Shown: one piece after another, positions 1-64,000 of the stretch
Layout of the letters: the number at the start of each line of letters is the position of its first letter
How positions within the stretch are numbered: position 1 is the stretch's first letter
NCBI GenBank assembly: GCA_002104905.1
Contig: MCFE01000046.1
Span: forward strand, 1 to 64,000
Reading direction: 5' to 3'
DNA from: Basidiobolus meristosporus CBS 931.73
Lineage: Eukaryota; Fungi; Basidiobolomycota
Length of the DNA: 64,000 nucleotides
Made by a program: the position numbers and the translations under genes
The notes under the pieces: generated by a model
The model's input: only the letters and a program-made list of their open reading frames with translations
Told to the model about the DNA's origin: nothing
Database searches by the model: none

Positions 1-1120
1 TCATGTGGTCATCCATGCTGGTACTATAGATCAGAATGTCATCTAAGTAGACCAGGACAAATTTCTCTAAATATGGTTCCAGGATGCTATTCATGAGTGT
101 CTGAAATGTTGCTGGGCATTAGTCAGCCAAAGCTCATCACAACAAACTCATAATGACCATATCTTGTGTTGAATGCTGTCTTAGAGGTGTCTTCAGGCTT
201 AATTCTGATTTGGTGATATCCAGATGCCCAGGTCTATTTTAGAGAATATCTTTGCCTTCCCCAGTTGGTCAAAGAGGGCATCAATTCTTGGTAAATGGGT
301 AGGAATTTCTGACAGTGATTGCATTTAGGGCCCTGTAGTCCACACAGAACCGTAGCTTCCCATCCCTTCTTTGGAGCAAAGAGTACTGGAGCTCCCCCAT
401 GGTGAATTTACTGGTTTTATCCAGCCTTTAGCCAGGTAGTCCTTCAATGTTTCCTTCAAAGTCTCCATTTCCTTTGGGGAGAACTTATATGGGGCTCTGT
501 TTCTTGGTTTATCATCTGTTACTTCTATGGCATGGTCAATCTCTCTGCTTGGGGGTAGTGCAGGGATTTCCTTGGGAAAAACCTCTTGAAACTCTGCTAA
601 CAAGGTCTTGAGCCTGTCATTTGTCACTTCTGTGGTCTCTTGGATTTTGGCAAAGGCTATCATGTGCAACAGTTTGGGATTCTGTCTGATAGAGTGGCAA
701 ACTGTTTCTTTGATATGGTGTGTTCTGGTGCATTGCCTTTGTCCAGGGTTGGTTTGGGTGACAGATGATATTTTGCATCATCCTTGTTGATTACAACTTC
801 CTGAGTCTGCCAGTTTATGTCAGGATTGTGCTTTCTTAGCCAAGTTTGTCCCACATTGATTTCAAAGTTGGCTTGGGGTATGATAATTGGGGAAATGGTG
901 TCTTGGAAGTCCCTGATTTGTAAAGTCAAGGGTTCAGTCCTGCTGTTCACTATAATTGATTCCTTGGTGGCACAGAGGATGTGAATTGGGGGGCAAGGGA
1001 TTGTTTGTAGCCTATACATCTGATCAGAACTACATCGTTTTGAAATGTAGCATCATTCAGTCAAGTTGGCTCCAGTCAATCACTGGGTTATCAATAGAGT
1101 ACAGAGACATCATTGGTGTG
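1..1120 (-). repeat. Inverted (fold-back) copy of the Gypsy pol 5' region ~1185-2267
   Basis: The reverse complement of 1-140 matches 2125-2267. ORFs 660-1019 and 325-669 duplicate the N-terminus of ORF 1253-4318. This arm has 1-bp homopolymer deletions and gets noisier towards the centre at ~1150. Confidence 0.9.
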
Positions 1121-1252
1121 TAGACTTCAAGATACTATATACTACCCAAAGATGCTGAAACTCCCAGGGATTCTCAACAACAACCAATGTGTCTCTGTAC
1201 TCATTGACAGTGGAGCAACTGATGTCTACATTTCAAAGATGTAGCTGATCAG

Positions 1253-4200
1253 ATGAAGCTACAAACAATCCCTTGCCCCCCAATTCACATCCTCTGTGCC
1301 ACCAAGGAATCAATTATAGTGAACAGCAGGACTGAACCCTTGACTTTACAAATCAGGGACTTCCAAGACACCATTTCCCCAATTATCATACCCCAAGCCA
1401 ACTTTGAAATCAATGTGGGACAAACTTGGCTAAGAAAGCACAATCCTGACATAAACTGGCAGACTCAGGAAGTTGTAATCAACAAGGATGATGCAAAATA
1501 TCATCTGTCACCCAAACCAACCCTGGACAAAGGCAATGCACCAGAACACACCATATCAAAGAAACAGTTTGCCCACTCTATCAGACAGAATCCCAAACTG
1601 TTGCACATGATAGCCTTTGCCAAAATCCAAGAGACCACAGAAGTGACAAATGACAGGCTCAAGACCTTGTTAGCAGAGTTTCAAGAGGTTTTTCCCAAGG
1701 AAATCCCTGCACTACCCCCAAGCAGAGAGATTGACCATGCCATAGAAGTAACAGATGATAAACCAAGAAACAGAGCCCCATATAAGTTCTCCCCAAAGGA
1801 AATGGAGACTTTGAAGGAAACATTGAAGGACTACCTGGCTAAAGGCTGGATAAAACCCAGTAAATCACCATGGGGAGCTCCAGTACTCTTTGCTCCAAAG
1901 AAGGATGGGAAGCTACGGTTCTGTGTGGACTACAGGGCCCTAAATGCAATCACTGTCAGAAATTCCTACCCATTACCAAGAATTGATGCCCTCTTTGACC
2001 AACTGGGGAAGGCAAAGATATTCTCTAAAATAGACCTGGCATCTGGATATCACCAAATCAGAATTAAGCCTGAAGACACCTCTAAGACAGCATTCAACAC
2101 AAGATATGGTCATTATGAGTTTGTTGTGATGAGCTTTGGCCTGACTAATGCCCCAGCAACATTTCAGACACTCATGAATAGCATCCTGGAACCATATTTA
2201 GAGAAATTTGTCCTGGTCTACTTAGATGACATTCTGATCTATAGTACCAGCATGGATGACCACATGAAGCACTTGAAGACAGTACTGGCTATACTAAAAA
2301 AGCACAAGCTATATGCACAACTTCCTAAGTGTGAATTCCTCACCAGATCAGTTGAATACCTTGGTCACATAATCTCAGATAAAGGACTACACATGGATCC
2401 AGCCAAGATAGATGCTATCCAGAAATGGGAAGCCCCAAAGTCACTCACTGAAATGAGATCCTTCCTGGGACTTGCATCATATTACAGAAGATTCATCAGG
2501 GACTTTGCAACTATTGCAGCCCCCCTTACAGACTTGACCAAAAAAGAGAAAGACTATATATGGACCCCAAACTGTGAGACAGCTTTCCTAACTCTGAAAG
2601 AAAAGCTATGCCAAACCCCTGTGCTTCAGTTGCCTGATTTCTCAGAACCTTTCTGTGTATACACTGATGCTTCAGATCTAGCTGTTGGAGGGGTACTGAC
2701 TCAAAAAGAACACCCGGTTGCTTATGAGTCCAAAAAGCTATCAGTAACTGAACAAAACTACCCAGTCCATGAAAAAGAACTCTATGCCATACTACATTGT
2801 CTGAGAGTGTGGAGATGCTACTTGGAGGGCAAACACTTTGTGGTATATACAGATCATGCATCCCTAAGATACATTCACACCCAGAAGCTATTATCCAGAA
2901 GAATAACTAGATGGATTGAAGAACTACAACAATTTGATTTTAAAATCCACTACCTCCCTGGGCCAAAGAATACAGTTGCTGATGCACTCTCAAGGCAACA
3001 TATATCAATGGTAGATCATGAGTTGGACTGGCCAGAATACATGCCAGAGTACTTGGCAAGTCAGACAATGCCAGAAGATTTATCACAGGAAGTAAGGGTC
3101 AAGATTAAGAAAGAAGCAGAGAATTTCTCATATGGTGAAGACGAGGTACTTTACAGACACATGGAAGAAATAGGGCCTGTACCATATATTCCATTTGTAT
3201 ACAGAGGTGACATGATAATCAAGAATCATAAAGCCTTTGGACATCTGGGCATCCAAGGAACTTATGAAATAACTAAAAGGAGAGCCTGGTGGCCTAAACT
3301 CAAACAATTTATAGCTGAGACCCTCAAGACCTGCCCTGAGTGCCAGCTGGCTAGACCATACAACAAGGAACATGCCCCATTAGAACCACTGACTCCAGTT
3401 CCAGCATTCTACAGATGGGGAATTGACTTCATTGGAATATTGCCTGAAACTTCAAGAGGGAACAAGTGGATCATAACTGCAATTGACCATACCACTAAGT
3501 GGTGTATAGCAAAAGCCATGCCAGCAGCTACTGCAAAAAATGTTGCAAAATTCCTTTACCTGGAAATCTTTATGCAGTTTGGATGCCCAGGTGAAATTCT
3601 GTCTGACAGAGGAGCAAACTTTTTGGAACAAACCTTGAAAGAATACCTTCAGATAATGGGGGTTAGACATTTGAAGACATCAGCATACCACCCTAGAACA
3701 AATGGGGTCACAGAGAGGTTCAATGGACTCTTTGGGAAGATGCTGACTACTTATGTCAAAGGAGCCAAACATAAGTGGGATGAATTTGTACATCAAGCAC
3801 TCTTTGCCTGTCGTATTAGAGTCCATTCAGCAACACAAAAGTCCCCCTTCTACCTAGTGTATGGTACACATCCAAGAATCCCAGGTGATACCTTACCACC
3901 ATACATCTGGGACTTAAAGAACCAAAAAGACTTGGCAGAATTCAGAACAAGGGAACTGGAAGAATTAGGACATGCAAGACATGATGCCATCAAGAATTTA
4001 AAACGACAAGCAGAGAAGATGAAAGAACAGTACAACAAAACAGTGGTAACAAAACCCTTAACTTTGGGAAAACTTGTATTAGTCCGAAATGAAAGTAGGC
4101 TAAAACTAGAACCACATTGGGTTGGACCCTTTATTATCACAAGAGAAATGCCCTTCAATACATTTCAACTCGCAGACATGTCAGGTAAAGTAAAGGAGGA

Positions 4201-4318
4201 CCTAGTGCATAGAGACCGACTAAAGGAAGCACAGCTAAAAAACCCAATGACACCACCAACCAAATACTGGTATTACAAGTCCGATAGACAGGACTCTTCA
4301 GGAGAAGAACCTCTTTAA
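1253..4318 (+). CDS. Gypsy Pol polyprotein (protease C-terminal part, RT, RNase H, integrase; no chromodomain)
   Basis: Motifs [71 protein letters not shown]. The protease DSG lies just upstream across a 1-bp break near 1236. Confidence 0.95.
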
Positions 4319-4329
4319 GTGTGGGAGTA

Positions 4330-4639
4330 TGTTATGATTTAAATCCTAACTAGTCACTACCGATCACTTGAACACTACTGATCGAACACCTGGAATTCCA
4401 CACAGACGATCAATCGCACTCAGTGATACACACGTTATTTAATACATCTTGAACCCTCCTTTTGGAAGCTTGCCCTACGTTATCGGAAGCTCTCCCTCCG
4501 AGGCTATCTCTATATAAACTCCTTTGAACACTATCAATAAAGGATCAACCTTTTACCGGTTCATCAACTATTCAGATAACCTCTCTGATTCGTATTGGAC
4601 ATCCTCCGGTCCTCCTCCGCTTGCCCTCGATTCATAACA
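4330..4639 (+). repeat. Gypsy 3' LTR (310 bp)
   Basis: Starts TGTTATGA and ends TCATAACA (8-bp terminal inverted repeat); follows the polypurine tract. Confidence 0.9.
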
Positions 4640-4649
4640 CTCTCGATAA

Positions 4650-4674
4650 GCTCTGCATAGCTCAGTTGGTTAGA
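4650..4674 (+). pseudogene. 25-nt imperfect duplicate of the tRNA-Ile 5' end
   Basis: gctctgcatagctcagttggttaga directly precedes the full gene; absent from the second copy at 9004. Confidence 0.7.
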
Positions 4675-4676
4675 TA

Positions 4677-4750
4677 GCTCGCATAGCTCAGTTGGTTAGA
4701 GCGTGGTGCTAATAACGCCAAGGTCGCAGGTTCGACCCCTGCTGTGAGCA
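4677..4750 (+). tRNA. tRNA-Ile(AAT)
   Basis: Acceptor GCTCGCA/TGTGAGC, anticodon arm tggtg-ctAATaa-cgcca, GGTTCGACCC, downstream T-tract. Confidence 0.96.
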
Positions 4751-5073
4751 TTATCTTTTATCCTTTATTATTGATCTTTTTGTGTATCAGCTAAAGATTC
4801 CCTAGCATTGTGTGGACTATTGTTGCTTAAGTGGTCACAAGTTTAATATTCGGGTGGTCCCAATGTTGTGCTTATGATGTTATATGCGCACCCAGTCACT
4901 CCCTAACCCAAATCCAGTATATAAAAATATAAGCACCTATACCCTGATTGCAAGGCATTTCACGAAATACGTATTTATGCTTGTAGTATTGTAAATGTAC
5001 ATGCCAACGCATGAGGCTTTACTTTGCCAACAGAGTACTCTTGTTGTATAATCTTTGTATCTTCACAACCAAT

Positions 5074-5145
5074 TCTCAGATAGTATAGTGGTAAGTATCC
5101 CCGCCTGTCACGCGGGAGACCCGGGTTCAATTCCCGGTCTGAGAG
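5074..5145 (+). tRNA. tRNA-Asp(GTC)
   Basis: Acceptor TCTCAGA/TCTGAGA, arm cccgc-ctGTCac-gcggg, T-run terminator. Confidence 0.96.
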
Positions 5146-5453
5146 CTTTTTTTTGGCATTAATTCTCGATACAGAAAATATGTGATCACCAGTTTGGACT
5201 ATCGGGTGTCCCGTTGATATTTTTGATAGGCCCTTTTTGACTTGGTGACATAACCATTAAAAAGTTTCCTGTATTCTGCTTGGCATGTCATAGATGTAAG
5301 GATATTTATCCGTGTTTGAGCTCTAGTTTGTGCCTACATAGAATCAATGACACATTCACCATGTTCTGCGAAGCAAAATAATATTGATATTCTACTTGGC
5401 GTTATCATTATTGTGTGCTTTTTGTAAAGAAAGTGGTTTCTTCTTGCTGAAAT

Positions 5454-5526
5454 GGGCGTATGGCCAAATGGATAAGGCGCCTGACTACGGATCAGGAGAT
5501 TCCAGGTTCGATCCCTGGTATGCTCG
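5454..5526 (+). tRNA. tRNA-Arg(ACG)
   Basis: Acceptor GGGCGTA/TATGCTC, arm cctga-ctACGga-tcagg. Confidence 0.96.
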
Positions 5527-5853
5527 TTCTTTTTTGCCAATCCTTGATCGATTGCCCAGGGGTTTCTGCTTCATTTTTGCGCTAACCATGATTGCCGTAA
5601 GAGTATTGAGGAAGCTGTAGAGTACAATCTCAATAGAACGCATATATTCATTGACATGGTATCATCATTGCACCGCGCTAACGGGAATAGTGTTTGCGTA
5701 TGTTTATTAAACATATATCAGGGAAACGTGTAAGACAGCATAGCTTTTGAAAGTAGAACATTGTTAATAAACGCCTTGCTCATCTACAAAAGTTTATTTC
5801 CCTCGTTATTAATTGATAAACATACTATCAAGCTCACCTTTAAGCTGTCTATA

Positions 5854-5924
5854 GCATACTTGGTTTAGTGGTATAATTACCGCCTGCCACGCGGTAGACC
5901 GGGGTTCGATTCCCCGAGTATGCA
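5854..5924 (+). tRNA. tRNA-Gly(GCC)
   Basis: Acceptor GCATACT/AGTATGC, arm accgc-ctGCCac-gcggt. Confidence 0.96.
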
Positions 5925-6588
5925 TTTTGACAACCTTTTATGATTTCCACTCTACAATAAAGTGGCACACTCAGTACAATCCCTCAATTTGCCGCTACAA
6001 TCAACTTCCAAATTGGTCATGTGTGCTGTGGCATTTAATATCTTTATTCAAATTGGCTTTGTGGTTTCCTCTTTTACTAGCCACTATATTCCACCTCTTA
6101 ACACTTTCCCAGTAAAATGGGTTTGCTGGCTAGCGTATTAGCACATTGTCTTCAGCTCCGCCCCAGTCTAGGGTTCCGGAAAACATATACTTTTAGGCTG
6201 GACACGGGTGGAAATTTTCGGCTACGATTTTCTAAAATTTATGCATAACCGGCTTCCACCTCTGGCGCTTAGGTATTACCTAAATCATATCCACACCACG
6301 GAGTCGAACCTGTTCTTTTTGCGCTGCATCTAATCAACAAGGCCAACATCACTGGAAACCTTAAGCTAGATTAATTTGCCCACCCTACATCAAGAATGAA
6401 TTGAAGTGAACCGTAAGAAGGCCTGAAGCACTCCATGATTGTATAAAGATATACGTTGCCATACAAGATGCTTTGGTTGGTGATGGTGCTACTTGTCAAG
6501 TGCGCTGCGCTCGAAAATCTATCAGACAGGGTTGAACTAGAGTTTCTTGAAATACAAATTAGGTTCATGTGCGTAAACCCATAATAAT

Positions 6589-6661
6589 GCCTCCTTGGCT
6601 CAGTTGGCAGAGCGTCTGCCTAGTAAGCAGAAGGTCGCTGGTTCGATTCCGGCAGAAGGCA
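6589..6661 (+). tRNA. tRNA-Thr(AGT)
   Basis: Acceptor GCCTCCT/AGAAGGC (one mismatch), arm tctgc-ctAGTaa-gcaga. Confidence 0.93.
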
Positions 6662-6935
6662 TTTTTACATCTTATATTACCTCAGAGAGATGTACCATTT
6701 TGCACTGGACCTACTAAAGAAAGCCTTTCAGAGCGTGGCCAGCTTTACTTCATCCAGCCTCGGTTTTAATGATTATTTGTTCGAACGCCTTTTGGAGATG
6801 GTTTTTTTTTTGCAAAAGTAGTAATATCGGAGATCAAATTTGACAAGTATTACAGGGTCCGCATGATGGTATGTTGGGCAGATAGATAGTAAGTATAATG
6901 CATTTAGTAAGATAAAACCCAAAATTAAGTATATT

Positions 6936-7018
6936 CCGAACATAGCTCAGTTGGTAGAGCGGAAGACTGTAGTGTTATAGCAATCTTTAGGTCCCTGGTT
7001 CAAATCCGGGTGTTCGGA
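6936..7018 (+). tRNA. tRNA-Tyr(GTA) with 10-nt intron (6973-6982)
   Basis: Acceptor CCGAACA/TGTTCGG; gaaga-ctGTAg[tgttatagca]a-tcttt, intron at the canonical 37/38 position. Confidence 0.94.
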
Positions 7019-7158
7019 CTTTTTAATTATTTTGGTAAGCATTACGATATTTTTATTTTCGAAGAGAATCTACTTGTGGAATGAAAATAAATGGGACATA
7101 CATGTTAACTAGTTTGCTACGAGCCAATTCTAAAATGCGTATTCAAAAAGAAAAGGAA

Positions 7159-7232
7159 CGCTCCTGGGTGGGCTTGAACCACCAACCTCCTGATTAACAG
7201 TCAGACGCGCTAGCCAATTGCGCCACAAGAGC
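7159..7232 (-). tRNA. tRNA-Asn(GTT)
   Basis: Reverse complement GCTCTTGTGGCGCAATTGG...tctga-ctGTTaa-tcagg...CAGGAGCG. Confidence 0.95.
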
Positions 7233-7538
7233 TTCACACTTGGGCATTCTTCACCTAGATTCAAAGCTGTATATTCTTCCGTATAGTATCTGACAAGAAA
7301 ATTCCTGTCAATGTTCCACCTCACAGCCATATGCCGGATTTAAGTTACGCGGAGTACACTTTAATGGAAAATGAGTTGAAATGCCACCTTCAGCAAAGCA
7401 AGATTCTGTACTTTTCTGGGTATAAAGAGTATCTTTGGCTTTTCTCGCTTCACTCTAGCACACAATATAGTTAAGGATATTTCACTCCATGTTTCCGTAA
7501 GAAACATTACAGGTACCTACGCGTGAGTATCAATATAA

Positions 7539-7611
7539 GCCCGGCTAGCTCAATCGGTAGAGCGTGAGACTCTTAATCTCAAGGTTGTGGGTTCGACCCC
7601 CACGTTGGGTG
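7539..7611 (+). tRNA. tRNA-Lys(CTT)
   Basis: Acceptor GCCCGGC/GTTGGGT, arm tgaga-ctCTTaa-tctca. Confidence 0.96.
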
Positions 7612-7715
7612 CACTACTCTTTTTAGATATCCATCGTGGATTGGTTACCTCAAAATATACTTGATAATCGAATCTGGAGTATATGGTATATCAATGGTTG
7701 GAGCAACCTAAGCTT

Positions 7716-7787
7716 GGACGTATAGCTCAGTGGTAGAGCAATTGACTGCAGATCAATAGGTCGGTGGTTCAAATCCGCCTGCGTCCT
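7716..7787 (+). tRNA. tRNA-Cys(GCA)
   Basis: Acceptor GGACGTA/TGCGTCC, arm attga-ctGCAga-tcaat. Confidence 0.96.
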
Positions 7788-7935
7788 TCTTTTATTACTT
7801 TTATGGATTTTGGTCTTCATCGTTTTACAACTTGCATGCTACGCATAACAATACGACGACCTCTACTACTTGCGAGCACCAAATATCCTCGAGTTCGTAG
7901 CCAAAAGTTATCCCAAGCAGTGCTTTGGTTCAAAA

Positions 7936-8008
7936 TGGAGGACCTGGGTATCGATCCCAGTGCCTCTCGCATGCTAAGCGAGCGCTCTACCATCTGAGCT
8001 AGACCCCC
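7936..8008 (-). tRNA. tRNA-Ala(AGC)
   Basis: Reverse complement GGGGGTCTAGCTCAGATGG...ctcgc-ttAGCat-gcgag...GTCCTCCA. Confidence 0.95.
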
Positions 8009-8381
8009 AAATATGTGAATATATGGAGATACACATCTATCTCATTTTGTGACCCATTTTAGAAATGAACGTCTTTATATTTACCTGCCCGCTTCTCTAC
8101 TCTCTTGTAGATGCTACGAGTCTATATTTACTATCGAGAATGAGGCAACAAGTATGAATGTAAACTCGTGTATTGTACACATGATGAGTGTACCCTGGTA
8201 ACTATCTATACTGCATTCACGCACTAAATGTCGGTCCTATTAGTTGGTAAGTTACCGAGGCTGCTCCTTGGTCAGACCACACTCATTTGTACACTATGTT
8301 CGTACCATGTCTTTTATCTATGCACTTACTCCAATTAAACTATAGACCATCAAAATCAAACAGCTAGCGAGATAAAAGAGA

Positions 8382-8455
8382 TGTCTTCGCTCGGATTCGA
8401 ACCGAGGACCGTCTGTGTGTTAGACAGACGTGATAACCAACTACACCACGAAGAC
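8382..8455 (-). tRNA. tRNA-Val(AAC)
   Basis: Reverse complement GTCTTCG...tctgt-ctAACac-acaga...CGAAGACA. Confidence 0.96.
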
Positions 8456-8740
8456 ATGCTTGATTTATAGCGCTTTTTAACATTAATTTGCTTTATACGT
8501 GACTTGCGATTGTATGTGAGGAAACTTCGAGAGTACAATCATATTTTGTGTCATCCAATTCTTATGTTGTGCGGTGCTTACCAATACGAGGGAGAATGTG
8601 CATATAGAGTTACCAAAAAATTATTTTACTATTTACAAGCTATCGCAGATATCCTAAATTAATCCCATTTATTTGGTCAGTACAAATATGAAGGTGGTGT
8701 TGAAGACGAATCAAACTAAGCTTGGGAAGCTATGGAAAGT

Positions 8741-8812
8741 GGGGGGTTGGCGCAACGGTAGCGCGTTCGCCTCCAGAGCGAAAGGTTGCGTGTTCAAATC
8801 ACGCACTCCTCA
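8741..8812 (+). tRNA. tRNA-Trp(CCA)
   Basis: Acceptor GGGGGGT/ACTCCTC, arm ttcgc-ctCCAga-gcgaa. Confidence 0.95.
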
Positions 8813-9003
8813 CTTCTCTTTTTCTCATTCTGGACGATGAATACCTATATCTATATATATATATTTGCTTTTTTGATTGCACCTGTGTTATGTGGAACGT
8901 CTCTATTTTGCACTATCCTACTGTGGCAATCAAGCTTTTGTTGCCCGAGTTATCTTTTTGATGGCATGAGTTATATTACATTCAAGATGGAAATCTCTCG
9001 AAA

Positions 9004-9077
9004 GCTCGCATAGCTCAGTTGGTTAGAGCGTGGTGCTAATAACGCCAAGGTCGCAGGTTCGACCCCTGCTGTGAGCA
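9004..9077 (+). tRNA. tRNA-Ile(AAT), copy 2
   Basis: Same sequence as 4677-4750. Confidence 0.96.
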
Positions 9078-9400
9078 TTATCTTTTATCCTTTATTATTG
9101 ATCTTTTTGTGTATCAGCTAAAGATTCCCTAGCATTGTGTGGACTATTGTTGCTTAAGTGGTCACAAGTTTAATATTCGGGTGGTCCCAATGTTGTGCTT
9201 ATGATGTTATATGCGCACCCAGTCACTCCCTAACCCAAATCCAGTATATAAAAATATAAGCACCTATACCCTGATTGCAAGGCATTTCACGAAATACGTA
9301 TTTATGCTTGTAGTATTGTAAATGTACATGCCAACGCATGAGGCTTTACTTTGCCAACAGAGTACTCTTGTTGTATAATCTTTGTATCTTCACAACCAAT

Positions 9401-9472
9401 TCTCAGATAGTATAGTGGTAAGTATCCCCGCCTGTCACGCGGGAGACCCGGGTTCAATTCCCGGTCTGAGAG
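9401..9472 (+). tRNA. tRNA-Asp(GTC), copy 2
   Basis: Same sequence as 5074-5145. Confidence 0.96.
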
Positions 9473-9780
9473 CTTTTTTTTGGCATTAATTCTCGATACA
9501 GAAAATATGTGATCACCAGTTTGGACTATCGGGTGTCCCGTTGATATTTTTGATAGGCCCTTTTTGACTTGGTGACATAACCATTAAAAAGTTTCCTGTA
9601 TTCTGCTTGGCATGTCATAGATGTAAGGATATTTATCCGTGTTTGAGCTCTAGTTTGTGCCTACATAGAATCAATGACACATTCACCATGTTCTGCGAAG
9701 CAAAATAATATTGATATTCTACTTGGCGTTATCATTATTGTGTGCTTTTTGTAAAGAAAGTGGTTTCTTCTTGCTGAAAT

Positions 9781-9853
9781 GGGCGTATGGCCAAATGGAT
9801 AAGGCGCCTGACTACGGATCAGGAGATTCCAGGTTCGATCCCTGGTATGCTCG
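9781..9853 (+). tRNA. tRNA-Arg(ACG), copy 2
   Basis: Same sequence as 5454-5526. Confidence 0.96.
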
Positions 9854-10180
9854 TTCTTTTTTGCCAATCCTTGATCGATTGCCCAGGGGTTTCTGCTTCA
9901 TTTTTGCGCTAACCATGATTGCCGTAAGAGTATTGAGGAAGCTGTAGAGTACAATCTCAATAGAACGCATATATTCATTGACATGGTATCATCATTGCAC
10001 CGCGCTAACGGGAATAGTGTTTGCGTATGTTTATTAAACATATATCAGGGAAACGTGTAAGACAGCATAGCTTTTGAAAGTAGAACATTGTTAATAAACG
10101 CCTTGCTCATCTACAAAAGTTTATTTCCCTCGTTATTAATTGATAAACATACTATCAAGCTCACCTTTAAGCTGTCTATA

Positions 10181-10251
10181 GCATACTTGGTTTAGTGGTA
10201 TAATTACCGCCTGCCACGCGGTAGACCGGGGTTCGATTCCCCGAGTATGCA
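10181..10251 (+). tRNA. tRNA-Gly(GCC), copy 2
   Basis: Same sequence as 5854-5924. Confidence 0.96.
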
Positions 10252-10930
10252 TTTTGACAACCTTTTATGATTTCCACTCTACAATAAAGTGGCACACTCA
10301 GTACAATCCCTCAATTTGCCGCTACAATCAACTTCCAAATTGGTCATGTGTGCTGTGGCATTTAATATCTTTATTCAAATTGGCTTTGTGGTTTCCTCTT
10401 TTACTAGCCACTATATTCCACCTCTTAACACTTTCCCAGTAAAATGGGTTTGCTGGCTAGCGTATTAGCACATTGTCTTCAGCTCCGCCCCAGTCTAGGG
10501 TTCCGGAAAACATATACTTTTAGGCTGGACACGGGTGGAAATTTTCGGCTACGATTTTCTAAAATTTATGCATAACCGGCTTCCACCTCTGGCGCTTAGG
10601 TATTACCTAAATCATATCCACACCACGGAGTCGAACCTGTTCTTTTTGCGCTGCATCTAATCAACAAGGCCAACATCACTGGAAACCCTAAGCTAGATTA
10701 ATTTGCCCACCCTACATCAAGAATGAATTGAAGTGAACCGTAAGAAGGCCTGAAGCACTCCATGATTGTATAAAGATATACGTTGCCATACAAGATGCTT
10801 TGGTTGGTGATGGTGCTACTTGTCAAGTGCGCTGCGCTCTAAAATCTATCATACAGGGTTGTATTTATACACATACAGTAGTGATAGCTAGAAAGGGGAA
10901 GGGAGGTGAATCCTATGAAAAACTGTTTAT

Positions 10931-12939
10931 TTATACAATTCGAATGGTCCTTGGTCGACCGGGGGTCTCTTCGTATACGAGAGACCTGCCCACATCGTAC
11001 ACAATCCCATCGTTCCTTACAAAGAGTAACGGCAGGGTGATGGCGACCTTCGACTTTTTCTCGGTCGAGGTGACGGCGGAGAACACTTCGTCTAACCGCG
11101 GGAGGTGCGCCACGAACACTGTCTCATGACCTTTCATGACCACCGAGCCCACCGATGGCCAGATGATACGGACATCCAATGGGCCATGATTTCCAAGCCA
11201 GACCTCCAGTGGCTGGTCGTGAGCGTGGAAGTGCCGAACGGTGAGCTCGAGAGTATTGGTGTGAGGCTTGTAGATAGGGGCGCTGCTGAGCGAGGGGAAC
11301 GGAGTGATTGGCCGGGTGGCTGGGCCTAGAGTCTCGAAATAGGTGTACTCGAATTTACCTGGAAACAGAGTCAGTCGAACCGGCGCATGAATCAACAACT
11401 ACAAATGGAGTACTTACAAATGCCAACAATGGTCCAACACAAGAAATCCTCTATTTCTTCGCAAACTGCTCCATCTATGTTGGAACTCCTGGTGCCTGGT
11501 TGCTGTGCGACAAGCTTCGCTCGTTTATAAATCAGGAAGGGGTTCTCGTTCGATTCTTGCACGTCACTGGGCCCGGATGCTGACAGGTACATCAGTACGC
11601 CGGATCCAGTATCATCGGGCTTCTGCAAGGCAACCTTTTGCATTTGACTGACTGGCCCTGAGGCATCCGTCTCGATCCTTCCTTTGTCCACTTTGCGGAC
11701 AAACAATGGGTCCGACATGAAGCCAGACTTTGAGTCAGTCAAGACGATCTGAGAACCGTAAGTTATCGGGGTGTTTGCGGATGAGGCGGCAGCCAACCCA
11801 TTGGTGAGTATGGCCCCGTCTTTTCGACGAAACTTTGGGTTCAGCTGAGTGATCGTAAACGCAGTCCAGTCCCAACTCTTGCCGCAGAGCATTCCTGAAG
11901 AAACCCCCATACACTTTGTGCGTGCGGTTTGTGAATTGATCCGGTTGAACAAAGAAACCGTGGAACCGGAGAGGATGCAAGCTGTACCGTGGATCACATG
12001 ATTAGCGCATTGTCTCGACTACACGGTTTACTTAATCCTTACATGAAACGTTCCGCGTTTTCGAGGTTTTCTTGGATGGCTTTGAGATGATTGAGATGGG
12101 CACGGAATCAAACGTGGCGAAGGGTATATTGTTCTTGTTCAGTATCTAGAATTGGAAAAATCATAAGAAGCCGGGTTTTCCGTGGCCAGGGAGAAATGGC
12201 TTACCTTTAGCTTGAGAGTAAACTGTTTAGCTTTTGCAGTCCCGCTGACATGAAGAAACTTGAAGCAGCCAACGTTGTTCTCATCGAAGTTCGATTTTTG
12301 CTCCAAAGGCTCTGACCCTGTCTCACACATAACCGACATACATATCGGAGCTCTATCTTTAGAGATGCTGCTCTCTGCCCCTGTAATGGTAATTACCGGA
12401 GGCGGACATAAAAACCGCTTCTCGCTTCCGTAGGACTTTTGAGCCACCGAAGCGTGGAAGCAAGTGATGGTGGTCATATTTTGTACAATGTTTTGCTTCG
12501 ACTTCAAACTGGCATCCTCTTGTGAAACGAGACCACAGGCAATCTTCTCCGAAATCACTTCTTTGATCTTCTCACAGCGCGTCTGAGACTGATCCACGAA
12601 ATTATCGAAGGTAGGGGAGAGCCTCCGCTTCTGGCTGGAAGCAGTGTTGTGGAGAGTTTCTAAAGAAGAAGCAGAGGCAGCTTCGAGTTTGGGGGGCCTT
12701 AAATGGGCTTCATCTGCTATATGAGAGGAGTTGGAGGTGGGTGAGAGTAAAGAAGCTATGGAAATCACCCCTTTCGATGAACTGGAGTTGACTTGATCTA
12801 GTGGTTTGGAATCCAGAAGATTCGATATAGCCATAGTTGAGGAGCTGGGTTGTGTAGTATAGATATGTGGGGTGAGGGAAGCAGGGTTCCATTTTGGTTG
12901 ACTGAGAGAAGAAACTCCGGTAAGAGTCTTGCGAGTCAT
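10931..12939 (-). CDS. CSL: Fungal CSL (CBF1/Su(H)/LAG-1) transcription factor; exons ~12939-12205, 12145-12043, 11981-11418, 11358-10931 (5' start uncertain)
   Basis: Hallmark HASVAQKSYGSEKRFLCPPP; spliced ISIISKPSKKT and LFNRINSQTARTK; DFLCWTIVGI. GT-AG introns keep frame; low-complexity Ser-rich N-terminus. Confidence 0.92.
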
Positions 12940-13974
12940 CTCTCTTTCGCCAGCGTAGGGATGGTGAATTGAAGGCAGCTGAGCTTCCCCAGAAGCAGGC
13001 GCCAATAACTCTCTCAGACTGAGTCGGGGCGGTATTTTGTGGGAGAATGCAAGTGCGCATTGCTGGTCTACTGAACGTGTGTCGTATGCATCGGTTGGAT
13101 GAGAAGATTTCTGTCTCTTAAGTTGGAAGGATCAGGGGAATATTGTGAATGATCCATGACTACTTCCGGAAGAACGATATGTGCTACAGAAGATTAAGAA
13201 AGTGGAGGAAGGATTTCTACCAAAAATGTTTAGAACAAAAATCACCAGTTGAAACGAGCAGTAAATGGAAGAAATGGATTAGCATGAACACTCAGCGTGG
13301 TAAGAAAAGAATAAGACAGAATACAACGGACTTCTCGGTTGGGAGAAAGGGCAAACTAAGAGATCTAGGCGAAGTTATATTTGGTCAATGTGTTGGTGAC
13401 TTGGAGCTCAAGGTTAGGTGAAGTAAACTTCATAGCTCCATCAATATTTTCCAGCCAGAACAAGAGCAAAAAATCCACTAGTTTTTATCATCTAGCACCT
13501 ACAATGGTACATATGTCACCAACTACCCTCGATCTCGCCGGCCAATCACTTCCATATTCAGCATGCTCATCCAATAAAGCCAGGCTCGTAGTAGATGGAT
13601 ATTTGGGGAGCCTAGCACTAGTGAAACAACAGTGCATGCTCATTGATTTGTCAAGTGTTGGTATTCCCTAGCGTGGGAGAGTTACCTGTGAATAACAGGG
13701 CCGGATGTGGGTACCGATACAGATGCGCAAGAGGAAGTGAGAGCCACAGTGGAAGTGTTCATACTCGGAGTATTTATACAATCAGACATGGTAATGAGCA
13801 TTTATTCAATTAGGAGTGGTGTATGTGGACAGGTTGTATGATTACAAGTGATGGATGCGATATTGGAATTGAAGATCAAGAAATTAAGTGGTGAATAGAG
13901 CGAATGCTTGGATTTACTATGTGTAGTTGGCCTAGAACAACATCACCATCAATGTACAGCATTCGTTTCATCGA

Positions 13975-16900
13975 TTACAGACGCACCTCCGCTGGTGCCT
14001 GGGCTTTGGCTTGGCTCTCATCCAGATAGCGGAAAAAGGTGGATTCGTTCATATCGGCGGGGATAGAGTTGTCGGTGGCATTTCCTCCTCCAACAACGGT
14101 GGCAACTAAACTGGGGAATACCGCAGCAGCAGACACCTGGTCACCAACAGCGTGGCTTGGCTTGGCTCCGGTCAGCTCATCGCGGACATGCTTGGATGGA
14201 GAATCCCAGCCAGGTTCAGGGCTTTCGAGGTCTCGCTCCGAGGAGAAGCCAAAGAGAGAATCGGGGATCAGGCGAATCAGCACCCCCATGGGAATGGAGA
14301 GCATACCAATTACAACGGAGATGACCCAGTAGAGCCAGCCGATGCGGTAGGTGCTGAATGCGGAGCCGCCAAAGTTCACGATCAGTGTTTGGCCGAGGAC
14401 CATCAAGAAGAAGATGAAAATGAAGTAGTTATTTTTGTGGATGTTGTGGAAGATGTTCAACTTGTTATCCAGTCGTCGGCAATTGACCTCGTTGAAAATC
14501 TGCATGAATACGAAGGTATTGAAGATGAGAGTGTTGAGCTCCCTCTTTTGAGTGATGTCCTTGGTGCTGATGCCAAAGATGGACGGTCCGGCGTAGAGCA
14601 ATATGAACGACACAGCCACTTGGAAGATTGCTTGACCAATGATCATTTTCCACATGGTGAAGGTGATCAATGAGGCGGTGCGTGGGGTGGGTGCTCTGTC
14701 CAAAAGCTCGGGAGAGGGAGGGTCAGTGGCAAGGGCCAGGGCGGCGAGTGTATCCATAATCAGATTCACCCAGAGAAGCTGCACCGCAGTAAGCACCGAG
14801 GCTTGGTTCTCGTCAGAGACTGCACTTACAAACGCCAGCACAACGGCAGTAACATTCACAGTAAGTTGGAACTGCAGGAATTTCTTGACTGCGTCGTTCA
14901 CACTTCTTCCCCAGCTCACAGCCTTGACAATGGACGAGAAGTTGTCATCCATCAGAATGATCGATGATGCCTCCTTTGCAACCTCCGTTCCGGCAATACC
15001 CATACTAAAACCAATATCTGCCAGCTTCAGAGCAGGGCCATCGTTGGTTCCATCTCCCGTGACCGCAACAACATCGCCTAACTCTTGAAGCTTGCCAACA
15101 AGGATTTTCTTGTCTTCGGGGCTACTGCGCGCAAGGACTTGAAGACGAGGCAGAATGGCCATCATTTGCTGATGGGAGAGTTTTCTGAAGCGAGGCCCCT
15201 CCATTACAAGCCCGTTCTGGTTGTAAATTCCACACTTGGTTGCGATCGATTTTGCGGTTAGAACATTATCTCCAGTGACCATGCGAACAGTGATCCCGGC
15301 CTTCTGGCAGGCTTCCACCGCCTCGGGCACACCAGGTCTTAGTGGATCCTCGATTCCGATCACTCCGATCCATGTCATGTCTTGTTCGAGGGCGCTATCA
15401 TCGACGCCGTCAATGACAGAGTCGAAGTCCTTATAGGCGAGGCCGATGGTTCTCAGCGAGTTGGAGGCATACAGCATGATCGTGTCAGTAATTCCTGCCT
15501 GCAAATCCTTGGTTAGGGCCTGGATTGTGAGGCGGTCTTGGGATTCTTGGAGGTCGATCAGAGAAGCACACCGGTCGAGGATGATTTCGGAAGCGCCCTT
15601 AACGTAGAGGCGATAGAACTCTCGGTCGTCTGCATTGATGCGGACCAATGTAGCCATACTCTTCTTGGCGCTGCTGAAAGGCCACTGCTGAACGACAGCA
15701 TAGCGATCGCGGATCTGCTGGTAGCTCACACCATTCATGTTGTGAATCCAGTCGAGCATGGCGGTTTCGGTCTTGGATCCCACGAATGAACGCTTTCCTT
15801 CTGAGTCGATTCCCTCAAAAGCACTAGAATTGATGGCTGCTGATTCATGGATGAGGTTGGTGACTGGGCCCGAGATCTTAGCAGCGATCTCGTTTAGCTC
15901 AAGCCATTGTTCAATAGGAAGGCGGGGCTGATATTCGGTGGAGATGCTTCCATTCTGGACAAAGGACAAGGTGGAACTGATCACTCCTGCAACCACTGTC
16001 ATCCTGTTTTGGGTCAGAGTACCGGTCTTGTCCGAGCAGATGGTAGTAGCGCTGCCCATCGTCTCACAAGCCGACAATACACGCACCAAATTGTTGTCTT
16101 TCAGCATCTTCGTGGTGGCAAAAGCAAGGGCAAGCGTGACGGCGAGTGGCAGCCCTTCAGGGACTGCAACCACTACAATGGTGATTGTTGTAATGAAAAT
16201 CCCAACCAACCTATTAACAATCGTGGTGGCAGCTGGAACTCCGTCCTTGAATGGAATAAGATATCGAAGCAAGAGCACAATGAGCATAAGCAAGGCGGCA
16301 GCACCACCAAGCTTCGCAATCAACTCCGCCAGATTATTAAGCTTCAGCTGCAGTGGGGTCTCAGCGGACTCCGAACGAAGGCTCATCATGGTGCGGCCGT
16401 TAAAGCTATTCACTCCAACCGCCACGACCACACAAGTTCCGACTCCTTCCAGCACCTTTGAGCCACTGATGAGGAATGGGTCAGGCAGGTGTTTTGAGGT
16501 AGATACTTCGATTTCTTTAACGCAGTCGTCGATGGAAAGCTTTCGCAGGGCGTCCGATTCACCGGTCACTGCACTCTCGTCACACTTGAGGTTGTATCCA
16601 GAAATAAAGATAGCGTCGCCGGCAACAACATCTCCAGGCTCCACATGAAGAATATCGCCCACCAGGAGATCATGGATGGAAATGAGTCGAGTGGATCCAT
16701 TTCTGGTGACTTTAACCTCGCGGTCCTCCTTCTTCCTGTTGAGGTTTCTGAACTGCTTCTCCTTCTGGAGATCGTTGATGCTTCCGACAAGAACGACAAT
16801 AAGGATAGCAACAATGATGGCAAAGCCCTCTACCCAATGGACGTCTGCCTCTTCGTGGTCGGTGATATCCTCGTATATTCCAAGAGCAAGAGATACAAGG

Positions 16901-17289
16901 GCAGCAATAGTCAGGAGGATCAACATTTTGTCCTGAAACGCCATCCACATCAACTGGAAGATGTTTTTGGCCTTGGTCTCGGGTAGGGTGTTGGTACCGA
17001 AGACCTGGCGGCGTTGGTCGAGGTTGGCCGCACTGGCAGCGAGCTCTGGCTTGGACACAGAGATACTGCTGTGGCTTTTCTCGAGGAGCGTATCCTCGAC
17101 CGTAAGCCCCTGTTCTGCGCTGGTCTGGAGGCCGCTGAGAATGCCAGCGATACCGTTGTGTTGCTGTAGGCTTTTCAAATCTTTGTTATCCACCCATTCC
17201 ATAATTTGTGGGGGGTAGAACGAAAAGGAGGACTCTGTGTAGTCCCCCATTTCCAGCTCTATACCCTCTTTATCGCTAAGCTCCACCAT
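13975..17289 (-). CDS. PMC1: P-type IIB (PMCA/Pmc1-like) Ca2+-transporting ATPase, 1104 aa, intronless
   Basis: DESAVTGES, VPEGLPLAV, DKTGTLT phosphorylation motif, KGASE, MVTGDN, TGDGTNDGPAL, QLLWVNLIMD. Confidence 0.95.
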   Translation of the reverse strand: MVELSDKEGIELEMGDYTESSFSFYPPQIMEWVDNKDLKSLQQHNGIAGILSGLQTSAEQGLTVEDTLLEKSHSSISVSKPELAASAANLDQRRQVFGTNTLPETKAKNIFQLMWMAFQDKMLILLTIAALVSLALGIYEDITDHEEADVHWVEGFAIIVAILIVVLVGSINDLQKEKQFRNLNRKKEDREVKVTRNGSTRLISIHDLLVGDILHVEPGDVVAGDAIFISGYNLKCDESAVTGESDALRKLSIDDCVKEIEVSTSKHLPDPFLISGSKVLEGVGTCVVVAVGVNSFNGRTMMSLRSESAETPLQLKLNNLAELIAKLGGAAALLMLIVLLLRYLIPFKDGVPAATTIVNRLVGIFITTITIVVVAVPEGLPLAVTLALAFATTKMLKDNNLVRVLSACETMGSATTICSDKTGTLTQNRMTVVAGVISSTLSFVQNGSISTEYQPRLPIEQWLELNEIAAKISGPVTNLIHESAAINSSAFEGIDSEGKRSFVGSKTETAMLDWIHNMNGVSYQQIRDRYAVVQQWPFSSAKKSMATLVRINADDREFYRLYVKGASEIILDRCASLIDLQESQDRLTIQALTKDLQAGITDTIMLYASNSLRTIGLAYKDFDSVIDGVDDSALEQDMTWIGVIGIEDPLRPGVPEAVEACQKAGITVRMVTGDNVLTAKSIATKCGIYNQNGLVMEGPRFRKLSHQQMMAILPRLQVLARSSPEDKKILVGKLQELGDVVAVTGDGTNDGPALKLADIGFSMGIAGTEVAKEASSIILMDDNFSSIVKAVSWGRSVNDAVKKFLQFQLTVNVTAVVLAFVSAVSDENQASVLTAVQLLWVNLIMDTLAALALATDPPSPELLDRAPTPRTASLITFTMWKMIIGQAIFQVAVSFILLYAGPSIFGISTKDITQKRELNTLIFNTFVFMQIFNEVNCRRLDNKLNIFHNIHKNNYFIFIFFLMVLGQTLIVNFGGSAFSTYRIGWLYWVISVVIGMLSIPMGVLIRLIPDSLFGFSSERDLESPEPGWDSPSKHVRDELTGAKPSHAVGDQVSAAAVFPSLVATVVGGGNATDNSIPADMNESTFFRYLDESQAKAQAPAEVRL

Positions 17290-18946
17290 TAGTGGGAGTA
17301 GTAGGTATAATTAAGCGAGAGAACAAAGGCAGGGGAGAGGGGAGAGATGAGAGATTAAGGAAATTACTAAAATCTGAGAAGAGAGAATGTAAACTGACTT
17401 GTAGGATTATTTGGACGGGTGGCCCAATATAAAGAAAATCCAAGCCTCACGTGTCAGGATTTCGCCAAGGTTAGTCCACTCACCCTCAAGGTGATCCATC
17501 CAACTACGGCAAATAATAAGCTTAAGGGGGATCCACTTATAGGACTCACTATCACTCAGCTTGTTGAATGGACTTCGATCTAAATTATTAGCACAACCGG
17601 TGAATGCAGATTCCCAGTTCATCACTTGTGAATAAGGTTTGACAAGATACGTCGCCGCCCATTAGCGATGCCTCAATATGGAAATGATCGATAATTGACC
17701 ATCAAAAGCGCGATAATAATAATTTCAGGAGTGCCAGGCAGATAAGGCATCAATGACCAGAGTGAATATGCAGCCCAATTCTACCATGGTAAATAAGCGT
17801 ATTCTGATTCAATTCAGCTAGTAAATAAACCGATCCAAGGTGCAATTAATCAATGGATGGCCTTGGTTGTTGCTCACCTGGCGACGTGTTAAACCAATTC
17901 CTTGGAACATTCGAAATGTCTGATTCCCGCACACACGTCAGATTCAGCCAATCCATGGAGGCAGCAGGGGCTTGGATGGTGTTGTCGCTGCCAAGGTAAA
18001 TAGAGTTCTCTTGGGTAACTATCCGTTCTTGTGGGGGATTGATTCAGTGTAACGAACACGCGAACTATAGAATGTCTCTAGGTGTTAGACACACCAAGAA
18101 TACTTCTTCCGTCGATCATTCCATGCTCAGGGTAAAGAGTGCTGCTCCCTCCCCCTCTCACCCTGCTAGCCATTGATGCCTTCACCCACGCCAGATCTCT
18201 TGACAATTAAAGCTATCGAGAACCCCCAGGCCCCCCAAATGAAATTCGCTAATTATGGAATCATCGAACTTCCATTTGTGTCAGCGGTGCCAATAATGTA
18301 GTATAAATAACCAATCTAATCCGAAACGGCTCGGGTACATACCAAAGGAATAAGCGTTTCTGTGTCACGCAATCGCCATATTGAGGAAAGTGATTTATTA
18401 CCTGATGAGCACGATGAAACGGTGCTACCGCCAAGGTTTGTGTAAAACAGATCAGTATGTAGTGTGATGAATGGGTACGCGATTGACGAGGTGGAAAGTT
18501 CCGACTGTAGATAAAGCAGCCTTAACCTGTTTGGTGCTCTCGATGAATTTCCATTGGTTATTTAGGCTTAGCGCAGTTCTTCGGCCTTTCTGATTCTCCA
18601 TGGAGCAATCCGATATTCTCCTACATATACATCAGCACAATCTGCATAACTTAGGTGGGAATTTAATCACCTTTTCTGGTCAAATATTTAGCCGGGGATG
18701 GCCGCTTTTCATTTTCCATATCAGCGCCAGATTTGAAATTTATGCCTAGTTGTTGATTAGTTTGAAATCGGATAAGGTAAATAGAAGTCTTAGATGGAAT
18801 GGGCTGGATCCCTTTTCTTCCTTCATTCATTCCCACTCCTACTGGAAGAAAACTTTTCTGGCCCGGTACTCTAGGCTTACTGTGGGGAGAACTTAAAGCG
18901 GACGGCGACCGGGATTGTTTACTGTTTATCTTAGCCATTTCGAAAC

Positions 18947-19340
18947 ATGACCAAGCTTATTACCGCCGCTGAAGTGAGTCTCCACAACAAGGAAGATGAC
19001 TGCTGGTGCATCATCAACGGAAAAGTCTACGACTGCACCAAGTTCTTGGATGATGTAAGTTTTGTCCTCCCCAGGCGCTGGACTCACGTAACCTTAATAA
19101 CGACCCTTCCCTCTTTTCTAGCATCCAGGTGGTGGTGAGGTAATTGTCGAGTGCGCTGGCACTGATGCCACCGAGCCTTTCGATGAAATTGGTCATTCCG
19201 AGGAAGCCGTTAAGATGTTGGAAGATATGTACATTGGCGACTTGGAGAGAGACTTGGCCGCCGAAGCCGAGGCCGCCAAGAAGGCTCAGCAGCCAGGCTT
19301 GCTTCAATCCATCTGGGGTTCCATCTTCGGATCCTCCTAA
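18947..19340 (+). CDS. CYB5: Cytochrome b5-like heme protein, 108 aa; exons 18947-19054, 19122-19340
   Basis: DCWCIINGKVYD, HPGG across the intron, GTDAT..F..IGHS (both axial His), YIGDL. Confidence 0.9.
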
Positions 19341-19590
19341 TTTCCTCTTCATTCATAGAACTATACCTTACCCATGTACTTGACATGTTTGATATGGAAT
19401 CCACTCATCTAGACAGTATATTACTAATGCCTAAACATCGATATTTGCCAATATAAACTCTCGTATCAACTATCTCCACATTTTTATTCATCCGGCCCCG
19501 CATTGAATGGTATATTGGGTACGACATTGGTGTCCCCACACGTGATGCGTAGTCTAGACATACCCCAGCTACTTTGCAGATATGCCCAAT

Positions 19591-21311
19591 TCAACCTGCC
19601 TGCCGACGGAGCAACGCGCGCTCCCGCATCTGCTGCAGTATCTCGATCTGTCTGGCGAGCCTGACTTCTAGCTGACGAGAACGAACTCCCTCTTCTGTCA
19701 GTCTGGCCTTGATCTCGTCCATGATGCTGGTTCTTCGTGCACCGGCTCCCTGGTCAGAGGTGTTTGGGTCTTGCCATTCGGGAGCCATGCTCAGGCTAAA
19801 TGTATCAACCTTGATGTGTGTTGGCGAGGGCCCATCCTCGTGGAGATCGGGGATATCCGGCGGTTGGGGATCCTCAAAATTCAATCCATGTCTAGTAGAG
19901 ATGTGGAATTAATTGGTGGTATATGGGCTAAAAGGGGACCACCCAACAAATACCTCAAGAGTGATCTTTCCAAGATCCTGGCGAGATCCCCGTCGACGAC
20001 GGTGTTCCGTTCCCTCAAGAGCACCTCGTAGTGTCCGTTCCCGGCCAGATACTCGATGAGTCGTGTGTAGTCTCGCTTTGCCATGTACTTCACCAGATCG
20101 TTGGTGCTGTGGTGTGCAGCACGAATGGTGTCGAGTCCCCTTTGAAGCGTCTCTGCAGTCATGCTGGCAGGCTGAGTAAACACAAAGGTGTTGCTATCTT
20201 CTGTCCATGATGCCTGAGTTTGAAACCTCGAGGACTCCTCGTCTAGAGGCTGCTCAGTTATTGGACTTGAAGGTAGCGACTGGCTCACATATGTATCTGT
20301 GTTGTGTGCGTCCTCGTTAGTAGGCGACTCGGGGTTGCTAGAAGCTGGGTGGGGAGTTTGGTTGGATGAGTACACGTGCCATGGACTATCAAATAGTTCG
20401 GAATTCTTAGTAGTGGTTGTATTGGTGTGTTCTGTAGAGGGTGCGTCCTGTATGATGGTGTGGGTTGATTCTGGAGTGGATAGATCAGTAACAGTTGACT
20501 GCGTGTTTTTTTCGGAATGCAATAGAGTAGCCTCGATGCTGGACTTCGATTCCCCCTTCACTGAGTGCTGAATTGGGGTGAGCTGAACCGGTGTCTGTGG
20601 GTGTGTAAGGGCGGTGGCGGGTTTAGACCCCATTTCACCATGGTCCTCTGTCTCCACCACCACATCACCGTGGTCGTCCTGATTTGAAAGTCGTTGTGTT
20701 AAGTCGATGACCGAGGGTTCGGAAATCGCCTGGTAACGCTGTTTCTGACGCGAGATCATGTTGGACAATAACTTATTTACATTGGATATCCTAGCTTCGA
20801 CCGAGGATCTCCCGTGAGCGTTACCAGCGATCGCGGTTGGGACATACGCCTGCGCACGCTGCTTTCCTTCAGATTTGCGAGAGAGCTGTGATGGTTTAGA
20901 GGGGGGAGGGACGATCTTGACAGAGCCTTTCGGTCGGTTATGAACGGGGTCATGTGGCTTGGAATGTGTTGGGGAGGGCGAAGGAAGTCTGGCTGCCGCT
21001 TGGTTTTTGTTTTGATAGAGGGAAGGGTTGACCCGTTTTTTTAGGGTTGAGCCAGTGGAATGGAAGTTGGTTGCAGTTGTCGGAGTCAATGTCGTGGGGG
21101 TTCGGTTGGATGGAAGGGGGGTCTCGAGGTTTTGAATATCGTACAGCGCGTGGGGATGAGCGGTAAGGGAGGACTCTGGTGGAATGGGCGTTTGGATTGC
21201 CCGGTGGACAGCTCTGCTGGGGGTTGCTCTAAGATAGCGCCAACTACTCTCCAACTGGGAAAGATCTTCTTGAACCATGGCGGTCTTGCGGGTGATGGAG
21301 CGAGGCTTCAT
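19591..21311 (-). CDS. Hypothetical ~552-aa S/T/P-rich protein with C-terminal helical/coiled-coil region; exons 21311-19954, 19891-19591
   Basis: Long ORF with ATG; a GT(ATTT)...TAG intron joins ORFs 19881-21311 and 19591-19884 in frame. No family recognised. Confidence 0.75.
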
Positions 21312-21458
21312 GAGAATCGGTCAGCTCCCGTCGTTCACGCACACAACAGTCATGTAAACAAGCAAGAAAATAGTGGTGGATCAAGGAATCGGATCTTCTC
21401 AGTGGAAATTTATTCAAATAGATTGCTATACATAGGAATACGATCAGGGAGAATCGAA

Positions 21459-22721
21459 TCAGGCATCCACCTTGGATTGAATCTGTTTGGGAAGATAGTC
21501 GATCTTGCGGTTGGGATCCATGAATTGCTTGACGGTCTCGTCGGTGACCGCCTTGCGACGCTCCTGGAACTCGGCGACGAACTGTTGAAGCACTTGGATA
21601 CATCTGGCCTTCATTGCGCCGGTGGTCAAGGTTCCATCCTTGTAGGACTTGTGCAACTGGGCAAGCTCCTCATCATCATCGAGGAAGAAGGAGAGGTATT
21701 GGTAGGCAACATCCACATCTGGGTTGCCACCGAATTGTTGATGCAGCTCCAGAGTATCTCCACCGCCGGAATAGGCGTAGCGGTTGATCTTGTTCTTGAT
21801 CTTGTTGGGAGTATCGTTCATGAAGATGGCCGAGGAATCCACCGAGGCGCTCATCTTGGTCTGGGAGCCTTGAAGGGCTGGGAAGAACTTGGCATGAATC
21901 AAGGAGGGCTTGGGATACTTCAACTTGTGAGCGACATCTCTGGTCAACCGGAAGTAAGGGTCCTGATCGATGGCGCAGGGGATCAAACAAGGGATATCGT
22001 GCTTGCTACCGAAGATCTGGGGGAAACTGTTGGAGAAGGATGGGGCGGCCTGGATCGACACGAAGTGGAGTTTCCCGATGCAGTCGCTATCGGTAAAGCC
22101 GAAGGCTGCCTTGGAGGTGCTGGCGGTGATGGAGCGGGAGATCTTCACTACGTTCATGTAGAACGCACCTCCGACATATTCGAAGTTCGAGAAGATGAAG
22201 GTCTTCTCCAGGTTGAAGCCACACGCGATGATGTCCTTAGCATTGGTGTAGGCGAACTCACGGCACTGCTCAGCCTTGAGATTGGCCTTGAAAAGGAACT
22301 TCTCGTCGTCGGTAAGTTGGATCACCAGTGGGACATCAAACACCTCCTGAAGCCATTGGCAGAATACGAAGGGGACCATGTGGCCGAGATGCATATTGTC
22401 GCTACTGGGGCCACGTCCGGTGTAAAGGAAGAATGGCTTTCCTTTCTCGTATCTGTCAAGGATCTGGGTCAGCTCTCTGTGGGAGAAGAAGATGCCGCGA
22501 CGAAGGAAGATGTGGGGCTTTCTCCCGGTCAGCTTCTCGAAACGGCTCAACAAGGCCTCGTCAATGGGGCGGGTACCGAATTGCTCGATAAGTTTGCCGT
22601 AATCGATGGCCTGGGCTTTTCCATCGACCACCGCACCCTCCACCTCCCAAGGGGTGATGTTCTGCTCTTGGGTGGCGGGCTTCTCTGCGATATCCTTGGG
22701 TCCGGCTTCCGTGGCACTCAT
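21459..22721 (-). CDS. WRS1: Cytoplasmic tryptophanyl-tRNA synthetase, 420 aa
   Basis: [12 protein letters not shown] (HIGH-type), [13 protein letters not shown]; first ATG at 22721. Confidence 0.96.
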
Positions 22722-23260
22722 GTTGGAAGAAAATGTCAGCGAGTCCACAGAGAAGCATGGATCCTATTTAACTGGGCTTTTTTTTCACCGCTCTGATTGG
22801 ACCCGCGGCTAGGTTACTGGTCGATTCACGCTACCAGCGAATGATTGGCCATTCCCCCAGAATGGGAAGCATCGATATGGTTGGATTATTTGTTCTAGTA
22901 AAAGTTGCTATGTTGATGGTACAAGGGTAAGAAGGACGTCCGTTGTGGCGGTGGTGGCATTGTCTGGCATCCGCGAAAGCGCATACTGTGATATCGGCCA
23001 TCGTCCATTCTATGATCCTGACGCATCTCGGTGGTGGCTTGCAGTGAGTAGAGAGATCGTGATGTTTTCCCGCAGCGTAGGTAAGCTTCAACGGACTGAT
23101 TGCATGAGGGCTCACTACGAATGATGGATTAGATATTTTCCTAATATGGAAAGCACCGACGGATGGTTTATTTGTTCTAGTAAGATAGTTGCTGTGCTGA
23201 TGGTGGGTTGATACAATATGGTACAAGGGTTAGAGGGGCGTCTTAATGTTCGGATTGGTT

Positions 23261-26200
23261 CTATGTGGTGGTGGTGGCGTTAGGGGAGGGGACCTTAGGG
23301 AGCCATTTGTCTAGCATCCCTGAGAGCGCCGACAACGAAATCGGCTTCACGGCGACGTCGTTCATCCCATGGTCCAAGGCAGCCTGACGCCCCTCAGTCG
23401 TGTCTAGCGACTGGTCCGCAGTCAGCGCAATGATGTACGACGGCTTTGCCAGGATGGTGTCAGTAAGGCTTACTCCAGAGTCCTCTCGCTCGGCTTGAGC
23501 AAGAGCGTTCTCCTCACCAGGAGTAGGTTGCGGGGGCTTCTCCGTCCATTCGCTTTCCATCTGGCGAATGACGCGGGTCGCTTCGTACCCGTCCATCCGC
23601 GGCATCTGAGGAGTGGATGTCAGTTGGGTGGCCATGGAGCCGAATGCATGGCACATACCTGTAGGTCCATGAGTATCAGATCGTATCGGTTCTCTTTATG
23701 CTTCTCGCAGGCGACCATCCCGTCCGCCGCCAGGTCCACGTGATTCACCCCGAGCTTCTTAAGCTGGGAGAGGGCCAGTTTTCTGGAGTAAGGCTGGTTA
23801 GTTGGCTAGGAACGGTCAACCACAAGTGCTCGTGAAATACCTATTGATGGCGTTGTCGTCCACCACCAAGACCCTCGAATGGTTGTCGGATGGTGGCTGC
23901 TCTTCGCTGCTGCTCGGATTCGTGGTTTTGCGAGGGCTGCGAGCTTTCCTAGAGGGGGAGGATGCTCGGGAAGGGGGCTTGGACTTGATATACTCCACCG
24001 TGTCCGAGATGCTGACCCGCTTCTCTCTTTCTGGCGTGGGAAGAGGCGTGTCAGACGGCGGGTCTTCGGAGAATGGAGACATGTCGCCGGAAAAGAACTC
24101 CTTGGGTGGGGTGGTGATCTGGCCGCCTAGGATGGAGTTCGGCAGCTTGAGTTTACTTGCGGAGAGCCGGCGCTCAGGGAGATGCTTGCTGTGGATGGAC
24201 CGCGAAAGCGCATCCCACTTCTGCTCCCCTTGGTAGGGATCGCAGAGCAGGGCGATCAGCTCCCTCTCCGACACAGGCTTCCGACAAATCGACACGTTGT
24301 AGTAGCGGTTCACAAACGTTGGGATCTGCACCTTGCTCGCCTGGCCGAAGGCGTAGAAAAAGATCAGGGTGGGCTTGGCTTGGTCGTTAAGCTCCGCACT
24401 CCCCCATTCATCGCTGGGGTATCCATGCTGATTCCGTGTCAACGACCGGCAGATGATATCCAGCCACTCCTCCACATCCATCTCCATCTTTGGCGAGGCG
24501 CTGGCTTCATCGTTCGCTGCGGAAGGCCGGTGCTTTTGACCAGGGCTCAGGTCGAACAACAGCACCGATCCACTGTCGCACAGTGACTCCTCCTGGCCGG
24601 GGACGGTGATGTACCGCTCGCCAGAGTCGCTGCTCTGCTGCTCAACCATCAGGTGGCACGCCGATACGCCCCAGGAATCATGCACAAGCTTAAACAGAAA
24701 AGATTCAAAGTATTGGCTCCGCGAGTAGACAAGGAATGTCCGATCATGCAACCGCAGTGAGCCGAGGGAGCATACGTTCTCCGTATCGTACAGCGGGCTC
24801 GGGTTGCTGAGGAATGCCGACAGGAAGTGGGTGGTGGTAGGCAGAGGGTTGATGTGCGAATCGTCGTTGGCCTCCTGGTAGCGCTGCTTCTCCAGCGGAA
24901 TCGAGAATCCAAACACTGACCCCTTTCCAGGCTCCGATTGGATCAGCACCTCTCCGTTCATCAATTCGGTCAGTCGCTTTACCTAGCACTTCGGTTAGAC
25001 ATGAAAGCTGCGTGGAGCAACGCAACACTTACCAGGAACAAGCCGAGCCCGGTCCCGGTCTGCACTCTTGTACTGTAGCCCAGACTGCTGGCGTTGCTAA
25101 AGAGAGAAGGAGGATCAGCAAAGACAATCAACACCTAAAGACGACTCAGCATCGCTAACCTTCCCTTCACTTGGCTGAATTCCTTGAAGAGCTTGTTCTG
25201 CACCTCGTGGGGGATGCCGATCCCTAGAACCAGATTACTAAGCGGTCCTGACACGAGAGTCAATCGAACTTACCTGTGTCCTTGACCAGGCAGAGAATCC
25301 GCGCCTCATCCACATCCTCGCTCTGCACTTTGAACGACACCTCGATGTAGCCCTTCTCTGTGAACTAGAAAAGAGAACCGATCAGCTCAGCGGACTCGCA
25401 CCAAACCAACCGAACCCTACCTTGACCGCGTTGGAGACCAGGTTGCTAAGCATCTGTCTGATCCTTCCTGGTTGCCCAATCAAAACTTAATCAGTGCCCT
25501 TGCTGCGTAGAGGATTTTGAGAAGCTCACCTGAGTCGCCCTGGAACAGGCATGGCATCCCACGTGGGTAGTCCAACAACAGCTCAAGGCCTTTCTTAGAG
25601 GAGAGTCCGCTCATGATGTGGCACGTGTCCACCGCCAGCTCGTGAAGGTCGAAGTCCCCCTTACAAAGGACCATCTTGTCGGCCCCCAACTTGCTCACGT
25701 CCAAAATGTCGTTCAGAATGGCGAGGAGGTTCCTCGACGCGGCGTGTACCATCTTCATATTGGCCCGTGGCTCGTCGCCGATCTTTGGGTCGGTCAGGAG
25801 AAGCTCTGTCCACCCGAAGATCGCGGAGAGCGGGGTGCGCAGCTCGTGGGACACCTGGGAGACGAAGCGGGACTTCGCCCTGGATGCGTCCAGCGCTTGC
25901 TTGCACACATCCACCAGCTCGTCGGTGCACAGGGTTCGACTGAAGTCGTGGAGTATGGAGAGAGTGCAGATGAATAACAGGTTGACCGAGTAGCCCACCA
26001 GCACGATCAACGCTTGCCGCTCGCTGGCGACGCTGGGGATGGCCTGCGGGGCCAGCGACCGGTTCCAATAGAAGTACCCGTTCTCCAGGATACATACCAT
26101 GGTCACGAAGATCCCCGCCGTGCGACCCACCGTCATCACGGCCAGCAAGGGGAATACATGGCTGGAGGCCGCCCCCAGCACGCTGAACCCACCCTCCATC

Positions 26201-26544
26201 TGAATGGTCACCGCACTGACCGACATCAGACACACGATCAGCAAGCTCCCTGCGAGCGTGGTCGACTGGGTGTGGTGCAGGATCAGCGGGATGGTGGCGC
26301 ACAGCACGGGCACCGTGGTAAGATATCGGGTCTGGTGAGTCAGGCCGAACTGCAGCCACCACACCACCATGGCGAGCAGCAGCATCAGGGAGAACGTTTT
26401 GATCAGCAAGTATTTCATTGCCACCTCGGCGTCCACTTCTGGGGACCTTGGGTGGTACAAGATCCATCTTCTTAAACTTCGTAAACAAGAGCGAACCGGG
26501 TCGCTGAATTGCTTCGTTTCTTCTCGTATGTCAAGCGTCTCCAT
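23261..26544 (-). CDS. Membrane hybrid histidine kinase, ~963 aa; exons 26544-25530, 25467-25421, 25364-25274, 25223-25160, 25096-25033, 24982-23841, 23782-23659, 23605-23261
   Basis: About 6 hydrophobic segments, H-box SHELRTPL, N-box NLVSNAVKF, G1 KDTGIG, G2 GTGLGL, receiver VLVVDDN...ILMDLQMPRMDG...KP. All seven GT-AG introns are phase-consistent. Confidence 0.92.
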
Positions 26545-27589
26545 GGGAGGCGAAAAGGTCAGTACGAGGGGAAGAGGAGGTCAAGGTAGAGGCAAAAGGA
26601 AAGGAAGGGGTGGGGTGGGGGGGAGGGAGGTAGTCTCGGGACGAATGTGAGATACGTAGTGAGCTGGGGGGTTGAAGGGGTTTCTTGGCTGGTTGTGGTT
26701 TTACTTCCTAACCCACTCAAGGGTGCTTGACCTACAATGGGTTCGGACAAGTGTGGGCGGTAGCGGTAGTGGTAGTATGCGTTGGTAACTGCGCTATGGG
26801 AATGAACCTCGCAGAATTTTCCAACGTTTAGGGAACTGCAGGTGGGGATTTTCAAGGGGATTTCTGAAATCGACCTTTGGTACGCCAGCTATGCCCGAGA
26901 AGTTGTTGGGCTGCTGGAAGCGGATCCTTTCTGCTGGAACAAATATCCCAATTGATCCGCTATGACGTCGGTCTTGGATCGTTCCATATGGAAACTCCCC
27001 GAATTTCCGTGATTTTTCCTACCCTATATAGGGGTGATTGGGTGGTCCGATCTGGATGGATTGGACGCTGTCGGGGATGAAGTCATTGGGCTCGGATTGG
27101 CTTGGTGTTGATGGGTGTGAGTTGATTGAATTTCAAATCGATCAAGTCTAGAAGCAAGCCAAGTGCTGCTTTACCATGTACCAATGAAGGACAACATATT
27201 GCTCACCAAATACCATCAAATCGATTCATTTTCGGATTCAACTTCAGGATGTTTGAACCATGGGCCAGCAGTCCCAGTGTGTTTTCCCCTGCCACTTGCT
27301 GTTGGTTGCTTCGAACTTTGCTGTCAAATAGATGAACAGGACCCGATACCATTACCGAGCATTGAAATGGGCATGACCAACACTCCCAAGCATACTTGAA
27401 ATCAAGCATGGCTCTGGAGCCGGATCATATCTGCCGGAATATTGTCAGAACTTTGAGTTCTGGCAACTTGCTTCAAACCCTGAACTATTTGCATCTCCTT
27501 GAACCTATCCAAACTCACCTCATGCATTCCTAATCAGGGATCTTGGTGATAGGTTTCTCTTGGACTGGATGTGGTATTTTGCTAGTACT

Positions 27590-30049
27590 TTTTGTAGTGG
27601 AAATTTTGGAGATACTGGAAGTAATTGGGAGAACATGTACACAGGATGCTTAGGAAGGGCCCAAGAACCTGTGTGCTAAGCTTGAAGCTTTTGGACAACT
27701 TTGAAAATTCTTGTGTTCTGGGTACCGGCTGTTGTAAGTTATGTAATTACACCTAAATATTGACCTTGGTCACTTGGATCATAGTTGACAGACTTTAGAG
27801 AATTCTGGCCAAACTCCTTGTTGGGATGTACCTGGACTATTTTCACCAAAACAATAGGTACCAAGAACATTAGCAATTGATAAGTTGTCCAAACAGCCCA
27901 TGAAGATCTTGTAATTGCAACTAAATATTCACCTAACTTAGTCACTTAGATCATTGCCTGCAAATCTTGGAGAGTACTGACCAAATCTCTTGTTGGGATT
28001 TACTCAGAATAGCTTCACCAAAACATCAGGTACCCAAAACATACAAATTTCCCAAGTGGTCCAAACAGCCTCAAACTTTGCACATATGTTCTTGAGACCT
28101 TCCCAAGTATATTCCACATATTTGTTTTGCCAAGATCATGTAAAAGTATAAATAATACTTTCACATTCAACAAATCTTTAAATGAAGACCACATAATTTA
28201 CTTGTTTACCAAATCACTATTGATATCTCCAGGACTCTTACTGTTGCAATATTCTGAGGAGTATTGGAAGTGATGTGGAGAACTAGAAGATTTACATGTT
28301 ATTCACTTGTAGATTTATTGATCAAAAGTATGGTATTTATACTTTTGATAAAGTAGAGGAAAACAAACGTGTAGAGTTTGTTAAGGAAGGTCCCAAGAAT
28401 ATGTGTGCAAAGTTTGGGGTCTTTTGGATGACTTTGAGAAAAATAATAATCTGGGTACCTGACAATTTGGTGAAAATATTCTAAGTAAATCCCGACAAGA
28501 AATCTAGTCAGGACAGAATGCTAATCACCGAATAAGATCTATGTGACTAAGTTAGCATGAATATTTAGGTGACAATTCAATAATTTCAACACTTACAACA
28601 TACAGTGTGCCCCCTGACAGTAATAATACAGACTCCTCAGATTCCCAGTGAAGTAGGCAATTGAGAATACCTGCCAAGCTGCAAGTTTACCATTATGCTC
28701 AGGCAGATAAGAACTGAAAGCCCAAAATTCCCTTACCAATCTATAGTTGGCATTCTGATGTATATCATGCTTGGAACATGTCCAGATATGTCATATTTGG
28801 TGGGAGTTGTTAGCCAGCATCATCAGAATTATGGATCTTATCATATTGCAGCAGTGAGGTATGCCTACAAGAAGTCAGAACAGGATCTAGTGGGATACTG
28901 ATTGGTGACAAAATCTAAAAGACACAAGATCCACCACAGGCTTCACCTTTCTTTACTGTAAAGGAGCAGATTTATGGGATTCAAGAAAGCAACCAATTGT
29001 AGCATTTCCCACTTCAGAGACTGAGTATATGGCAGCCTGTGAAGCAACAAAAGAAGCAATGTAGTTGAGAAAGCTTCTTAATGGCTTAGGCTTATGTCAA
29101 AAGCCCCTACTACAATATTTCAAGATAATTTAGGATCTATACAATTTGGAAACAATCCAACTTTTAAGGCCAGAGCTAAGCATATTGATATGAGACATCA
29201 ATGTATACTTGAGAATATAGAGAATACCTTGGTTGACTTTGTATGCTGTCTTATATATAAAATGATTCCAGACATATTAACTAAACCATTACATAGAGAC
29301 AAATTTGAATATCTTAGATTACATTAGGATAAGTTAGCATAAATATTTAGCTGGGTGGCAGTATTGAAAAATTCATGATTCCACCTAAATATTGACCTAA
29401 CTTGGTCACTTAACTCAATGCCTACAAATCTTGGCAAGTACTGAGCAAATTTCTTGTAGGGATTTATTTGAAAATTTTTCACCACAAATGTTGTAAGAGT
29501 CTTGGAGATATTGAAAGTGATTGGGAGGACAAGTTGATTATGTGGCTTTCACTTAATGGCTTATTGAATATAAAAGTAGTATTTCTACTTTTACATGGTC
29601 TTGGCATAACAAACACATAGAATAGGTTAAGAAAGGTCCCAAAACCATGTGTGCAAAGTTTGGGGCTGTTTGGACAACTTTGAGAATTTTCATGTCCTGG
29701 GTACCTGGTATTTTGGTGGAGGAATTAGAAACTGTTACAACAATATTAACTTATGTTAATTGTGATCTGAGTTACTCAAATATGTCTCTAGCTAATGATT
29801 TTGCAAGTATGTCTGCAATGGTCCCATTTGTAGAACAGTACACCAGTCAGCTAAGAGATTATCTAGAGCTTCACATTTGAATTGGTGTCTAATATCTGTG
29901 TGCTTAGTTTTAGTATGAAAAGATGGATTTCTACCCAAGTGTATATTTTAAGTCTCATAGTAGCACCTATATACTCACTCAGCTTAGTCACTTAGATTAT
30001 AATCTACAAATCTTAGAGAGATCTGGTCAGATTTGTTGCTGGGATTTTC
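27590..30049. mobile_element. Nest of degenerate Copia LTR fragments and RT/RNase H relics in both orientations
   Basis: Repeated diverged matches to the 349-bp LTR. Relic peptides PYQSIVGILMYIMLGTCPD and ARAKHIDMRHQ (28700-29330). Confidence 0.85.
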
Positions 30050-30399
30050 TGTTGTAAGAGTCTTGGAGATATTGGAAGTGATTGGGAGAACAAGTATATT
30101 ATGTGGTTTTCACTTAATGATTTATTGAATGTAAAAGTAGTATTTATACTTTTACATGGTCTTGGCATTACAAACACGTAGAATAGGTTAAGGAAGGTCC
30201 CAAGAACATGTGTGCAAAGTTTGGGGCTGTTTGGACAACTTTGAGAATTTTCATGTTCTGGGTACCTGGTATTTTGGTGAAAATATTCTAAGTAAATCCC
30301 GACAAGGAATTTGGTCAGTATTCTCTAGGATTTGAAGGTGATGATCTAAGTGACTAAGTTAGGTGAATATTTAGGTGGAAAATACGAATTTTTACAACA
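30050..30399 (-). repeat. Copia copy 1 3' LTR
   Basis: TG...CA ends; adjacent to the polypurine tract. Confidence 0.93.
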
Positions 30400-30410
30400 C
30401 TCCCACTCAG

Positions 30411-33400
30411 CTAAATGTTCATACTGACTAGTCCTAATTTTGACCTAAGATATTCAAACTTGTCTCTAGCTAATGGTTTTGTAAATATGTCTGCAATCAT
30501 TTCATCTGTAGGACAGTAAACTAAGCTAACTAAGTTATTCTCTATAGCTTCACGTATGAAATGATGTCTAATATCTATGTGCTTGGTTCTAGCATGAAAA
30601 GTTGGATTTCTACCTAATTGTATACATCCTTGATTATCTTGAAATAAAGTAATAGGCGTTTTTTGACATAGGCCTAAATCTGTAAAGAGCTTTCTTAACC
30701 ACATTGCTTCTTTTGTAGCTTCACAGGCTGCCATATACTCTGCCTCTGTAGTAGAAAGTGCTACGGTTGGTTGCTTTCTTGAATTCCATGAAATGGCTCC
30801 TTTACAGTAAAGAAAGGTGTATCCTGTGGTGGATCTTCTGTCTTCTAAATTTCGTCCCCAATCTGCATCAGAGTATCCCACAAGATCTTGTTCTGAGTCC
30901 TTATAAGTGTATCTTAAGCAGATATCAGCAGTTCCTTTTAGGTATCTAAAAATCCGCTTAACTGCTGCAATATGATCAGATCCATAATTCTGATTATGTT
31001 GGCTGACAACTCCCACTGAATATGAGATATCTGGACGTGTTCCAAGCATGATATACATCAGACTGCCGACCATAGATTGATAAGGAAAGTCAGGGCTTTC
31101 AGATGGCACCAAGCTCTCTTGATTTGGTTGAGTTTTGACCAAGTTAAGGTTTGTCTCCATTGGGGTAGCTGCCGGTTTACAGTCTTCCATTTTGTACTTC
31201 TTTAGTATATCTTGAATATACTTGGATTGGCTTAGGGTAATAGTCTGGGTACTTCTGTCTATGGAGAACTTAATCCCTAAGTAGTAACTAAGTTCTCCTA
31301 GATCAGACATCTTGAACTCCTTAGATAGGCTGGATTTAGTCTCTTCCAATGTTTCTAGGTTATTGGCGGCTATAATAAGATCATCCACATATAGAGCTAA
31401 TAGAACTGGATTTGCTCTATCTGGCTTATAGTATATACTATAGTCAGCATTACTCCTTTTGAAACTCAAAGATTCCAAATAAGAATCTATCTTGCAATTC
31501 CAGGCTCTCGGTGATTGTTTGAGACCATATAGTGACTTTTTAAGCTTGCAGACCAAATGGGGGTTATCTTGGTCAACAAACCCATCAGGCTGGTCCATAT
31601 ACACGTCCTCATCAAGTTCTCCATTCAAAAATGCAGTTTTTACATCCATTTGATGAATAAAAAACTTATATTTGGCTGCAATAGCCAATATTAATCTGAT
31701 GGAATTAAACTTGGCTACCGGTGCAAAGGTCTCAGTATAGTCAAGTCCTTTTGTTTGAGAGTATCCTTTGGCTACAAGTCTTGCTTTGTATCTTTCAATT
31801 GTACCATCAGCCTTGTATTTTGTCTTGAAGACCCATCTGCATCCAATTGATTTTCGGTTGATTGGTAATTTGACTAAGTCCCAAGTTTGATTTTCCATCA
31901 GTGCCTGATATTCCTCAGTCATTGCAGATCTCCAAAACTTCGTCTGAGGGCTATTTAGGGCCTCTTTTACAGTCTGGGGTTCATCAACATGGACTGAATA
32001 GGCATAGGCTAAGTTTGTACCCTCATTGATATAGTAATTTGGGCTATTTCTTGTCCAATTGGATCTCCGGGCATTTGATACTGGAATGATCACTTCTGGG
32101 ATATTCCTGGGCACTGATTCTGGCTGAACCACGGTTGTAGAGTCCTCTGGAGTGAAAAAATTTCATTGTTTTGCTCTGATTCAATCCTGACAATTGGTGG
32201 ACTTGAGATCAAATTTTCGTCATCATCTGATGTCATTTTTTGTGAAAATTTTGAATTTTCATCAAACAACACATCCCTGGACTTGATCAGCTTCTTTGCT
32301 TCGGTATTGTAGAGTCTGTATGCCTTACTCTCATTGCAGTAGCCCAAAAATATGCATTTTACACTTTTTGGCTCAAATTTTGACTGATTTCCGGCCAGTT
32401 TTTTGGCATATGCTGTACACCCAAATATTCTTAGATGTTCTGCACTTGGTCTGTGTCCATACCATGCTTCAAATGGAGTAGAATCACGAAGTATTCTGTT
32501 ATAACTCCTATTTTTAAGATATACAGCAGTGGCAACTGATTCCGCCCAAAAATCATAGGATAATTTTTGATCATGGATCATAGATCTTGCCATATCAATT
32601 ATTGATCTGTTAGCTCGTTCTGCTACTCCATTTTGCTGTGGGGAGTATGGTACAGTAGTCTCTTGCTTTATCCCATGAATTTTGCAGAAGTGGATGAAGA
32701 GTTTTGAGGTATATTCTCCACCATTGTCAGAGCGTATTTTCTTGATTTTTTCACCTAGTTTCTCTCTCCACCATGGCTTTAAACTCCCTGAGCTTAGACA
32801 GAGCTTCTTCCTTTCTCTCCATGAAGTAGACCCATGTGTATCTTGTATAATCATCAATAAAAGTGATTAAATACTTCATCCCGCCTAAGGATAAATTTTG
32901 CATAGGTCCACACAGATCTGAGTGAATTAGATCTAATTTTTTCTTAGTTTTGATTAACCCAGAGCTCTTGAACGGTTGTCTGGCTTGTTTCCCATATATG
33001 CAGGCTTCACAGTGCTCCAAATTAGCTGGGGGATCAATTTTCACTCCAGAAATTAGCTGATCTTTGATCATTTTACGCAAATAATCAAAATTGATGTGTC
33101 CAAATCTCCTGTGCCAAAGCATTGGTGTTTCTTCATTTAAGTTACTTATATTGGCTTCCAGATATGATGGAATATAAGTCAACTTGTATAGATTCTGATC
33201 TCTGATGCCCAAAGCAATATGAGCACCATTTTGATCAGTGATCCTGCATCCAGAATTGTCAAAACTGAAACTGAGTCCTTCTGCTGTGGCCTTGCTTACA
33301 GAGAGTAGGTTCTTGGCTATTTCTGGTACATAGAGTACTTCTTTAAAGGTCAGTGTATGGCTTCCTTCACTGCTTCTAAGGTTTACTTGGATAGTTCCTT

Positions 33401-34382
33401 CTCCCACTGCATCAAGTGTTCTATCGTCACCCATGAAAACCTTCTTAATTGGAATTTCTTGATATTGGGTAAAAAGTTCTTTTTGGTGTGTAAAGTGTTG
33501 AGAAGCTCCAGAGTCAATATACCACGTCTGAGAATCCTTGTTTGTGGTCATATTTAGTGCAGATATGAATAGTCTATCTTCAGTTGTTGCAGCATTTCCA
33601 TATTCAGGCTTCTTTTGCTGATAATCTCTCTTTTTGAAACACCGGTCTGATGTGTGTCCTTTCCTTTTGCAGTAGTTGCAAAATAGGTTGCTGTTGCCTT
33701 TGTAGGGTCTTGGGTACCTCCTTTGTTGGTTATCATTGCTTATTAAAGCATTTTCTTCTTCCTTCTTATTGGCGCTTGATTTTCTTAATTCTTCATCCAG
33801 GAGCCTTCCATATACGTAATTTAAGGTCAAATCTTCAGTTCTGGACTCTAGGGCTGATACAAGGCCCTGAAACTCGTCTGTCAGGCTATTCAGGATGGTA
33901 ACTATCACATCCTCATCAGTAGTTGGTACGCCCACAGATTCCATCTCATCTACCAGCAGGGTAATTCTGTTAATTAGATTTTTCATTTCTTCTCCTGGCA
34001 GCATCTTTGTAGTAAAGAATTTTCTTCTCAGATACATTTTCTTGGCAGCTGAACATGACTGGTAGGTGTCTTCTAATGCCTTCCAGGCATTCTTTGCCGT
34101 TTTTGCTCTTGAGCATTGAATTAGCAATTTGTCCTTGACATTAAGGCAAATGCAGTTAAAGGCACTTTGTTCTTTCTTCTGGTACTTTAAGGCTTCCTCT
34201 CCCACGTTTTTAGGAGGGCATTCTTCTCCCATGACAATATCCCAAAGGCCTCTTTCTTGTAGCAGCATCTTCATCTTCACCTTCCACACTTGGTAGTTAG
34301 ATCCATCCAACTTTTCAGCAGAGGGAAAAATTCCAGTAATAGCAGTAGTAGACATTGCAGAGAGTGACAGCTTGGGGCTCAT
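30411..34382 (-). CDS. Copia Gag-PR-INT-RT-RH, broken by frameshifts near 32757 and 32155-32160
   Basis: CNYCKRKGHTSDRC knuckle, WYIDSGAS, LWHRRFGH..CEAC, HSDL/SDNGGEY/NGVAER, QMDVKTAFL, YVDD, YSDADW, TKHIDIRHHF. Confidence 0.9.
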
Positions 34383-34386
34383 AACC

Positions 34387-34735
34387 TGTTGTAAGAGTCT
34401 TGGAGATATTGGAAGTGATTGGGAGAACAAGTAGATTATGTGGTTTTCACTTAATGATTTATTGAATGTAAAAGTAGTATTTATACTTTTACATGGTCTT
34501 GGCATTACAAACACGTAGAATAGGTTAAGGAAGGTCCCAAGAACATGTGTGCAAAGTTTGGGGCTGTTTGGACAACTTTGAGAATTTTCATGTTCTGGGT
34601 ACCTGGTATTTTGGTGAAAATATTCTAAGTAAATCCCGACAAGGAATTTGGTCAGTATTCTCTAGGATTTGAAGGTGATGATCTAAGTGACTAAGTTAGG
34701 TGAATATTTAGGTGGAAATACAAATTTTTACAACA
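34387..34735 (-). repeat. Copia copy 1 5' LTR
   Basis: TG...CA ends; adjacent to the PBS. Confidence 0.93.
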
Positions 34736-35508
34736 TTATGCTCAGCAGATGAGAACTGAAAGCCATAGAATTTCCTTACAATCTATGTTGGCATTCTGAT
34801 GTATATTATGCTTGAACATGTCCAGATATGTCAAATTCAGTGGAGTTGTCAGCCAGCATAATCAGAACTATGGATCTTATCATATTGTAGCAGTGAGTAT
34901 ACCTATAAGTGTCAGAACAGATCTAGTGATACTCTGATGCTGATTGGTGACAAAATCTAAAAGACACAGATCCACCACAGGCTACACCTTTCTTACTGTG
35001 AAGAGCAGATTATGGATTCAGAAGCAACAATTGTAGCATTTCCACTTCAGAGACTGAGTATATGCAGCCTGTGAGCAACAAGAGCAAAGTAGTTGAGAAG
35101 CTTCTTAATGCTTAGGCTATGTCAAAAGCTACTACAATATTCAGATAATTTAGGATCTATACAATTAGGTAAAATCTAACTTTTCAGCAGAGCTAAGCAT
35201 ATTGATATGAGACATCAATGTATACTTGAGATATAGAGAATACTTGTTGACTTGTATGCTGTCTTATATATAAATGATTCAGACATATTACAACATTAAT
35301 GAGACAAATTTGATATCTTAGATCACATTAGGATAAGTTAGCATAAATATTTAGCTGTCAGTATTGAAAATTCATGATTCACCTAAATATTGACTAACTT
35401 GGTCATTAACTCAATGCCTACAATCTTGGCAAATACTGAGCAAATTTCCTGTGGAATTTATTGAAATTTTCACCAAATGTGTAAGAGTCTTGAGATATTG
35501 AAGTATTG
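34736..35508 (+). pseudogene. Deletion-riddled paralog of the Copia relic at 28693-29524
   Basis: Collinear with 28693-29524, with many homopolymers shortened by 1 nt. Confidence 0.85.
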
Positions 35509-38500
35509 TGTTGTAAAAATTTGTAATTCCACCTAAATATTCACCTAACTTAGTCACTTAGATCATCACCTTCAAATCCTAGAGAATACTGACCAAATTC
35601 CTTGTTGGGATTTACTTAGAATATTTTCACCAAAATACCAGGTACCCAGAACATGAAAATTCTCAAAGTTGTCCAAACAGCCCCAAACTTTGCACACATG
35701 TTCTTGGGACCTTCCTTAACCTATTCTACGTGTTTGTAATGCCAAGACCAGGTAAAAGTATAAATACTACTTTTACATTCAATAAATCATTAAGTGAAAA
35801 CCACATAATCTACTTGTTCTCCCAATCACTTCCAATATCTCCAAGACTCTTACAACAGGTTATGAGCCCCAAGCTGTCACTCTCTGCAATGTCTACTACT
35901 GCTATTACTGGAATTTTTCCCTCTGCTGAAAAGTTGGATGGATCTAACTACCAAGTGTGGAAGGTGAAGATGAAGATGCTGCTACAAGAAAGAGGCCTTT
36001 GGGATATTGTCATGGGAGAAGAATGCCCTCCTAAAAACGTGGGAGAGGAAGCCTTAAAGTACCAGAAGAAAGAACAAAGTGCCTTTAACTGCATTTGCCT
36101 TAATGTCAAGGACAAATTGCTAATTCAATGCTCAAGAGCAAAAACGGCAAAGAATGCCTGGAAGGCATTAGAAGACACCTACCAGTCATGTTCAGCTGCC
36201 AAGAAAATGTATCTGAGAAGAAAATTCTTTACTACAAAGATGCTGCCAGGAGAAGAAATGAAAAATCTAATTAACAGAATTACCCTGCTGGTAGATGAGA
36301 TGGAATCTGTGGGCGTACCAACTACTGATGAGGATGTGATAGTTACCATCCTGAATAGCCTGACAGACGAGTTTCAGGGCCTTGTATCAGCCCTAGAGTC
36401 CAGAACTGAAGATTTGACCTTAAATTACGTATATGGAAGGCTCCTGGATGAAGAATTAAGAAAATCAAGCGCCAATAAGAAGGAAGAAGAAAATGCTTTA
36501 ATAAGCAATGATAACCAACAAAGGAGGTACCCAAGACCCTACAAAGGCAACAGCAACCTATTTTGCAACTACTGCAAAAGGAAAGGACACACATCAGACC
36601 GGTGTCTCAAAAAGAGAGATTATCAGCAAAAGAAGCCTGAATATGGAAATGCTGCAACAACTGAAGATAGACTATTCATATCTGCACTAAATATGACCAC
36701 AAACAAGGATTCTCAGACGTGGTATATTGACTCTGGAGCTTCTCAACACTTTACACACCAAAAAGAACTTTTTACCCAATATCAAGAAATTCCAATTAAG
36801 AAGGTTTTCATGGGTGACAATAGAACACTTGATGCAGTGGGAGAAGGAACTATCCAAGTAAACCTTAGAAGCAGTGAAGGAAGCCATACACTGACCTTTA
36901 AAGAAGTACTCTATGTACCAGAAATAGCCAAGAACCTACTCTCTGTAAGCAAGGCCACAGCAGAAGGACTCAGTTTCAGTTTTGACAATTCTGGATGCAG
37001 GATCACTGATCAAAATGGTGCTCATATTGCTTTGGGCATCAGAGATCAGAATCTATACAAGTTGACTTATATTCCATCATATCTGGAAGCCAATATAAGT
37101 AACTTAAATGAAGAAACACCAATGCTTTGGCACAGGAGATTTGGGCACATCAATTTTGATTATTTGCGTAAAATGATCAAAGATCAGCTAATTTCTGGAG
37201 TGAAAATTGATCCCCCAGCTAATTTGGAGCACTGTGAAGCCTGCATATATGGGAAACAAGCCAGACAACCGTTCAAGAGCTCTGGGTTAATCAAAACTAA
37301 GAAAAAATTAGATCTAATTCACTCAGATCTGTGTGGACCTATGCAAAATTTATCCTTAGGCGGGATGAAGTATTTAATCACTTTTATTGATGATTATACA
37401 AGATACACATGGGTCTACTTCATGGAGAGAAAGGAAGAAGCTCTGTCTAAGTTCAGGGAGTTTAAAGCCATGGTGGAGAGAGAAACTGGTGAAAAAATCA
37501 AGAAAATACGCTCTGACAATGGTGGAGAATATACCTCAAAACTCTTCATCCACTTCTGCAAAATTCATGGGATAAAGCAAGAGACTACTGTACCATACTC
37601 CCCACAGCAAAATGGAGTAGCAGAACAAGCTAACAGATCAATAATTGATATGGCAAGATCTATGATCCATGATCAAAAATTATCCTATGATTTTTGGGCG
37701 GAATCAGTTGCCACTGCTGTATACCTTAAAAATAGGAGTTATAACAGAATACTTTGTGATTCTACTCCATTTGAAGCATGGTATGGATACAGACCAAGTG
37801 CAGAACATCTAAGAATATTTGGGTGTACAGCATATGCCAAAAAACTGGCCGGAAATCAGTCAAAATTTGAGCCAAAAAGTGTAAAATGCATATTTTTGGG
37901 CTACTGCAATGAGAGTAAGGCATACAGACTCTACAATACCAAAGCAAAGAAGCTTATCAAGTCCAGGGATGTGTTGTTTGATGAAAATTCAAAATTTTCA
38001 CAAAAAATGACATCAGATGATGACGAAAATTTGATCTCAAGTCCACCAATTGTCAGGATTGAATCAGAGCAAAACAATGAAATTTTTTCACTCCAGAGGA
38101 CTCTACAACCGTGGTTCAGCCAGAATCAGTGCCCAGGAATATCCCAGAAGTGATCATTCCAGTATCAAATGCCCGGAGATCAAATCGGACAAGAAATAGC
38201 CCAAATTACTATATCAATGAGGGTACAAACTTAGCCTATGCCTATTCAGTCCATATTGATGAACCCCAGACTGTAAAAGAGGCCCTAAATAGCCCTCAGA
38301 CAAAGTTTTGGAGATCTGCAATGACTGAGGAATATCAGGCCCTGATGGAAAATCAAACTTGGGACTTAGTCAAATTACCAATCAACCAAAAATCAATTGG
38401 ATGCAGATGGGTCTTCAAGACAAAATACAAGGCTGATGGTACAATTGAAAGATACAAAGCAAGACTTGTAGCCAAAGGATACTCTCAAACAAAAGGACTT

Positions 38501-40192
38501 GACTATACTGAGACCTTTGCACCGGTAGCCAAGTTTAATTCCATCAGATTAATATTGGCTATTGCAGCCAAATATAAGTTTTTTATTCATCAAATGGATG
38601 TAAAAACTGCATTTTTGAATGGAGAACTTGATGAGGACGTGTATATGGACCAGCCTGATGGGTTTGTTGACCAAGATAACCCCCATTTGGTCTGCAAGCT
38701 TAAAAAGTCACTATATGGTCTCAAACAATCACCAAGAGCCTGGAATTGCAAGATAGATTCTTATTTGGAATCTTTGAGTTTCAAAAGGAGTAATGCTGAC
38801 TATAGTATATACTATAAGCCAGATAGAGCAAATCCAGTTCTATTAGCTCTATATGTGGATGATCTTATTATAGCCACCAATAACCTAGAAACATTGGAAG
38901 AGACTAAATCCAGCCTATCTAAGGAGTTCAAGATGTCCGATCTAGGAGAACTTAGTTACTACTTAGGGATTAAGTTCTCCATAGACAGAAGTACCCAGAC
39001 TATTACCCTCAGCCAATCCAAGTATATTCAAGATATACTAAAGAAGTACAAAATGGAAGACTGTAAACCGGCAGCTACCCCAATGGAGACAAACCTTAAC
39101 TTGGTCAAAACTCAACCAAATCAAGAGAGCTTGGTGCCATCTGAAAGCCCTGACTTTCCTTATCAATCTATGGTCGGCAGTCTGATGTATATCATGCTTG
39201 GAACACGTCCAGATATCTCATATTCAGTGGGAGTTGTCAGCCAACATAATCAGAACTATGGATCTGATCATATTGCAGCAGTTAAGCGGATTTTTAGATA
39301 CCTAAAAGGAACTGCTGATATTTGCTTAAGATACACTTATAAGGATCAGAACAGGATCTTGTGGGATACTCTGATGCTGATTGGGGACAAAATTTGGAAG
39401 ACAGAAGATCCACCACAGGATACACCTTTCTTTACTGTAAAGGAGCAATTTCATGGATTCAAGAAAGCAACCAACCGTAGCACTTTCTACTACAGAGGCA
39501 GAGTATATGGCAGCCTGTGAAGCTACAAAAGAAGCAATGTGGTTAAGAAAACTCTTTACAGATTTAGGCCTATGTCAAAAAACGCCTATTACTTTATTTC
39601 AAGATAATCAAGGATGTATACAATTAGGTAGAAATCCAACTTTTCATGCTAGAACCAAGCACATAGATATTAGACATCATTTCATACGTGAAGCTATAGA
39701 GAATAACTTAGTTAGCTTAGTTTACTGTCCTACAGATGAAATGATTGCAGACATATTTACCAAACCATTAGCTAGAGACAAGTTTGAAAAATCTTAGGTC
39801 AAAATTAGGACTAGTCAGTATGAACATTTATCTGAGTGGGAGTGTTGTAAAAATTCGTAATTCCACCTAAATATTCACCTAACTTAGTCACTTAGATCAT
39901 TACCTTCAAATCCTAGAGAATACTGACCAAATTCCTTGTCGGGATTTACTTAGAATATTTTTCACCAAAATACCAGGTACCCAGAACATGAAAATTCTCA
40001 AAGTTGTCCAAACAGCCTAAAACTTTGCACACATGCTCTTGGGACCTTCCTTAACCTATTCTATGTGTTTGTAATGCCAAGACCATGTAAAAGTATAAAT
40101 ACTACTTTTACAATCAATAAATCATTAAGTGAAAACCACATAATCTACTTGTTCTCCAAATCACTTCCAATATCTCCAAGACTCTTACAACA
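35509..40192 (+). mobile_element. Ty1/Copia LTR retrotransposon, full length, copy 2 (4684 bp), inserted in an older LTR of the same family
   Basis: LTRs 35509-35857 and 39843-40192; PBS 35858-35869; polypurine tract 39833-39842. Flanks attg|...|attgg match a duplicated attgg of the empty site at 29520-29524. Confidence 0.95.
35862..39831 (+). CDS. Copia Gag-PR-INT-RT-RH, frameshifts at 38083-38088, ~39345 and ~39457
   Basis: Same motifs as copy 1 and near-identical to it; the first in-frame ATG lies inside the PBS. Confidence 0.9.
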
Positions 40193-41470
40193 ATTGGGAG
40201 GACAAGTTGATTATGTGGCTTTCACTTAATGGCTTATTGAATATAAAAGTAGTATCTCTACTTTTACATGGTCTTGGCATAACAAACACATAGAATAGGT
40301 TAAGAGAGGTCCCAAAAACATGTGTGCAAAGTTTGGGGCTGTTTGGACAACTTTGAGAATTTTCATTTCTGGGTACCTGGTATTTTGGTGGAGGAGTTAC
40401 AAACTGTTACAACAATATTAACTTATGTTAATTGTGATCTGAGTTACTCAAATATGTCTCTAGCTAATGATTTTGTAAGTATGTCTGCAATGGTCCCATT
40501 TGTAGAACAGTACACCAAGTCAGATAAGAGATTATCTAGAGCTTCACATTTGAATTAGTGTCTAATATCTGTGTGCTTAGTTTTAGTATAAAAAGATGGA
40601 TTTCTACCCAAGTGTATATTTTAAGTCTCATAGTTGCACCTATATACTCACTCAGCTTAGTCACTTAGATTATAATCTACAAATCTTAGAGAGATCTGGT
40701 CAAATTTGTTGCTGGGATTTTCTTGGAATATTATCACCAAAATTTCAGATGCCCAGTATATTAGATGTTCCTTAGTAGTCCAAACTTTGCACATATGTTC
40801 TTGGGATCTTTCCAAGCATGTTTATATCTTTTGACTTACTAAGATCCAGTAAAAGTATTTAGGACCTCCCCACACATTATCCACGTGTTTGTATTGCAAA
40901 TGCATGCCAAAGTATTAACACTACTTTTACAGTCAATAAAGCCTTAAAAAAGAATCACATAACCTACTTGTACTCCTAATCATCTCAAATATCTACAAGA
41001 CTCTTACCACAAAAGCAAGCATGTAATGTATGCTTATAGTGGTCTTAAAAGTATGTGTGCAAAGCTTGGGGATGTTTGGACTACTTTGAGATTTCTAATA
41101 TTCTGAGTACCTGGTAATTGGTGAAAATATCCTAAACAAGTCCCAACAAGGTATATGGGCAAAACCCTATAAGAATTGTAAACAATGATTGAAGTGACCA
41201 AGCTAGGTGAATATTTTGGTGCAATTAAAAAACATAAAACATGCCTACTGGGCCTATACTAATATTAACTAGTCCCAGTTGTGATCCAAGGTATTCAAAT
41301 TTGTCTCTAGCTTATGGTTCTGTGAATGTGCCCACATACAGTGAACTAAGTGTACTAAATTACTCTCTATGTCTTCCAGTTTGGAATGATATTTAGTAAT
41401 ATGTGCATAGTTCTAACAGCAAAAGTTAGATATCTACATACTTAGATCATTGTCTACAAATCTTAGAAAA
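40193..41470. mobile_element. Degenerate Copia LTR/RNase H relics (40193-40722 paralogous to 29520-30049)
   Basis: Collinear match with scattered substitutions; further LTR fragments at ~40740-41225. Confidence 0.85.
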
Positions 41471-41841
41471 TACTTATGCTAGCTGAATTTGGATGCGAAT
41501 CACGTTGCTTTGAAGTCGATTACGGTATCGCCTAGAGTGTCCTCAACGGCATCCCATATCAGTGAGTCCGGGTCTATCAAGCTACAGAAATTGGGATCGC
41601 AAATCGCCCAGGAATAGAAAGCACATTTAGGGGGTCAAACAGGTTAATTGAGTTAAATCTAGGTTAGACCGAAGGCCTGGACCAAAAGCCTATTAATACT
41701 ATAGACTATATTGGTGCTATCACAGCGATTGGGAGTGGCTGTTGGTGGTATGTTCTGGACAGGTGCAAATAAGGGCTAAGGGAGTGGCTAAGAGTGTGGC
41801 TAAGGGAGTGGTTCTTCAGGGTTGATCAGCTTTATTGGGGT

Positions 41842-44800
41842 TCACATCCAATCACAGATGATGGATTGGCCAAGTGATTTGCACACGGTGCCACTGGCGC
41901 AATGGTTCTGAATTAGTCGTCCGTTGATGCAAACGAAAAAGATTGGAGAGATGTCCGAATCGAGACAACTGTACTGCCCATTGGTACAAACGCCGTCATA
42001 GGTAGGTTTGGCCGGGGTTTCGTTCTGCGTAACAGTGACGGTGTGAATGTTGTGTAGTGTGACTGTCTGGACGTGGGTCACAGTTACGCGACTAGTTTCC
42101 GTCACAGAGAGAACCACGGTGGCGGTAGCGCATTGAGGAGCACATGTTATCTCGGTGGATGGCACAGGGGTTGCTATAAAATGGGCATACAGTCAGAGAG
42201 GGATAACAAGAGGCCGTACTTTGAGAGAGGCTTACCTTTAGTAGTGGTTGGCTCGACAATGATGGTGCGATCGATGATGGTGCGTACAATACCATTACTC
42301 TCAGCCTGGGTCACAATATGTGCCACAGTTTCCGCTGACACCTGTGGTTCAGTGGTTACGGTGTGAATGTTGTCATCAGATTCAGTAGTCGTAACAACAC
42401 GAGCCCCACTTCCTACAGAAACGGTACGCTCCACGATGGTGCGGACATTGCCGTTAGATTCAGTAACAGTGATGGGATGGGCACTACTTTCAATAGAGTT
42501 GGTGGGTTCGACAGTGGCGGTACGATCTACTATGGTGTGAACATTGCCATTAGACTTGGTAACGGTGACGGTACTAGCGCTGTTTTCTACAGAGACAGTG
42601 GGCTGCACAGTGACGGTACGGTCCACCACTGTGTGAATGTTACCATTGGATTCAGTAACTGTCCTTTGTTCAGAAGCTGTGGGTTCGATAGTGACGGTAC
42701 GGTCCACTACGGTGCGGGTATCGCCATTGGATTCGGTAATGGTGATGGTACGAGCATCACTCTCAACAGAGACAGTGACAGTCCAGTCTACTATGGTTTG
42801 AGCATTTCCATTGGATTCAGTAAGTGTTATAGTACGAGCGGCACTTTCAACGGGCACAGTAGGTTCGGCAGTTACGGTGTGAGCGATGCCACTGGATTCA
42901 GTAGTGGTGATATGAGAGCCACTCTCTACAGACACAGTGACAGTACGGTCAGTAATGGTGTGAACCTTACCATCAGTTTCAGCTATAATAATGGTACGAG
43001 CTCCACGCTCAGCTGATACGGTTGGTTGGACTGTGCGGTCAACAACAGTACGAATGTTGCCGTCGGATTCAGTTACCGTAACTGTACGAGGACCATTTTC
43101 TACCGTGTGAACCTTACCATTGGATCCGGTTACAGTCATCGTACCAGCCCCACTTTCTACCGAAACAGTAGGCTGGATGGTAACTGTGCGATCAAGCACA
43201 GTGTGAACCTTACCATTGGAATCCGTTACAGTAATGGTACGAGCACCACTTTCTACAGAAACAGTAGGCTGGATAGTGACAGTACGGTCAATCATGGTGT
43301 GGATATTGCCATTGGACTCGGTTACAGTGATAGTACGAGATCCACTTTCTGCAGCGACTGTTGGTTTGATAGTGACAGTGCGGTCAATCACGGTGTGAAT
43401 ACTGTTATCGGACTTAGTTACAGTAACAGTACGAGCACCACTTTCCACAGAGACTGTAGGTTGGATAGTGACCGTGCGGTCAACAACAGTGTGAGTATTG
43501 TCATTGGATTCAGTTACAGTGATGGTACGAGCCCGTCTTTCAACGGAAACTGTGGACTCAAAAGTCACAGTGTGGTCAACAATGGTATGCGCCTTGCCAT
43601 CGGATTCAGTTACGGTAATAGTATGAGCTCCACTTTCCATAGAAACTGTTGGTTCCACAGTTACGGTGCGGTCTGCAACAGTGTGAACATTTCTTGTTGA
43701 TTCCGTTGTAGTAGTAGTGTGAGCCCCACTTTCAACAGAGACGATGGGATGAATGGTAACGGTAGTGTGAGCATTGCGACCAGATTCTGTTACCATATGA
43801 ACCTTGCCATTGGATTCGGTTGCAGTAACGACGCCAGCTCCACTTTGAACTGATATAGTGGGCTGGATGGTAACTATGCGATCAACAACAGTGTGAACAT
43901 GGCCATTGGATTCAGTTACAGTGATGGTACGAGCCCCACTTTCAACAGAGACGGTGGGCTCAACAGTTACAGTACGGTCGACAATGGTGTGCACCTTGCC
44001 ATCAGATTCTGTTACAGTAACGGTGCGTGCACCGCTCTCAGTAGAAACAGTGGGATGGAGTGTAACAGTGCGGTCGACAACAGTGTGAACATTGCCATTG
44101 GACTCTGTTACAGTGATGGTACGAGCTCCACTTTCAACAGAGACGGTGGACTCAGCAGTTACAGTGCGGTCAACAATGGTGTGTACTTTGCCGTCAGATT
44201 CTGTTACAGTAACGGTGCGTGCACCACTTTCTGTAGAAACAGTGGGATGGATAGTAACAGTGCGATCGACAACAGTGTGAACATGGCCATTAGATTCAGT
44301 TACAGTGATGGTACGAGCCCCACTTTCAACAGAGACGGTGGGCTCAACAGTTACAGTGCGGTCAACAATGGTATGCACCTTGCCATCAGATTCAGTTACA
44401 GTAACAGTGCGTGCACCATTCTCACTAGAAACAGTAGGATGGATAGTAACAGTGCGGTCGACAACAGTGTGAACGTTGCCATTGGACTCTGTTACAGTTA
44501 CGGTATGTGCACCACTTTCTATAGAAGCAGTGGGCTGGAGAGTGATTGTATGGTCAACAACCGTGTGAGCCTTACCATTGGATTCGGTTACAGTAACGGT
44601 GCCAGCCCCACTTTCTACCGAAACAGTAGGCTGTACAGTAACTGTGCGATCAACAACAGTGTGAACATGGCCATTGGACTCAGTTACAGTGATGGTACGA
44701 GCCCCACTTTCAACAGAGACGGTGGGCTCAACAGTTACAGTGCGGTCAACAATGGTGTACACCTTGCCGTCAGATTCTGTTACAGTAACAGTGCGTGCAC

Positions 44801-47800
44801 TGCTCTCAGTGGAAACAGTGGGATGGAGTGTAACAGTGCGGTCGACAACAGTGTGAACATGGCCATTGGGCTCAGTTACAGTGATGGTACGAGCCCCACT
44901 TTCAACAGAGACGGTGGGCTCAACAGTTACAGTGCGGTCAACAATGGTGTGTACTTTGCCGTCAGATTCTGTTACAGTAACAGTGCGTGCACCACTTCCA
45001 ACAGAAACAGTAGGATGGATAGTAACAGTGCGATCAACAACAGTGTGAACATGGCCATTCGACTCAGTTACAGTGATGGTACGAGCCCCACTTTCAACAG
45101 AGACGGTAGGCTCAAGAGTGACAGTGCGGTCAACAATGGTATGCACCTTGCCATCAGATTCTGTTACAGTAACGGTGCGTGCACCATTCTCACTGGAAAC
45201 AGTGGGATGGATAGTAACAGTGCGGTCGACGACAGTGTGAACGTTGCCATTGGACTCTGTTACAGTTACGGTGTGTGCACCACTTTCTATAGAAGTAGTG
45301 GGCTGGAGAGTGATAGTATGGTCAACAACCGTGTGAGCCTTACCATTGGATTCGGTTACAGTAACGGTGCCAGCCCCACTTTTTAGCGAAACAGTAGGCT
45401 GTATAGTAACTGTGCGATCAACAATAGTGTGAACATGGCCATTAGATTCAGTTACAGTGATGGTACGAGCCCCACTTTCAACAGAGACGGTGGGCTCAAG
45501 AGTGACAGTGCGGTCAACAATGGTATGCACCTTGCCGCCATATTCTGTTACAGTAACGGTACGTGCACCGCTCTCAGTAGAAACAGTGGGATGGAGTGTA
45601 ACAGTACGATCGACAACAGTGTGAACATGGCCATTGGACTCAGTTACAGTGATGGTACGAGCCCCACTTTCAACAGAGACGGTGGGCTCAACAGTTACAG
45701 TGCGGTCAACAATGGTGTGTACTTTGCCGTCAGATTCTGTTACAGTAACAGTGCGTGCACTGCTCTCAGTGGAAACAGTAGGATGAATAGTAACAGTGCG
45801 GTCGACAACAGTGTGAAGATGGCCATTAGATTCGGTTACAGTGATGGTACGAGCCCCACTTTCAACAGAGACGGTGGGCTCAACAGTTACAGTGCGGTCA
45901 ACAATGGTATGCACCTTGCCGCCAGATTCTGTTACAGTAACGGTGCGTGCATCACTTTCTGTAGAAACAGTGGGATGGAGTGTAACAGTGCGGTCGACAA
46001 CAGTGTGAACATGACCATTGGACTCTGTTACAGTGATGGTACGAGCCCCACTTTCAACAGAGACGGTGGGCTCAAGAGTGACAGTGCGGTCAACAATGGT
46101 ATGCACCTTGCCGCCAGATTCTGTTACAGTAACGGTGCGTGCACCGCTCTCAGTAGAAACAGTGGGATGGAGTGTAACAGTGCGGTCGACAACAGTGTGA
46201 ACGTTGCCATTGGACTCTGTTACAGTTGCGGTGTGTGCACCATTTTCTATAGAAGCAGTGGGCTGGAGAGTGATAGTATGGTCAACAACCGTGTGAGCCT
46301 TACCATTGGATTCGGTTACAGTAACGGTGCCAGCCCCACTTTCTACCGAAACAGTAGGCTGTACAGTAACTGTGCGATCAACAACAGTGTGAACATGGCC
46401 ATTGGACCCAGTTACAGTGATGGTACGAGCCCCACTTTCAACAGAGACGGTGGGCTCAAGAGTGACAGTGCGGTCAACAATGGTGTGCACTTTGCCGTCA
46501 GATTCTGTTACAGTAACGGTGCGTGCACCACTTCCAACAGAAACAGTAGGATGGATAGTAACAGTGCGGTCTACAACAGTGTGAACATGGCCATTGGACT
46601 CAGTTACAGTGATGGTACGAGCCCCACTTTCAACAGAGACGGTGGGCTCAACAGTTACAGTGCGGTCGACAATGGTGTGCACCTTGCCGTCAGATTCTGT
46701 TACAGTAACGGTGCGTGCATCACTTTCTGTAGAAACAGTGGGATGGAGTGTAACAGTACGATCGACAACAGTGTGAACGTTGCCATTGGACTCTGTTACA
46801 GTTACGGTGTGTGCACCACTTTCTATAGAAGCAGTGGGCTGGAGAGTGATAGTATGGTCAACAACCGTGTGAGCCTTACCATTGGATTCGGTTACAGTAA
46901 CGGTGCCAGCCCCACTTTCTACCGAAACAGTAGGCTGTACAGTAACTGTGCGATCAACAACAGTGTGAACATGGCCATTGGACTCAGTTACAGTGATGGT
47001 ACGAGCCCCACTTTCAACAGAGACGGTGGGCTCAACAGTTACAGTGCGGTCAACAATGGTATGCACCTTGCCATCAGATTCTGTTACAGTAACAGTGCGT
47101 GCACCGCTCTCAGTAGAAACAGTGGGATGGAGTGTAACAGTGCGGTCGACAACAGTGTGGACATTGCCATTGGACTCTGTTACAGTGATGGTACGAGCTC
47201 CACTTTCAACAGAGACGGTGGACTCAGCAGTTACAGTGCGGTCAACAATGGTGTGTACTTTGCCGTCAGATTCTGTTACAGTAACGGTGCGTGCACCACT
47301 TTCTACAGAAACAGTAGGATGAATAGTAACAGTGCGGTCGACAACAGTGTGAACATTGCCATTGGACTCTGTTACAGTTACGGTGCGTGCACCACTTTCT
47401 ATAGAAACAGTAGGCTGGAGAGTGACAGTATGGCCAACAACCGTGTGAACCTTACCATTGGATCCGGTTACAGTCATCGTACCAGCCCCACTTTCTACCG
47501 AAACAGTAGGCTGGATGGTAACTGTGCGATCAAGCACAGTGCGAACCTTACCATTGGGTTCAGTTACAGTAACGGTACGAGCTCCACTTTCTACGGATAC
47601 AGTGGGCTGAATAGTGACCGTACGGTCAACAACGACGTGAACCGTGCTATCCGAATCAGTCACAGTGACGGTGCGAGCTCCACTGTCGACGGATTTAGTA
47701 GGTTGAATAGTAATCGTGCGGTCAACAACAGTGTGGGCCTTGCCATCAGATTCAGTTACGGTCACGGTTGGCTCAGTAACTGTCACATCGACAGATGTTT

Positions 47801-50800
47801 CCCGTTGGATGGTCACTTCACTGGATGGCTTCTCTGTTACGGAATGCTTGTAGGTTACTGTTGGCTCGGTAACGGTCACTGTAGGTTCGGAGACAGTCAC
47901 GTCAATTGATGTATCATGTCGTATGGTCACCTCCTTCGAGGCCTCTTTTGTAACAGAGTGCTTATAGGTCACAGCAGGCTCAGTTACGGTGATAGTTGGC
48001 TCAGTAACTGTCACATCGACAGATGTTTCCCGTTGGATGGTCACTTCACTGGATGGCTTCTCTGTTACGGAATGCTTGTAGGTTACTGTTGGCTCGATAA
48101 TGGTCACTGTAGGTTCGGAGGCCGTCACTTCAATTGACGTATCATGTCGTATGGTCACCTCCTTCGAGGCTTCTTTCGTGACAGAGTGCTTATAGGTCAC
48201 AGTGGGTTCAGTTATGGTGACAGTTGGTTCAGTAACTGTCACATCGACAGATGTTTCCCGTTGGATGGTCACTTCACTGGATGGCTTCTCTGTTACGGAA
48301 TGCTTGTAGGTTATTGTTGACTCAGTGACGGTCACTGTAGGTTCGGTGACAGTGATGTCAATTGATGTATCATGTCGTATGGTCACTTCCTTCGAGGCCT
48401 CTTTCGTGACGGAGTACTTATTGGTCACCGTCGGCTCAGTAACCGTAACAGTTGGCTCGGTGATTGTTATATCCACTGAGGCCACTCGTTGAATAGTCAT
48501 CTCGCTGGATGGCTTCTCCGTTACGGAATGTTTGTAGGTTACTGTTGGCTCAGTGATGGTCACTGTAGGCTCGGTGACAGTTATTTCAACCGATGTATCA
48601 TGTTGAACAGTTACCTCCTGGGATGCTTCCTTTGTAACCGAGTGCATGAAAGTCACGGTGGGTTCAGTTACGGTGACAGTTGGCTCGGTAATGGTTACAT
48701 CGACTGATGTTTCCCGCTGGATAGTCACTTCACTAGATGGCTTCTCAGTAACCGAATGCTCATAGGTTACCGTTGGCTCGGTAATAGTTGCGGTAGGCTC
48801 AGTGATAATCACTTCGATTGATGTGTCATGTTGAATGGTCACCTCCCGTGAAGCTTCCTTGGTGACAAAGTGCTTAAAAGTTACAGTAGGCTCGGTCATC
48901 GTGAGGGTTGGCTCGGTAATCGTAACATCGATTGATGCTTCTGGTTGAATAGTCACCTCGGCCGATGGTTTTTTGGTTATGGATTGACGGTAGGTTATTG
49001 TTGGCTCAGTGACGGTTACAGCTGGTTCAGTTAGTGTAATATTAATTGATACATCTGGGTGAACTGTGACTTCCCTAGAAGGTTGCTTAGTTATAGAATG
49101 CTCATAGGTCACTGTAGGTTCAGTCACTGTAATCGTTGGCTCAGTGATGGTAATCCCACTAGAAATGGTGGGTCTTTCCGTTATATTGTTGTGGGGTTTG
49201 ATCGTAACCGAGTAGAGATCGGTGCTGGTGGGTTCAGTTACAGTGATGGTCGGCTGCTTTGATAGTAACATTACTCGAAACAACAGGCTGCACTGTCATC
49301 TTATGTCCCTCCTGGGTGTAAGAATAAACCATTGTTTGAGTAGGCTCAGTGATCGTCACTTGGGGTTCCGTAACCGTAGTCTCAATAGAGATGGTAGGCT
49401 GCACTATCACTTCAGCCGAAGTATTGCTCGACACAGAACGTTCACCGGAAGAGTGCACAGAGTCACTCATGGCAGAGCCTTGACTGCTTACGGAGTGAGG
49501 TTTCTCATTCGCCTTCGTGTGGTGATTTTCTCTGGAGGAATACTCCGAATCAGCATGAGACTCGCTTTTAACGGACTTGTGCTTGGCGTGAGTTACCCCG
49601 GAAGAGTTAGACTTCCATGTAGGTATCGAGTGATGACCTTCACTGCTAGAACGCTTGGATTCAGTTGGATGCAGAGATTCCTCGGGATGGCTACTCTTAG
49701 CAGTGGCATGAGTTGTGTGAGCTCCGCTTGATGAATGATACCTTTCGCTATGCGTCAAATGGCGACTTTCACTGCTAGATTGCTCAGACTCGGTGTGGTG
49801 AGCCGATTTCTCTGAATGCTCACTCTTGACAGGAGCGTGGTTGGTGAGAGTTTCGCTTGAGTAATGTGACTCTTCAGTCGGCTTCGTATGGTGACTCTCA
49901 CTGCTAGAATGCTCGAAATCAGTGGACTTCTCACTGTGAACGGATCCATGCTTAGCTGGAGTTCCACTTGAGGAATGAGGCTTCTCTTGATGACTTTCAA
50001 TAGAAGAATGCTCAGAATCGGTGTGATGAGCAGGCTTCTCGGAATGATGACTCTCAACAGTCACATGCTCAGAATGGGTCTTGGAAGGTGTCAGATGGCG
50101 AATTTCACTGCTCGGATGCTCAGAATCCGAATGATGAGCTGATTTCCTGGTATGCTCACTCTTCACGGTTATGTGCTCTGAGTGAGGTGCACTTGAAGAA
50201 CGAGGCTTCTCAGTGGACTTCGCATCATGACTGCTACTGTTGGAATGCTTGGAATCCATGCGATGAGCCGATTTCGCAGAATGCTCACTCTTGATGGACA
50301 CATGCCTCGTGTAGGTTCCACTTGAGATGTGTGGCTTCCCAGTAGGCTCCACATGGCGACTTTCACTGCCAGCATGCTCGGATTTCGTAGGAATAAAAGA
50401 TTTCTCAGTATGCTTGCTATTATCAGACTCATGTTTAGCTGGAGTCCCGCTTGAGGAGTGAGGCTGCTCATGATGACTTTCCCTAGAAGAATACTCAGAA
50501 CCGGTGTGATGTGCAGAGTCCGCAGTGTGGTGGCTCGTGACAGTCTCATGTCTAGAGTAAGTCTCGGTAGAAGTCAGATGGCGACTTTCACTGCTAGATT
50601 GCTCAGCATCCGAATGATGAGCAGGTCTCACGGCATGCCCACTCCTAATGGACCCGTGCTTTTTTTGAGTCACACTTGAGAAATGAGGCTTCTCAGTGGG
50701 CTTCACGTGGAGGCTTTTGCTGCTAAAATGGTTGGAATCAGTCTTGTGAACCGATTTCTCCGTATGCTCAGTCTTGGCGGATGTGTGCTTAGTATGAATT

Positions 50801-53800
50801 CCGCTTGAGGAATGAAGTTGCTGAGTAGACTTCTCGGGATGACCTTCAGCAGAAGAATGGTCAGTTTCGGTGTGAGGAGCAGAGTTCTCGGAGTGGTGAC
50901 TCTTTACAGTCTTATGCACGGAGTGGGTTTCGGAAGGTGTCAGAGGGTGATTCTCACGGCTAGAATGCTCGGAGTGGGCGGGGTGGATTGATATCTCAGT
51001 ATGCTCACTCTTATTTGACTCGTGCTTGGCGGGGGTTTCACTTGAAGAATGAGGCTTTTCGGTAGGTTTTACGTGGTGATTTTCACTGTCAGAATGCTTG
51101 GAATCCGTGTGATGAACCGATTTCTCCGAATGCTCACTCATGACAGACACGTGCTTGGTAAGAGTTCCAGTCGAGGTGTGAGCTTCCTCAGTGGGCTTCG
51201 GGTGATGATTTGCACTCGTAGAATGCTCGGAATCAGTGGGCTTGGCCGATTTCTCAGTGGGCTCACTCTCAACGGACTCATGGCTAGTGTGAGTTCCACG
51301 CGAGGAACGGGGTTTCTGAGTAGGCTTCTCGTGACGGCTATCACCAGAAGAATGCCCGGAATCGGTGTGAAGAGTTGATTTCTCAGAAGAGTGGCTCTTG
51401 ACAGTCTTATGCTCAGAGGGAGTCTCGGAAGGAGTCAAGCGGTGATTCTCACTACTAGAATGTTGAGCTGATTTCTCCGAGTGGTGACTCTTGTGCTGAG
51501 AGTGAGTTTCGGAAGGTGTTTTATGGTGATCCTCACTAGAGTGCTCAGAATCGGTGTGATGAGCACGTTTCTCGGAATGATGACTCCGGACAGTCTCATG
51601 CTCAGAGGGAGTCTCAGAAGACATCAAATGGCGATTTTCACTGTTAGAATGCTCAGAACCCGAGTGATGAGCTGATTTCACAGTATGCTCACTGCTAATG
51701 GACTCGTGCATTGTGTGAGTTTCACTTGGAGAATGAGGCTTCTCAGTGGGCTTCGCCTGGCTCCTTTCAGTGCTAGAGTGCTCGGAATCCGTGTGATGAG
51801 CAGATTTCTCGGAATGGTGACTCTTAAGTGACTCTTGCTCAGAGTGAATCTTGGAAGGCGACAAATTTGTGGGAGCTGCACTTGAGGAATAAGGCTTTTC
51901 GGTGGGCTTCACATGGTGACTTTCACTGTCGGAGTGCTTGGAATCAGTGGAACGAACTGATTTCTCGGAATGCCCACTCTTGACAGACACACGTTTGGTG
52001 TGAGTTACACCGGGGGGATGAGGCTCTTCCGTGGGTTCAATACGGTGACTCTCAGTGTTCGAATGCTCAGAATCAGTCGTATGAGCCGATTTTCCAGTAT
52101 GCTCACTCCTGGCAGACTTGTGCTTGGCCGGTGTTCCACCAGAAGAATGCGGCTTTTCCGTGGGCTTCACATGACGACCCTCACCGCTGGAATGCTCAGA
52201 TTCGGTATGGTGAGCCGACTTCGCGGTATGCTCACTCTTGGCTGACTCGTGCTTAGCAGGTGTTACAATGGAAGAATGCGGCTTTCCAGTGGGTTTCCTA
52301 TGATGACTTTCACTACCAGAATGCCCAGGCTCAGTGGGACGAGCAGATTTCTCAGTATGCTCACTCTTAGCTGACTCGTGCTTAGCAGGTGTTACGCCAG
52401 AAGAACGAGGCTTCTCCGTAGACTTCACGTAGTGACTTTCACTGCTGAAATGTTCGGAATCGGTGGAACTAGCCGATTCCTCAGTATGCTCACTTTTAAC
52501 GGATTCGTGCTTGGCGTGGGTTCTACCGGAGGAAGGTGACTTTTCGGTAGGCTTCTCGTGATGACTCTCACCAGAAGAATGCTCAGAATGTTGACTCTTG
52601 AAAGTCACATGCATGGAGTGAGTCTCGGAAGGTGTCAGGTGGTGATTCTCACTGCTAGAATGCTCAGAGTCCGAATGATGAGTCGATGTCGCAGTATGCT
52701 CACTCTCAACGGACTCATGCTTTGAGTGGATTACACTCGTGGTCTGTGGCTTCTCCGTAGGCTTCGCAAGGTGACTTTCATTGCTAGAATGCTCAGAATC
52801 AGTGGGTCTAGCTGATTTCTCAGCATGTTCGCTGCTAACGGACTCGTGCTTAACTTGAGTCTCACTTGAGGAGTGAGGTTTCTCGGTAGTAGGTACCTTG
52901 TGATGACTATCACTAGAGGAATGCTCAGAATTGGTGTTGAGAGCAGACCTCACGGAATGGTGGCTCTTCACAGTCTCATGTTCAGAGTGAGTCTTAGTAT
53001 GCGTCAAAGCATGATTTTCACTGTTGGAATACTTGGAATCCGTGTGACGAGCCGATTTCTTCGGATGCTCACTTTCGATAGACACGTGTTTAGTCAAAGT
53101 TCCACTTGAGGTATGAGGTTTCTCGGTAGGTTTCGAATGCTGACTTTCACTGTCGGAGTGCTTGGAATCAGTGGGCTTAGCCGATTTCTCAGTGTGCTCA
53201 CTCTTCGCGGACTTGCGTTTAGCGTGGGTTCCACTCGAGGAATGGGATCTCTCGGTAGGCTTCCCGTGCTGAGTTTCGTTAGTAGAACGTTTGGAATCGG
53301 TGTGATGAGCGGATTTCTCAGAATGATGACTCTTGACAGACTCTCGCTCAGTGTGAGTTTTAGAAGGTGACAAATTTGGAGGAGCTGCACTTGAGGAATG
53401 AGGCTTTTCGGTAGGTTTTACGTGGTGATTTTCACTGTCAGAGTGCTTGGAATCCGTGTGATGAACCGATTTCTCCGAATGCTCACTCATGACAGACACG
53501 TGCTTGGTAAGAGTTCCAGTCGAGGTGTGAGCTTCCTCAGTGGGCTTCGGGTGATGATTTGCACTCGTAGAATGCTCGGAACCAGTGGGCTTGGCCGATT
53601 TCTCAGTGGGCTCACTCTCAACGGACTCATGGCTAGTGTGAGTTCCACGCGAGGAACGGGGTTTCTGAGTAGGCTTCTCGTGACGGCTATCACCAGAAGA
53701 ATGCCCAGAATCGGTGTGAAGAGTTGATTTCTCAGAAGAGTGGCTCTTGACAGTCTTATGCTCAGAGGGAGTCGAGCGGTGATTCTCACTACTAGAATGT

Positions 53801-56800
53801 TGAGCTGATTTCTCCGAGTGGTGACTCTTGTGCTGAGAGTGAGTTTCGGAAGGTGTTTTATGGTGATCCTCACTAGAGTGCTCAGAATCGGTGTGATGAG
53901 CAGGTTTCTCGGAATGATGACTCCGGACAGTCTCATGCTCAGAGGGAGTCTCGGAAGGAGTCGAATGGTGATCTTCGCTGTTAGAATGCTCAGAACCCGA
54001 ATGATGAGCCGATTTCACAGGATGTTCACTCTTTACGGACTCGTGCCTAGTGTGTATTCCACTTGAGGAATGACGCTTCTCGGTAGGCTTCCCTTGATGA
54101 CTTTCACTAGAAGAACGCTCAGAGTTGGTGTGATGAGCCGATTTCACAGATTGGCGACTCGTCACAGTCTTGTGGTTTGTGTGAGTTACACTTGAAGAGA
54201 GAGGCTTCTCAGTAGGCCTCGAGTGGTGGCTTTCCCTACCAGAATGCTTGGATTCAGATGGATTCGCCGATTTCACACTATGTTCACTCTTTACCGATTC
54301 CTGCTCAACGTGGGTTCCACTTGAGGAATGAGGCTTCTCTTGATGACTTTCAATAGAAGAATGCTCAGAATCGGTATGATGTGCTGGTTTCTCCGAGTGA
54401 TGACTCTTTGCGGAATCGTGTTCAGTGTGGGCTTCACTGGATGAATGAGGCTTCTGGGTTTGCTTCGTGTGCTGAGTTTCACTGCTAGGATGCTCGGAAT
54501 CCGTGGGCCTAGCCGATTTCTCAATATGCTCGCTCTTATCAGACTCATGGCTCGGAGTGGACTCTACTTGAGGAAAGTGGCTTCTCGGTAGGTATTGCGT
54601 GACGATTCTCGCTAGCAGAGTGTTCAGAATCCGTGTGATGATCGGTGGGCTTCACACGTGGTGGCTTTTGCTGCTAGAATGGTTGGAATCAGTCTTGTGA
54701 ACCGATTTCTCCGTATGCTCAGTCTTGGCGGATGTGTGCTTAGTATGAATTCCGCTTGAGGAATGAAGATGCTGAGTAGACTTCTCGGGATGGCTTTCAG
54801 CAGAAGAATGGCCAGATTCGGTGTGATGAGCAGAGTTCTCGGAGTGGTGGCTCTTCACAGTCGCATGCTCAGAGTGTGACTCGATAGGTGTTAAGTGGCG
54901 ATTCTCACTGTTAGAATGCTCAGAAACCGAATGATGAGTTGATTTACTGGTATGCTCACTCTTGATACTAATATGCTTTGTGTGGGCTCCACTTGAGCTA
55001 TGTGGCTTCTCAGTGGATTTCGAATGCCGACTTTCACTACTAACATCATGCTTCGTGTGAGTTTCACTTGAAGAGGGAGGCTTCTCAGTGGGCTTCACAT
55101 GCTCCCTTCCATTGGTGGAATGCTTTGAATTGGAGGGATGCCCCGAATTCTCCGAACTCTCCCTCTTAACGGACTCGTGCTCATTGTGTGTTCCGCTGGA
55201 GGAACGCGATTTCTCAGTAGGCTTGGCCCGAGGACTTTCATTAGAAGAGTTCTTGGAAATGGCGTGATGTCCAGATTCAGTATGCTCACTTTCCACTGGC
55301 TTTTGTTTAGTGTGAGTTACACTCAAGGAGTGAGGTTTTTCGGTAGGCTCCACACGCTGGCTTTCGCTGGTAGAATGCTCGGATTCGGAGTGATGAGCTG
55401 ATTCCGTAGAATGCTTACTGTGTACAGTCTTACCCTTAGTATGGGTTTCACTTGGAGAATAAGGCTTCTTAGTAGGTGTCGCATGCTGGCCATCACTGCG
55501 AGTATGCTTAGAATCAGTAGGATGGGCCGATTCCTCAGAATGCACAGTATGAGTTTCACCTGAGGAATGAGACTTGGTAGGCGTCATATACTGACTATCA
55601 CTGTGAAAATGCTTAGAATCAGTGGTATGTGCTGAATTCTCAGTATGCAGACTCCCAATAGTCTCATGCTTGGTGTTCGAGTCACTAGATGAACGAGACT
55701 TCTTCGTGGACTTCACATGCTGATTTTCACTGCGAGAATGCTGGGATACAGTGGAATGAAGACTCTTAACGGACTCGTGTTCAGAGTGGGCTTCACTAGA
55801 AGAATGAGGCTTGTCAGTTGGCTTTGTGTGCTGAGAAGAATGACCAGATTTTATAGGATGAGCTGATTTCTCGCTATCCGTGTTTGTGGCAGACTCGTGT
55901 TTAATAGTGAGTCCCACTTGAGGAATGAGGCTTCCTGGTAGGCGTCAAGTGGTGACTATCAGTGGGATGGACCGAATTCTCAGAATGCTCACTTGTAGAC
56001 TTGCTCTTGGTATGATTTTTGATGGGCGATTGAGATATCGGCATGGACTTTGCGTGGTGAGTTTTCGTTTCAGCTCCCTCTGTATCTGAATGATAAGCAG
56101 ATTGCCCTGAAGATTCGCTCCGTTTAGACCTGAGCTCACTGTTGTGTTCACTGGTGGTTTGTTTTCCAGTAGGCTTCACATCGCTTGTACTCTGTTCAGA
56201 AGTTGGGTGGGCCGAGGGAATCTTGGAGTTGGTCATGTACTTTTTCCGGATTGACTCTGGTACGTTGGCACAATTTGCACCTCCATAGGGAACACACATC
56301 TGGCCATCGGGGCAGTATTGAAGTTGAGGCTTTCCGTCTGGACAACCAATGAATTTGGAACTGACAAATGGCTCGAGGCATTTCGGAACGCATTTTACCG
56401 CTGTGCTTGATGTTATTTCTGCCTTATGGGTTAGGCTATGAGAGTGATCGGGGTGTGTACTGTGGCTTTCGCTTGCTGAATTGGATTTGTCGGTAGGTTT
56501 TGTTTGGATACTTGCAGGGTGAGAATGTTCAGTTTGGGTTGGATGATCCTCACTATGAGAATCCTCTGATTCGGTATGATTACCCGAGTTCTCGGTACTC
56601 TCACTCTTAGTTGGTTCGTGCTCACTGTGGTACAGGCTTGAGGAATGCGACGTCACTGTTGAATCCGTGTGATGGTGTTCACCGGTAGAATGCGCAGATG
56701 GTGAATCTGATTTCTCAGGGCGATTACTTGGACTAGACGCTTCAGATTCGGATGATTGTGAGGTACTGGTGGGCTTCGCAACATGGTTTATGCTGGTTTT

Positions 56801-58030
56801 TGAGATAGACTTGTGTTTTGGTCGAGATGGAGACTTGGTTTGGGATCCAGGCTTCTTAGCCCTGCACTGGTGTTTCCCGTTGACATCCGTGCAGACGTAG
56901 CCCTCTCCACAAGTGTTATAGGTAGGAGGCTGGTTGGACTGACAAACCCTAATCATCGGAGAGACGCCGGAATCCACGCAGCCGGACTTACAATCCGGGC
57001 TGATGGATGGTAATATTGAGGGAGTTTCTACTGCCGCCACTTGATCGGCACATTCAATGTCAATCCACAGTCCTTCCCAAGTAAACAGATCAACACAAAT
57101 TGCATGCTCTATGCAACTTTGAACCGTCCACTTGCCGTCTTTGCATGTAGCATACAAAGGCCCGGTGTCATCATCGAGACACTTGATGTTCACAGGGCAC
57201 AGGTTCGTAGTGGTGTATGTGGTCTTTTGGGTTGTTTTCGGTACCATGGTGGCTACCTGCGTGGTAATGCTCAGGGGCTTTCCCGATCCGGCCGGAATAG
57301 GATGCAAATCTTCACAAACGCCGATATTTGGATTGCACCATTGATGATCGTTGCAAGGGAAATTCTGCCACTCGTTGTTAATGCACCGCTGTTGTAATGA
57401 TTGGCCAGCACAGGTGATCCAGCCATTGGTGCATTCGCCGACATTGGGAGGGGGGTACACCGTAGGCCGATTGGAGTTCATTTTATAGCATTGGGGTATC
57501 ATAAGACCGTTGATGCAGTACGAGTCGCCGGGACATGTGTATTCATACACAACTCCGTGGTCGCAATACTGGTAAGTGTTGTGGTTGCATGTGCTCTTGA
57601 AGGTGCTGGCGTCACACCGTTTCCTTTGGACGAGTGTGTGATGCTCCCGTTGGTACTTGACTTCGTTCTTGACTGACGTGACTTTTCCCACTTTCTCGTG
57701 CTTTACCGGAGTGATCCACTCGCAAGAGACAAGGTACTTGCTCTCTTGGACACATGTGTACGGTTGGCCATTATTGGCTACGCCACAGGTGTCGAGCTCC
57801 CACACCCCATTGACACACTTCCGGTACTGGTTATGATCCAAACACTGAACCTCGTTGTCGTTACAATGCCCGGGCAAAATGGTCACCACGGCGCCGTGTG
57901 AAAAGGTCGTCAGGTGTTGGACGGTGTTGATGCCAGTATTCAGGTCCGTGACAACCTTGGCAGGGATCGATAGGACGTGCCGAGCACTCAGTGCCGCTAC
58001 ACATAGTGCAGATAGTATGCTTCGCCCCAT
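41842..58030 (-). CDS. Giant secreted repeat protein, ~5,370 aa: signal peptide, 6 Cys-rich CBM19-like modules, His/Ser-rich repeats, Thr/Val repeats, C-terminal CBM19-like module; one intron (42235-42174) and four small frameshifting insertions
   Basis: ATG at 58030 begins MGRSILSALCVAALSARHVLS. ORFs 55901-58201, 54652-55917, 49234-54276, 42174-49283 and 41842-42165 join into one repeat-continuous protein after removing +1 (~55904), +2 (~54655), +1 (~54550) and +1 (~49257) bases and splicing a GTAAGC...TAG intron. Confidence 0.85.
42330..47760 (-). repeat. Coding tandem repeat, 96-bp / 32-aa unit (GARTVTVTESDGKVHTIVDRTVTVEPTVSVES), ~55 units
   Basis: A marker variant recurs at 44593, 45361, 46321 and 46897 (spacings 768, 960, 576 = 8, 10, 6 x 96). 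Confidence 0.93.
47760..49400 (-). repeat. Coding tandem repeat, 114-bp / 38-aa unit alternating A/B (228-bp period), ~13 units
   Basis: tgtcacatcgacagatg recurs at 47781, 48009 and 48237; unit TEPTVTVTEPTVTYKHSVTEKPSSEVTIQRETSVDVTV. Confidence 0.9.
49400..56200 (-). repeat. His/Ser/Glu/Thr/Lys-rich coding repeats (43-aa and 36-aa units) with internal segmental duplications
   Basis: Units such as HESAKSEHTAKSAHHTESEHSSGEGRHVKPTEKPHSSGGTPAK; 51049-51378 recurs at 53398-53727 (+2349). Confidence 0.9.
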
Positions 58031-59861
58031 GTTGAAGTCGGCGTGTATCCCCAGCCGGGGTGCATATATATACCCCTCTGGCTGTGCTCCAACCCCCTCG
58101 TTTTTCTCTAGGGACTTTGCGACTTCGAGCAGCTGCAATGACCGGATTCGATTGGGATGCCGGCTATGTTTAGAGCCATATCGATTGGGGTGTGTTTCCA
58201 AAAGAAGCGGATTGTTTTACCCGATCTTGCTTCGTGTATTGCTTGGCCACTAGCTTCATTCATCGGTGGTGTGGACTACAGTATGTAAATGGAATTCTAT
58301 GCGTAGACAGGGGAGGGCCAATACACTCGATAGCCGAGCAATTCCCATCTTGAGACAGATTCATTGGTTAGGTATGAACACGACTCTGGTTCCGGCTGTT
58401 GGGATGATGTGATGCGGTCGAGCATTCTATTGGTCGAGGTGGCAAGTTGTTTTGGAGGCCAGACAGCCTCCCGAGTCATATACCTGGTCACCGAGACAGT
58501 GATATGGGTGACGGCTCGGGGTTAAAGTGCACCCAGATTACGGAGCACACGCTCACCCACCGACAAGGGCTGAGCGCTACCGCCGCGAAGAGACGCGGAT
58601 CAGCATCGCCAGCGTTCCCCTTCTATGCGAGAGCCAGAATATCATCGCCCTGGCCCGGATATGGCATATGGATATCAAGCAACAACGTGAGCAGCATGTC
58701 ATATCAACAACCATATGCCAACTCAGGCAATCCAAATGATCATCACTTGGATTTTGGCAACGCATCAGGCAATCCACTTCTGATAGCCTCATTTAAAGAA
58801 GTCAGTAGTCCTAGCCTCCAGGTTCGTTTCCGGCAATAACACTCCATTTCCAATCCCAAACCAGGCAACCCTGCTCACTAGCGAGGTTCGCTTTTTATAA
58901 CAGCCTATCTCAACATTGGTTCAGCATGGCGTTTGATTGGACCACGGTGCCGAATTTCTGGGTGGGTCCAAGAATGTACAATCCGAATATATTCGTATAT
59001 CACGTCATGGGATTTTTCAAGCCTAGAACTTCGGACGGTGGCGAAAACAAGTACACATATATATATATGTATATCATTCACTCGCAGTCTGACCAGAATG
59101 TAGTGGTAGTCGCTTAACTATTTTATGGTTGGTCAACAGGTTTGATTCCCCTTTTGGTTGGTAATCTCCAAGCAACATTCCCAACCCAAATGCTTTCAAG
59201 CCTTGTCTAAATGAGTTCGATGCCCCCTTAATATACGTTTTACGCCATATATGTAGCTGATTGTGAATATGGGTTCAGTGAAGCAAGATACATGCGCTGG
59301 GTCCGTGGTTTTTTGAGTGGTAGGGCCCCCAGCAATATTCCAAGCATGCCAGGTCCAAGAGTTCTCCGGATTTTGCTACGGTTTGTCTCCACCAATGGGT
59401 GCTGTCACTACGACATGCTGTCCTTGACGAGTATGCTTGCACTCTTTGGTCTACAGAGTTTCAACACGTGTCTGCGCACTTTTTCCACACAAGGCTCGCG
59501 AATGCGGAATCCACAGCATCAAGGTTTGACAATCCACCTCCAAAGGGCTCGATTTCGGTCATACCAATCTGCCATGCAGGATCGCTGATTGAAATGGTAC
59601 CTGGAGATTGGGATCTATCAATTTCGATGATTTGCGCCGGACGGCTAGAATTATATGATGATTAGATCTAGCTCACTTGGATCAATGCAAAGTTTATCCC
59701 TAGGCAGACAGGAATATTTTGCCATGTTCACTGGTGCCTGCACAACACACATTTAGCCGTGTCTCATTGAATGTAAGAAAGATGTGTTGGCCATACTCAG
59801 GAAATACAAAGCTGCATTGTGATGTGGGGCTAGCAAAGAGCCAAGAAATTCAGCTCCCTTT

Positions 59862-60210
59862 TGTTGTGAATTTTGTAATTTCACCTAAATATTCACCTAA
59901 CTGAGTCACTTTGATCATCAACTACAAATCCTAGAGAATACTGACCAAATCTCTTGTTGGGAGTTACTTTGAATATTTTTCACCAAAATACCAGGTACCC
60001 ATAGGATGGAAAGTTCAGCAAGTTGTCCAAACAGCCCCAAAACTTCCTCACTTGTTCTTGGGACCTTCCTAAGCATGTTCCATATGTTTTTTTGCCAAGA
60101 TTGTGTAATAGTACAAATACCACTTTTACATTCAGTAAATCACTGAGTGATTACCACATAATCAACTTGCTCTCCCAATCACTTCCAATATCCTCAAACC
60201 TTTTACAACA
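59862..60210 (+). mobile_element. Diverged Copia solo LTR (349 bp)
   Basis: TGTTGTGAA...TTACAACA, collinear with 35509-35857; no clear target-site duplication. Confidence 0.85.
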
Positions 60211-60249
60211 CTCTGAACGCAAAGTTCTGTTAAGTTGGCCATACAGCCT

Positions 60250-60860
60250 CAAGATTTGCACACATGCTGTTGGGGCCTACCTAAGAGTATACCTCATGCT
60301 TGATTTGCCTAGACCATGTAAAAGTATAAATACTACCTTTACACTCAATAAATTGTCACGTAAAAACCACATGGTCTCTTTGCTCTTGCAATCACTTCCA
60401 GTATCTTCAAGCTCTCACCATAGGCTACAAATCCTTAACTGGCACTCTCTGCAATGACTATTACCACCATCCCTGGAATTTTCTCCTCTGATGAAAATTT
60501 GGATGGATTTAACTACTAAATACGGAAAGTGAAGATGAAGAAGTTGCTACAGGAAAGAGACCATTGGGATATTGTTATGGGAGGAGAATGCCCTCCCAAA
60601 GACAAAAACTAAGTTAAAGAGTGTGTAGCACTTGTCAAAAGAGGCCCCAAGACTATGTGTGCAAAGTTTGTGGTCTTTTGGACAACTTTGAAAAGGTCAT
60701 AATCTGGGTCCCTAACAATTTGGCAGATACATTTGAAGTAAATCCCAACAAGAAATTTGGCCAGGACAGAATGCTAATCACAGCATAAGATCTATGTGAC
60801 TATGTTTGTGTAAAAATCAAGGTGATAGCATAATTAATATAATACTCCCACTCAACATAA
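60250..60860. mobile_element. Old Copia relic: partial LTR, decayed gag start, opposite-strand LTR fragment
   Basis: ctctctgcaatgact...gaaagtgaagatgaagaagttgctacaggaaagag matches gag 35880-36030 with stops. Confidence 0.75.
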
Positions 60861-61146
60861 TGCTCATTAGTCCTACGTACATATTGAGAGTTTGCAATCT
60901 GTGATAAGTACATAAACTACAGCCATGTTGCTGGCTGGACTAATGTATTATCCAACAGTATATATATTTGTGTTTAGCTCAGCTGAAAAGGTGCCCTGTA
61001 ACTAAATGTTCTTATCTACCTAATAGTAGGCCTCAAAATCAGAGTGATCTGAAAGTTATACTGATCATCAACTTTGATCACTTACACATGCATGAGTAAT
61101 GAGCTGAGCTTAATTTTCAGATTCTAATCATGCTATATAGCCTTTG

Positions 61147-61495
61147 TGTTGTCAGAGTCTTGGAGATATTGGAAGTGATTTGGAGGACAAGTAGATTATG
61201 TGGTTTTCACTTAATGATTTATTGAATGTAAAAGTAGTATTTATACTTTTACATGCTCTTGGCAAATCAAACACGTATAATAGATCAAGAAAAGCCCCAA
61301 AAACATGTGTGCAAAGTTTGGGGCTGTTTGGACAACTTTGAGAATTTTTATGTTCTGGGTACCTGGTATTTTGGTGAAATCACTCTAAGTAAATCCCAAC
61401 AAGGAATCTGGTCAGTATTCTCTAGGATTTGAAGGTAATGATCTAAGTGACTAAGTTAGGTGAATATTTTGCTGGAACTACAAGCTTTTACAACA
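61147..61495 (-). mobile_element. Copia solo LTR (349 bp)
   Basis: TG...CA ends; collinear with 30050-30399. Confidence 0.88.
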
Positions 61496-62193
61496 CTCTA
61501 GGCAATCCAATGCCACTTGTCTGAGCAAAATGTTCCTACTTTTAGTCAGGTTAAGGTTTTGTCATTTATAACAAATCTGGAGTTTCCTTATTTCTTGGCT
61601 AGAGTCTAGTTCATTGGGACAGCTTCACTGTGTGTCCATATTAGGCTCAGGGACAGTTACTTGCATCATAAAGACTGTATTTGGGTTATGTATAATGATC
61701 CACTATGATTCAAGTTAAAGCTTAGACATTTATAGAAGACCTGGTGTTTCCATATCCTTAGGTAACAGTATAACTCATTTAGACCACTTCACTACTTGTC
61801 TATTATTGTCTCAGGTACAGTTGCTTCAATTATATAGACTCTTTATGATGGTAAATAGCATGACCTACTTTGTACCAAGTTTAGGTTTTATCATTAATGC
61901 CTGATCAGGTGTTTCCTCAATTCCTGGCTTTGTGGCACAAACAACATAGCCAAAAAGGTTTTCACTCTACTCTGAACAGTGCTGACCTACCCCCACATGA
62001 ACAATGTCTGTTTAGTTATTAGAATCTACAAAACTGATCCAGAATAGTCATCTTTGTCTTCTTTTAGCATCAATGACTTTCTTTGGTTCATATGATGCTT
62101 GGTAGCTACTCTGAATGCAAATCTACTGATTTAGATTGATACAGCTGATTTTGTATTATTGGAATATACTGATAGAACAGAGATTACCACTTT

Positions 62194-62542
62194 AGTTGTA
62201 AAAATTTGTAATTCCACCTATATATTCACCTAACTTAGTCACTTAGATCATTACCTTCAAATCCTAGAGAATACTGATCAAATTCCTTGTTGGGATTTAC
62301 TTGGAATATTTTCACCAAAATACCAGGTACCCAGAACATGAGAATTCTCAAAGTTGTCCAAACAGCCCCAAACTTTGCGCACATGTTCTTGGGACCTTCC
62401 TCAACCTATTCTATGTGTTTGTAATGCCAAGACCAGGTAAAAGTATAAATACTACTTTTACATTCAATAGCTCATTAAGTGAAAACCACATAATCTACTT
62501 GTTCTCCCAATCATTTCTAATATCTCCAAGACTCTTACAGTA
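62194..62542 (+). mobile_element. Copia solo LTR with ACTTT target-site duplication
   Basis: Collinear with the LTR, both ends mutated; ACTTT at 62189-62193 and 62543-62547. Confidence 0.88.
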
Positions 62543-63620
62543 ACTTTATAGTTGTGAGACTCATCTCAAAAAGGGCTTAGATTGATCATGTTCCCCCAAT
62601 AGCTATTTTCAACCTTGAGCTTGATTTGCAAAGCCAAGTGATCTTATCAGCATCTTTGGAATCCACAAAAGCCATTTGGTCAATTCTTGCACATTTTTCT
62701 TTCAGCTCAATAGACAGCAGATGTCAGGACTTCTGGATCAGCCCTTAGAGAGATAGTTGTGAGGTTCCCATCAAAAGAGTGTTACAAAATTAGGATCCTA
62801 TGACTAAAATGTATTAATCCCATTAGGCCACCATGTAAAGACCGTAAAAAAATAATTGCACCCCAGATTTCACAAAAAACCTGGTCAAAGCTTCTGATCA
62901 CAACAATATGTAAGTGGCTCTGATTGTTCTCTGCAAAGTCCCTTGCTTTCTGATCCCAGACACTGCATCACCTCCTACATCTGTTTACATTGATTGGCTA
63001 TTGCCACCGTTTCTCACTCCTTACTTACTGACTCAAACAGCTCTCTTACTTCTCATGCATAAAAGTGGATTGATTTCTATTCAATTTTTAGTTGCAATGC
63101 AATTGCCAATTGTACTGACCTACCCAAGTTGCTATACCAAGCAATAGCACTAAGCCCAACCCCACACTCTACAAGTAACTCCATCACAATCCACTATTCA
63201 ATAAGTATTCTTGCTGTAACACCCTTTTTCTGTGACTGCCATGTTAGAGAACATATTATTATCTGCATTGGAGATAGCCTAGTCATCAACAAGATAGCTG
63301 GCTTTTCTGGATACAATGGATAGCATTGCTATCAAATGTGTGAGACCCAGGGGGCCTACTCCATAGCCCACACACATTATCATTATCCAAACACCAATAC
63401 TAAGGACATTATCTTCCCATAAAGAGATGACCAGAGGTCAGCATGCACTTACAGTAAAGCTGGTGGCTATAAGCCATTGGCCATTACATGGAATTAATCA
63501 TAAATCAAAGTTATTAAAGATTGAGGGAATCCATTGAAGCAAAAGCTTCCATGGGGGGCAATGCATTTACTCTTCAACAATATTCCCCAACTAATGACCA
63601 AATTATATGTGAGGAGTTTC

Positions 63621-64000
63621 TGTTGTAAATTTGTAGTTCCACTTAAATATTCATCTAGCTTAGTCACTTAGATTACTACATACTAATTATGGAGTATACT
63701 GACCATATTACTTGTCGGGATTCATCTTGAATATTCTTACCAAAACATCTGATACCCAGAACATGAGAATACTCAAAGTGGCTCAAACAGCCCTAAGCTT
63801 TAAACAGATTTTCTTGGGATCTTTCTAAATCTATTCTAGATGCTCTATATGCCAAGACCATGTGAAACCATAAATACTACTTTTACATTCAATAGGTTAT
63901 CAGGTGAAAAGCACATAATCTACCTGCTCTCCCAACCACTTTTAGTATCTCCAAGACTCTTGCAACAGGTTTTGAGCTCTAAGCTTTCACTCTCTGCAAT
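63621..64000 (+). mobile_element. 5' LTR (63621-63967), decayed PBS and gag leader of an older Copia continuing beyond the window
   Basis: TGTTGTAA...GCAACA followed by ggttttgagctct aagctttcactctctgcaat (compare 35858-35890). Confidence 0.85.

Follow-up and report, generated by a model that had tools for sequence, protein, structure and literature searches.

Does the minus strand of the 64,000-nucleotide stretch of Basidiobolus meristosporus DNA analysed here (the window) encode one giant secreted protein between positions 41842 and 58030, and what would such a protein bind? The earlier note on this DNA proposed a single secreted product of ~5,370 aa, with chitin as its ligand. We arrive at one gene on the minus strand, whose corrected product counts ~5,373 residues when the pieces are summed after removal of the assembly's extra letters. 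Our preferred reading, to which we assign a probability of roughly 60%, is an apparently intact two-exon gene for a secreted matrix or wall-surface protein, its modules sitting non-covalently on chitin.

Gene structure and integrity

The gene, delimited from the frame map, read-derived contigs and the intron, spans 41842..58030 of the minus strand in two exons (start codon 58030-58028, stop codon 41844-41842). Its sequence in the window contains five frame breaks, four of them frameshifts and one a putative intron, as well as an in-frame stop; its only public record is a 754-aa partial model. Taken at face value, both facts could point to a pseudogene in decay or to several distinct genes, in which case no giant protein is ever made.

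Three of the frameshifts are assembly errors, because the Illumina-derived short-read contigs lack the extra letters. A single extra letter at 55907 (minus strand) creates a false frameshift; it is left out in all of the contig depth of X1, X2 and X3 and is missing from the CBS 931.73 assembly too, and ORX89337.1 continues across this position as GTHIKHES. Within 54549..54654 (minus strand), a surplus GT at 54653-54654 and a single extra letter at 54549-54554 jointly create the false in-frame stop: all of the contig depth of X1 and X2 omits these letters, and a paralogous copy at 50693-50970 is devoid of the GT. The earlier note had advised correction with accurate reads; with the short-read contigs, 3 of 3 frameshifts tested vanish. 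The contigs do lose rare variants, so a minor broken allele may exist. Programmed ribosomal frameshifting, considered because two breaks terminate in stop codons, was rejected since the same reads lack the extra letters.

The fourth break is probably one extra letter after ATCAAA at 49254..49257 (minus strand); the open frames overlap there, and the reading switches from frame 1 to frame 2. Once corrected, the sequence at ~49254-49257 reads VTIK-Q-PTITVTEPT and fits the repeat, so that the break is probably an assembly error of the same kind; we infer this, since the homologous-protein search found no homologues for the 200 aa beyond ~49255. The fifth break (42235-42174) is, by its sequence, a canonical GT..AG intron and not an indel: 62 nt at 42174..42235 (minus strand, phase 1) read GTAAGC ... 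CTGAC ... TATAG, and their excision fuses frame 2 to frame 1 exactly. B. ranarum gene models were discarded as a reference for intron signals, since the "introns" that they contain are all predictor artefacts at contig ends. The initial attribution of the frame breaks to indels therefore stands for three of the five on short-read contigs and probably for a fourth, and is wrong for the fifth.

The corrected pieces are stop-free, with zero nonsense substitutions across 5,373 codons, and strains diverge by 0.2% in the coding sequence versus 1.6% upstream. The 32-aa repeat units described below have dN/dS values of 0.13-0.17 (dS 0.5-0.9), from which we conclude that the gene is under purifying selection; among the 38-aa units dN/dS is 0.09-0.18. 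The public partial model ends solely because its contig does. With all three checked frameshifts missing from the short-read contigs and strong purifying selection on the repeats, a set of split genes or a pseudogene is very improbable, and the latter was rejected on the reads, the absent nonsense codons and dN/dS.

Architecture of the product and its relatives

From its N-terminus, the protein consists of a signal peptide, six 6-Cys modules, His/Ser-rich repeats, 38-aa units, 32-aa units and a seventh Cys module. The signal peptide (residues 1-21, MGRSILSALCVAALSARHVLS; 57968..58030, minus strand) was delimited by hydropathy and homologue leaders. It is the sole hydrophobic segment of the protein (Kyte-Doolittle 19-residue mean > 1.6), and a hydrophobic N-terminal leader is also present in 5 of 5 B. 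ranarum homologues. The same scan finds no membrane segment in the whole corrected protein. Exon 2 (41845..42173, minus strand; characterised by Pfam, hhalign and hydropathy) encodes a Thr/Val-rich stretch and then the C-terminal 6-Cys module (41848-42012). Its hydropathy peaks at 1.15, within the Cys module, and reveals no GPI signal: the protein ends in ...GQSIICDWM, without a hydrophobic tail. The earlier note had likewise described a protein with neither a GPI signal nor a transmembrane segment, and every part that it had listed (signal peptide, six modules, three repeat regions, terminal module) was found where it had been placed.

Among 1.84 billion representatives, only six relatives were found, all from Basidiobolus; the protein is, on this sequence search, a member of a small Basidiobolus-restricted family. 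The homologous-protein search returned no homologues of the C-terminal exon. Basidiobolus itself is placed in Zoopagomycota.

Cysteine modules at the two termini

The head of five 6-Cys modules, recognised by invariant Cys, sub-threshold Pfam matches and fold matches, lies at 56843..57883 of the minus strand (modules 1-5 at 57701-57883, 57467-57634, 57293-57451, 57029-57217 and 56843-57010). A His/Ser-rich spacer of 150 aa (56411-56842, minus strand) separates it from the sixth 6-Cys module at 56249..56410 (minus strand; Pfam CBM_14 E 0.04). All 24 of the 24 Cys in modules 1-4 are invariant among six proteins, as are the six Cys across the 32 modules that we compared. Aligned to a profile of 31 N-terminal-type modules, the C-terminal module scores an hhalign probability of 96.6% (E 5e-10), so the proposal of one module type at both termini is supported.

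The Cys/Gly pattern had been equated with that of CBM19 domains. CBM_19 and CBM_14 are the Pfam families most often matched by the 32 modules, each at E <= 1 in 6 of 32, the best E for CBM_14 being 0.0098. Among the window's seven modules, the CBM_19 scan suggested at the outset gave 17.6 bits at best (PF03427, module 4), below the gathering score of 20.1 bits, and CBM_14 (PF01607) peaked at 15.9 bits in the C-terminal module, below its own 22.1 bits. That module matches both families sub-threshold (CBM_14 E 0.015, CBM_19 E 0.027). When the 709-aa N-terminal piece was submitted to Pfam, zero families appeared at E <= 1, including any PA14, Ig-like, Flo11 or Awp-type N-terminal domain. In canonical peritrophin-A (CBM14) domains ~13-20 residues separate C1 from C2; our modules depart from this, with a C1-C2 spacing of only 3-8 residues (6-11-9-5-8 for all spacings of the C-terminal module). 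Modules 1, 3 and 4 retain the aromatic residue in their C-x-x-G-x-W motif.

Predicted folds point in the same direction. Foldseek against AFDB-SwissProt places CPG-2 first for the head (E 1.4e-7), followed by CBD-1, chitinase 10, obstructor-E and peritrophin-48. In VIA-align against the PDB, where Z-scores for the N-terminal model range overall from 3 to 4.7, solved CBM14 domains make up 8 of the 11 top matches (Der p 23, Der f 23, EHEP, chitotriosidase CBM14, two Avr4, Blo t 12 and tachycitin), at Z 3.1-4.5 only and with a weak model (pLDDT 57.9, all TM-scores low). The Atlas shape search retrieves CBM_14 clusters together with one GH18+CBM_19 cluster from Zoopagomycota. The three structure searches agree, each match being individually weak, and point to a CBM14/19-like chitin-binding-type fold. 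No Pfam cut-off is thus reached for CBM19 as such; what survives is a broader assignment to the CBM14/19 clan, drawn from sub-threshold Pfam matches and predicted-fold comparisons.

Could the modules instead be generic disulfide-knotted binders of protein, polyphenol or another glycan, in a protein that forms a mucin-like coat or a biofilm matrix and has nothing to do with chitin? Every Pfam match is sub-threshold, module profiles run against PDB sequences give chance matches only (to complement factor H), Foldseek yields no significant PDB match to the head, and EHEP, one of the top structural matches, is a phlorotannin binder by its PDB title. However, chitin-binding CBM14/19 proteins come first in three independent structure libraries and the C-x-x-G-x-W aromatic residue is present in three modules, so we regard such non-chitin ligands as unlikely and retain chitin as the preferred one.

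Histidine-rich chain and Thr/Val arrays

Repeats rich in His, Ser, Glu, Thr and Lys, recognised by composition and a 43-aa (129-nt) period, extend over 49453..56248 (minus strand). Counted with the spacer at 56411-56842, they amount to ~2,350 aa (~2,200 aa by the first estimate) with 363 His and a composition of S 24%, H 15%, E 11%, T 11% and K 9%. The calculated net charge of this chain is ~0 at pH 7.5 and ~+340 at pH 5. The B. ranarum homologue P0006 shares a KPTEKPHSS-type repeat; the homologous-protein search with the 2,339-aa repeat piece returned no homologues.

Two Thr/Val-rich arrays follow on the minus strand, in good agreement with the ~500 aa and ~1,800 aa first described. The first (47769..49250) comprises 13 units of 38 aa (TVTVTEPTVTYKHSVTEKPSSEVTIQRETSVDVTVTEP), with two types alternating. 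The second (42237..47768) holds ~55 units of 32 aa, TVTVTESNGxVHTVVDRTVTxxPTVSxESGAR, strictly regular at 47768-43929 and degenerate at 43928-42237. The 497-aa and 826-aa ORFs on the plus strand are antisense by-products of the repeat array. The only strong Pfam E-values of the whole-piece scan, to tRNA_edit and CARM1, were dismissed as artefacts of Thr/Val composition, no stretch passing alone.

AlphaFold2 models the 32-aa array with a pLDDT of 83.4 and a pTM of 0.83, the input alignment being the array's own repeats and AlphaFold2 leaning to solenoids for such input. In VIA-align this model matches β-solenoids at Z 15-20, with CsgA and SufD at Z 18-20 (SufD with an rmsd of 2.8 Å over 226 residues). 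Foldseek yields no significant PDB match to the array model, and a protein-atlas search with the 32-aa repeats gave no match scoring above 0.83 and none usable. The array is thus predicted to form a β-solenoid with one unit per coil, and the ~2,300 aa of Thr/Val repeats to stack into a rod ~30 nm long; where the earlier note proposed a tether, AlphaFold2 and VIA-align favour, for the 32-aa repeats, a folded rod over a flexible chain.

Proposed function

By analogy with peritrophins, the terminal modules would attach the protein to chitin microfibrils without a covalent bond. This chitin could belong to the wall or spore wall of the fungus itself, or perhaps to the cuticle of an arthropod. Rod and His-rich chain together would then form a hydrated surface layer or glue, which may respond to pH or metals.

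Basidiobolus capilloconidia have adhesive tips that attach to insect exoskeletons (PMC10964425), so the protein might be a glue specific to the capilloconidium tip, its modules gripping both cuticle chitin and the spore wall and its His-rich chain acting as the sticky droplet. A secreted, unanchored protein with the same module type at both ends and restricted to Basidiobolus is consistent with this role; the insect epicuticle, however, is waxy and its chitin unexposed, and we hold so specialised a function to be doubtful. Slightly more doubtful is an elaborate version, in which a rod-and-coil adhesive links spore wall to cuticle and the 363-His chain, a neutral gel at first, turns into a swollen polycation in the acid gut and frees the spore once the insect has been eaten. 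We keep to the general reading of a chitin-associated matrix or wall-surface protein.

The architecture had been considered without precedent, but the same logic is found in animal peritrophins, intestinal mucins and C. elegans CPG-2 and CBD-1 (PMC5865745), and peritrophin modules are regarded as cross-linkers of chitin fibrils (PMC5865745). In architecture only, the Basidiobolus protein conforms to the peritrophin type: it has a signal peptide but no membrane anchor, and low-complexity glycosylatable linkers lie between its chitin-binding-type modules, of which there are at least two. Insect peritrophins and intestinal mucins share with it the signal peptide, several 6-Cys modules, long low-complexity O-glycosylatable linkers and the lack of a membrane anchor, and the fold predicted for its modules resembles theirs by individually weak matches. 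They belong, however, to the animal gut and count between a few hundred and about two thousand residues, against ~5,373 here; their linkers are Pro/Thr/Ser-rich instead of His/Ser/Glu/Lys-rich, they have no β-solenoid array, and their Cys spacing is unlike that of the Basidiobolus modules, which miss the Pfam CBM_14 threshold. The C. elegans eggshell proteins CPG-2, CPG-1 and CBD-1 give the best Foldseek matches to the head (E 1.4e-7 to 1.7e-5); they are secreted, carry multiple CBM14 domains and form part of a protective shell that contains chitin. They measure 491-1,319 aa, however, lack the His-rich and 32-aa regions and have no detectable sequence similarity to our protein.

Fungal and bacterial surface proteins resemble it in part. 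Avr4 (CBM14) and the CBM19 of Zoopagomycota GH18 chitinases, matched in VIA-align and Atlas, are secreted fungal modules of the same clan, yet they are lone small modules or attached to enzymes; no giant repeat protein flanked by modules is among them. GPI-anchored adhesins (Als, Flo, Epa, Awp) share the wall-surface setting and long Ser/Thr-rich tandem repeats, and the β-helical A-domain of Awp3b matches the repeat model at Z 12.7; in contrast to them, the Basidiobolus protein lacks a GPI signal as well as any PA14, Ig-like or Awp-type N-terminal domain, and carries binding-type modules at both ends. Curli CsgA, the SRRP binding region, PfbA and autotransporter passengers resemble the fold predicted for the 32-aa array (Z 15-20) and are extracellular, with an adhesive or fibre-forming role. 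These bacterial β-solenoids have no sequence relationship to the array, whose coil counts 32 residues with Thr-lined faces, in a fold that is predicted only.

Should the terminal modules bind chitin, fungi would have in this protein an equivalent of the animal peritrophins. It would exceed by far the size of the peritrophin-type proteins considered above, and would join a His-rich chain sensitive to pH and metals to a long β-solenoid rod. Annotation missed the gene because the repeats interrupt short-read assemblies and carry false frameshifts in the fuller one; such genes are invisible to current annotation, which in this case leaves a 754-aa fragment in the public record. The thick spore walls of Basidiobolus survive gut passage, and we know of no molecular data on their make-up or on the spore glue. 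The protein described here is a concrete candidate for a component of these walls and for the glue by which the spores stick to insects.

Gene structure and assembly errors

The giant gene encodes a secreted, unanchored protein that carries the same type of module at both ends and is conserved by selection. On the minus strand, the frame map shows five open pieces covering 58030 to 41845: 58030-55904 (frame 0), 55944-54655 and 54651-49237 (both frame 1), 49295-42177 (frame 2) and 42192-41845 (frame 1); no other long open frame interrupts them on this map. Translation gives, from N- to C-terminus, a hydrophobic leader (MGRSILSALCVAALSARHVLS), five 6-Cys modules, a His/Ser spacer of 150 aa followed by a sixth module, ~2,350 aa rich in Ser, His, Glu, Thr and Lys with a period of 129 nt (43 aa), 13 units of 38 aa, ~55 units of 32 aa (41 consecutive ones have exactly 32 residues), a Thr/Val-rich stretch of ~60 aa and a last 6-Cys module ending in IICDWM before the stop codon. 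Frame map and translation thus bear out the part-by-part description of the earlier note. It was also right that the protein has neither a GPI signal nor a transmembrane segment, since the leader is its sole hydrophobic segment and no hydrophobic tail was found at the C-terminus.

Read base by base, four of the five frame breaks resemble small insertions: one extra letter near 55907, two at 54653 (GTGTG instead of GTG), one near 54550 (54549/54554) and one near 49255, after ATCAAA. The extra GT of 54653 is absent from a paralogous copy within the gene (50693-50970). We compared positions 52101-58100 with short-read contigs from three public DNA runs, of which X1 and X2 represent one sample matching the window near-perfectly and X3 bears a different organism label; Illumina adapter sequence was present in the loose ends of these contigs. 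Throughout their contig depth, X1 and X2 are shorter than the window by a single letter at 55907 and again at 54549/54554, and by two letters at 54653. The letter at 55907 is also missing in X3 and in the independent assembly of B. meristosporus CBS 931.73, whose protein model is continuous there as GTHIKHES. This identifies three of the four frameshifts as errors in the window's assembly; rare variants are dropped in such contigs, so that a minor broken allele could escape. The fourth, near 49255, is probably an error of the same kind, because the corrected reading VTIK-Q-PTITVTEPT carries the repeat on.

The earlier note had taken the breaks for indels, but the fifth is instead a predicted canonical intron of 62 nt (42235-42174), read as AAAG/GTAAGC...CTGAC...TTTTATAG/CA, whose excision brings frame 2 exactly onto frame 1. 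Once corrected, the pieces comprise 5,373 codons without a stop, and the gene is predicted to be a single two-exon unit. Contigs from the window's sample add an in-frame insertion of 12 nt (four codons) near 53760 (53760-53767), lengthening the His-rich repeats by four residues.

The false frameshifts cluster beside two recent segmental duplications in the His-rich region (51039-51823 and 53388-54160, 92% identity; 50693-50970 and 54642-54921, 90%), a pattern that failed polishing of repeated sequence would produce. A P-type cation ATPase of 1,104 aa is intact in a single open frame (13975-17289, minus strand), indicating that the assembly is not generally indel-prone outside repeats.

Two further features accompany the gene. 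About 30 nt downstream of its stop codon lies a 12-nt tandem repeat (GGCTAAGGGAGT, 3.2 copies, 41774-41811). Opposite the 32-aa array, the plus strand holds open frames of 497 aa (43893-45386) and 826 aa (45429-47909); we rejected them as genes, as they are antisense shadows of the repeats, which could mislead gene callers.

Conservation and relatives

Compared with one another, the 32-aa units have high dS (0.5-0.9) and low dN (~0.08-0.12), with dN/dS of 0.13-0.17, and the 38-aa units diverge in the same pattern. Such values indicate that the repeats are old and their amino-acid sequence is maintained by selection.

When the first 400 residues were searched exhaustively against 1.84 billion representative proteins, just six relatives emerged, none outside Basidiobolus. 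One is the same gene in CBS 931.73 (ORX89337.1, "hypothetical protein, partial"), truncated at 754 aa where its contig runs out within the His-rich repeats. The other five, at 24-32% identity, come from the fragmented assembly of B. ranarum AG-B5, where every one of them sits at, or close to, the end of a short contig (2.9-7.1 kb). All five share a leader and a head with its modules in the same order, with no change at any of the 24 cysteines of modules 1-4, and one B. ranarum homologue, P0006, shares the KPTEKPHSS-type His/Ser repeat of the giant protein. For the 32-aa repeat, the homologue search and the protein atlas returned zero detectable relatives. We found no paper on the protein or its family.

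The window strain and CBS 931.73 disagree at five of the first 2,262 coding bases (0.2%), and over the ~3.9 kb upstream of the gene they diverge by ~1.6%. Beyond this, at ~3.9 kb upstream, CBS 931.73 carries a 4.69-kb copia element (L004:1399-6088, by its sequence handle in this comparison), and the corresponding window site (61936-61942) is empty. The element is 99% identical to two window copies, 30046-34735 and 35509-40192, which points to recent transposition. These two are inverted relative to each other (30411-34514, minus; 35730-39520, plus), and both have a break in the polyprotein frame 81 aa ahead of the reverse-transcriptase domain. They may both have inherited one frameshift, or the element may normally shift frame at this point.

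Cysteine modules

Sequence alone places the Cys modules in no Pfam family: none scores above 17.6 bits against CBM_19, where the cut-off is 20.1, or above 15.9 bits against CBM_14, where it is 22.1. Among 32 modules of the family these two are nevertheless the most frequent Pfam matches, with 6 each, any other family having three at most.

The AlphaFold2 model of the head is only moderately confident (mean pLDDT 57.9; modules 2 and 3 at 75-85). In a Foldseek search of it against AlphaFold DB Swiss-Prot, multi-CBM14 proteins came top, CPG-2 first (E 1.4e-7), with CBD-1, Drosophila chitinase 10, obstructor-E and peritrophin-48; Dictyostelium spore-coat proteins ranked lower. Foldseek against solved structures in the PDB gave nothing significant. 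With VIA-align on 48,161 chains of solved structures, 8 of the 11 top matches were CBM14 domains (Der p 23, Der f 23, EHEP, the chitotriosidase CBM14, two Avr4 structures, Blo t 12 and tachycitin), spanning modules 1, 3 and 4 at Z of only 3.1-4.5, as expected for 50-residue domains. A shape search of the ESM Atlas returned arthropod CBM_14 proteins, baculovirus VP91, chitotriosidase-like proteins and a Zoopagomycota GH18+CBM_19 cluster. Three independent structure libraries thus agree in kind on a CBM14/19-type fold for the predicted head.

The C-terminal module fits a profile of the 31 other modules (hhalign probability 96.6%, E 5e-10), so the same module type stands at both ends, as the earlier note had proposed. 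The CBM19-type assignment made in that note has partial support from the fold searches, as CBM14/19, and falls below the Pfam cut-off by sequence. We conclude from the predicted fold that the modules are probably divergent members of the CBM14/19 clan, for which chitin binding is a reasonable inference.

The His-rich part and a predicted beta rod

The His-rich part contains 363 histidines, and its calculated net charge rises from ~0 at pH 7.5 to +236 at pH 6, +342 at pH 5 and +617 at pH 3. It is a polyampholyte that becomes strongly polycationic in acid, and it could act as a multivalent ligand for metals.

AlphaFold2 tends to favour solenoids for repeats. Ten 32-aa units, modelled from an alignment of the array's own in-phase windows rather than independent homologues, gave three strands per unit (pLDDT 83.4, pTM 0.83). 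VIA-align places this model among beta-solenoids: curli CsgA (Z 19.9), SufD (Z 18.2, rmsd 2.8 angstroms over 226 residues), the SRRP adhesin, PfbA, pectate-lyase-like helices and Awp3b, a Candida glabrata wall-protein domain. A folded repeat fits the strictly fixed unit length and the ~19 of 32 positions that are invariant despite saturated synonymous sites. The array is therefore probably a rod and not the loose tether previously suggested; if each coil adds 0.48 nm, the ~55 32-aa units and the 13 38-aa units together would extend over roughly 30 nm.

Comparison with known systems and proposed role

The claim that no protein of this architecture had been described was too strong. Animal peritrophins and intestinal mucins combine a signal peptide, chitin-binding-type modules and long low-complexity linkers with no anchor, and CPG-2 and CBD-1 of the nematode eggshell share this layout. 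The giant protein is nonetheless not a member of these families: it has no detectable sequence relation to them, the Cys are spaced differently, the linkers are rich in His/Ser where theirs are rich in Pro/Thr, it is several times larger, and it has a long predicted beta-solenoid array. Nor is it a GPI adhesin of the Als/Flo/Epa kind, as both defining features were tested and neither was found.

If the modules bind chitin, the protein would be held non-covalently on chitin fibrils and could bridge them. Such bridging would parallel the mechanism proposed for peritrophins, in which multiple chitin-binding domains, with mucin-like domains between them, cross-link chitin fibrils (PMC5865745). In that case the rod and the His-rich chain would make up a thick, hydrated layer on the outside that responds to pH and metals. 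In Basidiobolus, spores travel through the acid gut of vertebrates, and adhesive tips fasten the capilloconidia to insect exoskeletons (PMC10964425). A role in the wall or spore coat is plausible, as is one as a glue; we rank a general chitin-associated matrix above the specific glue.
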